Shown: positions 1 through 64,000 of the stretch, one piece after another | Numbering within the stretch: position 1 is the first letter of the stretch | How the letters are laid out: each line of letters starts with the position of its first letter | NCBI RefSeq assembly: GCF_028276765.1 | Contig: NZ_JAPYVU010000002.1 | Coordinates: 6,066-70,065, forward strand | Origin: Sulfurihydrogenibium sp. | GTDB taxonomy: Bacteria; Aquificota; Aquificia; Aquificales; Hydrogenothermaceae | Length of the DNA: 64,000 bases | Direction: 5' to 3' | The notes under the pieces: generated by a model | What the model was told of the DNA's origin: nothing | Database searches by the model: none | The model's input: only the letters and a program-made list of their open reading frames with translations | Program-made: the position numbers and the translations under genes

Positions 1-624
1 AGTATTAACAAGCTTTTTCACATCATCTTCTGACAATGGTATTGAATCTTTCCATAAATCATCAAAATACTTTTCTGCTTCTTCAAATCCATAGTCTTTT
101 ATCTCAACGTTAAACTCATTTTGACTTACAAGTCCTGCTCTTGTTAGGTTGCTGCTTCCTGTTATAAAAAGGCTTGGTGCTGATTTTTCTTTTGTTTTAA
201 ATAGATAAAGCTTTGAATGATTAGGCTCCCTGGTCTTTCTTATGACTATTATTTTTTCTTCTAAAAGTTTTACAAAAAATTCAGCTTGCTCGTATATATC
301 TTGATTATCTAACTCTTGGCTTGTAAATGCTGTCTTTACAGAGTTTATTAAAGCTTGAAAATACTCATCTTTACTTTTAAGCTTTGTTGCTGCTTCATAC
401 AGTCCGTAGTTGCCTTTGTCTACGTTTAATCCTACTAAGATTTTTATATGTTCCTGCGAAAGCTTGCCTTCTTCGTAGAGATTTTTTAAAGTTTCGTAGA
501 ACTCTTTTATTCCCGAAAAATAGAAAAACCCAACAAGAAATTTTAACTCTGTGCTGATTTCTATAAGCTCTTGTAGTCTTCTTTTAAGGTCTTTATTTCC
601 ATGATTGGTTATAAATGTGCTCAA
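1..624 (-). CDS. PLD/HKD-superfamily (nuclease-like) domain protein, N-terminal 208 codons only; the ORF continues beyond the window start
   Basis: Absent from the supplied ORF track because it is open at the window edge. My minus-strand translation from TTG at 624 (AAAGAGG SD about 9 nt upstream): STFITNHGNKDLKRRLQELIEISTELKFLVGFFYFSGIKEFYETL...IRKTREPNHSKLYLFKTKEKSAPSLFITGSSNLTRAGL... The HSK...GSSN spacing fits the HxK / GSxN part of the HKD motif. This kind of N-terminus is often fused to helicase modules, but the rest lies outside the window. Confidence 0.6.
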   Translation of the reverse strand, partial: MSTFITNHGNKDLKRRLQELIEISTELKFLVGFFYFSGIKEFYETLKNLYEEGKLSQEHIKILVGLNVDKGNYGLYEAATKLKSKDEYFQALINSVKTAFTSQELDNQDIYEQAEFFVKLLEEKIIVIRKTREPNHSKLYLFKTKEKSAPSLFITGSSNLTRAGLVSQNEFNVEIKDYGFEEAEKYFDDLWKDSIPLSEDDVKKLVNT

Positions 625-816
625 GGCTGGAAACCTCTTTTGTTAATCTACATTTATATTATATACGGTTGAAAATTCAAAAGATGTTAGAAAGTGAGAA
701 GTGACGAGCATTTTTAAAGTCATTTACATGTCATCTATCACAACATTTCACATTATGACTAAAATTTTATCATTTTGTGGTAAAATATTAACAATTTTTT
801 ATTAAATGAGGTTAGA

Positions 817-1557
817 ATGCTAAATTTTGCTGGTAAAAATGTACTTATAACAGGGTCTACAAGAGGTATTGGTAAAGCAATTGCAATAGAATTCGCAAAG
901 CTTGGGGCCAATGTAATCATTACTGGTAGAGATAGAAAATCAGCTGAAGTTTTAGCAAATAATATTGAAAAAGAATATAACGTTAAAGCATTTGGAATAG
1001 ATTTAGATTTGACAGGAGATATTTCAAAAAGCTTTGAAGAAATAAACAGCTTTACACAAGGAAAAATTGATATACTTGTTAACAACGCAGGAATTACAAA
1101 AGATACACTTTTTATCAGAATGAAAGAAGAAGATTGGAACAGCGTTATCAATGTAAATCTAAACGGTACGTTTAAAATCACTCAACAAGTTGTAAAACTA
1201 ATGATTAAACAAAGATACGGAAGGATTATAAATATAAGCTCTATTATTGGTTTTATTGGAAATATAGGGCAGGCAAACTACGCAGCCACAAAAGCTGGAT
1301 TAATAGGATTTACAAAATCCTTAGCAAAAGAGCTTGCATCAAGAAATATTACAGTTAACGCAGTTGCTCCCGGCTTTATAGAAACTGATATGACAGCAGA
1401 ACTTCCGGAAGATATTAAAGCTCAGTATCTTAAGCAAATACCTTTAAACAGATTTGGAAAGCCGGAAGACGTTGCAAACGTTGTATTATTCTTGGCATCC
1501 GACTTGGCAAGTTATATAACCGGTGAAGTTATCCACGTAAACGGCGGAATGTATTAA
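817..1557 (+). CDS. fabG: 3-oxoacyl-[ACP] reductase (SDR family)
   Basis: 246 aa. Has the TGSTRGIGKAIA Rossmann motif and the YAATKAG catalytic Y-x3-K. Lies directly upstream of acpP-fabF as in canonical fab clusters. Confidence 0.93.
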   Translation: MLNFAGKNVLITGSTRGIGKAIAIEFAKLGANVIITGRDRKSAEVLANNIEKEYNVKAFGIDLDLTGDISKSFEEINSFTQGKIDILVNNAGITKDTLFIRMKEEDWNSVINVNLNGTFKITQQVVKLMIKQRYGRIINISSIIGFIGNIGQANYAATKAGLIGFTKSLAKELASRNITVNAVAPGFIETDMTAELPEDIKAQYLKQIPLNRFGKPEDVANVVLFLASDLASYITGEVIHVNGGMY

Positions 1558-1585
1558 AAAATTTTAAATATAGGAGGTATTAAAA

Positions 1586-1828
1586 ATGTCAGTTGAACAA
1601 AAAGTAAAACAGATTATAGCAGACCAACTTGGTGTTGATATTGAAAAAATCACACCTGAAGCAAAATTTGTAGACGATTTAGGTGCAGATTCTTTAGACG
1701 TAGTTGAGTTAATCATGGCTTTTGAAGAAGAGTTTGGCATTGAAATTCCGGACGAAGATGCTGAAAAAATCACAACCGTTAAAGATGTTATAGACTATAT
1801 TAACTCAAAACAATCAAAACAAGGGTAA
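1586..1828 (+). CDS. acpP: acyl carrier protein
   Basis: 80 aa. [22 protein letters not shown] contains the phosphopantetheine-attachment Ser (DSL). AGGAGG SD upstream. Confidence 0.95.
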
Positions 1829-1834
1829 ATAAGT

Positions 1835-3079
1835 ATGAGAAGAGTCGTCGTTACTGGTTTAGGGGCTGTAACACCAATAGGTAATAACGTAAAAGACTTC
1901 TGGTCAAATCTTGTAGCGGGCGTCAGTGGTATAGACGTAATCAAAAGATTTGACCCAGTAGCCATAGGATTGCCTGTAATCATAGCCGGAGAAGTTAAAA
2001 ATCTCAATCCAGAGCAGTTTTTAGATTCTAAGGAATTAAAAAGAATGAGTGATTTCGTTAAGTTTGCTGTAATAGCAGCAAAAGAAGCAATACAAGACTC
2101 TGGATTAGAACTTGACAAGATTGACTTAACGAGGGCTGGTGTTATAGTCGGAACCGGTATCGGCGGCTTAAGGGACATTGAAGAACAGCAGAAAGTAGTA
2201 ATGGAAAAAGGAGTAAGGAGAGTTTCTCCTTTCTTTATTCCTTCCGGAATCTCTAACATGGCGGCAGGTTATATATCCATAGAGTTTGGATTTAAAGGTC
2301 CGAACTCTTGTGTTGTAACAGCATGTGCAACAGGAACACATTCTATTGGTGATGCATTTAAAATAATTCAAAGAGGCGATGCTGACATTATGATAGCAGG
2401 CGGAACAGAATCTGCCATTACGCCACTTGGAGTTGCTGGATTTGCTAACATGAAAGCTTTATCAACAAGAAATAATGAACCTCAAAAAGCATCAAGACCA
2501 TTTGATGCAGAGAGAGACGGCTTTGTAATGGGTGAAGGTGCCGGTATAGTGGTTTTAGAAGAGTTAGAACATGCAAAGAAAAGAGGAGCTAAAATTTATG
2601 CTGAAGTTGTAGGGTACGGACTGACGGCCGATGCTTATCATATTACAGCTCCATGTGCTGATGCAGATGGTGCAAAAAGAGTTATAATGATGGCTCTTAA
2701 CGATGCAAGAATCAACCCGGATGAGGTTGATTATATTAACGCTCACGGAACATCTACTCCATTAAACGATAAAATAGAAACGTTGGCGATAAAGGAAGTG
2801 TTTAAAGACCATGCATACAAACTAAAAGTTAGCTCAAACAAATCAATGATAGGACACCTTCTTGGTGCAGCAGGTGCGGTTGAAGCAGTTGCAACTGTTT
2901 TAACTATCAAAAATGGAGTTATTCCACCAACAATAAACTACGAACATCCAGACCCTGAATGTGATTTAGATTATGTGCCAAACAAAGCTATAGAGTACCC
3001 TGTAAAAGTTGCAATATCTAACTCATTTGGATTTGGTGGAACCAATGCTTGCTTAGCATTTAAGGCTTTTGAAGATTAA
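1835..3079 (+). CDS. fabF: 3-oxoacyl-[ACP] synthase II
   Basis: 414 aa. Active-site Cys context [13 protein letters not shown], plus [16 protein letters not shown] and [10 protein letters not shown]. Confidence 0.95.
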
Positions 3080-3089
3080 ATAAAATGAT

Positions 3090-3839
3090 ATGGAAGAAAA
3101 AAATCTATCTGCCGATAATTACGAATCGGTAGGAGAATTTAAAGATAGAATAAAAAAGCTTGAACAAATCATCGGATACACTTTTAAAGATAAATCTCTG
3201 CTGCTAGCAGCTATAACTCATAGGTCTTTTGTAGCTGAATACCATAAAAAAATACCAGATTATGAAGTTTTAGAATTTCTTGGAGATGCAGTTATATCCT
3301 TAATCATCAGTGAAATTCTTATTAAACAGTTTCCCCATGCAAGGGAGGGAGAGCTTTCCCAGTACAGGTCCGCTATTGTAAGCGAAGCTTACTTGTCAAA
3401 ATTGGCAAGAAATGTACATTTTCAAGATTTTGTTTTGATAAGCAAAGGTGAAAAATCTCAAAAAGGAGCAGAGAGGGAATCACTCCTTTGTGATGTGTTT
3501 GAAGCAGTTTTTGGGGCAATATACACAGACTGCCAGTATAATTTAGACATACCAAGAGAGATATTCAACAAAAATTTTAAAGAAATTGTTATAAACGACA
3601 TACAACAAGAAAATCTACCAAGAGATTATAAATCTCTTTTACAGATAGAAACCCAAAGACTTTATGGTAAAATACCAACATATAAATTAATTTCATCAGA
3701 AGGTCCAGAGCACGATAAAACGTTTACAGTAGAATGTCATGTTGAAGAAATAAAAACAACAGGAAAAGGAAAATCAAAGAAAGAAGCAGAAGCAAAGGCA
3801 GCAAAAGAAGCTTTCAAAAAACTAAAATCAGAAAGGTAA
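3090..3839 (+). CDS. rnc: ribonuclease III
   Basis: 249 aa. RNase III signature YEVLEFLGDAV. C-terminal dsRBD (GPEHDKTFTVEC...GKGKSKKEAEAKAAKEA). Confidence 0.92.
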   Translation: MEEKNLSADNYESVGEFKDRIKKLEQIIGYTFKDKSLLLAAITHRSFVAEYHKKIPDYEVLEFLGDAVISLIISEILIKQFPHAREGELSQYRSAIVSEAYLSKLARNVHFQDFVLISKGEKSQKGAERESLLCDVFEAVFGAIYTDCQYNLDIPREIFNKNFKEIVINDIQQENLPRDYKSLLQIETQRLYGKIPTYKLISSEGPEHDKTFTVECHVEEIKTTGKGKSKKEAEAKAAKEAFKKLKSER

Positions 3840-3845
3840 GCAAAA

Positions 3846-4589
3846 ATGAGACTTGGAGTTAATATAGACCATATAGCAACCCTTAGAGAGGCAAGAAAAA
3901 CAACAGAACCAGACCCAGTAAAAGGAGCTTTGATAGCCATTGAAGCCGGAGCCGACCAGATAACATTACATTTGAGAGAAGACAGAAGACACATACAAGA
4001 TGAAGACCTATTTAGATTAAAGTGTGAATTAAAAGACACAAATATCCCTATAAACTTAGAGATGGCACCAACCTATGAGATGCAAAATATAGCATTGGAA
4101 GCACTGCCAAACAACGTCACCTTAGTCCCGGAAAAAAGACAAGAAATTACCACAGAAGGTGGATTAGATGTTGTATCTATGGTAGATTATCTTAAAGATT
4201 TTATCAAACCAATAAAACAGCAAGGTATTACAGTTAGTCTATTCATAGACCCAGACTTTAAGCAGATAGACGCGTCTGTAGAAGTAGGTGCTGATGCAAT
4301 AGAGATACATACAGGCGAGTACGCAAATGCTTATGGTAAAAACGTAGAAAAAGAACTTGAAAGAATAAAAAAAGCTGCAAAATATGCTAAGGAAAAAGGT
4401 CTAAAAGTGTATGCAGGACACGGTCTAACATATCAGAATGTTTCAGAGATAGCAAAGATAAAAGAAATTGAAGAATTAAACATAGGACATTCTATCATTG
4501 CAAATGCTATATTCTTAGGATTATACGAAGCAGTTAGAAAGATGAAAGAGATAATCTTAAATGCGAGGAAAGAATTAGAAAGTGAATAG
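3846..4589 (+). CDS. pdxJ: pyridoxine 5'-phosphate synthase
   Basis: 247 aa. [18 protein letters not shown]-terminus, [20 protein letters not shown] and AGHGL, all typical PdxJ blocks. Confidence 0.92.
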
Positions 4590-4671
4590 GTTAAACATTG
4601 ATGAATACACATTAAGCGTTGCTAAAAGCGAGTTGTTTATATTGGTGATTTTTACAGAATTTAAAAAGGAG

Positions 4672-4797
4672 GTCCTTAGGATTTCGTCCTCAAGGATGAC
4701 AAAAAAAGATTGGTTGATAAACATTAGAGAAAAAGATAATTTTATATGTCATTCTGTAGCCGGCGAAGAATCTCATGTTTTTTTAAATTTCTCACCC
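4672..4797 (+). repeat. intergenic mosaic repeat cluster (hairpin B, hairpin D, box E)
   Basis: GTCCTTAGGATTTCGTCCTCAAGGATGAC (4672-4700), GTCATTCTGTAGCCGGCGAAGAATCTC (4748-4774), AATTTCTCACCC (4786-4797). Confidence 0.85.
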
Positions 4798-4865
4798 GAC
4801 GTATAAAGGTATAATTTAATTACTTATATCATTTTATCATTTTAAATACCCTGGAGGAGCAATAA

Positions 4866-6680
4866 ATGTGCGGAATTGTTGGTTATATAGGACATAGAAA
4901 AGCAGTGCCAGTGCTACTTCACGGACTTCAGAGATTAGAGTATAGAGGGTATGATTCTGCAGGTATCGCTGTTTTAGACGAGAATAAAAAACAGATAATT
5001 ATTGAAAAGCAGGTTGGTAAGGTAAAGGATTTACAAGAGTATTTATGGGGCAAAGATATAAATGGTTCAATTGGTATAGCACATACAAGATGGGCAACCC
5101 ATGGGCCACCATCTATAGAAAACGCCCATCCACATATAAGTAAAAGTGAAGCTATAGCAGTAGTTCACAACGGAATCATAGAAAACTACGCTTCATTAAA
5201 AGAAATGCTTATAAAGAAAGGCTATACTTTTAAATCCCAAACAGATACAGAAGTAATCGCACATCTTATAGAAGATTTATACGATGGAAATCTTCTAAAC
5301 ACTGTTTTAAAAGTGGCAAAACAGCTTGAAGGAGCTTATGCTATTGGAGTTATATCCACCTTAGAGCCGGATAAAATAATTGGACTAAGAAAAGGTAGCC
5401 CTTTAATCGTTGGACTTGGAGAAGGTGAAAACTTTATAGCTTCCGACATACCGGCGGTTTTAGAATACACTAAGAAATTCATCACTCTTGATGATGAAGA
5501 AATGGCAGTTTTAACAAAAGATAAAGTAGAAATTTACGATATAAACGGAAATAAAAAAGAAAAAAAGCCATTTACTGTGAACTGGGACATAGCTGCTGCT
5601 GAAAAAGGCGGTTATAAACACTTCATGTTAAAAGAAATATACGAACAACCAAGAACAATCACAGATACGCTTGCAGGATTTTTCTCAAACTTAGACAATC
5701 CTGTTTTTAGGCAGTTAGATAAAATTCAAAATATTGTGATCATAGCTTGCGGAACATCATACCATGCAGGATTGGTCGGCAAATTCTGGATAGAAAAGTA
5801 TGTAAAAATACCGGTTGTAGTTGATTATGCTTCTGAGTTTAGATACAGAGACTTTCCGGTTTCAGATAAAACATTAATTATAGCAATCAGCCAATCTGGA
5901 GAAACGGCAGACACAAGATTTGCAGCAATCGATGCAAGAAAAAAAGGAGCAAAAGTTCTATCTATCGTCAACGTAGTAGGTAGCTCTTTATCAAGAGAAA
6001 GTGATTATGTTTTATACACCTACTGCGGTCCGGAGATTGGAGTTGCAGCAACAAAAACTTTTACAGCTCAGTTAATTACATTATTGCTTTTTGCTTTAAA
6101 ATCAGGTCTTGAAAGAGGAAATATAACAGCGTCGGAATTTGAAGAGCATCACAAAAAGTTAAGCCATTTACCAACACTTATAAACGAAGTTTTAAAAGAA
6201 GATAAAATTATAGAAGAAATTTCTTATAAATACCATAATGCTAAGGATTTTCTGTTCTTAGGTAGAGGCTTAAATTATCCTATAGCGTTTGAAGGAGCAT
6301 TAAAACTTAAAGAAATATCTTACATCCATGCAGAAGGATACCCTGCTGGAGAAATGAAACACGGACCTATTGCACTGATAGACGAAAACCTTCCGGTGGT
6401 ATGCTTAGCTCCAAAAGATAGCTTATATGAAAAGATGATCTCTAATATTCAAGAAGTAAAAGCAAGAAAAGGCATCGTAATAACCCTTACAGATTCCGAG
6501 GATAAAGAGATAAAGGAGCTTTCAAATGAAATCGTTAAAATTCCTCCTGTTTCGGATGAAAACCTATATCCGATAGTCTTATCAGTTCCATTACAATTGC
6601 TTGCTTATCATATAGCTGTTATACTTGGCAAAGATGTTGACCAACCAAGAAACTTAGCAAAAACTGTTACGGTAGAGTGA
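4866..6680 (+). CDS. glmS: glutamine--fructose-6-phosphate aminotransferase (isomerizing)
   Basis: 604 aa. MCGIVGY Ntn-amidotransferase start, two SIS domains, C-terminal LAKTVTVE. GGAGG SD. Confidence 0.96.
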   Translation: MCGIVGYIGHRKAVPVLLHGLQRLEYRGYDSAGIAVLDENKKQIIIEKQVGKVKDLQEYLWGKDINGSIGIAHTRWATHGPPSIENAHPHISKSEAIAVVHNGIIENYASLKEMLIKKGYTFKSQTDTEVIAHLIEDLYDGNLLNTVLKVAKQLEGAYAIGVISTLEPDKIIGLRKGSPLIVGLGEGENFIASDIPAVLEYTKKFITLDDEEMAVLTKDKVEIYDINGNKKEKKPFTVNWDIAAAEKGGYKHFMLKEIYEQPRTITDTLAGFFSNLDNPVFRQLDKIQNIVIIACGTSYHAGLVGKFWIEKYVKIPVVVDYASEFRYRDFPVSDKTLIIAISQSGETADTRFAAIDARKKGAKVLSIVNVVGSSLSRESDYVLYTYCGPEIGVAATKTFTAQLITLLLFALKSGLERGNITASEFEEHHKKLSHLPTLINEVLKEDKIIEEISYKYHNAKDFLFLGRGLNYPIAFEGALKLKEISYIHAEGYPAGEMKHGPIALIDENLPVVCLAPKDSLYEKMISNIQEVKARKGIVITLTDSEDKEIKELSNEIVKIPPVSDENLYPIVLSVPLQLLAYHIAVILGKDVDQPRNLAKTVTVE

Positions 6681-6806
6681 AAATTAAAATTTATAAAACA
6701 TAGGGTAGTTAAAAGAACTGTGTTTAAATTGTATTTAATTTTAAACTCTGAGAAAGTTTTTCCGAAATGATTCATAGAATTTAATAGATATGAAGGTTTC
6801 GAGAAA

Positions 6807-7763
6807 ATGAAATTGAGTAGAATTAAATTACCATCCTTAGATAGAATTTTACCGTTTTCCAAAAAAAACAAATTATTTACAGGAATAGAGCTTGATACAG
6901 ATTATGCGAGGGTGACAGTTTTAGAGAAAGATAACGAAGATTTAATATTTTCAATTATGCCGTTTGAGATACAACTTACTGGAGATAATTACCAAGATGG
7001 ACTTATTTTAAGACAGGAGATTGAAAGAAGGGGCTTGAATGTAAAAATTGCCAATTTTAGTATTCCTGTGTCTGCAGTCTTAATTAAAAATTTAAAGCTT
7101 CCAAAAGTTAGTGAAAAAGAAATGATTGATGCAATAGAATGGAATATTAAAGAAGATATAGAAAACTTGAAAGTTGAAACTGTTTATGATTATTCAATAA
7201 TAAATGAAGATAAAGATTTTTATGATATTGTAGTTGTGATTACGAAGATTAATCAAATAAATAGGGTATTAGAAGTCGCGGAAAATGCTAAGATTAAAGT
7301 TGACATAATAGAACCATCAGCAACAGCATTGTTAAACTTGGCATTTTTACAAAAAGAAAAGGTTGAAAAGAACAGAGAGGAAAATAATATCTGTTTGATC
7401 CACCTGGATAAAAATGACTCCTATCTATTATTTTCTAACAATAATATAATAATACAACCAATAGAAATGAATTTTAAACTTTACGAATTGCTTGACCCAG
7501 ACGCAAAAGAGCAAGAAGTTACCAGATTAATAAATGAGATAAATTATTTCTTCTATACGTTACAAGAACCAAAGATAGTGTACACTTCAGGATTGTTTGT
7601 AAAGTATCCAGAAATAAAAGCTTACACACAGTTAAAATTTAGCACAAGATTTGTTCTTGAAGACATAGACCCAGTTCTTTCATCAGACATAAAATATAAC
7701 GGCAACTTTCCAATACAAATTTATAATACTTCAATAAGCTTGGCACACAGAGGATTAGAATGA
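6807..7763 (+). CDS. type IV pilus assembly protein PilM-like (actin-like ATPase fold)
   Basis: 318 aa. Its position and 4-nt overlap with two downstream single-TM coiled-coil genes match a pilMNO arrangement. The sequence is divergent, so the call rests mostly on context and size. Confidence 0.55.
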   Translation: MKLSRIKLPSLDRILPFSKKNKLFTGIELDTDYARVTVLEKDNEDLIFSIMPFEIQLTGDNYQDGLILRQEIERRGLNVKIANFSIPVSAVLIKNLKLPKVSEKEMIDAIEWNIKEDIENLKVETVYDYSIINEDKDFYDIVVVITKINQINRVLEVAENAKIKVDIIEPSATALLNLAFLQKEKVEKNREENNICLIHLDKNDSYLLFSNNNIIIQPIEMNFKLYELLDPDAKEQEVTRLINEINYFFYTLQEPKIVYTSGLFVKYPEIKAYTQLKFSTRFVLEDIDPVLSSDIKYNGNFPIQIYNTSISLAHRGLE

Positions 7764-8374
7764 TAAAAATAGACTTAAATCCAAGAAAAAAGAAAAGAGG
7801 GTCGGCTTTAGCTGCACCATCTATTAGTCTAACGTCCTTTAAGTTGGAAAACATAAATAAATTGTTGACAGTCTTATTACCGGTTATTTTAGTAGCAGGC
7901 TTATTATTTTATTACTTTTACTTAGGGCTACAGATTGAAAATTTACAACAAAAAAAGACAATGTTAATCGCAGAAAAAGAAAAATTAAAGGCTATAGAAA
8001 ATAAAATAAATCAGCTAAAAAAAGCAATAGCTGAGGAAGAAAAACAAAAAAATGAGTTAGAATTAAGATTTAAGACTTTTCAATATTTAGCAGATTCAAG
8101 GAAATCTCTAACGCCAAAATTAAACAGTATTGTTATACCAATACCTGACGGACTATGGCTTGAATCTATTGAAATATCAAAAGACTCTGGGAAAATTACC
8201 GGAAACTCCCTTAAACCAGAGCTTGTAGCACAATATTATAAGTCTCTTAGCAGCTCTTATAAAGATATCGTATTCAATGGAACAGAGAAAAAAACATCAC
8301 CAACAAATATTATTTTCTATAACTTTACATTCGAACTTAAAAATGAAGCTCCAGAAAAAAGAGAGGGGACATAA
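7760..8374 (+). CDS. PilN-like fimbrial assembly protein (single TM + coiled coil)
   Basis: 204 aa. Basic N-terminus, one TM helix (LLTVLLPVILVAGLLFYYFYL), then a coiled coil. ATGA overlap with the upstream gene. Confidence 0.5.
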   Translation: MIKIDLNPRKKKRGSALAAPSISLTSFKLENINKLLTVLLPVILVAGLLFYYFYLGLQIENLQQKKTMLIAEKEKLKAIENKINQLKKAIAEEEKQKNELELRFKTFQYLADSRKSLTPKLNSIVIPIPDGLWLESIEISKDSGKITGNSLKPELVAQYYKSLSSSYKDIVFNGTEKKTSPTNIIFYNFTFELKNEAPEKREGT

Positions 8375-9054
8375 TGGATCTAACAAATATAAAAGAGCAA
8401 TGGGAAAATACTCCAGTATGGCAAAAAGCTCTTTTGTTAATATTGTTAACAGTTGGAATTTTATATCTTATCTTCACAATTTTAATTTCCCCAAAATATG
8501 ATGAGTATAAAGCTTTAAACGAAGAAGTTCAGAATCTGGAAAATGAGATAGAGCTTTTAAAATCATCTGTAAATCCACAAATTCAACTTGTCTTAGAAAA
8601 AAAACTACAACAGGTTAAAACTGACATAAAAAACATTGAAAACAAACTGGAAGTAATGAAAAAAATCATTCCACCAGAACCAAACTTAGATGATATTTTA
8701 AATGTTGTATCTTTAAGTGCAAAGAAAAGTATGCTAATTTTAAACTCTTTTAAAGTTGAAAAAGAAGAGGAAGTGATCCTCTACTACAATAAAAGTACAA
8801 ATAAGTTAGAAGTGTTTAATCCTACGCCAAACAAAGATAAAAAAGAAGAACAGAAAATTCCGGAAAACGCTATAAAGCTAAAGAAAATCAACATTACCGC
8901 AAATGTTTCTGGAAATTTTAATTCTATAAAAAACTTTTTAGATGAAATAGCAAAATCTGAAAGATTTATAAGTGCAGAGAATGTTTCTATAAAAAAGGAA
9001 GGTGGATTGTTGACTGGAGTAGTGAAACTTGCAGTTTATTATATGCCAGAATGA
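8374..9054 (+). CDS. PilO-like pilus assembly protein (single TM + coiled coil)
   Basis: 226 aa. One TM helix (ALLLILLTVGILYLIFTILI) followed by a coiled coil. Start overlaps the stop of the previous gene. Confidence 0.45.
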   Translation: MDLTNIKEQWENTPVWQKALLLILLTVGILYLIFTILISPKYDEYKALNEEVQNLENEIELLKSSVNPQIQLVLEKKLQQVKTDIKNIENKLEVMKKIIPPEPNLDDILNVVSLSAKKSMLILNSFKVEKEEEVILYYNKSTNKLEVFNPTPNKDKKEEQKIPENAIKLKKINITANVSGNFNSIKNFLDEIAKSERFISAENVSIKKEGGLLTGVVKLAVYYMPE

Positions 9055-9106
9055 TTTTAAGCTAAACGTGTAGCAAGGAAGCAAGCAGTATTACGGAGGA
9101 TGCATC

Positions 9107-9340
9107 ATGAAAAAAACTTTAATTTTATTGACATTATTGAGTGTAAAATTTTCCTATGCCGGGAAAGTAGATTTGCCCCCACTTTCAGATATAGGACCTT
9201 TTATGGGATTGGAGGCAACTGTTGGCTATATTCAAAAAGAGAATGGTGAAAAGTTTATGGTAATAGAAACACCGGAAGGAACAAAGCTTGTAAAAGTAAG
9301 GAAAAGTCCAAAGGAATTGATTGAGAAAAATGTTAAATAG
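9107..9340 (+). CDS. small secreted protein, unknown function
   Basis: 77 aa. Signal peptide MKKTLILLTLLSVKFSYAG. GGAGG SD. Flanked by an 11-nt direct repeat (see findings). Confidence 0.4.
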   Translation: MKKTLILLTLLSVKFSYAGKVDLPPLSDIGPFMGLEATVGYIQKENGEKFMVIETPEGTKLVKVRKSPKELIEKNVK

Positions 9341-9473
9341 AGTTATCTTTTGTATAGACAAACATTCTACGTGTAGCAAATATCCAAATATACATACCAG
9401 CCTGTTCCAAAAAAGTTTTTGATAGGCATTATCTTATCTGGCTATCATTTTGTAACCGTGTAAGAAGCTCCAA

Positions 9474-9573
9474 TTTTTCTTTTCAAGTCAAAAAATCAAA
9501 AAAGAGATCCTTCGGCTTTACAGCCTCAGGATGACAAGGAAAGGTAAATTTACAAAAATTTTGGAACACTCTC
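9474..9573 (+). repeat. two-hairpin element copy (C-B-A part; D arm vestigial)
   Basis: TTTTTCTTTTCAAGTCAAAAAATCAAAAAAGAGATCCTTCGGCTTTACAGCCTCAGGATGACAAGGAAAGGTAAATTTACAAAAATTTTGGAACAC. Confidence 0.85.
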
Positions 9574-9600
9574 TATATTATTTTTAAAAATCAATCTGTG

Positions 9601-11295
9601 TTACTTTGCCACTTCAACGAATCTTGATTCTCTGATTGTTACTACTTTTATCTGTCCTGGGAAGTCAAGCTCGTTTTCTATTCTTTTAGCAATTTCTTTT
9701 GTAAGTAAGTATGCTTCTTCATCGGATATTTTTTCTGCATTGACGATAACTCTAACTTCTCTACCTGCTTGAATTGCAAAAGATTTTTCTACATTTTCAA
9801 ACGAGTTGACTATAGCCTCTATTTTTTCAAGCCTATTTATGTAAGATTGTAATACTTCTCTTCTTGCTCCTGGTCTTGCAGCAGAAAGTGCATCAGCAGC
9901 AGCAACTAATACTGCTTCTGGGTACCTTGCCGGCTCGTCTCCATGATGGTAAAGGATGGCGTTTATCACATAATCAGGCTCTCCATATCTTTTTGCAATC
10001 TCAGCACCGACCTTAGAGTGGGCTCCCCCAACTTCGTGAGATATTGCTTTTCCTATATCATGCATAAGTCCGCCCCTTCTTGCTTTCTTTTCATCAAGCC
10101 CAAGCATTGCAGCCATCATACCTGCTAAGTATGCAACCTCTTTTGTATGAAGTAGTACGTTTTGAGTATAAGATGTTCTGTAGTTTAACTTTCCAATGTA
10201 GTAGAAAAGTTCAGGATGGACGTCAGTAAATCCAAGTTCCAAACATGTTTCTTCTCCAAGCTTTCTTATATGCTGATCCATTTCTTCTTTCACTTTTTCA
10301 ACAACTTCTTCAATTCTTCCCGGATGGATTCTTCCATCTGCTATAAGTCTTTCTAAAGATATTTTTGCTATCTCTCTTCTCAATGGGTCAAAAGATGATA
10401 TTGTTACTATATCCGGTGTATCATCAATGATTAAGTCAACGCCTGTTGCAAGCTCAAAAGCTCTTATATTTCTTCCTTCTCTTCCGATGATTCTTCCTTT
10501 TATGTCGTTGCTTGGAAGGTCAACTACGGAAACAGTATAAGATGTCGTTACCTCCGGTGCCAATCTTTGTATTGCAGTTACAAGGGTCCATTTAGCTTCT
10601 TTTTCTGCCTGCTTTCTTGCCTCTTCTTCTATCTCTCTCATTAATTTAGCAGCTTCAAGTTTAGCTTCTTCTTCAACTTTCTTCATAAGCTCTGCTTTTG
10701 CTTCATCTTTTGTCATGCTTGCTATTCTTTGAAGTTCAAGAATGTACTGCTGCTCTGCATTCTTTAGCTTTTCTTCTTTTTCTTTTAAAATGTTTTCTAA
10801 AGCCCTAATCTCTTCTTCTAATTTATGTATTTCTTGCTCTCTTTTTATTATTTCCTCTTCTTTATGCTCAATTCTTGCAAGTCTCTTTTCTAACTGAGAT
10901 TCCCTCATTAAAAGCTGTTTTTCCAAATTTTGAAGCTCTTCTCTCTTTTGCTTAAGCTCATTTTCAAGCTCTTGTTTTCTCTTTAAAAGTTCTTTTTCTA
11001 TAATGAATTCTTGTTGTTCTTTAAGCTTTAAAGCCTCTCTTTCTATTTCTAAAGCTTTTAGTTTAGCTTCTTTCTCAACCTCCTTTAAAATTCTTTCAGC
11101 CTCTCTTTCGGCTTCTTTTTTGATTCTTTCAGCTTCAGTTACTGCTTGTTTTTCAATCTCTTCTTTTCTTTCTAATACTTTTTTGTACTCTTCTTCTTTT
11201 TCTTTTAGTTTTTTCTCGATTGTTATTTTACTTGCATAAAATCCAGCTCCGCCTGCCAAAATTGCAGAAGATAAACCAACTAATATTTCTGTCAT
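9601..11295 (-). CDS. rny: ribonuclease Y
   Basis: 564 aa. N-terminal TM helix, long E/K coiled coil, KH domain (GRIIGREGRNIRAFE) and HD domain (LMHDIGKA ... LYHHGD). Confidence 0.92.
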   Translation of the reverse strand: MTEILVGLSSAILAGGAGFYASKITIEKKLKEKEEEYKKVLERKEEIEKQAVTEAERIKKEAEREAERILKEVEKEAKLKALEIEREALKLKEQQEFIIEKELLKRKQELENELKQKREELQNLEKQLLMRESQLEKRLARIEHKEEEIIKREQEIHKLEEEIRALENILKEKEEKLKNAEQQYILELQRIASMTKDEAKAELMKKVEEEAKLEAAKLMREIEEEARKQAEKEAKWTLVTAIQRLAPEVTTSYTVSVVDLPSNDIKGRIIGREGRNIRAFELATGVDLIIDDTPDIVTISSFDPLRREIAKISLERLIADGRIHPGRIEEVVEKVKEEMDQHIRKLGEETCLELGFTDVHPELFYYIGKLNYRTSYTQNVLLHTKEVAYLAGMMAAMLGLDEKKARRGGLMHDIGKAISHEVGGAHSKVGAEIAKRYGEPDYVINAILYHHGDEPARYPEAVLVAAADALSAARPGARREVLQSYINRLEKIEAIVNSFENVEKSFAIQAGREVRVIVNAEKISDEEAYLLTKEIAKRIENELDFPGQIKVVTIRESRFVEVAK

Positions 11296-11297
11296 TT

Positions 11298-11846
11298 TTA
11301 ATCCTCCTTTTTTGTTTTGTAAATTTGTGTAGGTGTAATAATATAGTCCATTTTAACATCATGAGGGTCATGGGGAATTTTGTCTACAATTTGAAAATCA
11401 AATCCCAAACCAACCTTAAATAACGGCTTGATTTTTGGCAAAAATCTGTCATAGTAGCCTTTCCCGTAGCCTAATCTGTATCCATGTACATCAAAGGCTA
11501 CAGCCGGAACGATCACTACGTCAATTTTTCCTTCATAAACATCCCCTCTTGGCTCTTTTATTCCGCCATAACCAATATACATGTTTTCTAAATCATGAAT
11601 TTGAATAGGTAGAATATCGAGTCCTTTAACTTTTGGAAGTAGTACGATTTTAGAAAGATTTAATAGATGGTTGATTATAGGTTTTGTGTCAACTTCTCTT
11701 CTGTGGGGATAGTATAGCATAAATACATTATAGTCAAAAAGCCATGATAAGGTTAGAAGGTTTTTTAGTACTTTAAGAGAGTCTTCTTCCCAATCTGAAT
11801 AAACTTCTCTCTTTGTAAGTATCTTTTTTCTTATTTCTTCTTTCAA
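11298..11846 (-). CDS. 5-formyltetrahydrofolate cyclo-ligase
   Basis: 182 aa. VVIVPAVAFDVHGYRLGYGKGYYDRFL is the family signature block. TTG start 6 nt after a GGGAGG SD. Confidence 0.85.
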   Translation of the reverse strand: MKEEIRKKILTKREVYSDWEEDSLKVLKNLLTLSWLFDYNVFMLYYPHRREVDTKPIINHLLNLSKIVLLPKVKGLDILPIQIHDLENMYIGYGGIKEPRGDVYEGKIDVVIVPAVAFDVHGYRLGYGKGYYDRFLPKIKPLFKVGLGFDFQIVDKIPHDPHDVKMDYIITPTQIYKTKKED

Positions 11847-11879
11847 ATATGACCTCCCAATTTCTTGGAAGGTCAGGGC

Positions 11880-12076
11880 TGAAAAAGGCCCCCACAGAAG
11901 CCGACGGGATGGTTAGCCATGCTCTGAGCACAGCCCCAATAAGTGGGTGGTCGCACTGTAAGACCTTCGAGCTTCGCAAGGAAGCTACCTGGTCTTTACA
12001 GAATATAGACCTCCCTTTTCCTTGTCTATAGCCCAGAAAAATCTACACCATCCCTATCGTACCCCGCAGGTAAGCC
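11880..12076 (-). ncRNA. structured RNA candidate with a 6S-like fold (boundaries approximate)
   Basis: A G+C-rich island in an AT-rich genome, with no credible ORF. On the minus strand it folds as: closing stem GGGAUGGU(12054-12047)/ACCAUCCC(11913-11906), extended by UAG/CUA and UCUGGGC/GCUCAGA; two long unpaired strands forming a central bubble; and an apical stem CUGUAAAGACC/GGUCUUACAG capped by AGCUUC-CUUGC-GAAGCU. It lies immediately upstream of the 5-FTHF cyclo-ligase gene, matching the known ssrS-ygfA linkage. Confidence 0.45.
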
Positions 12077-12082
12077 TTATGT

Positions 12083-12111
12083 AATTTATATAAAATTAAA
12101 TTTATCTTCAA
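12083..12111 (-). promoter_or_regulatory. candidate sigma-70-type promoter for the structured RNA / cyclo-ligase transcript
   Basis: On the minus strand: TTGAAG (12111-12106), 17-nt spacer, TAAATT (12088-12083). The predicted start near 12076 gives a 5' end of GGCUUACC... Confidence 0.3.
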
Positions 12112-12134
12112 ATCTTTCAGCTCCTGATTCCTTC

Positions 12135-14546
12135 CTAAGTTCTTAAACTAATATTAGGATAATTTAATTTAAGTTTATTTAAAATTTCTTCAACTATGAT
12201 GCTGACCTCTTCATCAGACAAGCTTTTCTCTGGATTGAAAAACTCAACGTTAAAGGCAACGCTTTTTTTATTTTCAGATAAGAAATATACATCAAAAAGT
12301 TTAACTTCTTTAACATATTTAGAAGCTTTTAATATATCTTCTTTAAGTTTGCCAACTTTTACACTTTCCTCAACTACAAAGGCAAGGTCTCTGTAGGCTG
12401 ATGGGAATTTTGGCAGTTCTTGGAATACTACCGGCTCTTTTTTAAGATAATACGTATAAAGGTATCCATCCAGCAAGTTTTCCTTTCCAATCTCTCTTGG
12501 GACATATCTTAATTTTAACTCTGCTACATAAGTGTCTTTTGGTATTTCAAGCTGACGTGCTATCTCAGGATGGATTTTTCCAATAAATCCTATGTCACAG
12601 TCATTTACCTGTATGTTTGCAGATTTGTATGGATGTAGGAATACTTCTATGTTTTCATCTATAAGCTGATAGTTTTTGATTCCAAGTTTAGTTAGCAGAT
12701 TTTCCACTACACCTTTTAGCTTTAAAAAGTTCCAACTGTGAGTTGTGCTAAATTTTCTTTCTTTTTCTGTGTAGTTAAACCCATCAACAAGCTTTCCAAC
12801 TGCTAAACATCCTACTCTTATCTCTTCAAAATCTTTAAAGAATGTAGATGAAAGCTCGAAAATAGATAAGTCTTTTCTTCCAAATCTTAGGTTTTCTTTT
12901 AGATTTTCAAGTAGGCTAACTACAATCCTATCCCTTAAAACGCTATGGGATTTTAAAATGTAGTTAGTTATTTTAATCTCAGGAATGGGAAGTTTTAAAG
13001 TATTGTAGATTTCTTCTGATGTGAAAGTGTAGTTTAAAACTTCTGTAAATCCATTATCTAAAAAGTAAGCTCTTACTTTGTTATCAAAGTCATAGTATAA
13101 AGATTTTTCGTATGCTTCAACCGGAACTCTTGGATAGGTAGGTGTAAAGTTGTCATAACCATAAATTCTTGCTACTTCTTCAACTAAATCAATCGGTCTT
13201 TCTAAGTCATAAGCTCTAAACGGTGGAATTTCAGCACTGATTTGATTTTCTTGAATTTGTGTAGGTATTTCTAATCTTTCTAAAATAGATTTAATCTCTG
13301 ACGCATCAATTTTTTCACCAAGAACTTTTTCTACAAGCTCCGGCTTTAATACTACCGTCTTTGGTGTGTAAGGTTTAACATAAGCATCTTTATAAGCTTC
13401 AACTTCTCCACCGGCTAAGTTTAAAATCAATTGGGCTGCAAAGTTTGATGCTTTTGATGTATGCTCTACATCTACACCTCTTTCAAATCTGTAAGAGGAA
13501 TCTGTTAAAATTCCAAGTCTTTTTGATGTTTTTCTAACGCTTGCCGGGTCAAAAACTGCTGCCTCAAGCAAGATGTTCTTAGTATTTTCATCAATCTTGG
13601 AGTTTTCTCCACCAATAACGCCGGCTATAGCTAATACTTTTTTGCTGTCAGCTATTACTACATCGGTAGGTTTCAGTTCTTTCTCTTGACCGTCTAAGGT
13701 GATTATTTTTTCGCCCTCTTTTGCATATCTGACTGTTATACTACCTTCAAGCTTATCAAGGTCAAAAGCATGTAGTGGCTGCCCTTCTTGCAGTAATACA
13801 TAGTTAGTAATATCAACGATGTTGTTTATTACAGATATACCGGATTTAATAAGTTTTAATCTAACATCAAGGGGTGAGTTTTTAATTCTTACATTTTTTA
13901 TGATTGTTCCAATGTATCTGTAAACTTTGTCTGTTTCAATATTGATAGGTGTTTCTTTGTCTGTTAAAACAGGCTTTGGCTGAATCTCTTTTCTTCTTAG
14001 ATTAAAAATAGCTCCAATCTCCCTTGCAAGCCCTCTAACGCTTAATGCATCACCTCTGTTTGGCGTAATTTCTATCTCTAAGATATAGTCTTCTCCAAGA
14101 CCAAGAATCTTATTTGGGTCTGCTCCTACCGGCGTGTTTTCGTCTAATATAAAAATACCTTCCGATTTTTCTTCTACTTCAAGCTCTTCCAATGATAAAA
14201 GCATTCCTTCCGAAGTATAAGAACCAAAAGATACAGGCTTTATTTCTCTGCCTTTTATTACAGCTCCAACCTTTGCAAGAATTACAACATCATTTTCTTT
14301 TACATTGTCAGCACCGGTTACGATTTGATATTCTCTGCTACCATCGCTAACTTTGCAGATAAAAAGTCTATCTTTTTCTGGATGTTTTATGACTGATAAA
14401 ACTTTTACAGTTGTTAGGTTTGGAATGTATTGTCCGAATTTATAAAAAGTTGTTTCAATGCCTGTAGTGTTTAGCTTTGCTACTACATCTGAGACCGGAA
14501 TGTCTATATCTATAAACTCTTTTATCCACGAGTAAGGGACTTTCAT
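12135..14546 (-). CDS. pheT: phenylalanine--tRNA ligase beta subunit
   Basis: 803 aa. N-terminal tRNA-binding OB domain (MKVPYSWIKEF...), B3/4 and B5 regions, C-terminal anticodon-binding-like domain. 4-nt overlap with pheS. Confidence 0.95.
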   Translation of the reverse strand: MKVPYSWIKEFIDIDIPVSDVVAKLNTTGIETTFYKFGQYIPNLTTVKVLSVIKHPEKDRLFICKVSDGSREYQIVTGADNVKENDVVILAKVGAVIKGREIKPVSFGSYTSEGMLLSLEELEVEEKSEGIFILDENTPVGADPNKILGLGEDYILEIEITPNRGDALSVRGLAREIGAIFNLRRKEIQPKPVLTDKETPINIETDKVYRYIGTIIKNVRIKNSPLDVRLKLIKSGISVINNIVDITNYVLLQEGQPLHAFDLDKLEGSITVRYAKEGEKIITLDGQEKELKPTDVVIADSKKVLAIAGVIGGENSKIDENTKNILLEAAVFDPASVRKTSKRLGILTDSSYRFERGVDVEHTSKASNFAAQLILNLAGGEVEAYKDAYVKPYTPKTVVLKPELVEKVLGEKIDASEIKSILERLEIPTQIQENQISAEIPPFRAYDLERPIDLVEEVARIYGYDNFTPTYPRVPVEAYEKSLYYDFDNKVRAYFLDNGFTEVLNYTFTSEEIYNTLKLPIPEIKITNYILKSHSVLRDRIVVSLLENLKENLRFGRKDLSIFELSSTFFKDFEEIRVGCLAVGKLVDGFNYTEKERKFSTTHSWNFLKLKGVVENLLTKLGIKNYQLIDENIEVFLHPYKSANIQVNDCDIGFIGKIHPEIARQLEIPKDTYVAELKLRYVPREIGKENLLDGYLYTYYLKKEPVVFQELPKFPSAYRDLAFVVEESVKVGKLKEDILKASKYVKEVKLFDVYFLSENKKSVAFNVEFFNPEKSLSDEEVSIIVEEILNKLKLNYPNISLRT

Positions 14547-15577
14547 TCTATACCTCTAAACTGAAGGTTGAATCTTAGGTCGTTTGTAAAAAGGAGTCTG
14601 ATGTCCGTTATTTGATATCTAAGCATTGCTATTCTTTCTATTCCAAGTCCAAAAGCAAAGCCGGTATATTCTTCCGGGTCTATGCCGACAGCTTTAAACA
14701 CATTTGGGTCAACCATTCCACAACCAAGAATTTCAAGCCATCCTGTATTTTTACAAACCCTGCACCCTTTGCCTTTGCAAACAGTACAACCTACATCAAC
14801 CTCAGCTGATGGCTCTGTAAATGGAAAGTAGCTTGGTCTAAATCTGATTGGAATATCTTTGCCAAAAATGTTTTCTAAGAATATTTTTAAGATACCTTTT
14901 AAATCTTTGAAGCTTACGTTTTTATCGACCATCAAACCTTCTATCTGATGGAACATTGGGGAATGGGTTGGGTCCATATCCTTCCTGTAAACTCTTCCTG
15001 GAGCTACTATTGCAATAGGTGGCTTTTTCTTAAGCATACTTCTAATCTGAACTGGTGATGTGTGAGTCCTAAGAAGCATGCCGTTGGATGTGTAAAAAGT
15101 ATCCTGCATATCTCTCGCAGGATGATGCTCCGGAATATTTAACATTGTAAAGTTATAATCTTCATACTCAACTTCCGGACCGCTTTCTACGGTAAAACCC
15201 ATAGATTTAAAGATTTCCGTAATCTCTTTTAACGTTGTTAAAACAGGATGAGAAGCAGAAGGCTCAAACCATTCTGCCGGTAAAGATATATCTAATCTTT
15301 CTTTTCTTAAAATTTCTTCAAGCTTCTTTTTTTCAATTTCTTCTTGCTTAGCTTTTAATGTTTCTTCTAAAAACTCTTTAATGGAGTTTGCAAGCTGGCC
15401 AACTTCTTTTCTTTCCTCCGGTGATAAGCTGCCAAGAGATTTTAAAACAGAAGTAATCAATCCTTTTTTTCCAAGATATTTGACCTTTATCTCATTTAAA
15501 ACTTTTTCATCAAAAATATCTTGAACTTCTTTTTTAATCTCCTCTTTAAGCTGAAGAAGCTGAGCCTTTATATCCAT
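14543..15577 (-). CDS. pheS: phenylalanine--tRNA ligase alpha subunit
   Basis: 344 aa. Class II motifs HPARDMQDTFY, FRPSYFPFTEPSAEVD and GFAFGLGIERIAML. Confidence 0.96.
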   Translation of the reverse strand: MDIKAQLLQLKEEIKKEVQDIFDEKVLNEIKVKYLGKKGLITSVLKSLGSLSPEERKEVGQLANSIKEFLEETLKAKQEEIEKKKLEEILRKERLDISLPAEWFEPSASHPVLTTLKEITEIFKSMGFTVESGPEVEYEDYNFTMLNIPEHHPARDMQDTFYTSNGMLLRTHTSPVQIRSMLKKKPPIAIVAPGRVYRKDMDPTHSPMFHQIEGLMVDKNVSFKDLKGILKIFLENIFGKDIPIRFRPSYFPFTEPSAEVDVGCTVCKGKGCRVCKNTGWLEILGCGMVDPNVFKAVGIDPEEYTGFAFGLGIERIAMLRYQITDIRLLFTNDLRFNLQFRGIE

Positions 15578-15590
15578 AAAAGCCTCTTGT

Positions 15591-15947
15591 TTAAGCTGCT
15601 TGTAATGCTTTTTTAGCAGTTTCTACTAATTTTGCAAAAGCTTCCACGTCATTTACAGCCATATCTGCAAGGATTTTTCTGTCAAGCTCAATTCCAGACT
15701 TTTTAAGTCCGTTGATAAATTGGCTGTAGCTTAGTCCGTTTAATCTTGCAGCTGCGTTAATTCTTGTGATCCAAAGTGCTCTAAACTGTCTTTTTCTGTC
15801 TTTTCTATCTCTGTAAGCATAGTTTAGAGAGTGCATTACTTGTTCTTTAGCTCTTCTGTAAGACCTGTGCTTTTGTCCGTAGTATCCTTTTGCAAGCTTT
15901 AAAATCTTCTTTTTATGCTTCTTTGATGACGGTCCTTTAACTCTCAT
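15591..15947 (-). CDS. rplT: 50S ribosomal protein L20
   Basis: 118 aa. [24 protein letters not shown] and [14 protein letters not shown]. Confidence 0.96.
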
Positions 15948-15975
15948 TTTAAATTACCTCCTTTATTTTTTTCAA

Positions 15976-16182
15976 TTAAACATCGTTTGGTAAAAGTGCT
16001 TTTACTTTATGCTCTAAATTCTTTGGAACGTATTGTGGCTTTCTTCCTTGTCTTTTTCTTTTAGAAGATTTTTTAGTGTTGTAGTGAGAAACTCCGCCTT
16101 TTGTGTACTTAACTTTTCCTGTAGCAGTGATTTTTAATCTTTTAGCCGCTGTTCTATTAGTTTTCATTTTAACCTTTGCCAT
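15976..16182 (-). CDS. rpmI: 50S ribosomal protein L35
   Basis: 68 aa. MAKVKMKTNRTAAKRLKITATGKV. Confidence 0.95.
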   Translation of the reverse strand: MAKVKMKTNRTAAKRLKITATGKVKYTKGGVSHYNTKKSSKRKRQGRKPQYVPKNLEHKVKALLPNDV

Positions 16183-16345
16183 AAAATATTCCTCCTTTTA
16201 AAAAAATTGTAAGAAAAAATTATACCATATGATTTATGCTTTGGGTGAAATTGGGAATTTTGATAAAGCTTAAGTAAGAGGAAGGAAGAGTAGTAAGATT
16301 AAACAGATACCTCATTTTTATCTCGCTATTCGATCCTTACGTATA

Positions 16346-16618
16346 GGCAATTCATGAATTGATTCAGCACCCATAATCTTTTACTACCTCGCTTATACGT
16401 TAGAAATTCAGTAAAAGTAGGAGATTCTTCGCTGACCATAAAATAAAATGGCAGCTTTACTTTTGTAAGAGCAATCTCGAATCATCCCTCTTTTACTTTT
16501 CCGCTTCATTTTAATTATCCATGAAAACGTAAGTCCAAATGAACTCTTTTTAGAGAACCTTCAACTTAAAACCTCAGGTCGACCGGAAAGGTAAACTTGT
16601 GAGAATTGTGGAACACTT
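16346..16618 (+). repeat. degenerate mosaic cluster (box F, D remnant, A end) upstream of the CRISPR leader region
   Basis: GGCAATTCATGAATTG (16346-16361), GGAGATTCTTCGC (16419-16431), ...CCTCAGGTCGACCGGAAAGGTAAACTTGTGAGAATTGTGGAACAC (ends 16616). Confidence 0.7.
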
Positions 16619-16689
16619 TTCATTTTCTGCTTGACAGATAGAAAATTTTTTTGTATATTTATAATAGCTTTTTAATTTTTTAACTGTAC

Positions 16690-16706
16690 CTTGGCAATTG
16701 AATAGG
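16690..16706 (+). promoter_or_regulatory. 17-nt box CTTGGCAATTGAATAGG, copy 1, downstream of TTGACA/TATATT-TATAAT promoter-like hexamers
   Basis: Identical to the box at 17202-17218. Preceded by cTTGACAgatag...TATAAT (about 16631-16666). Confidence 0.35.
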
Positions 16707-17163
16707 TAAGCCCGCACAAGCTTATTTTACGTGAGAACGTGAAATGTGAGACGTGAAAAGTTAGAGATAAGTTTATCAATATCTTAGTGATTTTTGTTTG
16801 ATTGCTTGACGGCTTGGTGAGATGATTTACAAGTCAGTAAAGCTAAGGTATTGATAATGTGATTTTATTTTTTGATGTTTGATTTAAGCCTGTGTAGTAA
16901 TGGCTTGAAAGAGATTTTTTGAAAAGTGAATGTAAGTATTTTTTAAATTAAACTTTTTAATTTTGAAATTTTTAATGCTTAATTTTTTGAAAATTTGTAA
17001 TTTTTTATTTTAAAATTTTTTGAGATCGGGAAGTTAAGGAGTGATATTTTCCGCCCCTTTCTGAGTTTTGGGTTTTCAGTAGTTGGCTTGTGATGGGATG
17101 TTAAAAGATAAAATATAATAATATATTTTCTGTATATCGAGGTTTGCTGCAAAAAACTTCAAC

Positions 17164-17218
17164 TTGCGGATTTTTTAAAAATTTGGTATAATGTTTTACA
17201 ACTTGGCAATTGAATAGG
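17164..17218 (+). promoter_or_regulatory. candidate CRISPR leader promoter plus conserved box, copy 2
   Basis: TTGCGG (17164-17169), 17-nt spacer, TGgTATAAT (extended -10; TATAAT at 17187-17192), then CTTGGCAATTGAATAGG at 17202-17218. The first repeat starts at 17256. Confidence 0.4.
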
Positions 17219-17255
17219 CTTTCTGCGATTTTATTTTTGATTAAAAATTTAACGG

Positions 17256-18151
17256 GTTTGTAGCCTACCTATGAGGAATTGAAACCTTATAGAAGGTGGG
17301 GCTTCCTGCTTCAACGCATGAGTTTGTAGCCTACCTATGAGGAATTGAAACACTACTTTACCGACACCTAATCTTTGGATATATTCAGGTTTGTAGCCTA
17401 CCTATGAGGAATTGAAACCTTTTTCTTCTTCACTCAAATCTTTATGCAACTCATGTTTGTAGCCTACCTATGAGGAATTGAAACCCAAGAGGCTTAAAAT
17501 TTCCCTGACGAGGCCTTTGGCGTTTGTAGCCTACCTATGAGGAATTGAAACAGGAGTAGGACGTGCCCTTTTCAAATAATAGTTACCAGTTTGTAGCCTA
17601 CCTATGAGGAATTGAAACTGAGCTTAGTTTTACCTGCAGATAATCAGGGAGGTGGAGTTTGTAGCCTACCTATGAGGAATTGAAACCGGTCGTCATCTCC
17701 GCTGTACGGGGAACTCCCATACGTTTGTAGCCTACCTATGAGGAATTGAAACCCTTTACACCCATTGTCATCAGAGGAAGAGGATGATGTTTGTAGCCTA
17801 CCTATGAGGAATTGAAACGTGTTCTTTAAAGATGTAGGTTCTGGAGATTATCTCGTTTGTAGCCTACCTATGAGGAATTGAAACCTTAATGCTTTGGCAA
17901 GAGACCAAGAACAGAAGATAAGGTTTGTAGCCTACCTATGAGGAATTGAAACTTGTATCACATGTAAGATAGAATTCTTCTTTATTTAAGTTTGTAGCCT
18001 ACCTATGAGGAATTGAAACTCTTCAGAGAGGATTTGTCCTTCTTCCAACCTCTTTGTTTGCAGCCTACTTATGAGGAATTGAAGCCAAGTCTTATTTCAG
18101 CTGTAATGTATTTTCCTATTCGTTTGCAGCCTACCTATGAGGAATTGAAAC
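17256..18151 (+). CRISPR. CRISPR array: 14 repeats of 30 nt (GTTTGTAGCCTACCTATGAGGAATTGAAAC) and 13 spacers of 36-38 nt
   Basis: Repeat starts: 17256, 17322, 17389, 17455, 17522, 17589, 17657, 17723, 17789, 17855, 17923, 17990, 18056, 18122. The last two repeats are degenerate (GTTTGCAGCCTACTTATGAGGAATTGAAGC and GTTTGCAGCC...), which marks the trailer end. An AT-rich leader lies upstream. The repeat ends in ATTGAAAC, the usual Cas6-type 8-nt crRNA 5' tag, consistent with + strand transcription. Confidence 0.97.
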
Positions 18152-18187
18152 ATTTTGAAAAGGTTTTGATAATGGTATTTCTTCTTT

Positions 18188-18408
18188 GTCATTCTATAGC
18201 CGGCAAAGAATCTCACTTTTTCATTTTCTAAAAGATAAGATCCTTCACTTCGTTCAGGATGACAAAGAACGACCCAATGGTGTCATTCTGCAGCCGGCGA
18301 AGAATCTCATGTTTTTCTTTTAAAGTCAGAAAATCAAAAAAGTGGTTCTTCGGACTAAAGTCCTCAGATGACAGGAAAAGATAAACTTACGAGAATTTTG
18401 GAACACTA
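18188..18408 (+). repeat. mosaic cluster immediately after the CRISPR trailer: D, B, then a complete D-C-B-A unit (18282-18408)
   Basis: GTCATTCTATAGCCGGCAAAGAATCTC (18188-18214), GATCCTTCACTTCGTTCAGGATGACA (18239-18264), GTCATTCTGCAGCCGGCGAAGAATCTC...AAAATCAAAAAAGTGGTTCTTCGGACTAAAGTCCTCAGATGACAGGAAAAGATAAACTTACGAGAATTTTGGAACAC. Confidence 0.9.
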
Positions 18409-18463
18409 TTATCAAAAATGCTATAATAAATACTCTTAAATACTCTATTTCGGGTGATTAAAA

Positions 18464-19534
18464 TTGATTACAGACTCAGAAAAACAAAAACTTATTGACT
18501 ATACAATAAAGCTTGTTAATATTCCATCTGTTATAGGCAATGAAAAAGAAATAGCAAACTTTGTAGAAGATTTTTTGAAAAATTACAATCTAAACATCAT
18601 CAGACACAACAATTCTATAATAGCTTATGATAAATTAGAGCCATCAAAAAAGACAATTGGGTTTATTGGTCATCTTGATACAGTACCCGGAACAAATGAT
18701 TTTACCGGTCAAATAATAGAAGATAGGATATACGGACTTGGTGCAAGTGATATGAAAGGTGGTCTTTCTGTTATGATGGCTTTGATAGACCACTTTTCTG
18801 ATAAAGAAAAATCATACAATACTATCTATGTATTTTACGAAAAAGAAGAAGGTCCTTATGTAGATAATGGATTAGAGCCGTTATTGTCTCAATATAATAT
18901 AATTCAAAAATCAGATTTAGCCTTTGCCTTAGAGCCAACTAACAACATCGTTCAGGTCGGATGTCTTGGAACGATGCATGTATCAGTAATTTTTGAAGGA
19001 AAAAGAGCCCATTCGGCAAGACCATGGCAGGGAGAGAATGCAATCCATAAATCTGTAAACTTTCTAAAAAGACTTTCTGAGTTTGGAATAAAAGAATATG
19101 ATTTTCAGGGAATTAAATACTATGAAGTTATGAACGCTACAATGGTTAGCTTTTCTGGCGGAAGAAATATAATTCCGGATAAATTTGAGATAAATGTAAA
19201 TTACAGATTTGCACCGGGTAAGTCAATAGAGCAGGCAAAAGAAGAGCTTTTAAATCTTGTAAACAATGAAGCAAAGGTTGAGTTTACAGACGTTGCACCA
19301 TCCGGCAATGTTTGTCTTGATAATCCAATTTTAAAAGATTTTATATCTAAGTACAATCTGCCAATAGAAGCAAAGCAGGCTTGGACAGATGTTGCAAGGC
19401 TATCCTTATACGGAATTGATGCTGTAAACTTTGGACCCGGAGACCCGGCCCAAGCACATCAAAAAAATGAATACATTCCTATAAAAAACTTGTTTGATAG
19501 TTATGAAATTTTCAAAGATTTTCTAAGTCATTAA
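18464..19534 (+). CDS. M20 family metallopeptidase (DapE/ArgE-like desuccinylase/deacetylase)
   Basis: 356 aa. GHLDTVPG and GASDMKGG metal/catalytic blocks. TTG start with GGGTGA SD. Confidence 0.75.
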   Translation: MITDSEKQKLIDYTIKLVNIPSVIGNEKEIANFVEDFLKNYNLNIIRHNNSIIAYDKLEPSKKTIGFIGHLDTVPGTNDFTGQIIEDRIYGLGASDMKGGLSVMMALIDHFSDKEKSYNTIYVFYEKEEGPYVDNGLEPLLSQYNIIQKSDLAFALEPTNNIVQVGCLGTMHVSVIFEGKRAHSARPWQGENAIHKSVNFLKRLSEFGIKEYDFQGIKYYEVMNATMVSFSGGRNIIPDKFEINVNYRFAPGKSIEQAKEELLNLVNNEAKVEFTDVAPSGNVCLDNPILKDFISKYNLPIEAKQAWTDVARLSLYGIDAVNFGPGDPAQAHQKNEYIPIKNLFDSYEIFKDFLSH

Positions 19535-20066
19535 GCTGTTTGATGCCGTCATAAGTATAAGTCAGCACAGATAAAACCATAACAATAAAAGTTATGATTA
19601 AAGCTGATTCATAAAGTAAATGGTTGTAAAGATTTGTAAAAACGTTTGAAATTAAAACATAAATTACTGTAAATATCTGTAAAAAAGTTGTCATTTTTCC
19701 AAAAAAAGAGGGCCTGACTCTTAAACTTCCTTTGATTAGATAAATCAAAAAACTTCCTGCAAGGATATAAACATCTCTTGATATTGCAAATAATATAAAC
19801 CAAAAAGGAAACTTTATAGATAATTCCGAGTTAAAAATGAATACAAAAGCTGAAACGAGTAGAGTTTTGTCTGCTATTGGGTCAAGAATTTTACCAAGCT
19901 GTGTTTCTTGATTATACTTTCTTGCAAGATAGCCATCTATCGCATCAGTTAAACCGGCAATAGTAAAAGTTATTAAGGCAAAAATAGGCATGTTGTACCA
20001 AAGAAATGCTATAAAAACAGGAACGAGGATGATTCTTAAAAGTGTAAGAAGGTTAGGCAGATTCAT
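19512..20066 (-). CDS. pgsA: CDP-diacylglycerol--glycerol-3-phosphate 3-phosphatidyltransferase
   Basis: 184 aa. CDP-alcohol phosphatidyltransferase motif [27 protein letters not shown]. Multiple TM helices. Confidence 0.88.
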
Positions 20067-20508
20067 TTTTTACTTTTTCTATAATCTTTGTTGTAGAGGT
20101 GTCATAAACAAAGTCTATTGTATAAACCTTGCCACCATAAGACATGACAAAATCTGCACCAACAATATTTTCTATCTTCCAATCTCCACCTTTCACAAGT
20201 ACATCGGGTTTAATTTCTTTTATTAGTCTTTCCGGTGTATCTTCTTCAAAAACAATGACTAAATCTACCGGTTTTAAAGCTTGTAAAACTTTTTTTCTTT
20301 GGTCTACCGGGTTTACCGGTCTGGTTGGTCCTTTTAATCTTTTTACAGACTCATCACTGTTTAATCCAACAACAAGAAAATCTCCAAGAGATTTTGCTTT
20401 TTCTAAATAATCTACATGTCCGGCATGGATAATATCAAAACATCCATTTGTAAATACAATTTTCTTTCCTTTCTCTCTTTCTTTTTGGATAATATCTAAA
20501 TAGTCCAT
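20053..20508 (-). CDS. D-glycero-beta-D-manno-heptose 1-phosphate adenylyltransferase (RfaE domain II-type cytidylyltransferase)
   Basis: 151 aa. [17 protein letters not shown] nucleotidyltransferase motif and RPVNPVDQR. Confidence 0.85.
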
Positions 20509-20509
20509 A

Positions 20510-20836
20510 TTATCTCCTTGGCACTATTATAATGTAGTTTAGCAAAAAAATAGGAAAAGATATTAAAAAATATATGCTATTGTTAAAAATTATGGAGATA
20601 AAAAATCCTGCGATTAAGGGAATATATCCAAGGATAAGCTGATTTTTGAAAGATATCTTTTTTCTGCTAAAAAACAGATAAGCCGGTAAAACAGAAAAAA
20701 TGGATAAAATATAAACCGGATAGCCAATATCAAATGGACTTAAAGGTATTTTTAAAAGTATCAATAAAGCAAAAAAGATAAAACTGCTAAATAAAAATGC
20801 AAAGTAAAGCTTTCTTTTTTCTAAAAGCTGGCCCAA
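20510..20836 (-). CDS. small integral membrane protein, unknown function
   Basis: 108 aa, about 3 hydrophobic helices. Tightly packed between neighbouring genes on the same strand. Confidence 0.4.
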
Positions 20837-20838
20837 CC

Positions 20839-21651
20839 TTAACTTCCAACTCTCTTAATAAAACCTTTTATGTCATGCGCTCTTTGATAGTCTCTTGCTT
20901 CTTTTTCAGTTTTAAACTTTCCAACTAACACTTTATGAAGTCCATTTTCTTCTATGATGTAAGCATTAGGATATTTTGCTTTTTCTATTTCAGCCTTTTC
21001 TCTTGTTGAAAATGCTCCTACTTGAATAGAAAATCCACCGGATGATATTAATGAAGTTGTTTCTTTGCTATCAACATTCTTATTTTCTTTTGGTTCTTCA
21101 TGTTGTTTAGGTTTTTCTTCTTTTGCTTGTTCTTTAGAAATAGGTTTTTCTTGCTGCTTAGGTTTTTCGATTTGTTTTTCTGCTGTTTGTTGTTTTTCTA
21201 CTGATTTTGTTTTTTCAGGTTGTTTTTCAGATGGTTTTGGTTTTTCTTCTTTTGGCTGTTCTTTAGCTAATTGTTCTCTGGCTGGTTCTTTATCTTGAGC
21301 CGGTTTTTTAGTTTCTTCAGGTTTTAATTTGGACTGCCCTGTCAGCTGTTCTTCTTGCTCAGGTTGTGGCAGTTTAGGCTCAGCGGTTGGTTGCTGTGGT
21401 GGCTGGGTAGGTCGTGGTTGTGCTTGAATTTGTTGTGGTGGCGTTGCTGGTTTTTCTAAGTTTGTTGCTACTTTTATATCCGGCTCAGAAATTGTTTTTT
21501 CTGACTTAGAGTAATAATTTAATCCAAGAGCTATGAAAACAAGAGTTATCAATAATCCTGAAAGGAAAATAATCAATCTTTCCATCATTTCTTTTTTTCT
21601 TTTTTTCTTTATCTGCTGAACAGCTGCTTTTAAGTCTCTGTCTTCCATCAC
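20839..21651 (-). CDS. SPOR domain protein with TM anchor and P/Q/E/K-rich linker
   Basis: 270 aa. TM helix (LIIFLSGLLITLVFIALGL), low-complexity linker, C-terminal SPOR-like block FSIQVGAFSTREKAEIEKAK...HKVLVGKFKTEKEARDY. Confidence 0.75.
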   Translation of the reverse strand: MMEDRDLKAAVQQIKKKRKKEMMERLIIFLSGLLITLVFIALGLNYYSKSEKTISEPDIKVATNLEKPATPPQQIQAQPRPTQPPQQPTAEPKLPQPEQEEQLTGQSKLKPEETKKPAQDKEPAREQLAKEQPKEEKPKPSEKQPEKTKSVEKQQTAEKQIEKPKQQEKPISKEQAKEEKPKQHEEPKENKNVDSKETTSLISSGGFSIQVGAFSTREKAEIEKAKYPNAYIIEENGLHKVLVGKFKTEKEARDYQRAHDIKGFIKRVGS

Positions 21652-23309
21652 ATCCTCTCAACAGGTGTTATACCCATTATTTTAAATAAAGTCCTTAAAA
21701 CATTTCTAACCGCTTTTAATAAATATAGTCTTGCTTTCATTAACTTTTCGTTATTTTCTATCAAAAACTTATGATAATAATAATATTTGTGTAATCTTGA
21801 TGCAAGCTCATAAGTAATGTTGGTTATTTTGTGTGGCTGGTTTTTTATGGTTGCATCATAAATTTCGTCCGGAATGGTTGAGATATACTTCATCAAACTT
21901 CTTTCTAAATCTTCTTTTAATAAAGACAAATCAACCTCAAAATCTTCTTCTGGGTTAAAGTTAAATCGTTGCTGAGCTTCTCTAAAAACGCTACTTATTC
22001 TTGCATGGGCGTATTGGACATAAAACACCGGGTTTTCATTGCTTTTTTTAAGTGCAATGTCTATGTCAAAGTTTAAGTGTGTGTTTGGGTCCTTTGATGC
22101 AAAGAAATAGATAACTGCATCCTTTCCTACTTCTTCTACAAGTTCTCTAAGTGTTATAAAGTCTCCGGACCTTTTTGACATTTTCACTTCTTCACCGTTT
22201 TTAAAAAGCTTAACAAGCTGAATAAACAGTACATTTATCCAATCTTCTTTTACACCAAAAGCCATGATTGCAGCTTTTAACCTTGGGAAGTATCCGTGAT
22301 GGTCTGCTCCCCACACGTTTATTATAAAATCGTAGTTTCTCAAATACTTATCATAGTGATATGCTATATCTGCAGCAAAGTATGTATAGCTTCCGTCAGA
22401 TTTTCTTATTACTCTGTCTTTTTCATCTCCATAGAGAGACGTTTTTAGCCATAAAGCTCCATCTTTTTCATAAATTAACCCTTTACTTTCTAAAAATTTT
22501 AAAGCCTGTTCTACCTTTCCGTGCTGGTATAAATGTCTTTCACTATACCAAATATCAAACTCTACGCCGATAAGCTTTAAATCTTTTTTTATCTCATCAA
22601 GTAAAAAGTTCTTGGCATACTCAGCGCAAAATTCTATAGCTTCTTCTTCATCCAAGAAAGATAGCATTTTTTCTCTTTCATAATGATAAAGCTCTTTTGC
22701 TATGTCTTTTATATACTCTCCATGATAACCATCTTCCGGAAATGGATAACTTGGCTCTTCTATTTGTCTAAATCTTGCATAGACAGACATTCCAAGCTTT
22801 TTAATCTGATTTCCTGCATCGTTTATATAAAACTCCCTTTCAACTTTATACCCGATGTAATCATAAAGATTTGATAGTATGTTTCCTACTACTGCACCCC
22901 TACCATGTCCTAAATGAAGTGGTCCGGTTGGATTTGCGCTAACATATTCAATGTTTATCTTTCCTTTGTTTTTTTCTTTTGCTTTTCCAAACTCATCTTT
23001 TTCTTCAATTGCTTTGTTTAAGATTTGATGGTAAAAAGTATCAGAAATAAAAAGATTTATAAACCCACCGCCTGCTACTTCTACCTTTTCAAAGTAAGGG
23101 TCTTTTTCAAAGAGTGCTTTTAACTGGTTTGCAACTTCAAAAGGTTTTTTGTTTAGGCTTTTGCTGAGTATGAATGCTGCATTTGTTGACAGGTCGCCAA
23201 ATTTTTCTTCTTTTGGAGACTCTATTTTTATTTTATCTTCAACACCTTCAAATAAAAGATTGTTTTGTTTAAGAATGTTTAAAATTTTATCTCTAATCTC
23301 CTGCTTCAC
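21648..23309 (-). CDS. argS: arginine--tRNA ligase
   Basis: 553 aa. Class I HIGH variant SANPTGPLHLGHGRG and a KMSKRSG (KMSKS) motif. Confidence 0.96.
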   Translation of the reverse strand: MKQEIRDKILNILKQNNLLFEGVEDKIKIESPKEEKFGDLSTNAAFILSKSLNKKPFEVANQLKALFEKDPYFEKVEVAGGGFINLFISDTFYHQILNKAIEEKDEFGKAKEKNKGKINIEYVSANPTGPLHLGHGRGAVVGNILSNLYDYIGYKVEREFYINDAGNQIKKLGMSVYARFRQIEEPSYPFPEDGYHGEYIKDIAKELYHYEREKMLSFLDEEEAIEFCAEYAKNFLLDEIKKDLKLIGVEFDIWYSERHLYQHGKVEQALKFLESKGLIYEKDGALWLKTSLYGDEKDRVIRKSDGSYTYFAADIAYHYDKYLRNYDFIINVWGADHHGYFPRLKAAIMAFGVKEDWINVLFIQLVKLFKNGEEVKMSKRSGDFITLRELVEEVGKDAVIYFFASKDPNTHLNFDIDIALKKSNENPVFYVQYAHARISSVFREAQQRFNFNPEEDFEVDLSLLKEDLERSLMKYISTIPDEIYDATIKNQPHKITNITYELASRLHKYYYYHKFLIENNEKLMKARLYLLKAVRNVLRTLFKIMGITPVERM

Positions 23310-23625
23310 TTTTTCTCCTTCCTTTTATACAAATTATGTAGCTGATAAAGTTTAAATAGATAAAGATAACGGCTAAATTAATTATATCAAATTTAATGGC
23401 TACAAAAGGTGTAAAGACAAGAATTCCAATAGTGTAAATCTTTATAGGGCAATTTTTCGGCAGGTTTTGATTTTTTATTAAAAATGGAATAAAGATTAAT
23501 AGCCCAAGCAACCCAATATAGGTTAGGTCTAATTCTTGCTCATCAAGAAAATTTCTAAAAAATGGATATAAAAAGCTTATTAGCCAAGCTGTGATGATTA
23601 TAAGTAGTATGAGAAGTTTTGACAT
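23293..23625 (-). CDS. small integral membrane protein, unknown function
   Basis: 110 aa, 3-4 TM helices. Overlaps the argS start by 17 nt. Confidence 0.4.
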   Translation of the reverse strand: MSKLLILLIIITAWLISFLYPFFRNFLDEQELDLTYIGLLGLLIFIPFLIKNQNLPKNCPIKIYTIGILVFTPFVAIKFDIINLAVIFIYLNFISYIICIKGRRKSEAGD

Positions 23626-23629
23626 CCCT

Positions 23630-24226
23630 TTATTCCCTAACCAACTCCCTTATCAACTTGCTTCGTAAACTCTCTAAAAGCTCTACATTCTCTATCTCTA
23701 TCTGTGATGCTTCCTTTATACTTTTTCCCATCAAACCTTTTAAAAAATCAAACTCTTTGTTATTTAAATTCAATCTCTTTAAATCAAGCTCGCCGTTTAG
23801 GTAGGTTATCTTTAAAAGAAACAGAATTTCAAGAAGTTTTGGAAGTTTAGAAATGGTTAAAAAATACAAACTCTTTTTTAAAAGAATAAAGATTCTCTCA
23901 TCTTGGTGTGGTGCAAGCTTGTATGTAAAGTTAATGATGTTAAATCCTGCTTCAAATTTTTCTATATCTTGGCTTATGTAGTAGCCGATTTGCTTATAAG
24001 AATCTATCTCGGATATGATAAGCTTGTCTTTTATTTTGATCAGTACCGCTTTAAACCAACAAAATGGAGAAAGTATTGAATAAGGCATATTTTTTAGATA
24101 CTGACCGTTTTGAATGTATATGCTTTCTTTTCCAGATTTTTTTGTGTATACAGTAATAGTCAAATCTTTTTCGCCTACGAATTTTCTATTTAAAACAATA
24201 GCTTCATCTTTATAGACAGTTTCCAT
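23630..24226 (-). CDS. recO: DNA repair protein RecO (short form)
   Basis: 198 aa. N-terminal OB-fold-like block DEAIVLNRKFVGEKDLTITVYTKKSGK typical of RecO. Adjacent to polA. Confidence 0.7.
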   Translation of the reverse strand: METVYKDEAIVLNRKFVGEKDLTITVYTKKSGKESIYIQNGQYLKNMPYSILSPFCWFKAVLIKIKDKLIISEIDSYKQIGYYISQDIEKFEAGFNIINFTYKLAPHQDERIFILLKKSLYFLTISKLPKLLEILFLLKITYLNGELDLKRLNLNNKEFDFLKGLMGKSIKEASQIEIENVELLESLRSKLIRELVRE

Positions 24227-25989
24227 TACTCCTTATTCCAACTGTCAGAAACAACCATTTCAAAAGCAACAGGAACATCTTTTAAGATTAATTTTCCTGC
24301 TTTTTCCATAGATGAAGATAAAACCTCTTTTGCCTTTTCTATATCTTTTGCAGCAACTTCTACCAAGATTTCATCATGAACAAGATTAACAACCTTTGCA
24401 TCTAAATCGTTTCTTTCTTTAAAGAAAAACACAACAGCCATTTTTAATAAATCACTGCCTGAGCCTTGGATTGGGTAGTTAACTGCGTCTGTAAATTTGT
24501 ATGCTATTAGCTTTCTACCAAGCAACGTTTCAAGCTCAATAGACCTGTGTTTATCAAGATGTTCCTTAACTCTGTCATGCCAATCCTTAAAAGATTTGTA
24601 AAATTTAAAATAATTTTCATGAAATTTTTTAGCTTCCTGAAGAGATATACTGACGCCATAATTAGCCTTAGCATACTCTACTAGCGACTTTGGAGACATT
24701 CCATAGATTAAACCAAAGTTTATAGCCTTTGCAAGCTGTCTCTCTTCCTTTGTGATTTCATCATAACTTTTTCCGGTAATGATTGAAGCTGTTAGCTTGT
24801 GCAGGTCTTTACCTTCATTAAAGGCGGTAATCATGTTTTCATCTTTTGTATACTGGGCGGCAATTCTTAGCTCAATCTGAGAGTAGTCAGCCACTATAAA
24901 CTTATATCCTTCCTTAGGTTTAAACAGATATTTAAGATTTTTTGGTATGTTTTGAAGGTTTGGACGAAGGGATGACATTCTTCCTGTTGCTGCTCCAATC
25001 TGCTTAAACTCTCCGTAAACTCTTTCATTTCTTGTAAATTGTAGTATCTCTTTGATTTTATCAATTATTTTTTTGTCTGCTCTTAGTTTTAAAAGTAGTC
25101 TGACTTCTTCTATGTCTTCATAGTCTTTTAAGAAAACATCTTGAGATGAAAACGAACCTTTTTCTGTTTTTGGTAATTTAATTTTAAGTTTGTTTGTTAG
25201 ATAGTTTACCACCTGCTGTGGAGAAAATGGGTCTGCTCCTGTTTTTATTTTAAATTTCATATAGTCAGCTTGAAATTCTGATTCTTTTTGTTTTAGTAGT
25301 TTTCTTGCTTCTTCTTCATCTATCGGGATGCCTGAGAGTTCAATCTCTACAAGTGCCGGAAGTAAAGCCATTTCAAGTGCTGCTACCGGATTAATCACGC
25401 CAAAAACTTTAAAAGTTTCTCCTGATGCCTTTTTATGCAAATTATCTTGATTTAATTGATTTTTCTCTTCTTTAAAAAGATGTCTTAATGCGTCTATATC
25501 TTTTGCTGCGTATTCTATCTGCTCAGATGAAAGGTCTTTCGCCCACCAAGGTGATTTTTGATATGTTTTATCTACATCTAAGCTGACAAATCTTTTTGCA
25601 GACGCTGATAAAGAATGTCTTTGATTGCTGTCTCCTTTTGCCAATATCTGAGATGCTATCATAGTATCAAAAACGATTTTTGGAAGTATGTTTAGGTTTG
25701 TCTTTAAAAATTTTAAGTCAAACTTTAAGTTATGTCCAATAATTCCTTTGTTTTCTATCAGGTTTTGAATATGATTTTTAACCACTTCCGGATTTATCTT
25801 TAGTAAGTCGATGACAAAAGTATTCTCTTCATCACCAATTTGAATAAGCCTGATTTTATCATTGAAAAAATCTATGTTTTCAAAATCTTTTATCATTACT
25901 TCTGTATCTAAATACAGAAAAGGCTTATCTTGTAATACTTTTAGACTTTCAAGCTGATTTTCTTGTGTGATGTAGTTTATATCCATCAT
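24226..25989 (-). CDS. polA: DNA polymerase I, 3'-5' exonuclease + polymerase domains only (no 5' nuclease domain)
   Basis: 587 aa. Exo region LDTEV...; polymerase motif A (VADYSQIELRIAA), motif B (RQLAKAINFGLIYGM) and motif C (LVHDEILVE). Confidence 0.93.
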   Translation of the reverse strand: MMDINYITQENQLESLKVLQDKPFLYLDTEVMIKDFENIDFFNDKIRLIQIGDEENTFVIDLLKINPEVVKNHIQNLIENKGIIGHNLKFDLKFLKTNLNILPKIVFDTMIASQILAKGDSNQRHSLSASAKRFVSLDVDKTYQKSPWWAKDLSSEQIEYAAKDIDALRHLFKEEKNQLNQDNLHKKASGETFKVFGVINPVAALEMALLPALVEIELSGIPIDEEEARKLLKQKESEFQADYMKFKIKTGADPFSPQQVVNYLTNKLKIKLPKTEKGSFSSQDVFLKDYEDIEEVRLLLKLRADKKIIDKIKEILQFTRNERVYGEFKQIGAATGRMSSLRPNLQNIPKNLKYLFKPKEGYKFIVADYSQIELRIAAQYTKDENMITAFNEGKDLHKLTASIITGKSYDEITKEERQLAKAINFGLIYGMSPKSLVEYAKANYGVSISLQEAKKFHENYFKFYKSFKDWHDRVKEHLDKHRSIELETLLGRKLIAYKFTDAVNYPIQGSGSDLLKMAVVFFFKERNDLDAKVVNLVHDEILVEVAAKDIEKAKEVLSSSMEKAGKLILKDVPVAFEMVVSDSWNKE

Positions 25990-26564
25990 TCTAAATCTTG
26001 AAGCTCTATTGCTACAACTGTTTTTTCTAAAAGATTGTCTATCACTTCTTTCTCTTTATCTTCAAAAACCGGCTTAATCGCATCAGTTAGTAAAAATACT
26101 TGATATCCAAGATTTACACCGCCAATAGCTGTGTTTTTCACACAAAAATCTGTTGCCACACCACAAACAAATATTCTTCTTATTCCTCTTTCTTTTAATA
26201 AGCTATCTAAAACTGTATTTTGAAAACCTGAGTAAGCGTCAAAATCTTGTAAAAAACCTTTTGAAATGATAAATTTGTTGTCTAATGGGATTTTTAAGTC
26301 TGGATGAAACTTTGCACCTTCTGTATTTTGAACGCAATGAGGAGGCCATATTCCGCCAAATCCTTTAAAAGATATATGATTTTCCGGATGCCAATCTCGT
26401 GTAAAGAAAACAGGAAGCCCTTTGTTTTCAAATTTTTCTATGTATTTGTTTATCGTTGGAACGATTTTGTCAGCATCTTTTACAGGTAAAACTCCATACG
26501 GCATAAAATCATTTTGCATATCAACCACAACCAAAGCATCTTTATCTGCAAGCTTTACTCTCAT
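25986..26564 (-). CDS. isochorismatase-family hydrolase (nicotinamidase/pyrazinamidase-like)
   Basis: 192 aa. VVVDMQNDF, WPPHCV and VCGVATDFCV (catalytic Cys context). Confidence 0.8.
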   Translation of the reverse strand: MRVKLADKDALVVVDMQNDFMPYGVLPVKDADKIVPTINKYIEKFENKGLPVFFTRDWHPENHISFKGFGGIWPPHCVQNTEGAKFHPDLKIPLDNKFIISKGFLQDFDAYSGFQNTVLDSLLKERGIRRIFVCGVATDFCVKNTAIGGVNLGYQVFLLTDAIKPVFEDKEKEVIDNLLEKTVVAIELQDLE

Positions 26565-26917
26565 TTTTCTTCTTCCTCTTCTTGTTTTTCTTTACATTTT
26601 ATACATAAAGAAGCGATAGGTCTTACTTTTAATCTTTCGTATGGAATCTCGGCACCGCATGACTCACATATTCCATAAACGCCGTACTCTATTTTTTGTA
26701 AGGTTTGTTCTATTCTTTTTAAAAGCTTTCTTTCTCTGTCGAGATTCCGAAGTGTTAAGATTCTTGAAGTTTCAGCCTCTGCTCTTTCCATCTCATCGGC
26801 ACCTTCAAATGAAAGAGCTTCTCCTGTGTTTCTTTTGGTATCCTCTATCAGCTGATTTCTCCATTCAAGTAAGATGTTTTTAAGCTCCTCTATTTGCTCA
26901 GGTGTAAGGTGTTGCAT
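26561..26917 (-). CDS. DksA/TraR family C4-type zinc-finger protein
   Basis: CESCGAEIPYERLKVRPIASLCIKC forms CxxC-x17-CxxC. I prefer the internal ATG at 26917 (GAGG SD about 7 nt upstream) over the track start at 26947. Confidence 0.8.
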   Translation of the reverse strand: MQHLTPEQIEELKNILLEWRNQLIEDTKRNTGEALSFEGADEMERAEAETSRILTLRNLDRERKLLKRIEQTLQKIEYGVYGICESCGAEIPYERLKVRPIASLCIKCKEKQEEEEEK

Positions 26918-27004
26918 TTTTAACCTCAAACAAAATCTCAAATACATAATTTTATCACAATGTATAAATTAGAAGAAAAAGCTTTTAAATCAAGTGAAAG
27001 AGAA

Positions 27005-27268
27005 GAGTGCTGTAAAAATTCTTGTAAGCTTATCTTTCCGTATCATCCTGTGGCTGTAAGCCGAAGGGTCTTCTCTTTTAAAAATTAAGGAAAATAGGAG
27101 ATTCTTCGCTTCGCTCAGAATGACATCTTTGAGGTCAAGATTATTTGCCGGCTACAGAATGACAAATAAGGCAATCGTTAACATACTTTTGCTTTCTCTG
27201 TCATCCTGGGGCTGCAAAGCCGAAGGATCTCTTCTTTAAATTTTATAAAAAACAATAATTTCTCACCC
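27005..27268 (-). repeat. mosaic cluster: complete unit in reverse orientation (27005-27124), extra D and B hairpins, box E
   Basis: GAGTGCTGTAAAAATTCTTGTAAGCTTATCTTTCCGTATCATCCTGTGGCTGTAAGCCGAAGGGTC...GGAGATTCTTCGCTTCGCTCAGAATGAC; then TTTGCCGGCTACAGAATGAC, GTCATCCTGGGGCTGCAAAGCCGAAGGATCTC, and AATTTCTCACCC (27257-27268). Confidence 0.88.
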
Positions 27269-27318
27269 AAGTTATATTTTAACTTAGTTAATTTTCAAAT
27301 CATCTGATTTTCTAAAAC

Positions 27319-29522
<2,204 letters not shown>

Positions 29523-29573
29523 GGGATTAGGAGTTTAACTGTAAAGAAATTTCTCCCAATCCCAAATGTGAAA

Positions 29574-29765
29574 TCATACCGCTTTTTTAACTTTTCCAGC
29601 CTTTAAACACTTAGCACATACATAAATTCTTTTTGTAGAACCATCCTCAAGAACTACTCTAACTCTTCTAAGGTTAGGCTTCCAAGTTCTTCTTTCTGTT
29701 GTAGCTGAGTGTGCTACAGTATTTCCAAAAACAGTTTTTTTACCACATATTTGACAAACAGCCAT
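29574..29765 (-). CDS. rpmB: 50S ribosomal protein L28
   Basis: 63 aa. MAVCQICGKKTVFGNTVAHSATTERRTWKPNL. Confidence 0.95.
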   Translation of the reverse strand: MAVCQICGKKTVFGNTVAHSATTERRTWKPNLRRVRVVLEDGSTKRIYVCAKCLKAGKVKKAV

Positions 29766-29811
29766 CTTATAATCCTCCTTACAAAAATTAGAAGAAATAT
29801 TATATCATAAC

Positions 29812-29868
29812 ACGTCGGATGAGAAATTTAATAAAAACATAAGATTCTTAGCTTAACTGAGAATGACA
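29812..29868. repeat. box E (reverse) plus D-like hairpin
   Basis: GGATGAGAAATT (29817-29828) and AAGATTCTTAGCTTAACTGAGAATGAC (29841-29867). Confidence 0.7.
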
Positions 29869-30134
29869 AAGAAAGCTCCTTTCTAATGCTTATTAATAGA
29901 GAAAAAAGGAAGGACAGATCAAGTTTCTGCCATTGATCTTTTAACCACTGTAGAATGTTTTAGACTGTCCTTCCTACAACCTGAATTAGAAAATTAGACT
30001 TTAAAGAAACTTTTGAAGTTAAATCTAACCCACTTGAGTTTGAAAAGAAAATAAAGCCTTATCTTGAGACTGTTCTAAAAATCAATATTGTCATCGTATA
30101 TTGAACCCCAGATATTGATATTAAGAATCATTAC

Positions 30135-30295
30135 TAATAATGCTTGGCTTTGCAAAAAATATTTTAACAAAATCAGTAGTGATGCAGTCAAGACCAAGCC
30201 TAACGGTGCATGCTAACGCATGCAGTCTTGACTGCATCACTGATTTTGTTATTAGATAACTAAGCAAAGCCAAGCAAGGAAAGCCAAGCATTATT
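30135..30295. repeat. three-level nested inverted repeat (long imperfect palindrome)
   Basis: Outer arms: TAATAATGCTTGGCTTTGC (30135-30153) against GCAAAGCCAAGCA (30264-30276) or AAAGCCAAGCATTATT (30280-30295). Middle arms: AACAAAATCAGTAGTGATGCAGTCAAGAC (30166-30194) against GTCTTGACTGCATCACTGATTTTGTT (30225-30250). Core: TGCATGC-TAAC-GCATGCA (30207-30224). Confidence 0.85.
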
Positions 30296-30427
30296 TAGCT
30301 CTTAAGCTTAAGAGATAGTGTTTATTCAATCAGACGCGTGCTCCTCTATCTATCTCGTGCGCGCGCTACCAGATATAACAAAAATGTAATAACGATGACA
30401 GACAAGCAAGTAAAATCAATAGTTAAA

Positions 30428-30537
30428 GATTACAAGAAGATTACAAAAAGATTACAAGTTTGTAATGTTTAATGCTTGATTATCAACAAGTAAGATGAAA
30501 AATTACAAATTTGTAATGTTTAATGCTTGATTTTCAA
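30428..30537 (+). repeat. iteron-like array: three GATTACAA(G/A) repeats at 11-bp phase plus a 36-nt direct repeat carrying the ATTACAA-NN-TTGTAAT palindrome
   Basis: GATTACAAG at 30428, GATTACAAA at 30439, GATTACAAG at 30450. ATTACAAGTTTGTAATGTTTAATGCTTGATTATCAA (30451-30486) is repeated at 30502-30537 with 2 mismatches. Confidence 0.85.
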
Positions 30538-30597
30538 GCCTTTATAGTCGTGTCGTACTTTAATTAGATTATTAACAAGCCCCTATAGCAGACATAG

Positions 30598-30727
30598 AAC
30601 ATTCTGAGCTGAGCGAAGCGAAGAATCTCCTATTTTTCTTTTCAAATCAAAAAATCAAAAAAGAGATCCTTCGGACTTCGTTCTTAGGATGACACGGAAA
30701 GGATGCTTACAAAAATTTTGGAACACC
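30598..30727 (+). repeat. complete two-hairpin D-C-B-A unit
   Basis: ACATTCTGAGCTGAGCGAAGCGAAGAATCTCCTATTTTTCTTTTCAAATCAAAAAATCAAAAAAGAGATCCTTCGGACTTCGTTCTTAGGATGACACGGAAAGGATGCTTACAAAAATTTTGGAACAC. Confidence 0.9.
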
Positions 30728-30729
30728 CT

Positions 30730-31041
30730 CAGCCTTATCTTAAAAAGTTTAAAAAGTCAGGTATGCTTATCATAATGGAACATACAGGAGTTTATCATTT
30801 AAAGCTTGCTGATTATCTGTATGAAAATAACTATCAGGTAGCAGTGGTAAATCCATTTTCAATAAAGAAATTTATGGAAGCTAAAATGTCAAGAGTTAAA
30901 ACAGATAAAGCTGATTCATACTTCATAGCAGGAAAGTACAGCATGTGTAAAGAAAAGTGGCAAGATAAAGAAAATGGAAATCTATATGCAAGAAAGATAC
31001 TATATATGGCAGCATTATCAGCAATAGGGTTTTACAAATAA
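30730..31041 (+). pseudogene. IS110-family transposase remnant (5'-truncated, internally deleted and frameshifted)
   Basis: MEHTGVYHLKLADYLYENNYQVAVVNPFSIKKFMEAKMSRVKTDKADSYFIA resembles the DEDD N-terminal domain of IS110/IS116/IS902 transposases. It jumps directly to a frameshifted C-terminal piece (...NLYARKILYMAALSAIGFYK) matching the fragment at 44308-44640. Confidence 0.7.
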
Positions 31042-31265
31042 CATTCGGAGGCTGTAAGGTTAAGGATCTCATGTTTTGATTTCTTTTAAAAGAAAAGTAG
31101 AAAGGAGCGGATGCGGATATTCCTCGGATGGCTTTAGAGAGAATAAAAAAATTAATTAATTTTTGGATTTAGTTAAAATTTTAAAGCAGTTTAAGAGCTA
31201 ATTGGCAAATTGGTATATATTATATATAAAAAACAAGCTATTGATTAAGCAGGAGGTGAAGTTTT

Positions 31266-32501
31266 ATGAATAAACCAGAAATTTTAGCTCCGGTAGGGCA
31301 TTATGAAGGACTTGCAGCTGTTATTAAAGCTGGTGCAGACGCAATTTATATGGGTGTTGGAAAACTAAATCAAAGGGCTTTAAAGTCTGAATTTGACATA
31401 AACGATGTAAAAGAAATTAGAAAGATTACTCAGGACAAAGGTATAAAGCAGTATATAGTCTTAAACTCCATCGTGTTTGAAGATGACTTGCCTTGGGTAA
31501 ATGAGACATTAGACCAGTTAAAAGAGATAGGTGTTGATGCAGTTATAGGCTGGGATATGGCAGTATTATCCGGTGCCATAAAGAGAGGTATTACTACACA
31601 TTTATCAACAATGGCTTCTGTTTCTAACTCACAAGCTGCAAAGTTTTATGAAGAACTTGGCGTAAAAAGAATAGTTCCTGCAAGGGAAGTAAAGCTTGAT
31701 GGGCTAATCCAGCTCAAAGAAAAAACAAATCTTGAGATTGAAATATTTATCCACGGTGCAATGTGTATGGCTATTTCTGGAAGGTGTTTTTTAAGTCATG
31801 ATGTATTTGAAACATCCGGCAATAGAGGAGAATGTTATCAAGTTTGCAGACATGAATTTGAAGTAAAAATAACTTCAAAAAACACTGGAACAGATTTTAT
31901 TCTTGGTTCAGATTATGTTTTATCTGCAAGAGATTTGGTTACCATTAATTTTGTTGATAAGTTGATGTGGGCTGATAGCTGGAAGATTGAAGGAAGGAAT
32001 AAAAATCCTGATTATGCATATCTTGTAACCTATGCTTACAGAGAGGCAAGGGATAGAATATTAAACGGAGAGTGGCAGACAAAGGGCTACCAAGACCTTT
32101 GGGATCTATTAGAAAGGGCATACCATAGAGAATGGGACAGTGGTTTTTACTTTGGTCAAGGATTGTTTGGTTTAAATCAAAGTATAGCAAAAGAGAAAAA
32201 AGTATACGTTGGTGAAGTAATCAAGTACTATCCAAAAATAAGTGTTGCTGAAGTAAGAATTATAAACAATCCTATGAAAATAGGAGATACTATCCATATA
32301 ATCGGAAAAACAACCGGCGTTGTAAGACAAAAAGTTGAGTCTATGCAGGTTGATAGAAAAAATATTGAAGTTGCAGAAAGAGGAATGGTTGTAGGCTTAA
32401 AGACAGTTGAAAGAGTTAGAGAGGGCGATAAAGTTTATGTAATGCAAGAGGTGGACGTAGAAGAATTGCTTAAGAAAGGCGACAGTGCAAAAGTTGGTTG
32501 A
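31266..32501 (+). CDS. peptidase U32 family protein
   Basis: 411 aa. KPEILAPVGHYEGLAAVIKAGADAIY start, IHGAMCMAISGRCFLS and the ECYQVCRH Cys cluster typical of U32 proteins. Confidence 0.88.
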   Translation: MNKPEILAPVGHYEGLAAVIKAGADAIYMGVGKLNQRALKSEFDINDVKEIRKITQDKGIKQYIVLNSIVFEDDLPWVNETLDQLKEIGVDAVIGWDMAVLSGAIKRGITTHLSTMASVSNSQAAKFYEELGVKRIVPAREVKLDGLIQLKEKTNLEIEIFIHGAMCMAISGRCFLSHDVFETSGNRGECYQVCRHEFEVKITSKNTGTDFILGSDYVLSARDLVTINFVDKLMWADSWKIEGRNKNPDYAYLVTYAYREARDRILNGEWQTKGYQDLWDLLERAYHREWDSGFYFGQGLFGLNQSIAKEKKVYVGEVIKYYPKISVAEVRIINNPMKIGDTIHIIGKTTGVVRQKVESMQVDRKNIEVAERGMVVGLKTVERVREGDKVYVMQEVDVEELLKKGDSAKVG

Positions 32502-32582
32502 TTTAAAAAATGAGTTTCTTTTGTACGTTATCCTTGCTTTAGTCTGAAGGATTTCCTGTTTTATTGTTATTTGAAAGAGTAA

Positions 32583-32710
32583 GAGTGTTCCAAAATTCTC
32601 GTAAGCTTACCTTTCCATATCATCCTGAGGCTGTAAGCCGAAGGATCTCCTCTTTTGATTTTTTGATTTGAAAAGAAAAACAGGAGATTCTTCGCCGGCT
32701 GCAGAATAAC
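32583..32710 (-). repeat. complete two-hairpin unit, reverse orientation
   Basis: GAGTGTTCCAAAATTCTCGTAAGCTTACCTTTCCATATCATCCTGAGGCTGTAAGCCGAAGGATCTCCTCTTTTGATTTTTTGATTTGAAAAGAAAAACAGGAGATTCTTCGCCGGCTGCAGAATAACG. Confidence 0.9.
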
Positions 32711-32903
32711 GAAAAAGTTTGCTTTTTTTCTAATGCTTGTCATTCAACCTTTCGATGTCATCTTAAGGACATAAATCCAAATGGTCTACTACTTAAAAAG
32801 ACAATAAAGAGCATGAGAATTTGGAAGTAAATTATAGTCATCTATAGCCGTACAAAGAGCCATTTGTTTTAACCAAATTCCTCATCCTGACGTATTACCT
32901 AAT

Positions 32904-34085
32904 TTAATAACTTATCAAATCTGCATCAAAACCCAAGCTCTTTAAATTAGCTTTTGCTTTAATCAAAGTCTCTTCATACTCCTTAACCGGGTCAGAATCC
33001 CAAACAATACCACTTCCAACGTAAATTGAACATCTATCCTTTGTAAAAATCATCTGTCTTATAGCTACACTCATAACAAAGTCTAAATTTGGTTTTATCA
33101 AAAACGTTGCTCCACAGTAAACAGACCTTTTTTTATCTTCAAGCTCATCTATAATTTCCATAGCCCTTTTTTTTGGTGCTCCAGTGACAGACCCGGGCGG
33201 GAACGTATTTAAAATAACTTCTTCAAAAGATAGTTTTTCTTTTAATATCCCTTTCACGGTAGAACTCATCTGAAATAGTGTTGAATACTTATCTACTTTA
33301 AAAAGCTCTTCAACTTTTACATTATTGGCTATTTTTGATAAATCATTTCTCATTAAATCTGTAATCATTAAATTTTCTGCTCTTTCTTTTTCAGAATTTA
33401 TAAGCTGATTTTTTAATACTTCATCTTCTAACTCATTTAAGCCTCTTTTTATAGTACCTTTTATTGGCTTTGTGATTATCTCTCTTCCTTTCTTTTCTAA
33501 AAAAAGCTCCATAGAACCAGAAATAAGAGAAAAATTTAGATTTTTTATAAACATCATATAAGGCGTAGGCTGAGTTTTCACAAGGTTCAAAAAGACGCTA
33601 AAAGGATAAAAAATTCCATAAACATCAATTCTATGAGATAGATTGGCTTGGTATACATCTCCTTTTGATATGTAATCTTTTATTTTCTCTACTTTTTGGA
33701 TAAATTCAGATTTCCTTGTGTTAAACTTTATCTGCTTGATTATTGATTTTTCGGATGGTAAATCTAAACGCTCTTTAAACTCAAACTTTTTATATAGATT
33801 TACAAAAATTTTAGGCAAAGCTAAATCATCCTTCTTTAAATTTTTAGAATTTAGAATGTGCTTATTAAAGTCATAACTAATAAATCCCAATGCATAAAGA
33901 TTATGTCTTTTTATAAGCTTTTCTAAAATCAGTAAAGGTCTTTTTGTTTTTATTTCATCTTCATTTATCCTAAGAATGTCATTATCATAAACGACCTTGA
34001 ATATTGGTTTTTCAAATACATAAAAACCCTTTTTATCAAGCCAACCATTTTCAGATGTGTATAAAACTGTTTGCCCTGCTTTCAT
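32904..34085 (-). CDS. pabB: chorismate-utilising enzyme, aminodeoxychorismate synthase component I-like
   Basis: 393 aa. KERAENLMITDLMRND, FPPGSVTGAPKKRAMEIIDELE and RSVYCGA. A separate full-length trpE is present at 39587. Confidence 0.75.
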   Translation of the reverse strand: MKAGQTVLYTSENGWLDKKGFYVFEKPIFKVVYDNDILRINEDEIKTKRPLLILEKLIKRHNLYALGFISYDFNKHILNSKNLKKDDLALPKIFVNLYKKFEFKERLDLPSEKSIIKQIKFNTRKSEFIQKVEKIKDYISKGDVYQANLSHRIDVYGIFYPFSVFLNLVKTQPTPYMMFIKNLNFSLISGSMELFLEKKGREIITKPIKGTIKRGLNELEDEVLKNQLINSEKERAENLMITDLMRNDLSKIANNVKVEELFKVDKYSTLFQMSSTVKGILKEKLSFEEVILNTFPPGSVTGAPKKRAMEIIDELEDKKRSVYCGATFLIKPNLDFVMSVAIRQMIFTKDRCSIYVGSGIVWDSDPVKEYEETLIKAKANLKSLGFDADLISY

Positions 34086-34153
34086 TAACTCCTTCCAAAA
34101 AGTTGAAATGATATAATAATTACTATACCATCTTAAATAGTAGGAGATAAATT

Positions 34154-34774
34154 TTGAACCTTGACAATTTAAAGTTTAATCAAGATGGATTGATTCCGGT
34201 TATTACTCAAAACTATTATACTGGAAAAATATTAATGCAAGCATACGCAAACAAAGAAGCTATAGAAGAAACATTAAAATCTGGATATGCAACTTATTTT
34301 TCCCGTTCAAGAAATGCTTTATGGAAAAAAGGTGAAACTTCTGGAAATTATCAAAAAATCATGGATATAAAGGTTGATTGTGATGAAGACAGTATTATAT
34401 ACCTTGTTGTAGAAGAAGGTCCGGCATGCCATACAGGAGAAGAAAGCTGTTTTTATAGAAATCTAAATCTTGAAAAAGATTTCAAGCCGGTTCCTTTTGA
34501 GATACTTCATAAACTCTATGAAAAGATTCAAGAAAGAAAAGAGACCATGCCAGAAGGCTCTTACGTTGCATCTCTATTTAAAAAAGGAAGCGACAAAATA
34601 ATTCAAAAAGTTGGTGAAGAAGCCGTAGAAGCTGTTATAGCGTTAAAAAATAAAAATAAAGATGAAATTGTGTATGAAACATCCGATTTACTTTTTCATC
34701 TGTTGATTGCATTGGTTGACGCCGGTGTTAAACTATCTGATATAGAAGAAGAATTGTTAAAAAGGTATAAGTAG
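34154..34774 (+). CDS. hisIE: bifunctional phosphoribosyl-AMP cyclohydrolase / phosphoribosyl-ATP pyrophosphatase
   Basis: 206 aa. HisI block DCDEDSIIYLVVEEGPACHTGEESCF. HisE block KVGEEAVEAVIA...ETSDLLFHLLIAL. TTG start. Confidence 0.92.
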   Translation: MNLDNLKFNQDGLIPVITQNYYTGKILMQAYANKEAIEETLKSGYATYFSRSRNALWKKGETSGNYQKIMDIKVDCDEDSIIYLVVEEGPACHTGEESCFYRNLNLEKDFKPVPFEILHKLYEKIQERKETMPEGSYVASLFKKGSDKIIQKVGEEAVEAVIALKNKNKDEIVYETSDLLFHLLIALVDAGVKLSDIEEELLKRYK

Positions 34775-34786
34775 AGGTCTGATAAT

Positions 34787-35308
34787 ATGGCTACTCAAAG
34801 CGTAAGTAAAGAATTTTTAAAGGAGTTGTATGAAAAAGATTATTATAGATGGGTAAATGAAAATCTTCAGCTTTTAAAAGAAAAAGAATATGACTCCGTT
34901 GACTGGGAAAATCTTCTTGAGGAGATTGAAGATTTGGGAAGGAAACATTTGGAGAGTGTAATAAGCTACATGGCGATAATCTTACAGCATCTTTACAAGA
35001 TTGATAATTTTAAAATTTACGAATATTCAGGTAAGGGCTGGATTAATAGTGTACTGCATGCAAGAAAGAGCTTAGAAAAACTTTTTTTAGAATACCCATC
35101 TTTAAAACAAAAAGCAGTTGAAAATATTGAAAAAGCTTGGAAGCGAGCAGTAATAGATTTAGTATATTGGTTTCAAAGACCGGAGAATGAAGAATTAGCT
35201 AAAAAGTTTTTTGGAAGATTGCCAACAGAAAAAGATTTTCCAGAAAAATGTCCATATACATACAAGCAGATTTTTGAATATAAACCATGGATTAAGGAGG
35301 ATTATTAA
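34787..35308 (+). CDS. DUF29 family protein
   Basis: 173 aa. YEKDYYRWVNENLQLLKEKEYDSVDWENLLEEIEDLGR is the characteristic DUF29 N-terminal block. Confidence 0.7.
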   Translation: MATQSVSKEFLKELYEKDYYRWVNENLQLLKEKEYDSVDWENLLEEIEDLGRKHLESVISYMAIILQHLYKIDNFKIYEYSGKGWINSVLHARKSLEKLFLEYPSLKQKAVENIEKAWKRAVIDLVYWFQRPENEELAKKFFGRLPTEKDFPEKCPYTYKQIFEYKPWIKEDY

Positions 35309-35310
35309 AG

Positions 35311-35778
35311 ATGGAAAGAGCTACAGATTTCTGCTTACCAGGAATTGATGAAAAAGGAAATGAGATTAATTTTTGTCTTAAAGACTATCTTGGAAAAGAT
35401 AAAGACATTATTCTTTACTTTTATCCAAAGGACGATACACCCGGTTGTACAACGGAAGCATGCGATTTTAGAGATAATTTAAATATATTACAAAATTACG
35501 CTATAGTCGTTGGAGTTAGTCCAGATAGCATTGAAAGCCATAAAAAATTTAAAGAAAAGTATGGTTTGAATTTTATTCTTTTGTCTGATAAAAACAAAGA
35601 AGTCATGAAACAGTATGGAGCTTATGGCAAAAAAGTTATGTATGGCAAAGAGACAGAAGGAGTTATTAGGTCTACATTTATAATTTCACCCGATGGCAGT
35701 ATTAAAAAAGCTTGGAAAAATGTAAAAGCTAAAGGTCATGTTGAACAAATATTAAAATTTCTTGGAGTTAAGTCTTGA
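35311..35778 (+). CDS. bcp: peroxiredoxin (Bcp-type thiol peroxidase)
   Basis: 155 aa. YFYPKDDTPGCTTEACDFRD contains the peroxidatic and resolving Cys. Confidence 0.92.
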   Translation: MERATDFCLPGIDEKGNEINFCLKDYLGKDKDIILYFYPKDDTPGCTTEACDFRDNLNILQNYAIVVGVSPDSIESHKKFKEKYGLNFILLSDKNKEVMKQYGAYGKKVMYGKETEGVIRSTFIISPDGSIKKAWKNVKAKGHVEQILKFLGVKS

Positions 35779-36551
35779 TAAAAGATGTTGAAGCTTTAAT
35801 ATTAGAAAACAGATTTATCTCTGGAAAAACTTACATGCTAAGGCTCAAAGCCCCAGAAATTGCAAGATTTGTAAAGCCGGCTCATTTTGTCATGATAAAG
35901 CCAACGCTTCAAGATTTTTACGACCCATTGCTTAGAAGAGCCTTTGCCATAGCCGATGTAGAAGATGACACTATAGTTGTTTACTATGACGTTTATGGAA
36001 AAGGAACATATGCAATTTCTCAAAAGAAAGAAGGAGAAACGATAAACGTCCTTGGACCACTTGGCAACAGACTATTTCCTGAAGATTATGATAATTATAT
36101 CGTTGTAGGTGGTGGCATTGGTTATACCGGCTTAAGTTTATTTTTAAAGCAGTTAAAAAAGCACAACAAAAGATTTGTAGCAATTTACGGAGCAAGGAAA
36201 AAAGAAGATTTATCAATGATTAAATGGAATGAAGAAAACCAAATACAGCCAATATATTATACAGAAGATGGAAGCTTTGGAAGAAAAGGATTAGTCACGC
36301 AGGATTTAAAAGATATTATAAAATCAAATCCAAATGCACCACTAATAGTTTGCGGTCCAAAAGGAATGATGAAAGCAGTAGCAAAAATAGCCAAGGAAGA
36401 AAATGCATTATGCTATCTATCCCTTGAAAGTAGAATGGCTTGCGGAATTGGTATCTGCGTTGGCTGTGTAGTCAAGGATGTTAAAAATGATACATACGTA
36501 AGAGTATGCTATGAAGGTCCTGTCTTTGAGGCTAATGAGATTGAATTATAA
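35775..36551 (+). CDS. pyrK: dihydroorotate dehydrogenase electron-transfer subunit-like flavoprotein
   Basis: 258 aa. RRAFAIADV (RxxS/A FAD motif), VVGGGIGYTGL, and a C-terminal 2Fe-2S ligand cluster CGIGICVGCV...C. Confidence 0.8.
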   Translation: MIKDVEALILENRFISGKTYMLRLKAPEIARFVKPAHFVMIKPTLQDFYDPLLRRAFAIADVEDDTIVVYYDVYGKGTYAISQKKEGETINVLGPLGNRLFPEDYDNYIVVGGGIGYTGLSLFLKQLKKHNKRFVAIYGARKKEDLSMIKWNEENQIQPIYYTEDGSFGRKGLVTQDLKDIIKSNPNAPLIVCGPKGMMKAVAKIAKEENALCYLSLESRMACGIGICVGCVVKDVKNDTYVRVCYEGPVFEANEIEL

Positions 36552-37143
36552 AAATTTCAAAAAAAGCTTAATATTCTTCACAGGCTTTATGACAATTTTA
36601 TTACTTCTCACCTCTTTTAATTCATTTGCCGAGACAACTATTGAACCAAAAATAATTGAGTATAAAGGTGTAAAAGCTGAAGATTTAAGAAAGGTAAATC
36701 AACAAGTCAATGCTTTATATCTAAGACAAAAACAGTTAGAAGAAAAAATAAGTCAAATCGAAAAACTTAAAAATGTATCACAAACAGATAAAAAACTAAT
36801 TGAGTATTTCTTAACAGAAATTGAAGAGCTAAAAAAGAATCAAGAAGAGCTAAAAAATCAAATAACAAATTTTGAAAAAGAAACAAAAAAATCTTTTTTT
36901 ATGTTAAACCTAATTCAATTTATAACCTTTGGAATATTTGTTGTTTTCATGACCTTACTTTATAACTACAAGAAAGATACCGGTAGAGAAATAAAGGAAG
37001 TTAGCGAAAAAGTTGATAAAATTCAAGAAAGGTCAGATGCTGAAATGATTTTATCTCTTATTGAAAAAGCTAAAACCGACCCAAAAGCAGCAGAAATATT
37101 ACAAACATACTTAAAAAGCAGAGGTGAAGCAGATGAAGTATGA
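36511..37143 (+). CDS. membrane-anchored coiled-coil protein, unknown function
   Basis: 210 aa. Signal/TM segment, coiled coil, second TM. The start is uncertain (an alternative ATG at 36535 would reduce the overlap with pyrK). Confidence 0.4.
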   Translation: MKVLSLRLMRLNYKNFKKSLIFFTGFMTILLLLTSFNSFAETTIEPKIIEYKGVKAEDLRKVNQQVNALYLRQKQLEEKISQIEKLKNVSQTDKKLIEYFLTEIEELKKNQEELKNQITNFEKETKKSFFMLNLIQFITFGIFVVFMTLLYNYKKDTGREIKEVSEKVDKIQERSDAEMILSLIEKAKTDPKAAEILQTYLKSRGEADEV

Positions 37144-37618
37144 AATAACAAAGATCTTTAGATTTGAAGCAGGGCATAGAGTTTGGAAGCAAAACCTTGC
37201 AGAAGGTAAAACCGCAGTCCTTTCAGGATACGCATGTACAGATAACAAATGCAGAAATTTACACGGACACAGCTATATTCTTGAAGTAACCGTTGGCTCT
37301 GATACATTAAACGAGCAGGATGTTGTCGTGGATTTTTATCATATTAAGAATGCTTTGAAAGATTTAGTAGACAACGTGTTTGACCATTCTTTTATAATAG
37401 ACAAAAACGACCCGCTTTATCCAATATTTAAAGAGCATTTTAAAGACTTAAAGATTACCGAAGTTGATTTTTGTCCAACAGCTGAGGCATTGGCTAAATA
37501 TTTTTATGATTATTTGGCTCAAAAGCTTAAAGAAGCAAATCTTGAAGAGGATATAAAAGTAGTTCAAATTACCCTTTGGGAAACTGCAACAGGTAAAGCA
37601 ACTTATAAAGGTGAGTAG
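37124..37618 (+). CDS. queD: 6-carboxy-5,6,7,8-tetrahydropterin synthase
   Basis: 164 aa. FRFEAGHRV, CRNLHGHSYILEV and DHSFI blocks of the PTPS/QueD family. Confidence 0.88.
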   Translation: MKQMKYEITKIFRFEAGHRVWKQNLAEGKTAVLSGYACTDNKCRNLHGHSYILEVTVGSDTLNEQDVVVDFYHIKNALKDLVDNVFDHSFIIDKNDPLYPIFKEHFKDLKITEVDFCPTAEALAKYFYDYLAQKLKEANLEEDIKVVQITLWETATGKATYKGE

Positions 37619-37724
37619 TATTTGGAAATAGTAAAACTTCTGCCTGTAATATTAATTATGTTAATCTTTACAGGATTATATTTTTTTGTTGGTGTTAAGT
37701 TTATAAAAAAGTGGAGGAAAAAAG

Positions 37725-38249
37725 GTGGCAATCATTAAGCCATACAAAGGAATCTATCCAAAGATAGACCAAACGGTTTTTGTTGCTGAAAATGCTGTAA
37801 TCATTGGAGATGTTGAGATAGGTAAAGATTCAAGTATTTGGTATAATGTAGTTATAAGAGGCGATGTTAACTACATTAGAATTGGCGAAAGAACTAACAT
37901 CCAAGATGGAACTATTATTCATGTAGACCATAAAAGATATCCAACAGTAATAGGTAATAATGTGACAGTAGGTCATAAAGTTATGCTTCATGCCTGCACG
38001 ATAGAAGACTACTGTTTAATTGGGATGTCTGCAACTGTTATGGATGGTGTAATTGTAGGGAAATACTCAATAGTTGCAGCAGGAGCATTGGTCACACCCG
38101 GTAAAGTTATAGAGCCATACTCTTTGTGGGCTGGAGTACCTGCTAAATTTGTAAGAAAATTAACAGAAGAAGAGATAGCTTGGTTAGAAAAATCTGCTGA
38201 AAATTATGTAAAATATAAAAATAGCTATTTAGAAGAGGAATTAAAATGA
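37725..38249 (+). CDS. gamma-class carbonic anhydrase-like hexapeptide-repeat protein
   Basis: 174 aa. Left-handed beta-helix repeats (IWYNVVIRGDVNYIRIGERTNIQDGTIIH). GTG start. Confidence 0.88.
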   Translation: MAIIKPYKGIYPKIDQTVFVAENAVIIGDVEIGKDSSIWYNVVIRGDVNYIRIGERTNIQDGTIIHVDHKRYPTVIGNNVTVGHKVMLHACTIEDYCLIGMSATVMDGVIVGKYSIVAAGALVTPGKVIEPYSLWAGVPAKFVRKLTEEEIAWLEKSAENYVKYKNSYLEEELK

Positions 38250-38413
38250 ATGAAACGTTTGAGCTTTTACTTGCGATTGTAGTTTTTATTATCGCAGCGT
38301 TAGTAATTGTTGGTTTGATGGTATATTGGAGTAAAAACAACACAGTTGTAGATGAAAGAGATAAAAAATACTATGGCAAAGAGGTAGAAGATGAAAAGAG
38401 CAGACATAGTTAA
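38246..38413 (+). CDS. possible 55-aa single-TM peptide (below the track cutoff)
   Basis: The ATG overlaps the upstream stop as ATGA (38246-38249). MNETFELLLAIVVFIIAALVIVGLMVYWSKNNTVVDERDKKYYGKEVEDEKSRHS. Overlaps the HU/IHF start by 23 nt. No homology evidence. Confidence 0.3.
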   Translation: MNETFELLLAIVVFIIAALVIVGLMVYWSKNNTVVDERDKKYYGKEVEDEKSRHS

Positions 38414-38690
38414 AAAAATAGCAAGAAACGAAAAAATAATGTTAGATAAAAAAGAGATAGCTACCATCGTAAATGAAACATTTGACTTAATCTCTGACTA
38501 TTTAACAAACGATATACACGAAGGAAAAAAAGTGATGATCTCAGGCTTTGGAACGTTTATCATTAAAAAAAGGAAAAGTAAAATCGGAAGAAATCCAAAA
38601 ACCGGTGAAGAGAAGTTGATTCCTGACAGACTCGGCATAACTTTTAAACCTGGCAAGCTTTTAAAGAAAAAAGTAAATTCAAAACAATAA
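38391..38690 (+). CDS. HU/IHF family DNA-binding protein
   Basis: 99 aa. ISGFGTFIIKKRKSKIGRNPKTGEEKLIPDRLGITFKPGKLLK is the beta-arm region with the conserved RNPxTGE. Confidence 0.88.
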   Translation: MKRADIVKKIARNEKIMLDKKEIATIVNETFDLISDYLTNDIHEGKKVMISGFGTFIIKKRKSKIGRNPKTGEEKLIPDRLGITFKPGKLLKKKVNSKQ

Positions 38691-38695
38691 ATAAT

Positions 38696-38768
38696 CGGAG
38701 CGTGGCGCAGGTGGTAGCGCACTGGCATGGGGGGCCAGAGGTCGCCCGTTCGAATCGGGTCGCTCCGA
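38696..38768 (+). tRNA. tRNA-Pro (anticodon GGG)
   Basis: Manual cloverleaf: acceptor CGGAGCG/CGCUCCG, D stem GCGC/GCGC, anticodon stem CUGGC/GCCAG with loop AUGGGGG (G37), T arm GCCCG-UUCGAAU-CGGGU, discriminator A. No encoded CCA. Confidence 0.9.
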
Positions 38769-38806
38769 CTTGTAAGTCAGAAAGTGAGAAATAAAAGGAG
38801 AAAATA

Positions 38807-39586
38807 GTGAAAAAAATAGTTTTTCTTACAAATGATGATGGCTATCAGTCAAAAGGATTGCAGTCAATAAGAAATAGATTGATAGAAGAAAATTTTAGAG
38901 TAATTACAGTAGCACCGGATAGAAACATGTCCGGAACAAGCCATTCATTAACATTTACAAGACCATTAAAGATAGAAAAAATTGAAGAAGATTTTTACTA
39001 TATCGTAGATGGAACACCTGCCGACTGTGTCCATCTTGGATTGAATGTAATTCTTCAAAATCAAAAGCCAGATTTATTAGTATCCGGTATAAATACAGGA
39101 CCAAACATAGGTAATGACGTTTTTTATTCTGGAACAGTCGGAGCAGCAAGAGAGGGAACGCTTTTTGGCATTCCATCTGTAGCCTTTTCTGTAGGCTCTT
39201 CTAAGAATCCAAACTTTGAAGATGTGTCAAAAGTGGCTGTTAAAATAGTAAAAGCATTACTTATTAAAAACCTTCCAAAAGGAACATTCCTTAACGTAAA
39301 CATTCCAACAATTCCGGCAGAAAAAATAAAAGGATTTTTGCTTACAAAACAAGGAAGAGGAGCATATAAAGAGGAAATCGTTAAGTATTTATCGCCTTCA
39401 AAGGAAGAGTATTACTGGATAGGTGGAGAAGAAGCACTATTGGAAGAATGCTCACCCGGCACAGATTACACAGCAGTAAAAAATGGATATGTATCTATCA
39501 CACCAATCAGATTAGACCTTACAGATTATGAAGCCATAGATATTTTAGATAAAGAAAACTTTATATCTGAAATTGTGAGGCTCTAA
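38807..39586 (+). CDS. surE: 5'/3'-nucleotidase SurE
   Basis: 259 aa. [40 protein letters not shown] start. Confidence 0.95.
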
Positions 39587-41065
39587 ATGGGTCTAATATC
39601 CTTCCAAGAATTTGAAAGATTAGCAAAAGAATTTAATGTAATTCCAATTTACAAAGAAATCTTGCTCGATATAGATACACCGTTATCTGTTTATCTTAAA
39701 ATTTCATCACCGGATAGATTTAATTTTATTCTTGAAAGTGTAGAAAGAGGAGAGCAGATAGGCAGATATTCATTTATAGGCTCTTCGGAAAACTTTTACA
39801 TCAGAACAAAAAAAGATACAGTTGAGATTTACAACAAAGGACAGATAGAGTATAAAAAAACAACAGACCCTGTCGGAGAAATAAAAAACTTAGTTAAAGA
39901 GTTTAAGCCATATAAAGATGAAAGCTTGCCGCCATTTTATGGGGGGTTTGTTGGGTATATAGGTTATGATGTTATCCATTTTTACGAACCTATTCCGGAT
40001 ATAAAAATAGACACTTTAAAAATCCCGGATTTATTTATGTTTTTAAGTGATGAAGTTATCGCTTTTGACAATCTTACTAACAAGATTAAAATAATTGTCT
40101 GTGCAATAATAAACAAAAATGAAGATTTAAAAATCCAGTATGATAAAGCTGTAAATAAACTAAATGCAATTGAAGAAAGGCTTAACAAAACAATAGAAGA
40201 AAAAAGATTAACATTAAAAGAAAAAGAAGTAAACCTTGAAAATTGGAATTCTAACTTTAAAAAAGAAGATTTTGAAAAAGTAGTTTTAAAGGCAAAAGAT
40301 TACATAAAAGAAGGAGATATTATACAGGTTGTACTATCTCAAAGATTTTCAAAGAAGATAAAGACAGACCCATTAAACATTTACAGAGCTATAAGAGTAA
40401 TAAACCCTTCTCCGTATCTGTTTTACTTAGATTTTAAAGATTTAAAAATTATTGGGTCTTCTCCCGAAATACTTGTTACAGTAAAGGATAAAAAAATACT
40501 TACAAAACCTATAGCCGGCACAAGACCAAGAGGAAAGACTGTAGAAGAAGACTTGAAACTTAAAGAAGATTTACTCAGTGATGAAAAGGAAAGGGCAGAA
40601 CATTTAATGCTTGTAGACCTTGCAAGGAATGATGTAGGCAAGGTAGCTGTTAAAGGTAGTGTTAAAGTAGATAGATTTATGTATATAGAAAATTACTCCC
40701 ATGTTATGCATATAGTTTCCGATGTTTCCGGAATTTTAAGAGAGGATTTACATCCACTTGATGTTTTAAAATCAGTTTTTCCTGTTGGAACTGTTAGCGG
40801 AGCTCCAAAAGTTAGGGCAATGCAGATAATAGAAGAGCTTGAACCGGAGAAAAGAGGAGTATATGCAGGGGCGGTAGGATATATATCCTTTGATGGCAAT
40901 CTTGATACAGCAATAGCAATCAGAACTGCGGTAGTAGTGAACGATACTGTTTATATACAAGCTGGAGCTGGAATTGTTGCAGACTCAGTCCCAGAAAAAG
41001 AATGGCTTGAGACAGTAAACAAGGCAAAGGCTATGATGAAAGCGGTTGAAGTGGTTGAGGATTAG
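39587..41065 (+). CDS. trpE: anthranilate synthase component I
   Basis: 492 aa. LESVERGEQIGRYSFIG, KERAEHLMLVDLARNDVGKV, GTVSGAPKVRAMQIIEELE and RGVYAGAVGY. Confidence 0.95.
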   Translation: MGLISFQEFERLAKEFNVIPIYKEILLDIDTPLSVYLKISSPDRFNFILESVERGEQIGRYSFIGSSENFYIRTKKDTVEIYNKGQIEYKKTTDPVGEIKNLVKEFKPYKDESLPPFYGGFVGYIGYDVIHFYEPIPDIKIDTLKIPDLFMFLSDEVIAFDNLTNKIKIIVCAIINKNEDLKIQYDKAVNKLNAIEERLNKTIEEKRLTLKEKEVNLENWNSNFKKEDFEKVVLKAKDYIKEGDIIQVVLSQRFSKKIKTDPLNIYRAIRVINPSPYLFYLDFKDLKIIGSSPEILVTVKDKKILTKPIAGTRPRGKTVEEDLKLKEDLLSDEKERAEHLMLVDLARNDVGKVAVKGSVKVDRFMYIENYSHVMHIVSDVSGILREDLHPLDVLKSVFPVGTVSGAPKVRAMQIIEELEPEKRGVYAGAVGYISFDGNLDTAIAIRTAVVVNDTVYIQAGAGIVADSVPEKEWLETVNKAKAMMKAVEVVED

Positions 41066-41159
41066 AAAGTCGGTGATAAGAGGATATATTTCAAAGTGAG
41101 AAAGAAGTTCCTCAAGAACCTAAATATCTTGGCTTTAAAACTATTGCTGGAAAAAAACA

Positions 41160-41440
41160 GGACGGTGCTACATAGCAGATGCTACAGGTTTTGCTTATGG
41201 AGATAGTTTTATCATAGGACTACCTTTTATAGCTGATAAAGGTTATGATTCAATAAATATAATACAAAAATCTTAGACATTGGACTTATCCCTGCTATAG
41301 AGATAAAACAAACTCTTAGAATAAAAATAAAGCATTCAGTGAGGCAGTTATCAAAGGAAATTAGAATTTTACATGATTTTAACCTAATTTTGAGAAGTAA
41401 TTTTTTAATCTTTCGCACCAGTCTTATAGAAATACAATAA
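41160..41440 (+). pseudogene. DDE transposase fragment (IS4/IS5-superfamily-like), frameshifted
   Basis: My translation: ADATGFAYGDSFIIGLPFIADKGYDSINIIQKS*, then in another frame ILDIGLIPAIEIKQTLRIKIKH... xADKGYDS resembles the second catalytic-Asp block of DDE transposases. No intact ORF. Confidence 0.45.
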
Positions 41441-41480
41441 AAATTAGAATAGCTCCAAGACTTATAAAAGTTATTATTTA

Positions 41481-42650
41481 CTAATCCCTATAAAAAACAT
41501 CTCTTGTGTAAACCTTTTCTTTCACATCATCTAAATCGGAGCTGTATCTGTTAGCAAGGATAATGTCAGATTCTTTTTTTAATCTCTCTAAGGATACAAC
41601 ATCAAAATCCATAAACTTATTTTCTTTTAGTAAAGGTTCAAAAATTACAACTTGAACATCTTTTGCCCTTAAATACTCAATTATATCTATAATTGCAGCT
41701 TCTCTAAAATTATCTGAATCTGATTTCATCGTAAGTCTATAAACGCCAACGATTTTTGGGTTTAAGCTTATAACTCTCTCTGCTATATAGTATTTTCTTG
41801 CAATATTTGATTCAATTGTAGCCTTGATTAAAAAGTGTGGTATTCCTTTTTCTAAGTAGTTGGCCATTAATTGCTTTGTATCTTTTGGTAAACAGTAGCC
41901 CCCAAATCCAAAAGATGGATTATTATAATACATGCCTATTCTTGGGTCTAAACATACCCCTTCTATGATTTCTTTAGAATTTAATCCATGACTTTCAGCA
42001 AAAGTATCAAGCTCATTAAAAAATGCAACTCTCATGGCTAAGTATGTGTTTGCAAAAAGCTTTATGCTTTCTGCTTCAATAGAGCCTGTAAATAAAACCG
42101 GGACATCTTTTTTTATAGCACCTTCTAACAACAGATTTGCAAACTCTTTTGCCCTCTCGCTTTTTTCACCTACCACAATCCTTGATGGATATAGATTATC
42201 ATATAAAGCTTTACCTTCTCTTAAAAACTCAGGAGAAAAAATAATATTTTCTGTATTAAATTTTTTCTTTATGCTTTCTGTGTATCCAATAGGAATAGTA
42301 GATTTAATAACCATTACAGCGTCAGGATTTATTGCCAAAACTTCTTTTATGACAGATTCTACTGATTTTGTATTAAAGTAGTTTGTAATAGGGTCATAGT
42401 CTGTAGGAGTTGCAATTATTACATACTTTGCATCTTTGTAAGCTTCCTGCGGGTCTAAGGTAGCTTTTAGGTTTAAATTTTTAGTAGCTAAGTATTCTTG
42501 AATATCTTTATCTATAATTGGAGATTTTTTTTCATTGATTAGTTTAACTTTTTGAGGGTCTATGTCTTTAATTACAACTTGATGGTTTTGGGCAAGCAAG
42601 ATAGCATTAGATAATCCAACATAACCAGCACCTGCAACGGCTATTTTCAT
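41481..42650 (-). CDS. ugd: UDP-glucose 6-dehydrogenase
   Basis: 389 aa. [16 protein letters not shown] Rossmann start and [10 protein letters not shown] catalytic Cys block. Confidence 0.93.
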
Positions 42651-42775
42651 TAAATTTTTATCTCCTTTTTGTTTATAATGTAATATAATTATAACAAATT
42701 CAAATTCATAATCATTGCAAAATATTCATTCTTTGCTATAATATCAAAATCTCAAGAAATAAAGGAGCTTGGAAT

Positions 42776-43897
42776 ATGAACCTAACAACTGAAGAGTTTT
42801 TATCTTTAGCCCAAGATAAAGATCTTTTTCCTATTATAGATAAAGTTTTCAGCGAAAAAAGGCTAACTTCTGACGATGCTTTAAAGCTTTTTAATTCTAC
42901 TGATATATTGACAATTGGATTTCTTGCAAATTACGTAACAGAAAAGAAAAACGGAAAATATGCTTACTTTGTGATAAATAGACAAATAAATCCAACAAAT
43001 ATCTGCGTTCTTGATTGTAAATTCTGTGCGTTTGCTCAGATGGATAAAAATGACCCAAAGGCTTATGAGATGAGTTATGAACAGATTTTAGAAAAAGCTA
43101 AACATGCAGTTGAAAATGGAGCATCAGAAGTTCATATAGTTGGCGGTCTTCATCCAGATTGGGATTTTGAAAAGTATTTGAATATAGTGTCATTGATAAA
43201 GAAGAATTTTCCAAGCTTACATATAAAGGCGTTTACTGCTGTTGAGATAGATTATTTTTCTAAATTATCCGGTTTAAGCTATGAAGAAGTTTTAATAAAA
43301 CTTAAAGAAGCCGGACTTGGCAGCCTTCCGGGTGGCGGGGCAGAAATTTTTTCTCCGGATGTAAGAAGAATTATTGCACCTAAAAAATTAGGATACAAAA
43401 AATATTTGGAAATTCATAAAATAGCTCATAGGCTTGGATTATATTCTACAACAACAATGCTGTACGGACATGTAGAAAGTTATAAAGATAGGGTTGACCA
43501 TATGGAAAAAATAAGGCAGCTTCAAGACGAAACAGGCGGTTTTACCTGCTTTATACCTCTTGCATATCAACCTGAAAACAATGATTTACCGGTAAGTGAT
43601 TACACTACAGGTATTGATGATTTAAAAACCATTGCAGTTGCAAGGCTGTTTTTAGATAATATCCCGCATATAAAGGCTTACTGGGTTATGATAGGAGAAA
43701 AAACAGCTCAGATAGCCTTAAACTTTGGAGCTGATGATATGGATGGGACTGTAATGGAAGAAAAGATAGCCCACTTTGCAGGTGCAAAATCTCCTACCCA
43801 GCAGCAAAAAGAAAAATTAATAAGACTTATTAAAGAAGCCGGAAAAATTCCTGTAGAGAGAGACACGCTGTATAACCATGTCAGAGTTTACGACTAA
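42776..43897 (+). CDS. radical SAM menaquinone (futalosine pathway) enzyme, MqnE/MqnC family
   Basis: 373 aa. INPTNICVLDCKFCAFA CxxxCxxC cluster. Overall MqnE/MqnC/CofH-like layout. I cannot separate MqnE from MqnC by eye. Confidence 0.8.
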   Translation: MNLTTEEFLSLAQDKDLFPIIDKVFSEKRLTSDDALKLFNSTDILTIGFLANYVTEKKNGKYAYFVINRQINPTNICVLDCKFCAFAQMDKNDPKAYEMSYEQILEKAKHAVENGASEVHIVGGLHPDWDFEKYLNIVSLIKKNFPSLHIKAFTAVEIDYFSKLSGLSYEEVLIKLKEAGLGSLPGGGAEIFSPDVRRIIAPKKLGYKKYLEIHKIAHRLGLYSTTTMLYGHVESYKDRVDHMEKIRQLQDETGGFTCFIPLAYQPENNDLPVSDYTTGIDDLKTIAVARLFLDNIPHIKAYWVMIGEKTAQIALNFGADDMDGTVMEEKIAHFAGAKSPTQQQKEKLIRLIKEAGKIPVERDTLYNHVRVYD

Positions 43898-44129
43898 AAA
43901 ATTAACTTTAAAGAATTATCTAATAGCATTTTTTGTTTTTATTTTGACGGCTATTGTTTTTGTTATTTCAATAGTTGCGATTCCGTATTTGTTATTTCTA
44001 ATACTAAAAATATTTTTTCTCAGCTTAGAGTTTACTGTTTTATTTGTTATTTTCTTTTGGATTGTAGCCATTGGTATAGTTACAATTTTAAGGCTTTTGG
44101 AATATAGTGAGAGGCAGGAAGTTAGATAA
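43878..44129 (+). CDS. small membrane protein, unknown function
   Basis: 83 aa, two long hydrophobic helices. Overlaps the upstream gene end by 20 nt. Confidence 0.35.
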   Translation: MSEFTTKKLTLKNYLIAFFVFILTAIVFVISIVAIPYLLFLILKIFFLSLEFTVLFVIFFWIVAIGIVTILRLLEYSERQEVR

Positions 44130-44211
44130 GGCTACTTACAAAAATTTACATCATCAATCCCCGGCATTTAAAGAATTTAAATCTTTTTATCTCTCATTTA
44201 TTTATTGTGTA

Positions 44212-44295
44212 GGCAATTCATGAATTGTCTCTACTTTCTCGCCATTTTAAAATTTTAAATAAAGAGATCCTTCGGCCTTACGGCTTCAGGATGTT
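44212..44295 (+). repeat. box F plus B hairpin
   Basis: GGCAATTCATGAATTG (44212-44227) and GAGATCCTTCGGCCTTACGGCTTCAGGATG (about 44266-44295). Confidence 0.8.
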
Positions 44296-44307
44296 CTATG
44301 TTAAATG

Positions 44308-44640
44308 TCAAGTACACAAATTTTCATCAAATGGTTTTCTACTTTTTAATACACCATATGCCTGCCTTAATAACTTATGTGCTACAGCTACTAATTCTAA
44401 CTTTTTAGCTTTACCTTTACTTATTAACCTTTCGTATAATTCTCTACAGTATTTGTTAAACCTTATTGCTGATAATGCTGCCATGTATAATATCTTTCTT
44501 GCATATGGATTTCCCATTTTCTTTATCTTGCCACTTTTCTTTACACATGCTGCACTTTCATATGGACTTGGATTTAAACCAGCAAAGCTAGCTGCTTCCT
44601 TTACACTTTTAAATCCCAGATAACGGAAGTGAATTCTTAG
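44308..44640 (-). pseudogene. IS110-family transposase C-terminal fragment
   Basis: Minus-strand translation: ...LGFKSVKEAASFAGLNPSPYESAACVKKSGKIKKMGNPYARKILYMAALSAIRFNKYCRELYERLISKGKAKKLELVAVAHKLLRQAYGVLKSRKPFDE. This is the typical IS110 C-terminal domain. No N-terminal part. Confidence 0.7.
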
Positions 44641-44923
44641 GTGAGTTTACCAAAGCATTAAAGAAAAAAGATATAAAACATTATTTTAACTATCCAAGAT
44701 ATCCAAAAGGACAAGCATATGTAGAGAGAATGAATATGAAGATTACGAATTAGAAGATATTCATGAGTTTAATAAAAAGATGTTGCAATATATGCTATGG
44801 TATAACACAGAAAGACCTCATCATAGTTTAAACAAAAAATCACCTTTACAATACTTTTGTGATATTATGAATTCAAGAAAGTCGGGATTTTCCAAAACCG
44901 GTATGACCTATACAATTGCTTGA
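44619..44923 (+). pseudogene. rve (integrase-core) transposase C-terminal fragment, IS481/IS3-like, frameshifted
   Basis: DNGSEFLGEFTKALKKKDIKHYFNYPRYPKGQAYVERMN..., then after a shift ...FNKKMLQYMLWYNTERPHHSLNKKSPLQYF. Abuts the IS110 fragment. A related copy lies at 56445-56960 (-). Confidence 0.65.
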
Positions 44924-44962
44924 CAAGAATAAAAAAAATGTATATAATATTATTTCAACGTT

Positions 44963-45036
44963 GGGCGGTTAGCTCAGATGGCCAGAGCACCTCCCTTACA
45001 AGGAGGGGGTCAGAGGTTCGACTCCTCTACCGCCCA
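44963..45036 (+). tRNA. tRNA-Val (anticodon UAC)
   Basis: Acceptor GGGCGGU/ACCGCCC, anticodon stem CCUCC/GGAGG with loop CUUACAA, T arm AGAGG-UUCGACU-CCUCU, discriminator A. Confidence 0.93.
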
Positions 45037-45050
45037 TTAAAAAAATGAAC

Positions 45051-45126
45051 GGAGCCGTAGTTCAGCCAGGTCCAGAACGCCTGCCTGTCACGCAGGAGGT
45101 CGTGGGTTCGAATCCCATCGGCTCCG
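45051..45126 (+). tRNA. tRNA-Asp (anticodon GUC)
   Basis: Acceptor GGAGCCG/CGGCUCC, anticodon stem CCUGC/GCAGG with loop CUGUCAC, T arm GUGGG-UUCGAAU-CCCAU, discriminator G. Confidence 0.93.
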
Positions 45127-45152
45127 CTTTTTAATACAAAAGAAGGTATAAA

Positions 45153-45947
45153 ATGCATCGTAAGAGGGAAAAATCAGACTATATAGTTCAAAACGTAGAT
45201 TTAGCCTTTGATATTTTATTTTACATAGCCAGAAGGCAATATGCAAAACCTAAAGATTTAGAAGAAAAATTCCAAACAAATTACACAAATCTTGAAAAAA
45301 TCTTAGAAGTCCTTATAATCCGTGGTTATTTAGATTATAATAAAAGAAAAAAAATATATTCCTTAGGAATAAAAAACTTTGAACTCGGTCATTCGTATAT
45401 TTCTCATACTGAGATTAGAAAACAAGCAAGACCTTTTCTACAAAAATTGGCTGAAGAGTTTCAAGAAAACGTATATCTTGCAATACGCAGTGGACATGAA
45501 ATTGTGTATATAGATTCTTATGAAATTCCACGAAGTGTAATAGTTAAATCAAGAGTTGGAAGATTACTTCCAATGTATGCATCAGCTTCCGGAAAAGTGC
45601 ATCTCGCATTTATGGATAAAGAAGATTTAGAAGAATTTTTTAGAGAAGTAAAATTAGAAAAATTTACTGAAAATACAATAACAGATAAAAACCTACTATT
45701 AAAAGAATTAGAAGAAGTTAGAAGAAATGGGTATGCTATAGATAATGAAGAGTGGGAAAAAGAAGTTAGATGCATCTCTGTTCCGGTCAGAGATTACACT
45801 GGTGATGTTGTAGCAGCGATAACGTTATCTGCTCCCGCGTTTAGAATGCCTTTTAATTTAGTCCATGGAAAAATGAAGGATAGTTTTAAGCAAGCTTCTC
45901 AAGAGCTATCGGAAAAGCTTGGATATTCAAAAGAAATTCAACTTTAG
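45153..45947 (+). CDS. IclR family transcriptional regulator
   Basis: 264 aa. N-terminal winged HTH, C-terminal IclR effector domain (GRLLPMYASASGKVHLAF...GYAIDNEEWEKEVRCISVPV...AITLSAP). Confidence 0.88.
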   Translation: MHRKREKSDYIVQNVDLAFDILFYIARRQYAKPKDLEEKFQTNYTNLEKILEVLIIRGYLDYNKRKKIYSLGIKNFELGHSYISHTEIRKQARPFLQKLAEEFQENVYLAIRSGHEIVYIDSYEIPRSVIVKSRVGRLLPMYASASGKVHLAFMDKEDLEEFFREVKLEKFTENTITDKNLLLKELEEVRRNGYAIDNEEWEKEVRCISVPVRDYTGDVVAAITLSAPAFRMPFNLVHGKMKDSFKQASQELSEKLGYSKEIQL

Positions 45948-46454
45948 AAACTCTGTCTAATTACTCGAAATAATATATCAATTCAAAAACTTTAATACAA
46001 AGGGTTTTGTGTGTCCACTTTATTCTACATTTTACACAAAAAGAAAAAATCTAACTTATATGATTTTTAAGCTTCTATAAAGTCCTAAGAATCTTCTCTT
46101 TCATCGCTATTTGGAAAGAAAAGAAGGACAAAAAGGGGGCTCTTTGTCTGATATAGAATGAAAATGTTGGTTTTTTGAAACACTTCTAATTCTAAAAAAC
46201 CGAGCTTGTTCCAAAAATCGAAAAAACTTCTTCTCAAAATTAAGACTTATAGGATAGATAAAAATATACAAATTAAAATTATGTAGAAATCCCAAAGAAT
46301 AGGCCAAGCAATAGTTAACTTCTTAGCTTTACTTTCACTCTAAGAGTTTACTTTATCTTTATAGCAGGGAATTGAATCATCCTCTGCTTTTGCATATGAT
46401 AGAATAAATAGCATAAATGCAAAAGACTTTTTAGAGAAATCAGTAGAGGATGAT

Positions 46455-47114
46455 ATGAAGATCCTTTTGATTGAAGATAATTTAGATTTAAATAACACAA
46501 TTAGAGAAGTTTTAGAGCTAAACGGTTATATAGTAGATTCAGCTTTTGACGGAGAAGAGGCTTTAAATTTTATAGAGAATTCAAGTTATGATGTAATTAT
46601 ATTAGATTTAATGCTTCCGGATATTAATGGATTAGAGATATTAAAAACTATTAGAAGTAAGGGTGTAGATACGCCAATTATAATTCTTACTGCCAAAAAC
46701 CAAACAAAAGATAAAATAACAGGACTTGATTTAGGGGCGGATGATTATATTACAAAGCCTTTTGATGTTGACGAACTTCTTGCAAGAATAAGAGCCATTG
46801 GAAGAAGAGTATCCACTGAAAAAAAGGATATAGTTTTAATAGACGACTTAGAAATAGATTTAAAAAACAAAGTTGTTAAAAAAGCCGGGAAATTCGTAGA
46901 ACTAACCCCAAAGCTATACTGTATTTTAGAGCAATTAGTAAGGAATAGAGGGAAAATTGTAAGCTATGAAACTCTATTAAGTAAATGCTGGGAAATAACG
47001 GAAGTACCTTCAAGGGAAACAATGAGAGCAAATATAAAAAACTTAAGAAAATTGATAGACCCAGACAAGAAAATTATAAAGACAATAGAAGGTGTTGGAT
47101 ATAGAATTGAATAA
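46455..47114 (+). CDS. OmpR-family response regulator
   Basis: 219 aa. Receiver domain (ILLIEDN...DVIILDLMLPDINGLE...ILTAK) and winged-helix output (GVGYRIE). Confidence 0.93.
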   Translation: MKILLIEDNLDLNNTIREVLELNGYIVDSAFDGEEALNFIENSSYDVIILDLMLPDINGLEILKTIRSKGVDTPIIILTAKNQTKDKITGLDLGADDYITKPFDVDELLARIRAIGRRVSTEKKDIVLIDDLEIDLKNKVVKKAGKFVELTPKLYCILEQLVRNRGKIVSYETLLSKCWEITEVPSRETMRANIKNLRKLIDPDKKIIKTIEGVGYRIE

Positions 47115-48294
47115 ATTCCATTTAGACGAATTCCAAACTGTCAGAATAAAGATAACTATTTTACTTACCTTTATTATATCCTTGATTACAGTTATTCTTT
47201 CATACTCTATATATCTTTCTTACGAAAATCAAAAATTAGTTGAGATTGAAGATGATATTAAGCTAAAACTAATTCAAGTTATTGATGCTATCGATAAAGA
47301 TATTTCTCAAATATTTAAATTATCTATGGAAGAAGATACTTTTATTTGTCTATACAATTTGACAGACTATCAAAAACTTTGCATAAATAACTTAAATAAC
47401 TTTTACATAGAAAAAAAATCAATAAATCCAAAAAACATTAAAATTTTTGAAGGAAAGAATCAATCTGGAAGTTTGATTTTGTATGGTTATAGATACAAAT
47501 CTCAAAAAGAATATTTCATAGTAATTGGCAAAGATGAAAGTTATCTTAAAAATGATTTAGAAAAGCTAAAAAAATCGATTTTTTATTCAATCGGCCTTGT
47601 AATAATGTTATCAGGCTTTTTAGCTTACTCAGTCTCAGGAAGACTTTTAGAACCAATCAAGAAAAACAAAGAAAATCTTGAAAATGTTTTGAATATAATC
47701 TCTCATGATTTAAGAACGCCAATAACTATTATCAAAACTAATTTTTATTTAATGAAAGCTAAAAATTTTCAAAATATTGAAAATAACATAAATCAGATAG
47801 AAAAAAATATTAATTATATTCAAAATATACTAACAAATATAGAAGCTTTAAAATCTGTTGATAAAAAAGAGATTGAGGAAATTAATATAAACCATCTCGT
47901 AAAAGATGTTTTAGTTAAGTTTGAAAATAAGATTCAAGAAAAAAATTTAAGGATAGTATTTTCAGAAAAAGATCAAATAAACACAAATGCCAATTACGTA
48001 GATATGGAAGTATGTTTTTCTAACTTAATCGAAAATGCGATAAAGTATAACGAAAAAAATGGAATAATAGAGGTCGAATTTGATAAATCAAAAATTAAGA
48101 TCAAAAATACAGGGAAATCTATAAACAAACCTGAAAAAATATTTGAAAGATTTTACAGAGAAGACAGTGCTGGAACCATAGAAGGACTCGGTTTAGGATT
48201 ATCTATAGTTAAAAAAATATGTGAAAAGTATGGTTTTAAAATAAGTTATAGCTTTAGAGATAATATGAATAATTTCATAATCAAGTTTCGATAA
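47092..48294 (+). CDS. sensor histidine kinase
   Basis: 400 aa. Two TM helices flank a ~120-aa extracytoplasmic segment. H-box ISHDLRTPIT, N-box NLIENAIKYN and G-box GLGLGLSIVKKI. Overlaps the RR gene by 23 nt. Confidence 0.88.
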   Translation: MLDIELNKFHLDEFQTVRIKITILLTFIISLITVILSYSIYLSYENQKLVEIEDDIKLKLIQVIDAIDKDISQIFKLSMEEDTFICLYNLTDYQKLCINNLNNFYIEKKSINPKNIKIFEGKNQSGSLILYGYRYKSQKEYFIVIGKDESYLKNDLEKLKKSIFYSIGLVIMLSGFLAYSVSGRLLEPIKKNKENLENVLNIISHDLRTPITIIKTNFYLMKAKNFQNIENNINQIEKNINYIQNILTNIEALKSVDKKEIEEININHLVKDVLVKFENKIQEKNLRIVFSEKDQINTNANYVDMEVCFSNLIENAIKYNEKNGIIEVEFDKSKIKIKNTGKSINKPEKIFERFYREDSAGTIEGLGLGLSIVKKICEKYGFKISYSFRDNMNNFIIKFR

Positions 48295-48401
48295 ATAAGC
48301 CACAAATCGAGTGAGAAATCGGGAATTTCGATAATACTAAAGCCTTCAGAAGCAAAGATGCTTAAAGTAAGCTTACCTTTGCCAGTCATCACTTTATGTA
48401 T

Positions 48402-48727
48402 GGGCAGCACATGAATTGCCCAATACCCATCAGTCTATAGCTTTCTTGCTTTTAAAATTCTATAACTGTATTTAAGATATTCCTTGGGGGTGAGAAATTA
48501 GTGGTTTTTATAGAATTAAAAAAAAGAGAGATCCTTCGGCCTCAGGATAACAGAGAAAGATTGAATGATAAGCATTAAAGGAAAGGATAACCTTGGGGTG
48601 TCATTCTGCAGCCGGTGAAGAATCTCTTGTTTTTCTTTTGAAATCAAAAAATCAAAAGAGGAGATCCTTTAGATAAGGCTCTCAGGATGACACGGGAAAG
48701 GTAAAGTTGCAAAAATTTTGGAGCACT
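48402..48727 (+). repeat. mosaic cluster: box F, box E (reverse), B hairpin, complete D-C-B-A unit (48600-48727)
   Basis: GGGCAGCACATGAATTGCC (48402-48420), GGGTGAGAAATT (48488-48499), GAGATCCTTCGGCCTCAGGATAAC, GTCATTCTGCAGCCGGTGAAGAATCTC...GGAGATCCTTTAGATAAGGCTCTCAGGATGACACGGGAAAGGTAAAGTTGCAAAAATTTTGGAGCAC. Confidence 0.9.
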
Positions 48728-48773
48728 CTTATCTTTTGGATTTTTCGCACAAGTTATGAATAAAAATTAATTT

Positions 48774-50009
48774 TTAAACTACCACTTTATTTCTTCCTAG
48801 CTCTTTTGCTTTGTATAGTTTTTCATCTGCTTCTTTTATTATTTCATTAATATGCTTATTTTTATCTACCTCAGCTAAGCCAAAGCTTGCAGTTAATTTT
48901 ATTTCCTTACCATCGTAATGTAGCGGGTTTTCTTCAAGGTCTTTCCTAATTCTTTCTACAATTTCTGCAGCATCTTTTAACTCTGTATTTGGAAGTAAAA
49001 TTAAAAATTCTTCTCCGCCGATTCTAAATACATAATCAGATTTTCTTAAATTTCTTTTTATAATATTTACAAAATGTTTTAAAGCTTCATCTCCAGCAAG
49101 ATGACCAAAAGTATCATTAATTTTTTTAAAGTAATCCAAATCAGCTATGGCAAGTGTAATGGGAGCATCGGTTATTTGGGAAATTTCTAAAAGTTTTTGA
49201 ATAATTGCTTCAAAACTTCTTCTATTAAAGGCTCCCGTTAAAGGGTCTATCGACATTTCTAATTTTATGAATTTTGTGTTTAAGTACAAAAATTCGTTTC
49301 CTATCCAAATTACTATATTTTGAATATTTAGAATCATAAAGTAAAGGTCCTTAAATTTTTTGTTTTTCTTATAACTTTCTGCAATTTCAATTAGATTATG
49401 AAAATCTTTATGCAGGTGTTTTAAATCTTTCATAAGATTTACTTCACTAATATAATCTTTTCCTCTTTCTTTAAGCCATATACCAAAATCGCAGTTTTCA
49501 TGTGAAATATTGTTAAATACTTTGTTTTCTTCTATTGATACTAAAAAATTCTTAAAATAGCGAATATGGTGCCTAAATGGTTCTGCAAGAAGTGGATGAA
49601 GTTCTTTGGTTACTATGTACTCTTCCATAAAGTCTAATCTGCTCTTTAATAAGGATATTTCATCTTTTAAATATCCCAAGGATAGTTCATTTTCCATTTC
49701 TTCGAATAGTCTTTCTATTCTTTTTGCCTCTCTTAAATCTATAGTGTTTGGTAGGTGTGCTATAAAGTTTTTTCTCAAAAAATCAAAAATTGATATAGCT
49801 TCATTAAAAATAATTCCTAAGTTAGCAAGGTCAAAACCTAATTCCTGAAGTTGGGAAATTTTATTCTTATTTTCTAATACATCTTTTATTAAGTATTTGA
49901 TTTTTAAAAATGTTTCTTTACATATTGCAGATTTAAAATTTTTCTCTGCATATGTTAAAAGTCTACCAAAAATAATATCGATCTTATCTTCTGAAAATTT
50001 AAATTCCAT
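48774..50009 (-). CDS. diguanylate cyclase (GGDEF) with N-terminal helical sensor region including a CZB-like His/Cys segment
   Basis: 411 aa. DPLTGAFNRR and RIGGEEFLILL (intact GGEEF), with an RKSD I-site (RxxD) 5 residues upstream. HENCDFGIWLKERG...HLHKDFHNL resembles the chemoreceptor zinc-binding motif. Confidence 0.88.
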   Translation of the reverse strand: MEFKFSEDKIDIIFGRLLTYAEKNFKSAICKETFLKIKYLIKDVLENKNKISQLQELGFDLANLGIIFNEAISIFDFLRKNFIAHLPNTIDLREAKRIERLFEEMENELSLGYLKDEISLLKSRLDFMEEYIVTKELHPLLAEPFRHHIRYFKNFLVSIEENKVFNNISHENCDFGIWLKERGKDYISEVNLMKDLKHLHKDFHNLIEIAESYKKNKKFKDLYFMILNIQNIVIWIGNEFLYLNTKFIKLEMSIDPLTGAFNRRSFEAIIQKLLEISQITDAPITLAIADLDYFKKINDTFGHLAGDEALKHFVNIIKRNLRKSDYVFRIGGEEFLILLPNTELKDAAEIVERIRKDLEENPLHYDGKEIKLTASFGLAEVDKNKHINEIIKEADEKLYKAKELGRNKVVV

Positions 50010-50019
50010 TTTTACACAC

Positions 50020-51231
50020 CTAAATTAACTTTGCAAAACTTTCTACCCATTCGTAGCTTTGTATCGTAATGTCAGCTATTCTATCCTTTGGAATATTAAG
50101 TTTATTAACATATTCTTTAATTTTATTTTTATCATTCTTTTCTACAGCTATTGCTAAAGACAATAATTCTCCAAAATACCCTCTTCCTTCCTTTATATCT
50201 TTTTCTAACTCCTCGCTTAAATTTAGATGTCTTAGAATTATCGAAAGCGGAGCTTTGAAGATTCTTTCTGCAAAGGATAAAATTCCAAATAAAAACGCTG
50301 TTTCAGCTATGTTTATATCATTATTCATTTCTTTACTTAATAATTCCATAAATTTTCCTCTGAAAAGTGCAGCTTTTACTACCTCCCTATCTGTATCTTT
50401 ATTAGATACTGACATCATAGATATTAACATTAACCAATTTATAAGGTTTTTCTTTCCCAAATATGTAACTGCTCTATTGACTGATGTTATAGGGTTTCTT
50501 AGATAAAAAAATGAAGAGTTTACATATTTCAATAATGCTACACTTATTTCAGGATTAGCTTTAATTGCTTCTGCAATTTCATTTAAATCATCTTCTTCAT
50601 GAACATACTTAATTATTTTTAAAGTATCTAATTTGTTAAAAATATCAGTATCCGACTCTAATTTTTCCGGTTCTTTAAAAAACTCTCCTTCAAATAGTTC
50701 AAATCCAAGGTCTTTTGCTTTATTAAAATCATAAAAACTATCTACATTATTGGCTATCATTGTAAATGGAAGTTGACGTAAATTATGAATTAGATTTATT
50801 TTTTCATCAGATAGGGCAGAAACATCAATAAATACAAAGTTAAACAAACCTGAAAAAGATATTAAAAAATCAATATCACTATCTTCTAAACTATTTAAAT
50901 CTATTGCAAATCTATATCCATCATTTTTGTATTCTTTAACTTTTTCTTGAACATTTTTGGATTTAAGATTTGTATAATCAATCGTAATAGTAAATATCTC
51001 TTTTGGTATTAAATTTAAAAACTCTGTAAATATTAAGATATCTGAAGTTACTTTTATAAAGGCCTCTTTTCCGGACAAAATTGATACAACATCTATATCC
51101 GAGATTAACGAATATAATTTTTTAACCGTTTGGTGAAAATCCTCATTTTCATAATCATACTTTATTTCATATGCAACTAAATTTTGACTTTTATCAAATA
51201 TGGGAGCTTTACATAAGTATATGTTTTCCAT
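50020..51231 (-). CDS. EAL-like + HDOD domain signalling protein (COG3434-type); the EAL domain appears degenerate
   Basis: 403 aa. The N-terminal APIFDKSQNLVAYEIKY aligns to the QPI-x-D...gYE(L/A)L(x)R start of EAL domains. The C-terminal HDOD-like region includes VALLKYVNSSFFYLRNPITSVNRAVTYLG. Confidence 0.7.
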   Translation of the reverse strand: MENIYLCKAPIFDKSQNLVAYEIKYDYENEDFHQTVKKLYSLISDIDVVSILSGKEAFIKVTSDILIFTEFLNLIPKEIFTITIDYTNLKSKNVQEKVKEYKNDGYRFAIDLNSLEDSDIDFLISFSGLFNFVFIDVSALSDEKINLIHNLRQLPFTMIANNVDSFYDFNKAKDLGFELFEGEFFKEPEKLESDTDIFNKLDTLKIIKYVHEEDDLNEIAEAIKANPEISVALLKYVNSSFFYLRNPITSVNRAVTYLGKKNLINWLMLISMMSVSNKDTDREVVKAALFRGKFMELLSKEMNNDINIAETAFLFGILSFAERIFKAPLSIILRHLNLSEELEKDIKEGRGYFGELLSLAIAVEKNDKNKIKEYVNKLNIPKDRIADITIQSYEWVESFAKLI

Positions 51232-51247
51232 ATCTTCCCTCCTATAT

Positions 51248-52027
51248 TTACGCCTCTATTTTTTCTTTGACAGAAACTATCTCTTCTTTATACTTCATAC
51301 TTTTTGGATATAAATATTTTGCCATAAGAATGGAAATTTCATAAAATAATATCAAAGGTATGGCAAGCATCAATTGGCTGATTGCATCCGGTGTAGGTGT
51401 AATTATTGCTGCAATAATAAAAGCTAAAACTATAAAATAAGGACGAGACTTCATCAAAAATTCCGGAGTTACTAATCCTAGTCTTGCTAATAAAGATAAT
51501 ATAACCGGCAGTTCAAAAGTTAATCCGAAAGCTAAAATCATTCTAAGGACAAAAGATATATATTCCTTAACTGAAAAGATAGCTTCTGCTCCAAGTTGGA
51601 TATTGCCAAAGTTAATAAAAAATCCAATTGCGACAGGTAGGACCAAATAAAATGAAAACAAACAGCCTATAATAAAAAATAGCGTAGTAAAAATAACAAA
51701 AGGAAAAACAAGTTTTTTTTCATGTTCATACAATGCAGGTTCTATAAATTTCCAAATTTGATAAAAAACGAAGGGAGAAACTAAAATAAATCCTGCAAGA
51801 AATGAAATTTTAAATGCAGTAAAAAATGGCTCGGTTGGAGATAAAAAGTATAATTTTAAGTTTGGGTTAACTTTCAGTAGCGGCATTTTTAAAATTTCAA
51901 ATAAATAATTTGCTTTTGTAAAGGCTACTACGGTTCCAATAATGACAGCTAAAACAATTCTAATTAACCTTGTTCTTAGCTCTGCTAAATGCTCTGTTAG
52001 TGGTGCTTCAGGAAGCTGGTTATCCAT
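51248..52027 (-). CDS. tatC: twin-arginine translocase subunit TatC
   Basis: 259 aa. LTEHLAELRTRLIR start and six TM helices. Confidence 0.93.
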   Translation of the reverse strand: MDNQLPEAPLTEHLAELRTRLIRIVLAVIIGTVVAFTKANYLFEILKMPLLKVNPNLKLYFLSPTEPFFTAFKISFLAGFILVSPFVFYQIWKFIEPALYEHEKKLVFPFVIFTTLFFIIGCLFSFYLVLPVAIGFFINFGNIQLGAEAIFSVKEYISFVLRMILAFGLTFELPVILSLLARLGLVTPEFLMKSRPYFIVLAFIIAAIITPTPDAISQLMLAIPLILFYEISILMAKYLYPKSMKYKEEIVSVKEKIEA

Positions 52028-52370
52028 TTATATTATCCTCGTTGCTCTTTTCTCTTTTGAAAGTTATCTTCTCTCTTTCAACAGTTTTTACCGGCTCTGA
52101 TTTTTTTATTTCTTTTTCAAACTCTTTTTCGAAATCAATTTTTACCGGCTCTTCTAACTTTTTTGTTATATCAGATTTTATGTCGTATTCTATTTCTTTA
52201 ACAGATTTAAGGTCGGTTGCAACTGAATATTTTACGTCATCGATGGCAGATTTTAATTCTCTATAAAACTTTCCTAAAGACTTTGCTACTTCTGGAAGTC
52301 TTTGCGGTCCTAAAACTATTAAAGCTACGACTAATATAACTAATAACTCTTGGAATCCTATGCCAAACAT
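52020..52370 (-). CDS. tatA: twin-arginine translocase TatA/TatB-family protein
   Basis: MFGIGFQELLVILVVALIVLGPQRLPEVAKSLGK. I prefer the ATG at 52370 (GGAGG SD 8 nt upstream) over the track start at 52385. Confidence 0.85.
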   Translation of the reverse strand: MFGIGFQELLVILVVALIVLGPQRLPEVAKSLGKFYRELKSAIDDVKYSVATDLKSVKEIEYDIKSDITKKLEEPVKIDFEKEFEKEIKKSEPVKTVEREKITFKREKSNEDNING

Positions 52371-52395
52371 TCTTTTAGCCTCCAATTATATTTTA

Positions 52396-54957
52396 TCAGA
52401 AATCTAAACCGATGCTAAACTCTATTCTATACTTATTTTCATTTGGTTTTGTGTCTAACTTTTTAGCATAATCAAATATTAAACTTCCAGCAGGCGTTGG
52501 AACGTAAATACCTATTCCGGCGGTTTTTCTAAAATAAGGATTTCTATATTCATCGCTTTTAGTATATACATTTCCAAGGTCTAAAAATGTTAAGAAATAT
52601 AAATTATATTTTTGATATAATGGAAACCTTAAGTCGTTGTTTATTAATAAATAACTATTTCCACCAATTTTTTGCTTTCCTGATAATTCTTCAAAGCCAA
52701 AACCTCTCATGTTTGCAATACCACCAAGAAAATATCTTTCGGCCAAAGGAAGCGTGTTAATACTTTTGAAAGAATAGCCGGTAGAAAATCTTTGACTAAG
52801 GATAAAAAAGTCTAAAAATTCTTTGTAGTATCTAAAAGAACCCTCTAAAGATTGATAATTAATATCTCCAAACGTTGTTTTGAAGTTTAAAGTGCTATAA
52901 TACCCGCTTGATGGATTAATTCTATTGTTTCTATGGTCATCTGTTAGTCCAAAACTTGTAGTTATCACTTTATAATTTTTCAGTGGTGTAAATATTCCTT
53001 CATTTGTGATAACGTTGTATTTCCTTTCTAATCTAAAACTACTTTTAACCCATTTATTATTTCTTTTTTCAAAAAACAAGTCATAACCTGAGCTTTTTAA
53101 ATCATAATTTCTATGGTACTGATTAAATAGAAATGTTGAAGCAAATCCGCTTAAATTCCATTTAAACAACCTATTCCCAAGAGAAAGTCTATAATTTGTT
53201 TGAAAGTTTGAACGTTCTATATAAGTAGAAAATTCATAACCGTAATTAAATAAGTTTCTGAGTATAACAGCAACAGAAGCTTTAAATTGCTGGTCTGTTG
53301 AATAACCAACACTGCCTTGCACTAATCCTCTTTTATCATCATGAACAATAATTGCTTTATCCACTGTCTTTCTTTCTTCCTGTGGTAGAATTAATGGATT
53401 AACATAGTCAAACAATCTTGACTCATATAGTCTAATTATAGATACATCAAAATTTTCTTTTTCAAAGTATTCTTTATTAGGAAATTGTTTTAAAATTACA
53501 TTTGGCTTAAGATGAAAGCTGCCATAAACAAAGGTTAAACCATTTCTATATCTTTGTCCAAGATTATAATCGTATGTAGCAATAACATCAATTCTATCGT
53601 TATTTTCTATCAAATCAGTCTGAAGTAATACCTCAGCATCCAAGTATCCATCTTCCCTTGCTTTTTCTTTAAATTCATTTTGTAAATTTAATAATTCTTG
53701 TGGATTATAGATTTTTGGCAGTTCAAAATCCTTTTTGACTAAATAATTCTTTTGTTTAATTTCTTTAAGAATATATTTTTTTCCTTTTTTAAATTCTACT
53801 TTTAACGTAAGTTTATCTTCATTTTTTATTTCTTCAATCTTATAATTTGCCGAAATATATCCACTTTCGTAGAGTTTTTTTACTTGTTCCTGTAAATATC
53901 TTAAAAGCTTGTTTTTATCATAAAAGTTGCCTGCAAATTTACTTATATCTGATTTTATCTCTTCATAGTCTGTATCTATAAAAATCTTATCTACTTTATA
54001 CCTTTTACCTTCGTTAATGTTGAAATTTATCTTAATATAAGGTTTTTCAGCTGACCCTTGATTTTCTTCCTGTTCCTCTACCTGAGTTATTATATCTACA
54101 TCCAAAAACCCATAAGATTTATAGAAATTCATAAGATTTTCTTTTGATAGGTCAAGCTCATTATAATTAAATCCATTTTCTTTAAATGTTAAAAGATTTA
54201 TTAATTGTTTATTGTCAAAGTTGTTATTGCCGGTGAAGTTTATAAAATACCTACTTCCTAAGTCTATGAGTATATATATGTTGGCAAAGTTATTATCCAC
54301 TTGCTCGATGTCTTGTAAAACAACAAAGGATTCAAAATATCCATTATTTTTTAAGTACTCGTTAAGTTTTTCTATAGATTCTTGCAATTTATCAAAATAA
54401 ATTATATCCCCTTTTTTTAGATTTAGAACTTTTAAAAGCTGATTTTTATCTTCTTCTGAGATTTTTTGGTCTGATAAAAATATTACATCGTTTAACTTTA
54501 CTTTTTTTCCTTCATCTATGTTAAGTCTTACAAACGCATTACCGTTTTCATCAAATTTGGTTGATATGCTCGCATTTGCAAACAAATAGCCCTTTTCTGC
54601 GTAAAACTGTTTAATTCTAAGTGGAATTGTCTTTAAAGATTCGCTATCTAAAGCACTATTTACTCTTAAACCTGTAATTCCTACTATTTCATCTTTCCAA
54701 AAAGATTTATTACCTTTTATGTCTATACTTTTTAAAAATGGCTTTCTTGTAAGAAGTATCTTATCTTCTTTAATTTCTATCTTTTCAAAGTCGTTTGTTA
54801 ATTCAAAGAGATTAGCCACATAATTTAGGTCATTTGTTATTCTTAAAATTTCTTCACCGTTATTTTTTGGTAAAGGGTAATTGGATTTTATCCTTTCTTC
54901 AGCCTTTGTAAGACCTGTAAAAAGCAAGATGATTAAAAATTTAATCTTTATTTTCAA
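52396..54957 (-). CDS. bamA: BamA/Omp85-family outer membrane protein assembly factor
   Basis: 853 aa. Signal peptide, repeated POTRA-like modules, C-terminal beta-barrel with RGF motif (LGGIANMRGFGFEELSG) and terminal aromatic residue (..IGLDF). Confidence 0.85.
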   Translation of the reverse strand: MKIKIKFLIILLFTGLTKAEERIKSNYPLPKNNGEEILRITNDLNYVANLFELTNDFEKIEIKEDKILLTRKPFLKSIDIKGNKSFWKDEIVGITGLRVNSALDSESLKTIPLRIKQFYAEKGYLFANASISTKFDENGNAFVRLNIDEGKKVKLNDVIFLSDQKISEEDKNQLLKVLNLKKGDIIYFDKLQESIEKLNEYLKNNGYFESFVVLQDIEQVDNNFANIYILIDLGSRYFINFTGNNNFDNKQLINLLTFKENGFNYNELDLSKENLMNFYKSYGFLDVDIITQVEEQEENQGSAEKPYIKINFNINEGKRYKVDKIFIDTDYEEIKSDISKFAGNFYDKNKLLRYLQEQVKKLYESGYISANYKIEEIKNEDKLTLKVEFKKGKKYILKEIKQKNYLVKKDFELPKIYNPQELLNLQNEFKEKAREDGYLDAEVLLQTDLIENNDRIDVIATYDYNLGQRYRNGLTFVYGSFHLKPNVILKQFPNKEYFEKENFDVSIIRLYESRLFDYVNPLILPQEERKTVDKAIIVHDDKRGLVQGSVGYSTDQQFKASVAVILRNLFNYGYEFSTYIERSNFQTNYRLSLGNRLFKWNLSGFASTFLFNQYHRNYDLKSSGYDLFFEKRNNKWVKSSFRLERKYNVITNEGIFTPLKNYKVITTSFGLTDDHRNNRINPSSGYYSTLNFKTTFGDINYQSLEGSFRYYKEFLDFFILSQRFSTGYSFKSINTLPLAERYFLGGIANMRGFGFEELSGKQKIGGNSYLLINNDLRFPLYQKYNLYFLTFLDLGNVYTKSDEYRNPYFRKTAGIGIYVPTPAGSLIFDYAKKLDTKPNENKYRIEFSIGLDF

Positions 54958-55036
54958 TTTCTATCTCCAAATATGGTTTAAATCATTTGAAAACAATTTA
55001 TAACATATATTATTATATTTAATTCAGGATAAAGAG

Positions 55037-55441
55037 GTGGTTTTATTGCAAAGAAGAAATACGAACCAAAGAAAAGTTATATATGAAATATTAAAATCTA
55101 CAGATATACATCCAACGGCAGATTGGATTTATGAAAGAGCAAGGAAAGTTATACCAAACATAAGTCTTGGGACAGTTTATAGAAACTTAAAAATACTAAA
55201 AGATGAAGGTTTAATCTTAGAGTTAAATGATGGAAAGCAAAGCAGATTTGACGCAAGGACTGATAATCACCTTCATTTTAAGTGTGAAATGTGTAACAGT
55301 ATTTATGATATAGATTTCAACGCTATTAGTTTACAAATTAATGATAAAATTTTAGACGTTTTTAATGTAAAAAGTGTTGATATTGTTCTAAACGGCATAT
55401 GTCCAAAATGCATAGGAGATGAACGTGAAAAGGATAATTAG
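55037..55441 (+). CDS. Fur family transcriptional regulator (Fur/PerR/Zur-like)
   Basis: 134 aa. RKVIYEIL...HPTADWIYERARKVIPNISLGTVYRNLK DNA-binding domain, HLHFKC-x2-C and C-x2-C structural zinc site. Confidence 0.88.
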   Translation: MVLLQRRNTNQRKVIYEILKSTDIHPTADWIYERARKVIPNISLGTVYRNLKILKDEGLILELNDGKQSRFDARTDNHLHFKCEMCNSIYDIDFNAISLQINDKILDVFNVKSVDIVLNGICPKCIGDEREKDN

Positions 55442-56015
55442 CCCAATAAACCTTAGAGAAGATAGGCTACCACCTGGTCAGCATTGGACGGATCGATTAA
55501 TCATTCTTGGAGTATCTGACCCTCCAGAAATAGATTTAAAATCTTATAGGTTAAAAATATTTGGAGAAGTAGAAGAGGCGGTAGTTTTAACGTGGGATGA
55601 TATCCTCTCTCTTGAAAAAGTTGAGCTTGTAGCGGATTTTCATTGTGTGACAAGATGGAGTTGTAAAGATGTCGTTTGGAGAGGTTTTCATGTAAATGAA
55701 TTAAAAAATCTTGTAAAGATAAATCCAAACGTAAAATCCGTAATGATTCATTCCTTAGATGGATATACAACCAATGTTCCAATTGAGTATTTTTTTGACG
55801 AAGATGTGATTTTTGCTTATGAATTATTCAACGGACCAATTCCGGCTGATAATGGTTATCCACTACGTTTGATAGTACCTAAGCTTTATTCTTGGAAAAG
55901 TGCTAAATTTGTAGCCGGAATAGAATTTATGCTTGAAGATAGACCGGGTTTTTGGGAGCAAAGAGGTTATCATATCTTAGGCGACCCTTGGAAAGAACAA
56001 AGATATTCTGATTAA
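55419..56015 (+). CDS. small cytoplasmic sulfite-oxidase-fold molybdopterin oxidoreductase (YuiH/YedY-like catalytic domain)
   Basis: 198 aa. LPPGQHWTDR, FHCVTRWS (Mo-ligand Cys context) and GYPLRLIVPKLYSWKSAKFV. No signal peptide. The start could be GTG 55425 (AGGAG 6 nt upstream). Confidence 0.82.
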   Translation: MNVKRIISPINLREDRLPPGQHWTDRLIILGVSDPPEIDLKSYRLKIFGEVEEAVVLTWDDILSLEKVELVADFHCVTRWSCKDVVWRGFHVNELKNLVKINPNVKSVMIHSLDGYTTNVPIEYFFDEDVIFAYELFNGPIPADNGYPLRLIVPKLYSWKSAKFVAGIEFMLEDRPGFWEQRGYHILGDPWKEQRYSD

Positions 56016-56027
56016 AGGAGAGTAAAA

Positions 56028-56318
56028 ATGGGAAAATTAAAAGTTGTAGTTGATAGAACGCTATGCGAGGGAATAGGAGTTTGCGTTCCTGAAGCACCAA
56101 AATATATAGTCTTAGATAAAAGACATAAAGCGGTAATAGTAAAGCCGGGAGATAACGTTGAAGAGCTTTTTGCAAAAGTTTCTGAGTTAAAAAGACAAGA
56201 AGCTGTATTAGATTTAACTGTAGATGAAGAAGAGGATATTTTTAGAGCAGCCGAAGCTTGTCCTGTAAAAGCAATATTCATATATGACCCAGAAACCGGA
56301 GAACAACTGTATCCATAG
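56028..56318 (+). CDS. single-cluster ferredoxin, probably [3Fe-4S] type, with internal insertion
   Basis: 96 aa. CEGIGVC (the middle Cys of CxxCxxC is replaced) plus a distal ACPV. Confidence 0.7.
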   Translation: MGKLKVVVDRTLCEGIGVCVPEAPKYIVLDKRHKAVIVKPGDNVEELFAKVSELKRQEAVLDLTVDEEEDIFRAAEACPVKAIFIYDPETGEQLYP

Positions 56319-56326
56319 GAGCCAAT

Positions 56327-56437
56327 ATGTTAGATAAAATTTATTCCATATATGAAAGAAATGTAAAGTTTGTATTATTCATAGTACCTGTAATTCTTTT
56401 TGCTGTAATGGCTTATTTGTACATTAAAAGTGTATAA
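56327..56437 (+). CDS. possible 36-aa single-TM peptide (below the track cutoff)
   Basis: AGGAG SD 5 nt before the ATG. MLDKIYSIYERNVKFVLFIVPVILFAVMAYLYIKSV. Last gene of the fur-Mo enzyme-ferredoxin string. No homology evidence. Confidence 0.3.
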   Translation: MLDKIYSIYERNVKFVLFIVPVILFAVMAYLYIKSV

Positions 56438-56444
56438 GTCATAA

Positions 56445-56960
56445 CGGTTTGGGAAAATTCTGAGTTGTTTGAATTCATAATATCACAAAAGTATGCAATA
56501 GGTGATTTCTTAAACTATGATAAGGTTTTTCTGTGTTATACCATCATATATTTTGCAACATCTTTTTATTAAATTCTTATATCTGTTCGTATACCTTTTG
56601 TCTCAAATAAAATTGCATCTACTGATTTCTCTAAAAATCTTTTACATCTTTTGCTACAAATACACAAACTTTTTACCATTTACATATTAATGTTTAGTGT
56701 CTGTTTGTACCAATTTTCCTGATTTTGTCGGTTTTTGTCTTTATATATCTTTCAGAGTTTATCTATTAAAACCTTTATTTTTCTTTTGCAAGCTTAGGAT
56801 GTTTTTCTATAACTTCTTTATCCCCGATTTTTCATAACTTTAAACTCTCGTATAATATGTCCATGCTTCTTTTAGATTGTACAGGATTTAGAGCATCTCT
56901 CGTTAAATGAAATTTATTAGTTTCATTATGATAAAATAAAAAAACAAAAATAATTCTATC
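56445..56960 (-). pseudogene. decayed rve-family (IS481/IS3-like) transposase gene
   Basis: The minus strand, with multiple stops and shifts, gives ...EVIEKHPKLAKEKIK..., LVQTDTKH-YVNGKKFVY..., AKDVKDFLEKSVDAILFETKGIRTD..., FNKKMLQ..WYNTEKPYHSL... The 3' ~150 nt are clearly homologous to 44770-44900 (+). Confidence 0.55.
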
Positions 56961-56975
56961 TAAAAGAGGACGAGA

Positions 56976-57527
56976 ATGGAAAAGTTTTTTGGTTTGATTG
57001 AACAGATATTTGAAAGGATACTGTGGGAATCAAGATTGATGGTAATTCTTGCAGTAGTTGCATCAGTGCTTGCTGCTTTGACTTTGACTATAGTAGGAAC
57101 ATATGATATCTATCTTGTTTTTAGTGAAATGTTTCATGCTTTTTCAGACCCTCAAGCCTATGAAAACTTTCATAAAGATGCTATTACCCATATTATAAGT
57201 GCAATTGATGCTTATTTAATATCAACAGTGCTTTTAATATTTGGTATTGGACTTTATGAATTGTTTATTAGTAAAATAGATTATGCGGAAAAAGAGACAA
57301 AGTCTTCTAAAATTCTTGTTATTCACTCTCTTGACCAATTAAAAGATAAGCTTGCTAAAGTTATAGTTATGGTTTTAATTGTTACATTTTTTAAACACGC
57401 TGTTAGTTTTAAGTATGAAGAAGCTTTAAACTTGCTTTATCTTTCAATAGGAATACTTTTAATAGCATTGGCTATTTACTTTTTAGCAAAATCTCATCAT
57501 GGAAAAGAACATAGCTCAGAGGAGTAA
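56976..57527 (+). CDS. YqhA-family (UPF0114) membrane protein
   Basis: 183 aa. ERILWESRLMVILAVVASVLAAL start and about 4 TM helices typical of the family. Confidence 0.75.
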   Translation: MEKFFGLIEQIFERILWESRLMVILAVVASVLAALTLTIVGTYDIYLVFSEMFHAFSDPQAYENFHKDAITHIISAIDAYLISTVLLIFGIGLYELFISKIDYAEKETKSSKILVIHSLDQLKDKLAKVIVMVLIVTFFKHAVSFKYEEALNLLYLSIGILLIALAIYFLAKSHHGKEHSSEE

Positions 57528-57530
57528 GAG

Positions 57531-59815
57531 ATGAAAGATTTTACGATGCTTAGTATATCATTAGCTTTAATTGGTGGTATTAGCTGGTTCTTTTTTGGGA
57601 AAAAGTCTAACCAGGAAAAAAATGAAAGTTTATCCGGCGAGCTAGAAACTATACAGCTTAACATCTCAGGAATGCATTGTGCAGGCTGTGCAGCTGCAGT
57701 AGAAGCAACGTTAAAAATGATGGATGGAGTTAAAGAAGCTTCTGTAAACTTTGCCACTTCAAAAGGTATTTTTACATTCGACCCAACTAAAATAACCAAA
57801 CAGCAAATAGTAGATAAAATAAAAGAACTTGGATACGATGCTTCCTTTGATTTAGAAAATTTCGAAAAAAAAAGTTAGAGGAGCTAAATAATCTAAGACA
57901 TAGGCTAATAGTTTCTATTTCTCTCTTTTCTCTTCTTGTTTTATCAATGTTTATAAAATTTCCCTACAATGAATACTTTCAGTTTATCATTGCATCAATA
58001 ATTCAGTTTTATGGTGGTTATGAGTTTTATAAATCTTCATTTATGTCTTTAAAAAATAGACTTGCAGATATGAATCTGCTTGTTTCTCTTGGAACTTTTT
58101 CAGCTTATTTATATTCTGTATCAGTCTTACTTTTTCCTTCTTTTTTTCCGGAAAACATGAGACATGTATATTTTGAAGGCTCATCTGCTATCATTACATT
58201 TGTTTTACTTGGTAGATACTTAGAACAAAAGTCAAAATTAAAAGCAACAGACTTTATGAAAAATCTACTATCTTTAAAGCCAACTTATGCAACCATCATA
58301 GTTGATGGGAAAGAGTATCAAGTAAAGGCAGAAAATATCGTTAAAGGCGATATTGTAATTGTTAGACCTGGTGACAAAATACCTGTTGATGGAATTATTA
58401 TAGAAGGTCAGACAGAGATTGAACAGTCATTTTTAACAGGGGAGTCTAACCTTGTATATAAAAAGGAAGGTGATGAAGTTTTAGGTGGAAGTATAAATAA
58501 AGTTGGTGTAATCAAGATAAAAGCAACAAAAAACGCAAAAGATAGTGTTTTAAATCAGATTATAAACCTTCTTCTTGAGGCACAATCAAAAAAGCCAAAA
58601 ATTGGTCAGCTGGCAGATAGAATATCTCAAGTTTTTGTGCCGTCTGTTTTAATCTTTGCTATTATAGTGTTTAATATTTGGTACTATCTTGGATATCCGC
58701 TAAATTTTGCCTTTACAGCAGCGTTAACTGTTCTTGTGATAGCTTGTCCTTGTGCTTTGGGACTTGCTACTCCGATTGCAATAGTTAATATCGTTGGCAG
58801 AGCTGCAAAAGAAGGAATTTTAATCAAAAATCCCGAATTAATTGAAAATCTAAAAGAGATAGGTATTGTAATTTTTGACAAAACAGGGACTTTAACAGAA
58901 GGTAAATTTCAAGTTGTAAATACATTATACAAAGGAAGTAAAGAAGAGTTAGAAATGATTTTATCTTTGGAGAAAGATATTAACCATCCTATCTCTCAAT
59001 CCATCGTAAATTTTATGAAAGAAAACGGCTTTAATTTTGTTAACATCTCTCAAAAACAGATTTTAGAAGGTAGAGGAATAATTGGTATTTTTGAAAACAA
59101 AAAGTTGTACATTGGAAATAAAAAGCTTTTTGAAGAGATTGGTATAAACATATCAGATGAATTTTTAGAATTTTTAAAGAAAAATGAAGAAAACGGCTAC
59201 ACTGTAATCTTTGGTACTGTTGATGATAAAGTTGTGCTGGCTTTGGCTGTTTCAGATAGTATAAAAAAAGAAGCTTTAGAAGTTGTAAAGTGGTTTAAAA
59301 ATAAAGGTGTAAAAACTGTTCTTCTAACAGGGGATAACGAAAAGGTAGCAAAAAATGTAGCTAAAACTCTTGGCATAGATGAGGCTTATTGGCAGTTGAC
59401 GCCAATAGATAAATATAAATTTATCAAAAACTTAAAATCAGATTATGAAAAAAGTATAGTTTTTGTAGGAGATGGAATAAATGATGCTCCCGCAATGGCT
59501 GAATGCGATGTTGGCATAGCAGTAGAATCAGCTTCTGATATTACAAAAGATGCAGGAGATATAATACTGCTAAATTCTAATCTTAAAGGTGTAATAAAGG
59601 CCGTGTTATTAGCAGAGAAAGGACTAAAAATAATAAAGCAAAATCTATTTTGGGCGTATGTATACAATTTGATTGGAATTCCTGTTGCTGCCGGCTTTTT
59701 ATATCCAATCTTTGGAATCCTACTAAATCCAATGTATGCAGGCATGGCTATGGCGTTTAGCTCAATTACGGTAGTTTTAAATGCATTGAGACTTAGAAGG
59801 ATTTCTTTAGAATGA
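57531..59815 (+). CDS. copA: copper-translocating P1B-type ATPase, interrupted by a -1 frame change in an A9 run (frame-0 ORF 57531-57878; ATPase body in frame -1, open from 57866 to 59815)
   Basis: The N-terminal ORF has one TM helix and an HMA domain (GMHCAGCAAAVE). The body has TGES, CPC (ACPCALGLATP), DKTGTLT, HP (INHPISQ) and GDGINDAP, all intact. The junction read-through gives a normal linker plus helix MA. Confidence 0.85.
57865..57874 (+). other. A9G homopolymer / A_AAA_AAG slippery motif at the copA frame junction
   Basis: g aaa aaa aaa g at 57864-57874. The frame-0 stop TAG is at 57876-57878. Confidence 0.9.
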
Positions 59816-59838
59816 GAATTATCATATAAGGGTTATTG

Positions 59839-60119
59839 GGAATGTTCTAAAATTTTTATAAGTTTACTTTTTTGTAATTCTAAGGACTTTAATCTGAAGG
59901 ATCTACTCGTTTAAAAAAGTTAGAAAGTAAGTGAACAGTGAGAGGTAAAGGAAGGAGATTCTTTGCCGGCTGCAGAATGACCAATAAGACAACCGTTAAC
60001 TTACATGTGTATGGGTAATTCATAAATTGCCCCACTCTTTTACTTTCTTTGTCACTATAGGAATTTTATCCTGAAGGAACTTGCTTTTAAATTTTATGAA
60101 AACTACTAATTTCTCACCC
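59839..60119 (-). repeat. mosaic cluster upstream of the large helicase gene: degenerate reverse unit (59839-59981), box F, box E
   Basis: GAATGTTCTAAAATTTTTATAAGTTTAC...CTGAAGGATCTAC...GGAGATTCTTTGCCGGCTGCAGAATGAC; GGGTAATTCATAAATTGCCC (60013-60032); AATTTCTCACCC (60108-60119). Confidence 0.8.
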
Positions 60120-60183
60120 CACTGAGTTATAATAAGATAATCTTAGTTTAATTTAAGCACGGTTTTAAGGGAGGGAGGCTATT

Positions 60184-63100
60184 ATGCAAGATTGTAAAGA
60201 AAAGGTAAAAAATATACTAAGCTACTATCTATTTTCAGAGATGTTTCAATTAGAACAAGAAGACTTTAAACCTGATTTTGAAGAAATAATTGACCCAGAA
60301 TCTTTTAAGAACACCATAGTTGAATGTAGAGCACAGCTTAAAGATGAAAGAAAAATTGATGTTTTTAAGGTTTATATAGGGGTTTGTAGGGTTAAAAATC
60401 TTATAGAGTACCTTCAAAGCATTGGGCTTTTAAAAGAAGATGAAGAGTTAGAAAATTTTAATCTAAACTCCTATATAGCTCTTGGATATTTTTATATCAC
60501 TAAAAACGGACATTTAATTTACTCTAATGAAAGAGCTATAAAGTATCTTCCTATTTTACCTATCATCAGGATATTTAAAAACACAAAAGACATATCAAAA
60601 GCTATAAAAGAGTATATAGAAAATCAAGAGGAAATAGAAAAACTAGATAACAAAGCGTTTTTAGATAGATGGAAAGTAGATAAAGACGAGCCAAATGTTT
60701 GTTATGTAATAGATAGTTCTTGGGTAGTACATGAAAAAACTCAGGTTAAAGATATTGAAAAACTAAAAAATCTTAAAAACTGTGTTTTATGTGCAACAGA
60801 ACAAATTTTATCTGAATTAGATGGTTTAAAGAAAAATCCAAACCCTTACATATCTTCAAAAGCCAGAAAATTCCGTACTATCATAGATGAAATGGCAAAA
60901 GAAGCCCAGAAAAATCAAGATGGAAGATTAAGCGACGGTATGTGGTATCCGTCCAAAAATAAAAAGCAAATTTTTATAATAACACCTTCTTATGAAAACC
61001 TTAACGAGAGAGAATATGGTGTTGATAAACCAGAAGATGCATCTGTTATAAAAGCTACAGTTGATATGGCATCAAAGTATTTTCCAATAGTGCTTACTAA
61101 CGATAGGACTATAAGATTAGGTATTCAAAAATATACCACCTGTTTTTGGAACAGTACATCCTTGGATAAAGATATAGGTGTTTCTGAGAGACGTATAGTA
61201 GATTCAAAATCTAGCAATAGTATAGATGTCTTAAAAGAAGAGGAAGAATTTTTTTTCAAACTTTTTGAAATAGAAGAAGAGTTCTTAGAAACATCAAGAA
61301 AGGCACTATCATCCTTTGGAAATCGTTACTTTAAAGGAACTACTATTGCAATAGAGTCCGTCTCAGAGTTTGGCGAAAATTCAGGTTATCAAAAGGCATT
61401 AGAAGATTTGCAAAATATATCTCTAAACCCTTTTTTTGAAAGTGTACAAGAACTTTTAGAAGAAGAGAAAACTTCAGAGCTTTTGAATACCTATCTTTGC
61501 GGTAAAGATATAGAATTTGACCTTTCTTCTGTAAAAAACGTTGTAGAGCTTCTTACAAAGCAAGATATACCATTAGCAAAATGGCTATCTCCTTATAATG
61601 CTTCTATGATGCAACAAATCGCTATAAATAAAGCGAATGAATTAAAAGACCAAGAGCTGATGGCTGTAAATGGACCACCAGGCACAGGAAAAACCACACT
61701 TTTAAAGGATATTATCGCAAATATAATAGTAAAAAGAGCTTTAAAGATAATAGATGTAGACTACAAAATCTTTGATAATAATGGAAAACTAATAGATGAC
61801 CTAAAAGGTTTTGGCATAGTTGTAGCCTCTAACAATAACGCGGCAGTAGAAAATATATCTATAGAACTGCCAAAAATGGACGATGACGTTAAGAAATCGC
61901 TTATTGATATAAACGAAGGTAGTTTTAGATATTTTGAAGACCTTATAAGAAAGTACTTTGAAGAGATCTCTAAAAACCAAAAACAAAGCAAAACAAAAGA
62001 TAATGAAGATGTAGATGAAGATTTAGGTATAGAAGATATAGAAGAAGCCAAGAAAAGCGAATACCTTGGATTACTGTCTATTCCCCTTGGTAATTCAACA
62101 AACAGAGATAGGGCAATTTCTCTCTTGAATGTTTTAAAAGCTGACATAGACCAAGAAGAAATTCCATCCGAGGAAGATATAAGACAAATAGGAGATAAAA
62201 TTAAAAACCTAAAATCAAAGATTGAAGAACTTTCCAAAAAACACAAGAATTACTATGCTCATCTAACAGACATAGAAAATTTGCAAAAGGAAAAAGACCA
62301 AATAGAAACTGATATAAAAACTTTAGAAAATGAACTTTCTAATCTCACAAAAGAAAAAGAATCTGTAGATGCTGAAATATTAAAACTTGAAGAAAAGAAA
62401 AAAGAGACTATCAACTTACTTGACATGCATGAAAAATCAAGACCTTCTGAATTTGCTAATTTCTTATCCATATTTTTTAAAAGCTTAAAAACAAAAATAG
62501 AAAAGTGGGAAACGCAAAAACTAAATTTGATGAATGAAAGAACAATTCTAAATCAAAAATTAGATGAAAAAGAACAATATAAACAAAAACTTCAAAAGAA
62601 AATAAATGACATACAATCAAGCTTGTCTGAGAAAAAAGCTAAGAAGGACAACATAGACAAAGAATTTTCGGTTAAGCTAAATTTTATACAAGATATGGAA
62701 TCCAACTACAAGGATATGCTGCTACCTAAGGATTTATACAAAAAGATCATATCAGGAAATCAATTAACGGAAGATGAAAAAAAGCGAATATACATGTTTA
62801 CCCCATATAATTATAATGAGTTAAACAAACTTAGAATGCAGATATTTATTGAATCTTTAAAACTTCATAAACTTCTTATTGCAAGACATAAAGAAGATTT
62901 TAAAAAAATTCTAAACGTATTCACAGCATTTTTATCAATCCCTGATAAGTTTACCAACGATACATACTCTATGGAAGATTTATTTAATACATTTTTCTTT
63001 GTTATACCGGTTACGTCTACGACCTTTCATTCTTTTGAAACACTCTTTAAAAATATGAGAAAAGCAGGTATTGGCTATCTAATAGTTGATGAAGCAGGGC

Positions 63101-64000
63101 AAGCGGTACCGCAACAAGCTATCATGCCAATTTACAAATCAAACAGAGCTATCGTGGTTGGCGACCCTCTCCAAATAGAACCTGTTGTAAGCATAACATC
63201 AGACCTTGATAAATACCTTATTAAAAGTTTTAATATAGAAGACCCAGAAAGATATCAAACAACCTCTTCTTCTGTCCAAATACTTGCAGACCATGGGTCT
63301 TCCATAGGAGCTTTTTATGAAGAGTATAGAGTAGGCATCCCATTGAATATCCATAGAAGATGCAACAATCCAATGTTTGATATAGCCAACGAAATAGCAT
63401 ATAAAGGAAGAATGATAAAAGGACAAACTGATAAAGAAAGCGTCAAAAATTTGATTCCAGATTATATTAAAGGCAAACCTCAGTCTTTATGGATTCATGT
63501 AGACTGGGAAAAAAGTAAAAAAGAAAGGCAAGTAGTTTTAGATGAGATAAAAGCTTTAAGAAAAATATTAAGAGATATTGAAAGTAGGTTAAGTCAGCAC
63601 GATATAGACATAGAAGAATTTATCAAGAGTAAAAACCTTTTTATAATTACCCCTTTTAAAGATATAAAAGAACATATTGAAAAAGAATTTAAGAAATCTT
63701 CCTCAAAACTTGAAAATGCCTTAGTAAATGAAAGCTTAGGAAAATTTATAGGTACAATACACACGTTCCAAGGAAAGGAAGCAAAAATAGTAATTATAGT
63801 ATTAGGTGGTAAAGGAGAAAGATCTATGAACTGGGTGGCATCAAAACCTAATATGCTAAATGTAGCTCTCACAAGAGCAAAAGAATATTGTTTTATTATA
63901 GGAGATAGATCTATATGGAGTAATAAACCGTACTTTAAAGAGGCTGTAAAGTATATGAATTATATAGAAAGTAAGAAATTATGGGATTCAGACTCATCCA
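60184..64000 (+). CDS. very large Upf1-like (SF1B) helicase with an unassigned N-terminal region and a long coiled-coil insertion; 3' end beyond the window
   Basis: Absent from the ORF track because it is open at the window end. ATG at 60184 after a GGGAGGGAGG SD, then 1272 uninterrupted codons. Motifs in order: NGPPGTGKTT, VVASNNNAAVENI, LIVDEAGQA, VVGDPLQIEPVV, HRRCNNPMFDIANEIAYKGRM, TIHTFQGKEAKIVII, LNVALTRAK. Confidence 0.85.
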   Translation, partial: MQDCKEKVKNILSYYLFSEMFQLEQEDFKPDFEEIIDPESFKNTIVECRAQLKDERKIDVFKVYIGVCRVKNLIEYLQSIGLLKEDEELENFNLNSYIALGYFYITKNGHLIYSNERAIKYLPILPIIRIFKNTKDISKAIKEYIENQEEIEKLDNKAFLDRWKVDKDEPNVCYVIDSSWVVHEKTQVKDIEKLKNLKNCVLCATEQILSELDGLKKNPNPYISSKARKFRTIIDEMAKEAQKNQDGRLSDGMWYPSKNKKQIFIITPSYENLNEREYGVDKPEDASVIKATVDMASKYFPIVLTNDRTIRLGIQKYTTCFWNSTSLDKDIGVSERRIVDSKSSNSIDVLKEEEEFFFKLFEIEEEFLETSRKALSSFGNRYFKGTTIAIESVSEFGENSGYQKALEDLQNISLNPFFESVQELLEEEKTSELLNTYLCGKDIEFDLSSVKNVVELLTKQDIPLAKWLSPYNASMMQQIAINKANELKDQELMAVNGPPGTGKTTLLKDIIANIIVKRALKIIDVDYKIFDNNGKLIDDLKGFGIVVASNNNAAVENISIELPKMDDDVKKSLIDINEGSFRYFEDLIRKYFEEISKNQKQSKTKDNEDVDEDLGIEDIEEAKKSEYLGLLSIPLGNSTNRDRAISLLNVLKADIDQEEIPSEEDIRQIGDKIKNLKSKIEELSKKHKNYYAHLTDIENLQKEKDQIETDIKTLENELSNLTKEKESVDAEILKLEEKKKETINLLDMHEKSRPSEFANFLSIFFKSLKTKIEKWETQKLNLMNERTILNQKLDEKEQYKQKLQKKINDIQSSLSEKKAKKDNIDKEFSVKLNFIQDMESNYKDMLLPKDLYKKIISGNQLTEDEKKRIYMFTPYNYNELNKLRMQIFIESLKLHKLLIARHKEDFKKILNVFTAFLSIPDKFTNDTYSMEDLFNTFFFVIPVTSTTFHSFETLFKNMRKAGIGYLIVDEAGQAVPQQAIMPIYKSNRAIVVGDPLQIEPVVSITSDLDKYLIKSFNIEDPERYQTTSSSVQILADHGSSIGAFYEEYRVGIPLNIHRRCNNPMFDIANEIAYKGRMIKGQTDKESVKNLIPDYIKGKPQSLWIHVDWEKSKKERQVVLDEIKALRKILRDIESRLSQHDIDIEEFIKSKNLFIITPFKDIKEHIEKEFKKSSSKLENALVNESLGKFIGTIHTFQGKEAKIVIIVLGGKGERSMNWVASKPNMLNVALTRAKEYCFIIGDRSIWSNKPYFKEAVKYMNYIESKKLWDSDSS

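What the first reader, a model, noticed from the sequence alone, without database searches (positions are those of the whole stretch)
18282..18408. Family of ~125-130-nt two-hairpin intergenic elements: at least 8 copies in 64 kb
Seen in sequence: one unit recurs in both orientations. Its layout is hairpin D (GTCATTCTGCAGCCGGCGAAGAATCTC), TGTTTTTCTTTT, the A-rich box C (AAATCAAAAAATCAAAAAAGAG), hairpin B (ATCCTTCGG-loop-CCTCAGGATGAC) and end A (GGAAAGGTAAnCTTACnAnAATTTTGGAACAC). Copies: 9474-9573 (+, partial), 16419-16618 (+, degenerate), 18282-18408 (+), 27005-27124 (-), 30598-30727 (+), 32583-32710 (-), 48600-48727 (+), 59839-59981 (-, degenerate). Isolated D or B hairpins occur at 4672-4774, 18188-18264, 27150-27232, 29841-29867, 44266-44295 and 48528-48555. 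The outer stems are conserved, while the inner stem and loop vary with compensation. For B these are GGACT-AAA-GTCC, GGCT-TTAC-AGCC and GGCTTACAGCC. For D they are GCAGCCGGCGA versus GAGCGAAGCGA. This points to selection for structure rather than sequence. Some D variants contain GCGAAGC, known as an unusually stable DNA mini-hairpin. All copies are intergenic, often at convergent or divergent gene ends and next to IS debris, tRNA genes and the CRISPR array. Inference: this is a MITE/REP-like element or a small-RNA gene family. Spurious ORFs in the track (such as CHSVAGEESH) come from it.
Basis: seen in the sequence. Interest (0 to 1): 0.62.

Follow-up and report, generated by a model that had tools for sequence, protein, structure and literature searches.

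The report
Hairpin-carrying miniature transposon family (MITE)
The repeated two-hairpin unit is a miniature non-coding transposon that has colonised about 3% of this small hot-spring bacterial genome by borrowing the enzyme of a 1-kb insertion sequence. That is ordinary in kind, but its hairpin cargo also occurs almost letter for letter in many other bacterial phyla, where it clusters around a small nuclease gene.

Summary
The unit at 18282-18408 belongs to a dispersed family with 554 intervals (50.7 kb, 2.9%) in this 1.75-Mb genome.

It is flanked by 10-bp target-site duplications.

Eleven of 17 resolvable full copies are precisely absent from a sister genome, which holds the target sequence once. 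A 995-bp insertion sequence has the same ends, the same 10-bp duplication and a 302-aa DDE transposase. It occurs in exactly the 3 of 9 genus genomes that hold the element. This is therefore a MITE. Nothing supports a small-RNA gene family.

The compensatory stem changes are real. No described family matches, so I class it as a new member of a known kind.

Three extras stand out:
- The two hairpins are copies of one module, GTCA-stem-GAGCG-N-AGCGA-stem'-TCTC. The module also rides a second MITE chassis here (26-36-bp duplications).
- The module occurs in many phyla with covarying stems.
- It is strongly concentrated within 200 nt on both sides of small GIY-YIG nuclease genes.

That last link resembles REP/RAYT, but it is unproven and not obligate.

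The parts
18265..18411 (+). The copy named in the finding. It has a variant left end (AAGAACGACCCAATGGT) in place of the standard left terminal repeat. Then come hairpin D (18282-18308), the T-rich/A-rich spacer, hairpin B and the right terminal repeat TTTTGGAACAC.
   Evidence: The same left end recurs in 6 copies. One of them, C77:10776, has an 11-bp duplication and an empty site in G005.
18182..18271 (+). Adjoining partial unit: a D-type hairpin (18188-18214) and a B-type hairpin (18231-18264). Together with the next copy it forms a D-B-D-B mosaic.
9399..9573 (+). Full-length copy with both terminal repeats (CAGCCTGTTCCAAAAAA ... TTTTGGAACACTCTC). It has a degenerate D region and extra internal bases.
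16413..16618 (+). Degenerate copy. Its right end abuts the promoter-like TTGACA-17-TATATT (16631-16659) at the far end of the CRISPR leader.
27006..27130 (-). Copy lacking the standard left terminal repeat.
   Evidence: A metagenome contig lacks 27058-27216.
27188..27251 (-). Partial unit (B-type hairpin region).
30066..30729 (+). A copy split by a 514-nt insert. The left terminal repeat and the start of D are at 30066-30094, the insert is at 30095-30608, and the rest of the element is at 30609-30729.
   Evidence: Metagenome contigs join 30094 to 30609 (insert absent) and 30054 to 30731 (whole element absent, 11 nt shared).
31042..31126 (-). Weak partial match to the element.
   Evidence: E = 0.0014.
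32582..32780 (-). Chimera. The right-hand 133 nt (32582-32714) are the D-spacer-B-right terminus of family A. Upstream of that is the B-hairpin and spacer of the second chassis (family B).
48480..48729 (+). Chimera. The family-B left terminus (GGGGTGAGAAATT), B hairpin and spacer join at the shared D hairpin (48600-48626) to the family-A spacer, B hairpin and right terminus.
59840..59983 (-). Degenerate copy.
4655..4784 (+). Isolated B-type and D-type hairpins.
44237..44293 (+). Isolated B-type hairpin, upstream of the tRNA-Val/Asp genes.
46080..46183 (-). Partial copy (left terminus to the spacer).
41162..41360 (+). Remnant of the parent insertion sequence (transposase fragments with stop codons).
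   Evidence: C52:47227-47425.
46207..46339 (-). Remnant of the right end of the parent insertion sequence.
   Evidence: C52:52272-52404.

Best explanation
The unit is one copy of a miniature inverted-repeat transposable element (MITE).

Anatomy. The complete element is about 153 bp and has no coding capacity. Its parts, in order, are:
- a 15-nt terminal inverted repeat (GAGNNTGTTCCAAAA);
- 8-9 nt of linker;
- hairpin D (GTCATTCTG...GAATCTC);
- a T-rich then A-rich spacer;
- hairpin B, which is the same module in reverse complement;
- about 25 nt of linker;
- the inverted terminal repeat.

Mechanism. It does not move by itself. A DDE transposase recognises the shared termini and inserts the element at staggered cuts 10 bp apart, which leaves a 10-bp direct duplication. 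The enzyme is a 302-aa protein (Pfam DDE_Tnp_1, distantly IS5/IS4-like) encoded by a 995-bp insertion sequence with the same termini. Insertions survive almost only between genes. A clear subset sits 8-10 bp from a TTGAC(A) hexamer, including the promoters at the far end of CRISPR leaders. Copies then decay and recombine at their shared hairpins. That produces the truncated and mosaic copies and many of the isolated hairpins.

Shown: the family, the termini, the duplications, the empty sites in a sister species, the insertion sequence with matching ends and duplication length, and their co-occurrence.

Inferred: that this transposase is the mobiliser, how the cuts are made, and the target preference as a property of the enzyme.

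Not explained by this model: why the hairpin cargo is conserved across phyla.
For: - Termini: an alignment of full copies shows conservation starting at GAG and ending at CTC, and the two ends are reverse complements.
- Duplications: 49% of 109 full copies have a flanking direct repeat of at least 9 bp with at most 1 mismatch, against about 1% with shuffled partners. The modal length is 10 bp.
- Empty sites: of 17 full copies whose flanks map cleanly to the complete sister genome G005, 11 are absent there, with the flanks overlapping by 10-12 nt. Examples are GCATTTAACT at C22:32349 and CCTATTCTGT at C82:20417. One copy is filled and 5 are rearranged.
- Partner element: G005:827147-828141 is 995 bp. 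It has ends GAGCCTGTTCCAAAAT...TTTTTGGAACAGGGCTC and an intact 302-aa ORF (PF01609, 45 bits against a cut-off of 23). A second copy has the 10-bp duplication TAAAACCTAT.
- Co-occurrence: transposase homologues are found in G000, G005 and G006 only. Those are the 3 of 9 genus genomes that hold the MITE; the 6 MITE-free genomes have none.
- Location: 95% of repeat bases in G005 are intergenic, and 43% of convergent, 36% of divergent and 13% of tandem gaps hold a repeat.
- Decay: at the site of a full G005 copy, G000 has an internally deleted copy.
- Target preference: TTGAC/TGACA starts 8-10 nt outside the 3' end in 35 of 283 flanks, with about 0-1 at other offsets.
- Fold: the consensus folds as single-stranded DNA into a foldback, -26.5 kcal/mol, z = -5.4.
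Against: - G000 itself has only deleted or stop-interrupted copies of the insertion sequence. Present-day mobility in this strain is therefore unproven. An intact copy could also sit in an assembly gap.
- The 130 full copies from the two genomes are all different, with mean pairwise identity 74%. This is not a single recent burst.
- Half of the full copies show no recognisable duplication.
- Many copies lack the standard left terminus or are mosaics.
- Two insertions have 46-52-bp flanking duplications, which a 10-bp staggered cut does not explain.
- The transposase scores below the curated cut-offs of all named IS5/IS4 models (72 bits against 140).
- The same hairpins ride a second chassis with other termini. 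They also occur in phyla that lack this transposase. The cargo therefore has a history, and perhaps a mechanism, of its own.
Confidence: 0.8

Rival explanations
1. The replicating unit is the hairpin module itself, a REP/REPIN-like element. It would be propagated by a single-copy host-encoded nuclease: the small GIY-YIG protein, or a Y1 (RAYT) transposase. The terminal repeats would be incidental passengers.
For: - Isolated hairpins outnumber full elements: 554 intervals against 90 full copies.
- D and B form an inverted doublet, as in a REPIN.
- The module sits in two chassis with different termini and in many phyla.
- The only small GIY-YIG gene of G000 (C19:2304-2588) has 3 hairpins on each side.
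- In 80 metagenome loci with homologues of that gene, strict hairpins reach 2.0 per kb within 100 nt on both sides, against at most 0.46 per kb beyond 200 nt. There were none in shuffled loci and none inside the gene.
- 8 of 14 genome loci show the same clustering.
Against: - G005 and G006 carry hundreds of hairpins and have no GIY-YIG homologue.
- G000 has no Y1 transposase.
- The polymorphic insertions examined are bounded by terminal repeats and duplications, not by hairpin edges.
- Isolated hairpins can arise by internal deletion.
- Genome-level co-occurrence in 101 genomes of another phylum is weak: 3 of 7 hairpin-bearing genomes have the gene, against 16 of 94 genomes without hairpins.
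Confidence: 0.12
2. The units are primarily functional RNA elements: small-RNA genes, or cis-acting transcript ends (two-way terminators or 3' stabilisers) kept by selection. Their repetition would then be secondary.
For: - Compensatory stem changes.
- Each hairpin is followed on its own strand by a T-rich run (consensus).
- Repeats are enriched in convergent gaps, 43%.
- Metatranscriptome contigs of 1.3-2.6 kb contain the D-hairpin region.
Against: - No Rfam family matches, even at E up to 10.
- The terminator scan does not call any copy between 16000 and 34000.
- The window copy folds as RNA no better than shuffles (z = -0.96).
- RNAalifold finds no consensus structure over the whole element.
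- Copies lie in both orientations, and there is no shared promoter.
- The GCGNAGC loop is a motif known for stability as DNA rather than as RNA (my recollection of Hirao and colleagues, not checked here).
- Terminal repeats, duplications and empty sites show that the copies arrived by transposition.
- The RNA evidence consists of contigs only and may include DNA.
Confidence: 0.06
3. The copies are a local duplication or an assembly artefact confined to this window.
For: None beyond the clustering of some copies near the CRISPR array and the insertion-sequence debris.
Against: - Copies lie on most of the 84 contigs.
- They occur in two other genomes of the genus, including a complete one with 526 intervals.
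- They occur in independent hot-spring metagenomes.
Confidence: 0.01

Closest known systems
Bacterial MITEs, for example the Correia elements of Neisseria, RUP of Streptococcus pneumoniae and Nezha of cyanobacteria (named from my own knowledge)
   Same: Short (100-200 bp) and non-coding, with terminal inverted repeats and target-site duplications. Hundreds of copies, mostly intergenic. Termini are shared with an insertion sequence that supplies the transposase in trans.
   Different: - The termini and the duplication length (10 bp) differ. Correia and RUP duplicate TA.
- The partner is a divergent DDE_Tnp_1 element below the cut-offs of every named IS5/IS4 model.
- The interior is not a deleted version of the parent. 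It is a pair of opposed copies of a hairpin module that also occurs in other phyla and in a second chassis.
REPINs and BIMEs mobilised by RAYT (Y1/HUH) transposases (Bertels and Rainey 2011, PMC3116915; Nunvar et al., PMC3686654)
   Same: - Two inverted copies of a short palindromic unit, separated by a spacer.
- Hundreds of intergenic copies and mosaic arrangements.
- Elsewhere, the same hairpins cluster on both flanks of a usually low-copy nuclease gene.
   Different: - G000 has no RAYT gene.
- Copies have terminal repeats outside the doublet, and duplications.
- The conserved flanks are GTCA...TCTC, not GTAG.
- The flanked gene is a GIY-YIG nuclease, not an HUH enzyme.
- That gene is absent from two of the three genomes that carry the family.
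IS5/IS4-type insertion sequences (Pfam PF01609; NCBIfam NF033579 gives the best match)
   Same: About 1 kb, with a single DDE transposase ORF and short terminal inverted repeats. IS4-type elements typically make duplications of about 9-12 bp (my knowledge).
   Different: - It scores 72 bits against a curated cut-off of 140, so it belongs to no named equivalog.
- Only 55 relatives were found among 5.8 billion proteins by the word-indexed search. All are from metagenomes or unnamed.
Slx1 / YhbQ / YazA (UPF0213) GIY-YIG structure-selective nucleases (PMC7017083; PDB 1zg2)
   Same: The small gene flanked by the hairpins has a GIY-YIG domain (62 bits). Its only match among solved structures is UPF0213 protein BH0048 (E = 0.004). 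Eukaryotic Slx1 cuts branched and hairpin-like DNA.
   Different: The similarity is weak. No activity on these hairpins is known, and no link between this family and repeats was found in the papers searched.

Membership tests
MITE (miniature inverted-repeat transposable element) | Short, with no coding capacity | tested here: met
   The consensus is 153 bp. Copies are 140-175 bp.
MITE (miniature inverted-repeat transposable element) | Terminal inverted repeats | tested here: met
   GAGNNTGTTCCAAAA at both ends in inverted orientation. 90 non-overlapping copies in G000 have both ends.
MITE (miniature inverted-repeat transposable element) | Target-site duplication of fixed length | tested here: met
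   The mode is 10 bp. 49% of copies show a repeat of at least 9 bp, against 1% in controls. 11 empty sites hold the target sequence once.
MITE (miniature inverted-repeat transposable element) | An autonomous element with the same termini encodes the transposase | tested here: met
   A 995-bp insertion sequence in G005 has the same termini and a 10-bp duplication. It co-occurs with the MITE in 3 of 3 MITE-bearing and 0 of 6 MITE-free genus genomes. G000 itself holds only broken copies.
MITE (miniature inverted-repeat transposable element) | Mobilisation in trans by that transposase | not testable with these tools
   This needs a transposition assay.
REP/REPIN-RAYT system | A RAYT (Y1_Tnp, PF01797) gene in the genome, flanked by the repeats | tested here: not met
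   There is no PF01797 match in G000 or G006, and one in G005.
REP/REPIN-RAYT system | Insertion without target-site duplication or terminal repeats | tested here: not met
   Both are present.
REP/REPIN-RAYT system | Inverted doublet of a palindromic unit | tested here: met
   D and B are reverse-complement versions of one module.
IS5 family (NCBIfam equivalogs), for the partner element | Score above the curated cut-off of an IS5 or IS4 model | tested here: not met
   The best is NF033579 at 72.4 bits against a cut-off of 140. IS4_1 scores 46.5 against 115. Pfam DDE_Tnp_1 is met at 45.3 bits against 23.
Any curated RNA family (Rfam 15) | Match at the gathering score, or a convincing sub-threshold match | tested here: not met
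   The window yields only tRNAs and CRISPR repeats. On a copy at E up to 10 there is only generic hairpin noise.
Intrinsic terminator | G+C-rich stem followed directly by a T run | tested here: not met
   None of the 9 terminator-like sites between 16000 and 34000 falls on a copy. T-rich runs do follow the hairpins, but after 3-6 other bases.

The most novel reading that the evidence does not exclude
The D/B hairpin belongs to a pan-bacterial module, GTCA-N4-GAGCG-N-AGCGA-N4'-TCTC. Its stems covary and it has a GNA loop. Under this reading the module is the substrate of small Slx1/UPF0213-like GIY-YIG nucleases, whose genes it flanks on both sides. That would be a second kind of repeat-plus-nuclease partnership, analogous to REP/RAYT but with a different enzyme class. 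In this hot-spring genus the module has been captured as cargo by two unrelated DDE-transposon chassis, so it now spreads without the nuclease.
Probability: 0.25. Interest if true: 0.78.

Novelty: new member of a known kind. Interest (0 to 1): 0.5.

Why it matters
For this genome:
- The family explains about 3% of the DNA.
- It explains the spurious short ORFs and many contig breaks and mosaics.
- It explains the repeat debris next to tRNA genes and next to the 13 CRISPR arrays.
- It gives insertion polymorphisms that can serve as strain markers in hot-spring populations.

More broadly, there are three leads:
- A MITE whose insertions pile up 8-10 bp from -35-like hexamers, including CRISPR-leader promoters.
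- A sister MITE with unusually long (26-36 bp) target duplications.
- A hairpin module conserved almost to the letter across phyla and concentrated around a small GIY-YIG nuclease gene of unknown function. If that gene acts on the hairpin, it would give a function to a widespread uncharacterised protein family. It would also explain a very common source of junk ORFs in metagenome annotation.

Tried and rejected
- RAYT as the mobiliser. PF01797 is absent from G000 and G006.
- The small GIY-YIG protein as the mobiliser in this genus. It is present only in G000. Only 3 of 120 cross-phylum hairpin loci have it within 8 kb.
- Genome-level co-occurrence of hairpins and GIY-YIG in 101 genomes of another phylum. 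The result, 3 of 7 against 16 of 94, is inconclusive. The first pattern for this test had one base too many and caught only a 28-nt variant.
- A shared insertion-sequence superfamily across phyla. None of 20 hairpin-bearing genomes from other phyla has a homologue of the transposase. The resemblance of the Acidobacteriota termini (ACAGGCTGCGGAAAAA) to GAGGCTGTTCCAAAAA may therefore be chance.
- Rfam at gathering and at permissive thresholds found nothing.
- The terminator and promoter scans gave counts equal to shuffles, with no call on any copy.
- RNAalifold on 130 full copies gave no consensus structure.
- A long-duplication 'A2' subfamily. Most copies with the GCTTGYAAAAA left end have 9-14-bp repeats, so the two 46-52-bp cases are exceptions.
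- A parent element for family B. Pairs of its termini 0.5-2.8 kb apart enclose host genes, not a transposase.
- The 18-mer 'leader promoter' count of about 200 per genome is largely chance at 4 mismatches in this A+T-rich DNA, so I did not use it.
- RNA evidence. Only metatranscriptome contigs were available and they are not decisive.
- Literature. I found no paper on MITEs in this genus or order and no paper containing the hairpin sequence.
Full report
**1. What is at the coordinates**

It holds, in order:
- a D hairpin, GTCATTCTGCAGCCGGCGAAGAATCTC;
- a T-rich run;
- an A-rich box;
- a B hairpin;
- the end ...AATTTTGGAACAC.

The D 27-mer with up to 3 mismatches occurs 6 times in the window and never in 100 shuffles. 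The one exception is the isolated hairpin at 29841-29867, which was not recovered.

The window is contig C52:6066-70065 of a 1.75-Mb draft genome with 84 contigs and about 32% G+C. I infer the genus Sulfurihydrogenibium, for three reasons:
- the complete relative G005 has 1,838,442 bp, which I recall as the size of strain YO3AOP1;
- the holders in public runs are hot-spring metagenomes;
This identification is not verified.

**2. Size of the family**

- blastn with the 127-nt unit gives 333 hits in the genome, 121 of them at least 100 nt long.
- The profile search gives 742 hits. Because the element is palindromic, many of these are the same place hit on both strands.
- The hits merge into 554 intervals in 405 islands. 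They cover 50.7 kb, or 2.9% of the genome.
- There are 90 non-overlapping full-length copies.
- The complete sister genome G005 has 526 intervals (48 kb) and 40 full copies.
- In the genus, only 3 of 9 species genomes hold the family (G000, G005, G006). The other six have nothing comparable, nor do 32 more distant relatives.

**3.

I aligned 84 copies with 30 nt of flank. Conservation continues about 23 nt upstream of D (GAGaCTGTTCCAAAAATCCACAT). That stretch is the inverted complement of the 3' end (AAAATTTTGGAACACTCTC). Conservation starts sharply at GAG and stops at CTC.

The full unit is therefore about 153 bp with 15-nt terminal inverted repeats. B is the reverse-complement version of the same module as D: GTCATCCTGAGGCCGAAGGCCGAAGGATCTC compared with GTCATTCTGAGCGAAGCGAAGAATCTC. 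The whole element is thus a long imperfect palindrome. As single-stranded DNA the consensus folds back on itself (-26.5 kcal/mol, z = -5.4). The two small hairpins alone are modest under nearest-neighbour parameters (-2 to -6 kcal/mol).

**4. It inserted by transposition**

- Of 109 full copies, 49% are flanked by a direct repeat of at least 9 bp with at most one mismatch. With shuffled partners the figure is about 1%. The modal length is 10 bp.
- I fetched the whole of G005 and mapped the flanks of each G000 full copy onto it. Of the 17 that resolve, 11 are empty in G005, 1 is filled and 5 are rearranged.
- At each empty site the two flanks overlap by 10-12 nt, so the target sequence is present once.
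  - C22:32349-32500 is flanked by GCATTTAACT on both sides, and G005 reads ...ctgaGCATTTAACTAtactttt.
  - C82:20417-20567 duplicates CCTATTCTGT.
- Of the 65 repeat islands that resolve, roughly 45 are shared with G005 and 16 are empty there. The family is therefore older than the split of the two species and was still active after it.
- Metagenome contigs show further structural alleles at copies in the window.

**5. The partner element**

Terminus-like sequences outside the small copies led to degenerate 0.6-0.9-kb elements in G000: C35:7741, C47:8831, C2:136, C59:8764 and C17:26866. They have the same ends and contain fragments of a DDE transposase.

G005 has an intact copy at 827147-828141:
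- It is 995 bp, with ends GAGCCTGTTCCAAAAT ... TTTTTGGAACAGGGCTC.
- It holds a 302-aa ORF.
- The ORF scores 45 bits on Pfam DDE_Tnp_1 against a cut-off of 23.
- Its best NCBIfam model is an IS5 equivalog at 72 bits against a cut-off of 140.

A second, 95%-identical copy at 1777228-1778222 is flanked by the 10-bp duplication TAAAACCTAT. That is the same length as for the small element.

Homologues of the transposase are found in G000 (21 fragments), G005 (9) and G006 (4). None is found in the six genus genomes that lack the small element. G000 has only deleted or stop-interrupted copies, including two remnants in the window at 41162-41360 and 46207-46339.

The protein family is rare. The word-indexed search found 55 relatives among 5.8 billion proteins, all unnamed or from metagenomes.

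**6. Where the copies sit**

With a simple ORF-based gene call, genes cover 88% of G005, yet 95% of repeat bases lie outside them. Repeats occupy 43% of convergent, 36% of divergent and 13% of same-direction gaps.

A TTGAC or TGACA motif starts 8-10 nt outside the element's end in 35 of 283 3' flanks and in 24 of 290 5' flanks. Other offsets have about 0-1 each. The duplicated 10 bp is therefore often the sequence just upstream of a -35-like hexamer.

Seventeen of these flanks in G000 are the promoter-like TTGACAGATAGAAAATTT at the far end of the roughly 640-nt leaders of its 13 CRISPR arrays. The window example is the copy at 16413-16618, the leader, and the array at 17256-18151. Empty sites in G005 show that some of these are independent insertions at the same spot.

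**7. Structure**

Inside the family, the inner stem of B carries compensated variants:
- The variants are GGCC/GGCC, GGAC/GTCC and GGCT/AGCC.
- One pair reads C-G 50 and A-U 41. The next reads C-G 71 and U-A 29.
- 87% of cells are paired, and overall pairing lies about 14 standard deviations above shuffled partners.

The outer stems hardly vary. D comes in two main versions, GAGCGAAGCGA and GCAGCCGGCGA, which do not align base for base.

These counts do not correct for shared descent among copies.

**8. The RNA reading**

- No Rfam family matches.
- The terminator scan calls no copy.
- The window copy as RNA folds no better than shuffles.
- Metatranscriptome contigs do contain the D region inside longer pieces. 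That fits passive co-transcription and is weak evidence.

I conclude that the element is mobile DNA. Secondary use as a transcript end remains possible but is not shown.

**9. Beyond the finding: the hairpin is a module with a life of its own**

(a) A second chassis. A second abundant MITE in this genome (family B) is about 175 bp, with termini ACCTTGGGTGAGAAATT...AATTTCTCACCCGACGT and 216 terminus-like hits. It carries the same two hairpins in the opposite order. Its duplications are long: 11 of 25 copies have 21-43 bp, with a mode of 33-36 bp. Three are confirmed by empty sites in G005. Window copies 32582-32780 and 48480-48729 are A/B chimeras joined at the shared D hairpin.

(b) Other phyla. 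The hits include Chloroflexota, Acidobacteriota, Bacteroidota, Nitrospirota, Planctomycetota, Patescibacteria, Cyanobacteria and Helicobacter. The variable base is the middle of a GNA loop. Many loci show the same inverted doublet.

Among 68 neighbouring hairpins that the search pattern did not constrain, 53 have a fully complementary 4-bp stem, against 34% with shuffled partners. The stem versions seen are TTCT/AGAA, TCCT/AGGA, CCCT/AGGG, TTCC/GGAA, TGCT/AGCA, TGTT/AACA and TCGC/GCGA.

(c) A small nuclease gene. The only small GIY-YIG gene of G000 has three hairpins on each side. In 80 metagenome loci encoding homologues of it (52-95% identity), strict hairpins number 78:
- there were 0 in shuffled loci and 0 inside the gene;
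- density is 2.0 per kb at 0-100 nt and 1.7 per kb at 100-200 nt, on both sides;
- density is at most 0.46 per kb further out;
- 29 of the 80 loci have a hairpin within 200 nt of the gene.

The same is seen in 8 of 14 genome loci. One example is a Calothrix genome, with five tandem hairpins upstream and five inverted ones downstream.

(d) Limits of the link. The link is not obligate:
- G005 and G006 lack the gene.
- In 101 genomes of another phylum, 3 of 7 hairpin-bearing genomes have the gene, against 16 of 94 others.
- None of 20 hairpin-bearing genomes of other phyla has the Sulfurihydrogenibium transposase.

The gene's closest solved relative is a UPF0213 protein. That is the YhbQ/YazA/Slx1 family of structure-selective nucleases (PMC7017083). 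I found no paper linking this family to repeats.

**10. Verdict**

The thing is a MITE family with an identified partner insertion sequence. I found no description of it in the papers searched. It is therefore a new member of a known kind.

What makes it more than routine is:
- its load on a 1.75-Mb genome;
- its habit of landing next to -35-like hexamers and CRISPR leaders;
- the sister family with very long duplications;
- the conserved hairpin cargo, whose association with GIY-YIG genes is a real observation with an open meaning.

Noticed in passing
G000 C28:23176-23352, C5:3885-4061, C14:166-347 and about 100 more; window 48480-48600 holds a left half: A second MITE family (about 175 bp, termini ACCTTGGGTGAGAAATT / AATTTCTCACCCGACGT) carries the same two hairpins in the opposite order. 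Its target-site duplications are unusually long, 26-36 bp. Three were confirmed by empty sites in the sister genome. No parent element was found.
   Followed up: partly
G000 C19:2304-2588 (outside the window); loci L274-L367: A 95-aa GIY-YIG (UPF0213/Slx1-like) gene is flanked on both sides by the hairpin module. In 80 metagenome loci and 14 genome loci from other phyla, the hairpins are concentrated within 200 nt of homologous genes. The gene is missing from G005 and G006.
   Followed up: partly
window 30095-30608: A 514-nt insert sits inside the D hairpin of a MITE copy. It holds the nested palindrome and the GATTACA iterons that other notes describe. One metagenome contig joins 30094 to 30609, so forms without the insert exist. 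The insert may itself be mobile.
   Followed up: partly
window 16619-17255 and 12 other CRISPR leaders of G000: All 13 arrays of this repeat type have a leader of about 640 nt. Its far end carries TTGACA-17-TATATT and is a hot spot for MITE insertion. Metatranscriptome contig depth is very high at 17100-17250, close to the first repeat.
   Followed up: partly
G000 C63:1186-1329; G006 C122 (L155:1495-1647): Two MITE insertions are flanked by 46-52-bp direct duplications instead of 10 bp. The sister genome holds the sequence once. The mechanism is unknown.
   Followed up: partly
G000 C30:6006-7833, C59:4646-6472, C15:16373-18162, C65:49878-51669, C81:20082-21815, C12:7147-8466: A separate 1.8-kb repeat is present in about six copies, 86-92% identical. 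It encodes a 555-aa protein that looks like TnpB/IS605 OrfB, judged by eye from the sequence. It was not scanned against families.
   Followed up: no
window 27058-27216: An 11.5-kb contig from another hot-spring metagenome (X4) lacks exactly these 159 nt between two hairpin units. This suggests deletion by recombination between repeats.
   Followed up: no
genomes G050 and G124 (the phylum of locus L046, titled Acidobacteriota): These genomes hold 166 and 104 canonical hairpins, mostly as inverted doublets 41-60 nt apart. In G050 the doublets lie between other terminal repeats (ACAGGCTGCGGAAAAA) with an apparent duplication of about 9-10 bp. The same doublet architecture therefore exists on a different chassis in another phylum.
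   Followed up: partly
window 18398-18427: The right terminus of the copy supplies a TTGGAA that lies 18 nt from a TG-TATAAT, just upstream of the gene starting at 18464. This could be a chance promoter-like match.
   Followed up: no

What the first reader, a model, noticed from the sequence alone, without database searches (positions are those of the whole stretch)
57531..59815. copA is split by a -1 frame change inside an A9 run (A_AAA_AAG): candidate recoding that makes a tethered chaperone and a pump from one gene
Seen in sequence: ORF 57531-57878 encodes one TM helix (MLSISLALIGGISWFFFGKK) plus an HMA domain (GMHCAGC) and stops at TAG 57876-57878. The ATPase body lies in the -1 frame, with TGES, CPC, DKTGT, HP and GDGINDAP all intact. 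That frame is open back to 57866, inside the run a57865-a57873. Frame 0 reads gaa aaa aaa agt tag; frame -1 reads aaa aaa aag tta gag gag cta. Reading across the junction gives ...DLENFEKKKLEELNNLRHRLIVSISLFSLLVLSMFIKFPYNEYFQ..., which is the normal linker plus first membrane helix of a P1B ATPase. The first ATG in the -1 frame (57947) lies after that helix, and there is no ATG/GTG/TTG between 57866 and 57947. Independent initiation would therefore give a pump lacking helix MA. Established knowledge: A_AAA_AAG is the dnaX -1 slippery heptamer. A runs of about 9 also provoke RNA polymerase slippage, and one extra A would fuse the two frames. E. coli copA uses -1 ribosomal frameshifting to release a CopA(Z) chaperone. 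Inference: the logic here would be inverted, with frame 0 giving a membrane-tethered CopZ-like chaperone and the slip giving the full pump. The lack of any other lesion argues against an old pseudogene.
Basis: partly seen in the sequence, partly recalled or inferred. Interest (0 to 1): 0.78.

Follow-up and report, generated by a model that had tools for sequence, protein, structure and literature searches.

The report
Conserved A9 recoding site splitting copA
A copper-pump gene in a family of hot-spring bacteria is always broken by the same run of nine A's, so normal decoding gives a small membrane-anchored copper-binding protein, and only a programmed one-base slip, most likely by RNA polymerase, gives the full pump.

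Summary
ORF 57531-57878 (115 aa, N-terminal TM helix plus HMA domain) stops at TAG 57876-78. An intact P1B-1 Cu-ATPase body continues in the -1 frame to 59815. The junction is the A9 run 57865-57873, the only A/T run of 9 or more in the 64 kb window (about 20 expected).

It is not an assembly error or a pseudogene. Twenty-two distinct sequences from isolates, MAGs and metagenomes of Sulfurihydrogenibium, Persephonella and other Hydrogenothermaceae (down to 53% aa identity) carry exactly G-A9-G in the same two-frame layout. About 75 HMA-only protein clusters end in EKK[S/R]. Both ORFs are under purifying selection (dN/dS 0.06-0.21, dS saturated). No conserved start codon or SD serves the pump frame. 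The slipped product aligns in one piece with A. fulgidus CopA.

No conserved downstream RNA structure or upstream SD exists. The 0 and +1 frames both stop nearby, and conservation covers 9 A's, not 7. I therefore favour transcriptional slippage (A10 mRNA) over -1 ribosomal frameshifting on A_AAA_AAA.

The logic is the inverse of E. coli copA frameshifting. I found no prior description. No expression data exist.

The parts
56976..57527 (+). Upstream UPF0114 (YqhA-like) membrane-protein gene, probably co-transcribed. Its TAA stop (57525-27) lies 3 nt before the copA ATG.
   Evidence: Pfam PF03350, E=9.8e-36. The order UPF0114-HMA-ATPase-peptidase U32 recurs in Sulfurihydrogenibium loci L014, L015, L016, L019-L021.
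57520..57533 (+). Shine-Dalgarno AGGAG (57520-24) and the ATG start (57531-33) of the single translation-initiation site that serves both products.
   Evidence: Read directly from the sequence. No other SD or start codon is available to the pump frame.
57537..57596 (+). N-terminal transmembrane anchor (residues 3-22, ...LALIGGISWFFFGKK). The positive charges after the helix imply an N-out/C-in orientation.
   Evidence: AF2 predicts a helix at residues 3-22. The motif ISWFFF is invariant in 17 aligned homologues. The anchor is absent from the uninterrupted Arcobacter and Campylobacterales homologues.
57645..57845 (+). [quoted passage not shown]
   Evidence: Pfam PF00403, E=2.4e-17. AF2 pLDDT is about 90 over residues 39-105. 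NCBIfam CopZ models match below their cut-offs.
57848..57850 (+). TGA stop that closes the -1 (pump) frame upstream in this window. In most relatives the closing TGA instead overlaps the G of the run (T-GAA).
57864..57874 (+). The recoding site G-A9-G. The 0 frame reads GAA AAA AAA AG; the -1 frame reads AAA AAA AAG. The in-phase slippery heptamer A_AAA_AAA is 57866-57872.
   Evidence: Identical in 22 distinct sequences. It is the only A/T run of 9 or more in the window. The chance of all-A codons from codon usage alone is about 1e-4 over 9 lineages.
57876..57878 (+). 0-frame TAG stop that ends the 115-aa short product (A9 mRNA, no slip).
   Evidence: In all relatives a 0-frame stop lies 1-3 codons after the run.
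57889..57891 (+). +1-frame TAA stop. An A8 transcript would read EKKVRGAK* and still give a short HMA protein.
   Evidence: The A8 read-out terminates within 2-9 codons after the run in all 22 sequences.
57866..57946 (+). -1-frame segment encoding KKKLEELNNLRHRLIVSISLFSLLVLS, which is the linker plus first pump helix (MA). It is reachable only by the slip.
   Evidence: It aligns with A. fulgidus CopA residues of about 78-105 within one continuous alignment. AF2 predicts a continuous helix at residues 108-139. dN/dS is 0.14-0.3. No start codon lies upstream of or within the segment.
57947..59815 (+). ATPase body as annotated in public records (622 aa from an ATG at the end of helix MA). It contains TGES, CPC, DKTGT, HP, GDGINDAP and the P1B-1 signature residues YN...P and MxxSS.
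   Evidence: Pfam E1-E2 ATPase E=2.1e-59 and Hydrolase E=3.7e-27. TIGR01511 ATPase-IB1_Cu scores 576 bits against a cut-off of 397. The signature columns are invariant in the 20-sequence alignment.

Best explanation
copA of Hydrogenothermaceae is a programmed-recoding gene. Translation starts once, at ATG 57531.

On an unaltered (A9) message the ribosome stops at TAG 57876. It releases a 115-aa protein made of an N-out/C-in membrane anchor and a cytoplasmic HMA domain, that is, a membrane-tethered CopZ-like copper-binding protein.

The full 761-aa Cu(I) pump has 9 TM helices: the anchor plus MA, MB and M1-M6. It is made only when one extra base is effectively read in the run. I consider the most likely route to be RNA-polymerase slippage on the nine-T template stretch, which is about the length of the RNA-DNA hybrid. 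This would give a mixed mRNA population: A10 (also A7 and A13) encodes the pump, while A9, A8 and A11 all terminate within a few codons and encode the short protein. A minor contribution from -1 ribosomal slippage on A_AAA_AAA is possible.

The slip frequency would set a fixed ratio of abundant tethered chaperone to scarce pump.

Shown:
- the anatomy of the site;
- family-wide invariance of A9 and of the two-frame layout;
- purifying selection on both parts;
- absence of an independent start codon;
- collinearity of the slipped product with CopA.

Inferred:
- the slip occurs at a useful frequency;
- it is mainly transcriptional;
- the short product acts as a chaperone.

My confidence that this is programmed recoding by either route is about 0.9. 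The 0.55 given as the confidence of this entry is for the transcriptional route being the main one.
For: 1. The site is invariant. G-A9-G with the ATPase in the -1 frame occurs in 22 distinct sequences: S. yellowstonense, S. subterraneum, S. azorense, Persephonella spp., MAGs, metagenomes and Logan assemblies. Pump identity to the window falls to 53%. About 75 HMA-only protein clusters at 90% identity, 114-121 aa long, end in EKK[S/R] plus 0-3 residues. They include P. marina and Hydrogenothermus marinus.
2. Both parts are under selection. dN/dS is 0.06-0.13 for the HMA ORF, 0.14-0.3 for linker+MA in the less saturated pairs (0.48 and 0.69 in the two most divergent, 23 codons only) and 0.10-0.21 for the body. 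dS is often above 1.
3. The run is conserved at the nucleotide level. Codon usage alone gives about 1e-4 for all-A codons in 9 lineages. L021 prefers AAG and GAG (fAAA 0.37) yet keeps A9.
4. The shift window is confined to the run. In most loci a TGA closes the -1 frame at the first G, and a 0-frame stop follows 1-3 codons later.
5. The pump frame has no conserved start codon or SD. Four loci have no ATG/GTG/TTG within 45 codons of the run.
6. The slipped protein aligns in a single stretch (residues 43-757) with A. fulgidus CopA 3J09, E=1.5e-164. The annotated ATG falls at the end of helix MA.
7. Several features favour transcription over translation.
   - RNAalifold finds 0 conserved pairs downstream. 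Single-sequence z-scores range from -1.9 to +0.9 at 37 C, and these organisms are thermophiles.
   - No SD-like element lies upstream of the run.
   - Conservation extends one A beyond the heptamer on each side.
   - Stops lie in both alternative frames, as in T. thermophilus dnaX, where a 9-nt run gives efficient slippage (PMC5009743).
   - The window strongly avoids A/T runs of 8 or more.
8. One nested relative is uninterrupted. L014 is 87.6% identical to the split L019 and reads GAAAAAGAAAAG, a single G inserted into A9. This shows that the +1-nt reading is the functional pump.
9. The N-terminal anchor and the split co-occur. Outgroups have neither.
Against: - There are no transcript, read-level or protein data, so the slip frequency is unknown.
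- A_AAA_AAA is a genuine in-phase -1 heptamer, and such heptamers shift detectably without stimulators in E. coli (PMC4066793). A ribosomal contribution therefore cannot be excluded.
- The extra conserved A's on each side of the heptamer could partly reflect conserved Glu and Lys residues.
- The anchor is retained in the uninterrupted L014 lineage, so it is not strictly tied to the split.
- The chaperone function of the short form is untested. It scores below NCBIfam CopZ cut-offs (64.6 against 95 bits).
Confidence: 0.55

Rival explanations
1. -1 programmed ribosomal frameshifting is the main route. Ribosomes with tRNA-Lys on AAA AAA (57867-72) slip back one base on A_AAA_AAA and continue in the pump frame. 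RNA polymerase copies the run faithfully.
For: The in-phase X_XXY_YYZ heptamer is invariant. The required change is exactly -1, and the product is identical to the A10 read-out. E. coli copA itself uses -1 PRF (PMC5009743 section 19). Most heptamers shift measurably without stimulators (PMC4066793).
Against: No conserved downstream hairpin or pseudoknot exists: alifold finds 0 pairs, z-scores are near 0, and the weak AU-rich folds of about -7 to -14 kcal/mol at 37 C would melt at 65-75 C. No upstream SD-like stimulator is present. Conservation covers A9, not just the 7 nt needed. Stops lie in both alternative frames, which is unnecessary for PRF.
Confidence: 0.3
2. The run is a DNA-level phase-variation (contingency) locus. 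It flips between A9 (pump OFF) and A10 (pump ON) by replication slippage, and subpopulations express the pump.
For: Homopolymers of this length are hypermutable. Poly-A/T tracts are classic phase-variation switches (PMC3711429).
Against: All 22 distinct consensus sequences are A9 and none is A10, across isolates, MAGs, metagenomes and an independent re-assembly. Among roughly 50 near relatives listed for the pump, none is a full-length A10-type protein. The only uninterrupted form has the run broken by a G. A switch would be expected to be sampled in both states.
Confidence: 0.05
3. These are two ordinary genes: a copZ-like gene, and a separately initiated, N-terminally shortened pump (as currently annotated, 595-634 aa), possibly translated by termination-reinitiation.
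For: Public annotations call two genes. copZ-copA two-gene operons are common. Some distant loci from the metagenome scan look like that, for example L050.
Against: The annotated starts differ between loci (ATG, GTG, TTG, even CTG) and fall at different positions. None is preceded by an SD, and four loci have no start codon within 45 codons of the run. The 27 codons upstream of the window's ATG are open in all loci. They are under purifying selection and encode helix MA, which is homologous to solved CopA. The -1 frame is closed immediately upstream of the run, which marks the run as the entry point.
Confidence: 0.04
4. The split is a homopolymer sequencing or assembly error, or a recent pseudogene.
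For: A single-base frame break in a homopolymer is the commonest sequencing artefact. One error-laden JGI fragment (P0197) reads the run as A8.
Against: The same A9 appears in 22 independent sequences from different projects and in a 100% identical re-assembly. Both halves have dN/dS far below 1 with saturated dS. All catalytic motifs are intact.
Confidence: 0.01

Closest known systems
E. coli copA -1 programmed ribosomal frameshifting producing CopA(Z) (Meydan et al. 2017; Drees et al. 2017; reviewed in PMC5009743 and PMC7558416)
   Same: One copA gene yields both a small HMA-domain protein and the full Cu(I) P1B-ATPase through a -1 frame change placed just after an N-terminal metal-binding domain.
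   Different: - The polarity is inverted. In E. coli, standard decoding gives the pump and the shift gives the chaperone. Here standard decoding gives the short protein and the slip gives the pump.
- The site differs: an A9 run here, against (from my own knowledge) C_CCA_AAG plus a pseudoknot and nascent-chain effects in E. coli.
- No stimulatory structure is present here.
- The short product here carries a transmembrane anchor.
- The lineages are unrelated, so the origin is independent.
Thermus thermophilus dnaX transcriptional slippage on a 9-nt A/T run (Larsen et al. 2000; PMC5009743)
   Same: Both are thermophiles. Both have a run of exactly 9, nearby stops in both alternative frames, no required RNA structure, and two products in a set ratio.
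   Different: In Thermus the long product (tau) is encoded in the 0 frame and slippage gives the short one. Here slippage is needed for the long one. The gene family differs.
Two-ORF dnaX genes (Chlorobi and others, A7-A10 runs) and Shigella mxiE, where recoding is required for the longer product (PMC3711429; PMC5009743)
   Same: Standard decoding stops early, and slippage at a poly-A/T run is required to make the full-length functional protein.
   Different: The genes and organisms differ. Here the short product looks like an independent functional module (anchor plus HMA) rather than a truncated subunit.
IS3/IS1-family OrfA / OrfAB transposase frameshifting
   Same: The default product is a small N-terminal protein, and a -1 shift at an A-rich heptamer fuses it to the catalytic body.
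   Different: Those are mobile elements, usually with a stimulatory hairpin or SD. This is a chromosomal housekeeping or stress gene that appears to follow the family's divergence.
CupA of Streptococcus pneumoniae (membrane-anchored Cu chaperone) and MerTP/MerT-CopZ fusions
   Same: A copper or mercury-binding domain is tethered to the membrane by an N-terminal TM helix and serves a cognate transporter (PMC7558416). The NCBIfam MerTP_fusion model matches residues 14-103, E=1e-16, below its cut-off.
   Different: CupA has a cupredoxin fold and is a separate gene. Here the tethered domain is a ferredoxin-like HMA and is encoded by the 5' part of the pump gene itself.

Membership tests
P1B-1 Cu(I)-translocating P-type ATPase (CopA) | Catalytic and transport motifs: TGES, CPC in TM4, DKTGT, HP, GDGINDAP; YN(x4)P in TM5 and MxxSS in TM6 | tested here: met
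   All are present in the -1 frame. Y712, N713, P718, M741, S744 and S745 are invariant in the 20-sequence alignment. Assigning these residues to Cu(I) specificity rests on my own knowledge (Arguello classification).
P1B-1 Cu(I)-translocating P-type ATPase (CopA) | Scores above the curated family cut-off and is collinear with solved CopA, including N-MBD, linker and helix MA | tested here: met
   TIGR01511 scores 576 bits (cut-off 397) and TIGR01525 scores 593 (cut-off 346). There is a single alignment to 3J09 over residues 43-757, E=1.5e-164. This holds only for the slipped (A10 or -1) reading.
Programmed transcriptional realignment (RNA-polymerase slippage) genes | Homopolymeric A or T run of about 9 or more at the frame junction | tested here: met
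   A9 at 57865-57873, identical in 22 sequences.
Programmed transcriptional realignment (RNA-polymerase slippage) genes | The run is conserved at the nucleotide level among orthologues despite synonymous divergence, in a genome that otherwise avoids such runs | tested here: met
   dS is saturated while the run has zero changes. Runs of 9 or more: 1 observed against about 20 expected.
Programmed transcriptional realignment (RNA-polymerase slippage) genes | Heterogeneous run length in mRNA but not in DNA | not testable with these tools
   No RNA-seq or read-level data are accessible.
-1 programmed ribosomal frameshifting (dnaX / IS3 / E. coli copA type) | In-phase X_XXY_YYZ slippery heptamer | tested here: met
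A_AAA_AAA at 57866-57872 in the 0 frame.
-1 programmed ribosomal frameshifting (dnaX / IS3 / E. coli copA type) | Conserved stimulator: a hairpin or pseudoknot 5-8 nt downstream and/or an SD-like element upstream | tested here: not met
   RNAalifold on 17 sequences gives 0 pairs. Six single folds have z-scores from -1.87 to +0.88. No SD-like motif precedes the run (sequences).
E. coli-type copA/CopA(Z) recoding | The frameshift truncates the pump ORF to release MBD1, and the pump is the 0-frame product | tested here: not met
   Here the 0 frame terminates and the shift extends it. This is the same outcome with the opposite logic, so it is an analogue and not a member.
CopZ-like metallochaperone | [quoted passage not shown] | tested here: met
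   AF2 gives strands and helices in that order over residues 39-105 with pLDDT of about 90. GMHCAGC is present. Pfam HMA E=2.4e-17.
CopZ-like metallochaperone | Small soluble protein that meets curated CopZ model cut-offs; Cu(I) transfer to CopA | tested here: not met
   NCBIfam CopZ models score 64.6 and 56.5 bits against cut-offs of 95 and 91. The protein has a TM anchor. Copper transfer is not testable here.
Phase-variable contingency locus | Repeat-length polymorphism (ON and OFF alleles) among strains or assemblies | tested here: not met
   Of 22 sequences, 22 are A9 and 0 are A10. Minority variants within populations are not testable.

The most novel reading that the evidence does not exclude
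Hydrogenothermaceae have independently evolved a one-gene, two-product copper system, as E. coli has, but with opposite logic and at the level of transcription. RNA-polymerase slippage at about 70 C on a hard-wired A9 run sets the stoichiometry between an abundant membrane-tethered HMA chaperone (the default product) and a scarce pump (the slipped product). Because slippage depends on temperature and NTP supply, this ratio could be condition-responsive. The anchor would concentrate Cu(I) delivery at the pump's membrane entry platform.
Probability: 0.45. Interest if true: 0.8.

Novelty: new variant of a known kind. Interest (0 to 1): 0.72.

Why it matters
- It would be a second, independent case in which a copper pump and its chaperone-like partner come from one gene by recoding. 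That would argue that coupling their synthesis is adaptive and not an E. coli oddity.
- It would add a rare chromosomal, non-mobile, family-wide conserved example in which an essential-type enzyme is made only through slippage. The host is a thermophile, where RNA-structure stimulators are implausible.
- It would define a new kind of membrane-tethered HMA chaperone.
- Practically, public annotations of this gene across Hydrogenothermaceae are wrong. They show a 114-121-aa 'cation transporter' or 'CopZ' plus a 595-634-aa ATPase lacking helix MA, with arbitrary start codons.
- The site is compact (11 nt), so it is directly testable in reporters.

Tried and rejected
- **Genome scan.** The genome-contig scan with the single fused protein used over-specific peptide patterns. 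It returned only one true relative (S. yellowstonense) plus distant ATPases. I recovered relatives through the look-up of encoding contigs and the metagenome scan instead.
- **Downstream stimulatory RNA structure.** RNAalifold and six single folds found nothing conserved or better than shuffles.
- **Rfam scan of 56300-58400.** It gave only a chance sub-threshold snoRNA hit.
- **Promoter and terminator scan.** Counts were at shuffle level, and there was no credible internal promoter for the pump.
- **Independent start codon or SD for the pump frame.** None was found.
- **The same trick in 67 more distant HMA loci.** None has a homopolymer at the end of the HMA ORF.
- **Similarity of the N-terminal helix to FixS/CcoS or any Pfam family.** There was no hit even at E<=10.
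- **Literature searches for a prior description.** I searched copA + slippage, Sulfurihydrogenibium or Persephonella + frameshift, GeneTack clusters, and P-type ATPase + slippage. They returned only the E. coli case. The Meydan 2017 and Sharma 2011 full texts are not held, so an earlier mention there or in the GeneTack/Recode databases cannot be excluded.
- **tRNA-Lys complement.** The window holds only tRNA-Pro, Val and Asp, so this was uninformative.
Full report
**Observation**

An ORF at 57531-57878 starts 7 nt after an AGGAG. It encodes 115 aa: a hydrophobic N-terminal segment (LALIGGISWFFFGKK), an HMA domain with GMHCAGC, and the tail ...ENFEKKS, ending at TAG 57876-78. A P1B-ATPase body runs in the -1 frame to 59815. 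TGES, CPC, DKTGT, HP and GDGINDAP are all intact. The junction is G-A9-G at 57864-57874. Adding one A, or re-reading one base, gives the same 761-aa protein.

Two details need correcting. First, the -1 frame is open from 57851, not 57866. Second, the 0-frame phase is GAA AAA AAA AGT, so the in-phase heptamer is A_AAA_AAA and not the dnaX-type A_AAA_AAG. The run is the only A/T homopolymer of 9 or more in the 64 kb window. A first-order Markov model expects about 20. Counts fall sharply between lengths 7 and 8 (74 to 10 to 1), so this genome avoids long runs. None of the ten A8/T8 runs sits at a two-frame junction.

**Not an artefact, not a pseudogene**

A Logan assembly of SRR12226570 is 100% identical over 3654 nt, including the A9. 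A search with the fused protein showed that almost every near relative is annotated as a 568-634-aa ATPase lacking the HMA domain. This holds from 100% down to about 53% identity (S. yellowstonense, S. subterraneum, S. azorense, Persephonella spp., Hydrogenothermaceae MAGs). The next outgroup, Arcobacter at about 47%, is a normal ~725-aa fusion.

I fetched DNA for ten loci and twelve more from metagenomes. This gave 22 distinct junction sequences. Every one has exactly G-A9-G, with the ATPase in the -1 frame and a 0-frame stop 1-3 codons after the run. The flanking codons vary freely: TTC, TTT, TCT, ATT, GTA or CTT before the run, and TTAGAG, CTAAAT, GAACGG, CTCTTA and others after it. A search with the 115-aa ORF found about 75 clusters at 90% identity, 114-121 aa long. 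All come from this family, including P. marina and Hydrogenothermus marinus, and they end in EKK[S/R] plus 0-3 residues.

Nei-Gojobori estimates give dN/dS of 0.06-0.13 for the HMA ORF and 0.10-0.21 for the body. For the 23 codons of linker plus helix MA the value is 0.14-0.3 in the less saturated pairs. dS is often above 1. Both halves, and the stretch that lies upstream of any start codon, are therefore translated and under selection. Codon usage alone gives about 1e-4 for GAA AAA AAA in nine lineages. L021 prefers AAG and GAG and still keeps A9.

**No independent expression of the pump**

In the pump frame the only candidate starts are scattered: ATG at codon 27 in Sulfurihydrogenibium, GTG or TTG elsewhere, and none within 45 codons in four loci. 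None follows an SD-like motif. Gene callers accordingly chose ATG, GTG, TTG and even CTG at different positions.

The fused protein aligns in one stretch (residues 43-757) with A. fulgidus CopA (3J09, E=1.5e-164). The junction falls in the linker between the N-terminal metal-binding domain and helix MA, and the window's ATG (M139) lies at the end of MA. AF2 of the fused protein predicts a continuous helix over residues 108-139 spanning the junction. In most loci a TGA (T-GAA) closes the -1 frame exactly at the first G of the run, and the 0 frame closes a few codons later. The frame change must therefore happen within the run itself.

**Which mechanism**

Both routes give the same protein. For a ribosomal shift, A_AAA_AAA is a valid in-phase heptamer. 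Against it:
- RNAalifold on 17 divergent sequences finds no conserved pair downstream.
- Single-sequence folds are no better than shuffles (z from -1.87 to +0.88; the window scores +0.88). They are weak AU-rich structures at 37 C, in organisms that I understand to grow at around 65-75 C (the growth temperature is my own knowledge).
- No SD-like element lies upstream.

For transcriptional slippage:
- Conservation covers nine A's, one more on each side than the heptamer needs.
- Nine matches the RNA-DNA hybrid length, and is the run length shown to slip efficiently in vivo and used by T. thermophilus dnaX (PMC5009743).
- As in that gene, both alternative frames stop nearby. Here the A8 read-out ends within 2-9 codons after the run in all 22 sequences. 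Every non-productive transcript would therefore still yield an intact short protein.
- The genome-wide avoidance of runs of 8 or more suggests slippage is a real cost in this organism.

I put transcriptional slippage as the main route at about 0.55, ribosomal at about 0.3, and all non-recoding explanations together at about 0.1.

**Phase variation and the one uninterrupted relative**

DNA-level switching is unlikely as the main mechanism because 22 of 22 consensus sequences are A9 and none is A10.

The only uninterrupted relative is L014 (P0021, 756 aa). It is 87.6% identical to the split L019, so it is nested within the split clade. Its junction reads GAAAAAGAAAAG (EKEKL), which is a single G inserted into A9. 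That one change restores the frame and destroys the run. This shows that the +1-nt reading is the functional pump. It also shows that a one-step escape from the split is available. Its rarity, and the complete absence of the even easier A10 allele, argue that the split state is maintained by selection.

**The short product**

[quoted passage not shown] The lysines after the helix imply an N-out/C-in orientation. That places the HMA domain in the cytoplasm, as required for continuity with helix MA in the long form.

The anchor motif GGISWFFFGKK is nearly invariant. It is absent from the uninterrupted Arcobacter and Campylobacterales homologues, which also lack any A-run. An anchor is redundant for the pump but useful for a free HMA protein. 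From this I infer that the short form is a functional, membrane-tethered CopZ-like protein.

The inference has weaknesses. L014 keeps the anchor. The protein scores below the curated CopZ cut-offs, and it also resembles the TM+HMA end of MerTP fusions. No biochemistry exists.

**Comparison with known systems**

The pump is a bona fide P1B-1 CopA: TIGR01511 scores 576 bits against a cut-off of 397, and the signature residues are invariant.

The expression logic parallels E. coli copA, where -1 PRF makes CopA(Z) (PMC5009743, PMC7558416). It is not a member of that system. The site, the stimulators and the polarity all differ, and the lineage is unrelated.

Mechanistically it is closest to T. thermophilus dnaX. 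In polarity it is closest to the two-ORF dnaX genes and to mxiE, where recoding is needed for the long product (PMC3711429; PMC5009743). The tethered-chaperone idea has a functional analogue in S. pneumoniae CupA (PMC7558416).

I found no description of this site in the held literature. The GeneTack survey covered only 7 Aquificae genomes and required at least 5 genes per cluster. Meydan 2017 and Sharma 2011 could not be read.

**Verdict**

The heptamer phase and the frame-opening coordinate are corrected, and the mechanism shifts towards RNA-polymerase slippage. This is a new variant of a known kind of system. It is well supported by comparative evidence but entirely untested experimentally.

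Noticed in passing
window 1-64000 (whole window): A/T homopolymers are sharply truncated. Counts fall 204 to 74 to 10 to 1 for lengths 6, 7, 8 and 9, and the ratio drops from about 0.36 to about 0.13 at the 7-to-8 step. A first-order Markov model expects about 49 runs of 8 or more and about 20 of 9 or more. This suggests genome-wide selection against slippage-prone runs.
   Followed up: partly
L014:890-1010 (Logan SRR11582150): This is the only uninterrupted relative found in the split clade. Its junction GAAAAAGAAAAG equals A9 with a single G inserted, which restores the frame and breaks the run in one step. Its metal-binding motif is also altered (GMHCASCATS). It rests on a single Logan contig and has not been confirmed independently.
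   Followed up: partly
Public annotations of L015, L016, L017, L019-L023 and proteins P0001-P0120: The pump is systematically annotated as a 568-634-aa protein with inconsistent start codons (ATG, GTG, TTG, CTG) that remove helix MA. The 5' ORF is variously named 'cation transporter', 'CopZ' or 'Cu2+-exporting ATPase'. None of the source-given names seen indicates recoding.
   Followed up: yes
P0197 (JGI fragment, 65 aa): This fragment ends in EKKVRRVK, which is the A8 read-out of the S. yellowstonense-type junction. It is also frame-shifted at its N-terminus, so it looks like an error-rich read rather than a real A8 allele.
   Followed up: partly
L021:1582-3860 (Logan SRR28863571): This lineage has reversed Lys/Glu codon preference in copA (AAG 38 against AAA 22; GAG 32 against GAA 16), which suggests a higher-GC relative. 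It nevertheless retains the A9 run.
   Followed up: partly
window 56976-57527 and syntenic loci: A UPF0114 (YqhA-like) membrane-protein gene abuts copA, with its stop 3 nt before the ATG. It is syntenic in all Sulfurihydrogenibium-type loci, which also have a peptidase U32 gene downstream. Persephonella-type loci lack it. A link to copper handling is possible but unexplored.
   Followed up: no
window 56319-56975: A roughly 650-nt AT-rich stretch upstream of the UPF0114-copA unit contains only low-complexity ORFs (57 and 46 aa) and no recognisable gene. It could hold the promoter or operator of the operon. A promoter-like site (TTTTCA-16-TATAAT) lies at 56829-56856, but counts of such sites are at chance level.
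   Followed up: no
window 57531-57875 (residues 14-103 of the short product): The TM helix plus HMA region matches the C-terminal part of the NCBIfam MerTP_fusion model (E=1e-16; 61 bits against a cut-off of 180) and a MerT/CopZ fusion model. These are other examples of HMA domains tethered directly behind a TM helix.
   Followed up: no
window 55419-56318: A molybdopterin-binding oxidoreductase domain protein (PF00174) is followed by a small single-cluster 4Fe-4S ferredoxin (PF13459), just upstream of the copA region. They are unrelated to the finding as far as seen.
   Followed up: no

What the first reader, a model, noticed from the sequence alone, without database searches (positions are those of the whole stretch)
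60184..64000. Giant Upf1-like SF1 helicase, missing from the ORF track, with an unassignable ~480-aa N-terminal region and a ~390-aa coiled-coil insertion
Seen in sequence: from ATG 60184 (GGGAGGGAGG SD) the frame stays open for 1272 codons to the window end. The track lists only antisense ORFs here. Motifs occur in order: Walker A AVNGPPGTGKTTLLKDII (near 61.67 kb), Ia VVASNNNAAVENI (near 61.83 kb), II LIVDEAGQAVPQQ (near 63.08 kb), III VVGDPLQIEPVV, IV HRRCNNPMFDIANEIAYKGRM, V GTIHTFQGKEAKIVIIVLG (near 63.75 kb), VI NMLNVALTRAKEYCFIIGD. Established knowledge: DEAGQ + GDxxQ(L/I)xP + TxHxxQGxE + VAxTRA is the Upf1/DNA2-like (AAA_11/AAA_12) signature. Three things are unusual. (i) The first ~480 aa carry no motif I can assign (for example CYVIDSSWVVHEKT, NCVLCATEQ, FIITPSYENLNEREYG). 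(ii) The ~390 aa between motifs Ia and II are dominated by K/E/L/I heptad-like sequence (IKNLKSKIEELSKKHKNYYAHLTDIENLQKEKDQIETDIKTLENELSNLTKEKESVDAEILKLEEKKKE ... KLDEKEQYKQKLQKKINDIQSSLSEKKAKKDNIDKEF). This looks like a very long stalk where Upf1-type enzymes have the small 1B/1C domains. (iii) The gene follows a repeat cluster and is unrelated in function to its neighbours. Inference: Upf1-like helicases with extra N-terminal modules recur in anti-phage systems, so a defence or mobile-element surveillance role is plausible. The C-terminus and any partner genes lie beyond the window.
Basis: partly seen in the sequence, partly recalled or inferred. Interest (0 to 1): 0.72.

Follow-up and report, generated by a model that had tools for sequence, protein, structure and literature searches.

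The report
PIN-nuclease Mokosh-like helicase defence gene
This is a real, almost complete gene for a rare single-protein fusion of an SMG6-type PIN nuclease to a Upf1-like helicase, most likely an anti-phage or anti-plasmid enzyme related to the known Mokosh system but carrying a different nuclease.

Summary
The ORF is real. It runs from ATG 60184 for 1272 codons to the window end, and homologues at 86-91% identity stop only 3-9 residues later. The gene is therefore essentially complete and has no hidden C-terminal domain.

The helicase is a bona fide Upf1-like SF1 enzyme, and its closest profile is the helicase part of MkoC (type II Mokosh). It lacks Mokosh's defining PLD nuclease.

The "unassignable" N-terminus can be assigned:
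- Residues 7-139 form a domain shared with PIN-less relatives.
- Residues ~171-325 form a PIN_4 (SMG6-like) nuclease with all four acidic catalytic residues invariant.

The K/E-rich insertion is a confidently modelled antiparallel coiled-coil hairpin about 13 nm long. A large insertion at this position is found across the whole clade.

The gene is an accessory cassette of about 4 kb in a Sulfurihydrogenibium strain:
- It is absent from S. yellowstonense SS-5, from 185,579 reference genomes and from 2.9 million viral contigs.
- It is bounded by dispersed repeats.
- Elsewhere it sits beside CRISPR, MADS-like and ZorD-like genes, transposases and conjugation genes.

Best reading: a stand-alone nuclease-helicase defence protein, a new variant of a known kind. 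This is unproven experimentally.

The parts
59834..60120 (.). Upstream spacer built from modules of a dispersed intergenic repeat. It contains the breakpoint of synteny with S. yellowstonense (59984-59989) and the left edge of the conserved cassette (~60108).
   Evidence: blastn. Homology to L005 ends at 59984. Homology to all helicase-bearing contigs begins at 60108-60174.
60169..60178 (+). Shine-Dalgarno-like GGGAGGGAGG, 5 nt before the ATG
   Evidence: Sequence read.
60184..64000 (+). PIN-helicase ORF, codons 1-1272. It lacks only about 3-9 C-terminal codons and the stop.
   Evidence: Translation. Homologues of 1273-1281 aa align over 100% of it.
60202..60600 (+). Conserved N-terminal domain (aa 7-139; motifs NILxYYL and LGYFYITKxGHLI), shared with PIN-less relatives. 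Function unknown.
   Evidence: hhalign probability 98%, E=1.8e-13 against group B N-termini. Invariant columns. The AF2 model is only moderate here (pLDDT 50-70).
60694..61158 (+). PIN_4 / SMG6-like nuclease domain (aa ~171-325). Acidic residues D177, E211, D285 and D307, plus T205, D213 and D281, are invariant.
   Evidence: Pfam PF13638 at 24.7 bits against a cut-off of 21.9. AF2 pLDDT 81-93. Foldseek finds SMG6/EST1A PIN at E=3.7e-4, probability 1.0. Invariance shown, and kept in the divergent P0062.
61159..61638 (+). Linker and pre-helicase helical region (aa 326-485), ending in the clade-wide element DIPLAKWLSPYNASMMQQIAIN
   Evidence: The PADLOC MkoC profile match starts at aa 413, or aa 352 in P0013. 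The shared element is seen. Low pLDDT in the N-terminal model; helices in the helicase model.
61672..61695 (+). Walker A / motif I GPPGTGKT (aa 497-504)
   Evidence: Invariant in 39 sequences.
61879..63003 (+). All-helical insertion in RecA1 between motif Ia and the PVTSTTF/motif II strand (aa ~566-940). It includes an acidic disordered loop (aa ~605-612).
   Evidence: AF2 secondary structure. Insertion lengths across the clade.
62170..62706 (+). Antiparallel coiled-coil hairpin: helices aa 663-751 and 766-841. The tip (aa 749-765) carries P754 and S755 (invariant) and H749 and K751 (90% or more), within the 12-sequence close family.
   Evidence: AF2 model md543d2aedf12, pLDDT 84-98 along both helices and 70-75 at the tip turn. 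Invariant columns. Weak Pfam CT398_CC coiled-coil hairpin match.
63004..63999 (+). Rest of RecA1 and RecA2: motif II DEAGQ (aa 969-973, nt 63088-63102), III VGDPLQIEP, IV HRRCNNPM, V GTIHTFQGKE, VI NVALTRAK
   Evidence: Pfam AAA_11 943-1002 and AAA_12 1053-1242. Invariant residues in 39 sequences. Foldseek matches to Upf1-like helicases.

Best explanation
The gene encodes a stand-alone, single-polypeptide nuclease-helicase of about 1275 aa. It most likely protects its host against phages or other mobile DNA. It is a relative of type II Mokosh in which the C-terminal PLD nuclease is absent and an SMG6-type PIN nuclease is inserted near the N-terminus instead.

Proposed mechanism:
- The Upf1-like SF1B motor binds and translocates 5'->3' on single-stranded nucleic acid of an invader. 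This is inferred from the family.
- ATP-driven engagement positions or unmasks the PIN active site (D177/E211/D285/D307), which cuts the strand. RNA is the more likely substrate, because the characterised PIN_4 enzymes cited (SMG6, Swt1, PhoH2) act as RNases, and SMG6 cleaves single-stranded RNA but not single-stranded DNA. ssDNA is not excluded.
- The 13-nm coiled-coil hairpin inserted in RecA1 acts as a regulatory or recognition arm through its conserved tip. This last step is speculative.

Shown here: domain identities, intact catalytic residues, absence of PLD, accessory-cassette status and defence or MGE neighbourhoods. Inferred: polarity, substrate, coupling of the two activities and the immune role.
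For: - ORF intact; only 3-9 aa missing.
- The helicase matches PADLOC MkoC at E=8.7e-85 over profile positions 194-960. All SF1 motifs are invariant in 39 relatives. AF2 pLDDT is 88, and Foldseek finds SETX, Dna2, Upf1 and IGHMBP2.
- PIN_4 scores above the Pfam cut-off. Foldseek finds SMG6 PIN with probability 1.0. The acidic tetrad is invariant down to 46% identity and in P0062.
- The gene is accessory. It is absent from S. yellowstonense SS-5 at the syntenic site. No relative was found in 185,579 species genomes. Only 4 clusters among 1.84 billion representatives carry the N-terminal module. Only 10 metagenome loci were recovered.
- Contexts vary and are rich in defence or MGE genes: mad3-like ATPases at 351 bits, ZorD/DpdE-like SNF2, a DolB-like ATPase, type IV CRISPR DinG/Csf3, Cas6, TnpB, IS fragments, an integrase and TraG/TraL.
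- No partner gene is conserved.
- In Mokosh, both the helicase and the nuclease active sites are required for defence, and type II Mokosh acts as a monomer.
Against: - No experiment exists for this family.
- The window itself shows only housekeeping genes upstream and nothing downstream.
- The PIN match is weak by sequence (24.7 bits) and the N-terminal model is poor outside the PIN domain (mean pLDDT 61).
- The defining Mokosh nuclease is missing, so the functional analogy is indirect.
- Defence-like neighbours are seen for homologues, not for this copy.
- The family is so rare that guilt by association rests on about 8 contexts.
- G+C of the ORF (30.3%) hardly differs from the rest of the window (32.1%).
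Confidence: 0.55

Rival explanations
1. It is a cargo or maintenance function of mobile elements themselves: for example processing of conjugative or IS-element DNA or RNA, plasmid-versus-plasmid competition, or anti-defence. On this reading it is not host immunity.
For: The 46% branch lies inside conjugative or integrative elements (TraG/TrwB, TraL, integrase, plasmid-type type IV CRISPR) directly after a Suv3-like helicase. Other copies adjoin TnpB and IS fragments or an integrase.
Against: No single type of element accompanies it. In the window and in L001 no transfer or replication genes are adjacent. It is absent from 2.9 million viral contigs. PHROGs gives nothing informative. Defence genes are themselves typical cargo of such elements, so this context does not discriminate strongly.
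Confidence: 0.2
2. It is an abortive-infection or toxin-like enzyme. The PIN RNase is held inactive in cis by the helicase and coiled coil. On sensing infection it degrades host as well as invader RNA, arresting the cell. This is the same protein with a different target logic.
For: PIN_4 and VapC-type PINs are classic toxins, and VapC structures appear among the fold matches. No antitoxin ORF is present, so control would have to be intramolecular. Relatives carry a possible HEPN-like Rx4H tail, which is motif-level evidence only.
Against: There is no direct evidence. The best fold matches are SMG6 and Fcf1-type PINs rather than VapC. Nothing is known about the Mokosh mode of action that favours this reading.
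Confidence: 0.15
3. It is a housekeeping RNA-quality-control or stress-response helicase-RNase, a bacterial counterpart of PhoH2 (PIN plus PhoH) or of the eukaryotic UPF1-SMG6 pair.
For: It has the same logic as PhoH2, a PIN_4 nuclease fused to an NTPase. Its upstream neighbours in the window are housekeeping genes. PIN and Upf1-like helicase are the two enzymatic modules of nonsense-mediated decay, and Nmd4 PIN bound to Upf1 appears in both fold searches.
Against: It is absent from the closest reference genome at the same site and from all species-representative genomes. It is extremely rare. Its contexts are variable and mobile. One copy is truncated (L027), and neighbouring genes are decayed in L003. 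These are the opposite of a conserved core function.
Confidence: 0.07
4. It is an ordinary type II Mokosh (MkoC) whose PLD domain simply lies beyond the window end.
For: The top PADLOC hit is MkoC, and profile positions 960-1136 (the PLD part) are unmatched.
Against: Five homologues at 86-91% identity end 3-9 residues after the window's last codon, and none of 13 full-length family members has a PLD domain. Canonical MkoC scores 1027 bits against 284 bits here.
Confidence: 0.02

Closest known systems
Type II Mokosh, MkoC (Millman et al. 2022; bioRxiv 10.1101/2022.05.11.491447)
   Same: Both are single large polypeptides combining an Upf1-like (COG1112, AAA_11/AAA_12) helicase with a nuclease. 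They share idiosyncratic core motifs (AVNGPPGTGKTT, SxNNxAxxNI, PVxSTFHS, DExGQ, VGDxxQIEP) and a large insertion between motifs Ia and II. No partner gene is needed.
   Different: The C-terminal PLD (HxKx4D) nuclease is absent. A PIN_4 nuclease is inserted N-terminal to the helicase instead. The insertion is about 50-150 aa longer (420 aa against 273-371) and forms a long coiled-coil hairpin. The N-terminal domain is not detectably related to that of MkoC. The score against the MkoC profile is 284 bits, against 1027 bits for a true member.
PIN-less relatives ('group B', P0014-P0049, annotated 'DEAD/DEAH box helicase' or 'AAA domain-containing protein')
   Same: They share the N-terminal domain (hhalign 98%), the pre-Walker element and a helicase with a 369-514 aa insertion. 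They are about 30% identical over roughly 64% of the query.
   Different: They have no PIN and no recognisable nuclease. Some carry a C-terminal tail of about 300 aa instead. Their function is unknown.
Eukaryotic UPF1 helicase with the SMG6 (or Nmd4) PIN endonuclease in nonsense-mediated decay
   Same: It uses the same two folds. The best PIN structural match is SMG6 and the helicase matches Upf1. SMG6 uses a D/E/D/D site equivalent to D177/E211/D285/D307.
   Different: Here the two are fused in one chain. There are no CH, SQ, 14-3-3 or other NMD-specific domains. Common descent of the pairing is unsupported, because the fusion occurs in only about four sequence clusters.
PhoH2 (PIN_4 fused to a PhoH ATPase; mycobacteria and phages)
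   Same: It has an N-terminal PIN_4 RNase fused to a P-loop NTPase that acts on RNA.
   Different: The NTPase here is a full two-RecA SF1B helicase with a coiled-coil insertion, not PhoH. The PhoH match covers only the P-loop (21 bits, below the cut-off of 27). PhoH2 is widespread, whereas this family is rare.
Dna2 and Nhi (nuclease plus Upf1-like helicase in one chain)
   Same: Both have an N-terminal nuclease followed by an SF1B Upf1-like helicase. Dna2 is among the top fold matches. Nhi-like systems were grouped among nuclease-NTPase defence systems with SF1 helicases.
   Different: Their nucleases are of the PD-(D/E)XK type. There is no PADLOC Nhi match for this protein.

Membership tests
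Upf1-like SF1B helicases (Pfam AAA_11 + AAA_12) | Both Pfam domains score above their gathering cut-offs | tested here: met
   AAA_12 at 68.6 bits and AAA_11 at 61.6 bits, against cut-offs of 27.
Upf1-like SF1B helicases (Pfam AAA_11 + AAA_12) | Ordered motifs I, Ia, II (DExxQ), III (GDxxQ), IV, V and VI with catalytic residues intact | tested here: met
   All are present. G/K/T of motif I, E/G/Q of II, G/D/Q of III, Q/G of V and R of VI are invariant in 39 sequences.
Upf1-like SF1B helicases (Pfam AAA_11 + AAA_12) | Two-RecA fold most similar to Upf1, Sen1, IGHMBP2 or Dna2 | tested here: met
   The AF2 model has pLDDT 88.2. Foldseek finds SETX at 8e-14, Dna2 at 2e-12 and Upf1 at 5e-12.
Upf1-like SF1B helicases (Pfam AAA_11 + AAA_12) | 5'->3' ATP-dependent translocation or unwinding | not testable with these tools
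   Requires biochemistry.
Mokosh type II (MkoC) | COG1112/Upf1-type helicase related to MkoC | tested here: met
   PADLOC PDLC03924 at E=8.7e-85 and 284 bits, aa 413-1258 against profile positions 194-960 of 1136.
Mokosh type II (MkoC) | PLD-family nuclease domain (HxKx4D) at the C-terminus of the same protein | tested here: not met
   The protein ends about 46-55 aa after motif VI. No PLDc hit. The only HxKx4D string (HEKTQVKD, aa 184-191) is not conserved. Canonical MkoC has PLDc_2 at 905-1037.
Mokosh type II (MkoC) | Full-length match to the family profile | tested here: not met
   Profile positions 1-193 and 961-1136 are unmatched. The score is 284 bits against 1027 bits for P0050.
Mokosh type II (MkoC) | Confers phage resistance that depends on both the helicase and the nuclease active sites | not testable with these tools
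   Shown for Mokosh in the paper read; untested for this family.
Mokosh type I (MkoA + MkoB) | A separate PLD gene (MkoB) next to a helicase with a kinase-like domain | tested here: not met
   There is no MkoB-like neighbour in the window or in homologous contexts. The L017 PLDc_2 ORF has no PADLOC match and is not conserved. There is no kinase domain. The gene downstream of this copy is unseen.
PIN_4 / SMG6-like PIN nucleases (PF13638) | Pfam match above the gathering score | tested here: met
   24.7 bits against 21.9 for aa 174-312. P0007 scores 28.8 bits. P0062 scores 18.6 bits, below the cut-off.
PIN_4 / SMG6-like PIN nucleases (PF13638) | Four conserved acidic residues at the ends of beta1, alpha2, beta3/alpha and beta4 | tested here: met
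   D177, E211, D285 and D307 are invariant. They fall after strands 172-176, 200-203, 263-266 and 300-304 of the model. Compare SMG6 D1251/E1282/D1353/D1392. Residue-by-residue superposition was not done.
PIN_4 / SMG6-like PIN nucleases (PF13638) | PIN alpha/beta/alpha fold | tested here: met
   pLDDT 81-93. Foldseek finds SMG6, EST1A, AF0591, Fcf1, Nmd4 and VapC; probability is 1.00 for the nine best hits, and TM-score normalised to the target is 0.5-0.67 for the five best.
PIN_4 / SMG6-like PIN nucleases (PF13638) | Metal-dependent endonuclease activity | not testable with these tools
   Requires biochemistry.
PhoH2 | PhoH-type ATPase domain C-terminal to the PIN | tested here: not met
   The PhoH match is 21 bits, below the cut-off of 27, and covers only aa 484-507, the P-loop.
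Nhi / Dna2-type nuclease-helicases | PD-(D/E)XK nuclease domain | tested here: not met
   No such Pfam or PADLOC match was found. The nuclease is a PIN.

The most novel reading that the evidence does not exclude
This is a guide-independent RNA-surveillance immune enzyme: a prokaryotic single-chain counterpart of the UPF1-SMG6 module. The Upf1-like motor would scan transcripts or RNA/DNA intermediates of invaders, and the fused SMG6-type PIN would cleave them. The 13-nm coiled-coil hairpin would use its conserved tip to probe a host or viral machine such as a ribosome, RNA polymerase or replisome. Together with PLD-bearing MkoC and relatives carrying other tails, it would show that the Mokosh-type helicase is a modular sensor that swaps effectors.
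Probability: 0.2. Interest if true: 0.8.

Novelty: new variant of a known kind. Interest (0 to 1): 0.52.

Why it matters
Mokosh is widespread, but its mechanism is still poorly understood. Natural variants that keep the helicase and exchange the nuclease separate the sensor from the effector. A PIN (RNase-type) effector also supports the original suggestion that this helicase clade engages RNA or RNA/DNA intermediates.

The fusion brings together, in one bacterial chain, the two enzymatic folds of eukaryotic nonsense-mediated decay (UPF1 and SMG6). This gives a compact and presumably thermostable model for how an Upf1-like motor controls a PIN nuclease.

There is also a practical warning. Profile-based annotators are likely to label this gene 'Mokosh type II' even though it lacks the defining PLD domain.

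Tried and rejected
- **PLD in the N-terminus.** The string HEKTQVKD (HxKx4D) at aa 184-191 is not conserved in the family. Rejected.
- **PLD beyond the window.** Homologues end 3-9 aa later. Rejected.
- **N-terminal profile against PDB sequences.** Only noise was found: a CBS protein and Cas7c at E of 0.45-0.76.
- **Word-based search with the N-terminal 480 aa.** It returned only fragments of the same family.
- **Genome-collection scan for relatives.** None were found, so no reference-genome context could be obtained.
- **Conserved partner gene.** The Suv3-like helicase, the SNF2 helicase, the 209/210-aa ORFs and the mad3-like pair are not shared between branches and are not in the window. Rejected.
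- **L025 410-aa ORF.** I tested whether this ORF, which follows the helicase in L025, is the 411-aa gene that follows the ATPase in S. yellowstonense, which would have given a clean insertion site. The two are unrelated. Rejected.
- **HEPN domain in relatives' tails.** The ~300-aa C-tails of P0041/43/45 carry a conserved KRNxCCH (Rx4H) motif but have no Pfam support. Kept only as a lead.
- **Other scans.** Rfam and tandem-repeat scans of 54000-64000 found nothing relevant. PHROGs gave no informative family. The spacer holds no antitoxin-like ORF. The ORF shows no compositional anomaly.

Full report
**Observation**

The frame that starts at ATG 60184, five bases after GGGAGGGAGG (60169-60178), stays open for 1272 codons up to the window end. 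The ORF list shows only antisense ORFs there because that tool omits ORFs that run off the source.

- Walker A GPPGTGKT at aa 497-504
- motif Ia SNNNAAVENI at aa 549
- motif II DEAGQ at aa 969
- motifs III, IV, V and VI after that

**How much is missing**

A search of 5.8 billion proteins returned 13 family members of full or near-full length. The five closest (86-91% identity, 100% coverage) are 1273-1281 aa long and end 3-9 residues after the window's last codon. One is annotated as coming from Sulfurihydrogenibium sp. The gene is therefore essentially complete, and there is no room for a further C-terminal domain.

**The helicase**

- Pfam AAA_11 and AAA_12 match above their cut-offs.
- By sequence, the closest solved structures are Upf1/NAM7, Sen1, IGHMBP2, a senataxin homologue and Dna2.
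- An AlphaFold2 model of residues 413-1272, built on 39 sequences, is confident (pLDDT 88.2, pTM 0.85).
- Its best structural matches are senataxin, Dna2, Upf1, IGHMBP2, Aquarius, Sen1, ZNFX1 and nidovirus nsp13.

Among defence-protein profiles the top hit is MkoC, the single protein of type II Mokosh. The match is E=8.7e-85 and 284 bits, but it covers only profile positions 194-960 of 1136. A canonical MkoC (P0050) scores 1027 bits and carries PLDc_2 at residues 905-1037, which corresponds to the unmatched end of the profile.

The paper that defined Mokosh describes it as a COG1112/Upf1-like helicase plus a PLD nuclease, and both active sites are required for defence. This protein meets the first criterion and fails the second. 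Its helicase is Mokosh-like, but it is not a Mokosh by definition.

**The N-terminal region**

The N-terminus is not unassignable.
- Scanned on its own, residues 174-312 match Pfam PIN_4 above the curated cut-off (24.7 bits against 21.9). The 62%-identical homologue P0007 scores 28.8 bits.
- In the family alignment D177, T205, E211, D213, D281, D285 and D307 are invariant down to 46% identity. They are also kept in the most divergent member, P0062.
- An AlphaFold2 model of residues 1-485 is poor overall (pLDDT 61) but good for residues ~170-320 (pLDDT 81-93).
- The model's best PDB matches are the PIN domains of human SMG6/EST1A (E=3.7e-4, probability 1.0). Next come archaeal PINs, Fcf1/Utp24, yeast Nmd4, HARP RNase P and VapC.
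- The acidic residues fall at the ends of strands 172-176, 200-203, 263-266 and 300-304. These are the positions of the SMG6 site D1251/E1282/D1353/D1392 described in the PIN classification.

Profile-profile comparison shows that residues 7-139 are homologous to the N-terminal domain of PIN-less relatives (98% probability, E=1.8e-13). The element KWxSxxNxSxMQQIAIN, just before Walker A, is also shared. PIN is therefore an insertion into a pre-existing scaffold of N-domain plus helicase.

An exhaustive profile search of 1.84 billion cluster representatives found the whole N-terminal module in only four clusters. All four belong to this helicase family.

**The coiled-coil insertion**

The model gives two helices of 89 and 76 residues (aa 663-751 and 766-841). 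Their pLDDT is 84-98, falling to 70-75 at the connecting turn. They form an antiparallel hairpin roughly 13 nm long, sitting on a helical base. Its tip carries P754 and S755 (invariant) and H749 and K751 (90% or more) within the 12-sequence close family.

It lies between motifs Ia and II, which is where Upf1 has its small helical 1C element and Sen1 its "prong". Those boundaries come from my own knowledge and were not tested here.

The insertion is not unique to this protein. Measured from motif Ia to motif II it is:
- 413-421 aa in the close PIN family (524 aa in the divergent P0062)
- 369-514 aa in the PIN-less relatives
- 273-371 aa in canonical MkoC

**Genomic status**

The upstream neighbours are Fur, a molybdopterin oxidoreductase, UPF0114, an HMA protein and a P-type ATPase. 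The ATPase is 95% identical to that of Sulfurihydrogenibium yellowstonense SS-5.

DNA homology with that genome runs from 56903 to 59984 and then stops. In SS-5 a different gene follows the ATPase, one that lies at 31.2-32.5 kb in the window. Homology with every other helicase-bearing contig starts only at 60108-60174.

The 368-nt spacer between the two is made of modules of a dispersed intergenic repeat with about ten further copies in the window. In L001, copies flank the helicase gene on both sides in inverted orientation.

Scans for the family's invariant peptides gave:
- no relative in 185,579 species-representative genomes
- none in 2.9 million viral contigs
- ten loci in the metagenome collection

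The gene is a rare, strain-variable cassette of about 4 kb.

**Contexts of homologues**

I saw eight different arrangements:
1. Two mad3-like ATPases (351 and 110 bits), a ZorD/DpdE-like SNF2 helicase (213 bits) and a PDC-M37B/DolB-like ATPase.
2. The same ATPases frameshifted, with TnpB and IS fragments.
3. TnpB and small ORFs.
4. A conjugative or integrative element with TraG/TrwB, TraL and an integrase.
5. A type IV-A CRISPR module with Csf3 and DinG.
6. Cas6 immediately upstream.
7. An integrase with an MT-A70 methyltransferase.
8. The window's own housekeeping flank.

No neighbour is conserved across the branches. One copy, in L027, is truncated. This pattern is typical of defence-island or mobile-element cargo and opposite to that of a core gene.

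**Interpretation**

The most likely function is a stand-alone nuclease-helicase immune protein. The Mokosh-type SF1B motor would engage invader single-stranded nucleic acid, and the fused PIN would cut it. RNA is the more probable substrate, because the PIN_4 clade contains SMG6, Swt1 and PhoH2, which act as RNases, and because the Mokosh authors proposed RNA or RNA/DNA intermediates as the trigger. The only phage restricted by type II Mokosh in one recent screen was an ssDNA phage, and that protein is monomeric. The substrate, the polarity, the coupling of the two activities and the role of the hairpin are all inferences.

Rivals, in order of plausibility:
- a function serving mobile elements themselves
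- an abortive-infection logic in which the PIN also attacks host RNA
- a housekeeping role like PhoH2, contradicted by the gene's distribution
- an ordinary MkoC with its PLD off-window, refuted by the homologues

**Novelty**

Full-text searches found no paper that describes a PIN-bearing Mokosh-type helicase or a PIN plus Upf1-like defence fusion. The design principle is known: nuclease plus helicase in one chain, as in Mokosh II, Nhi, Dna2 and PhoH2. I therefore rate this a new variant of a known kind, of moderate interest. The most striking aspect is the bacterial fusion of the two folds that work together in eukaryotic nonsense-mediated decay. Given how rare the fusion is, it is more likely convergent domain shuffling than ancestry.

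Noticed in passing
window ~4641-4822, 9442-9577, 18170-18415, 26981-27282, 29785-29897, 30609-30729, 32572-32787, 44245-44293, 48469-48736, 59834-60120: A dispersed, modular intergenic repeat family, with modules such as GTCATCCTGnGGCTGyAAGCCGAAGG and TTGCCGGCTnCAGAATGAC. Copies also flank the helicase gene in L001 (9768-9953 on +, 13916-14107 on -) and mark the rearrangement breakpoints relative to S. yellowstonense (L005 5186-5338 and 6784-6967). It looks like a REP/MITE-like recombination hotspot. Structure and mobility were not analysed.
   Followed up: partly
window 59984 versus L005 5215; window 31169-33174 versus L005 5388-7420: In S. yellowstonense SS-5 the P-type ATPase is followed by a 411-aa gene that lies about 27 kb away in this window. 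This indicates a repeat-mediated rearrangement between close relatives, or a misjoin in one of the assemblies.
   Followed up: partly
window 56428-56858 and 44617-44917: ORF-poor stretches 81-93% identical to DNA downstream of the helicase in L003/L004 (13982-15142), where rve_3/HTH transposase fragments were called. They are probably decayed IS copies.
   Followed up: no
P0041, P0043, P0044, P0045 (relatives of ~1500 aa); last ~300 residues: PIN-less relatives carry a conserved C-terminal tail in the position where MkoC has PLD. The tail has an invariant KRNxCCH (Rx4H) string reminiscent of the HEPN RNase motif. There is no Pfam match, so this is a motif-level lead for effector swapping and not a finding.
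   Followed up: partly
L017 8326-9954 and L018 3057-4682: In the 46%-identity branch the PIN-helicase gene always lies about 46 nt downstream of a Suv3-like SF2 helicase of ~541 aa (weak HamB-like PADLOC hits). This may be a two-helicase operon specific to that branch.
   Followed up: partly
L001 5232-9580; L003 6600-9800; L027 2698-7046: A pair of ABC/SMC-like ATPases (532 aa and a 920-aa UvrA-like protein) matching PADLOC mad3/mad8 sits just upstream of the helicase in several contigs. The pair is frameshifted into fragments in L003. This is a possible neighbouring defence system in decay.
   Followed up: partly
L027 (GG748558.1) 7399-10932: This copy of the gene is truncated at the equivalent of window 63647 (aa ~1155), losing motifs V-VI. 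IS-remnant-like DNA follows it. It is a probable pseudogene, consistent with a dispensable accessory gene.
   Followed up: partly
window 57531-57878 and 57947-59815: The heavy-metal-binding HMA domain (115 aa) and the P-type ATPase body (622 aa) are separate ORFs. The same split is present in S. yellowstonense (L005 2761-3108 and 3177-5045), so it is a conserved arrangement and not a sequencing frameshift.
   Followed up: partly
window 61990-62050 (aa ~603-622): An acidic low-complexity loop (KDNEDVDEDLGIEDIEE) lies at the base of the insertion. It is modelled as disordered (pLDDT below 50) and varies in length among homologues.
   Followed up: no
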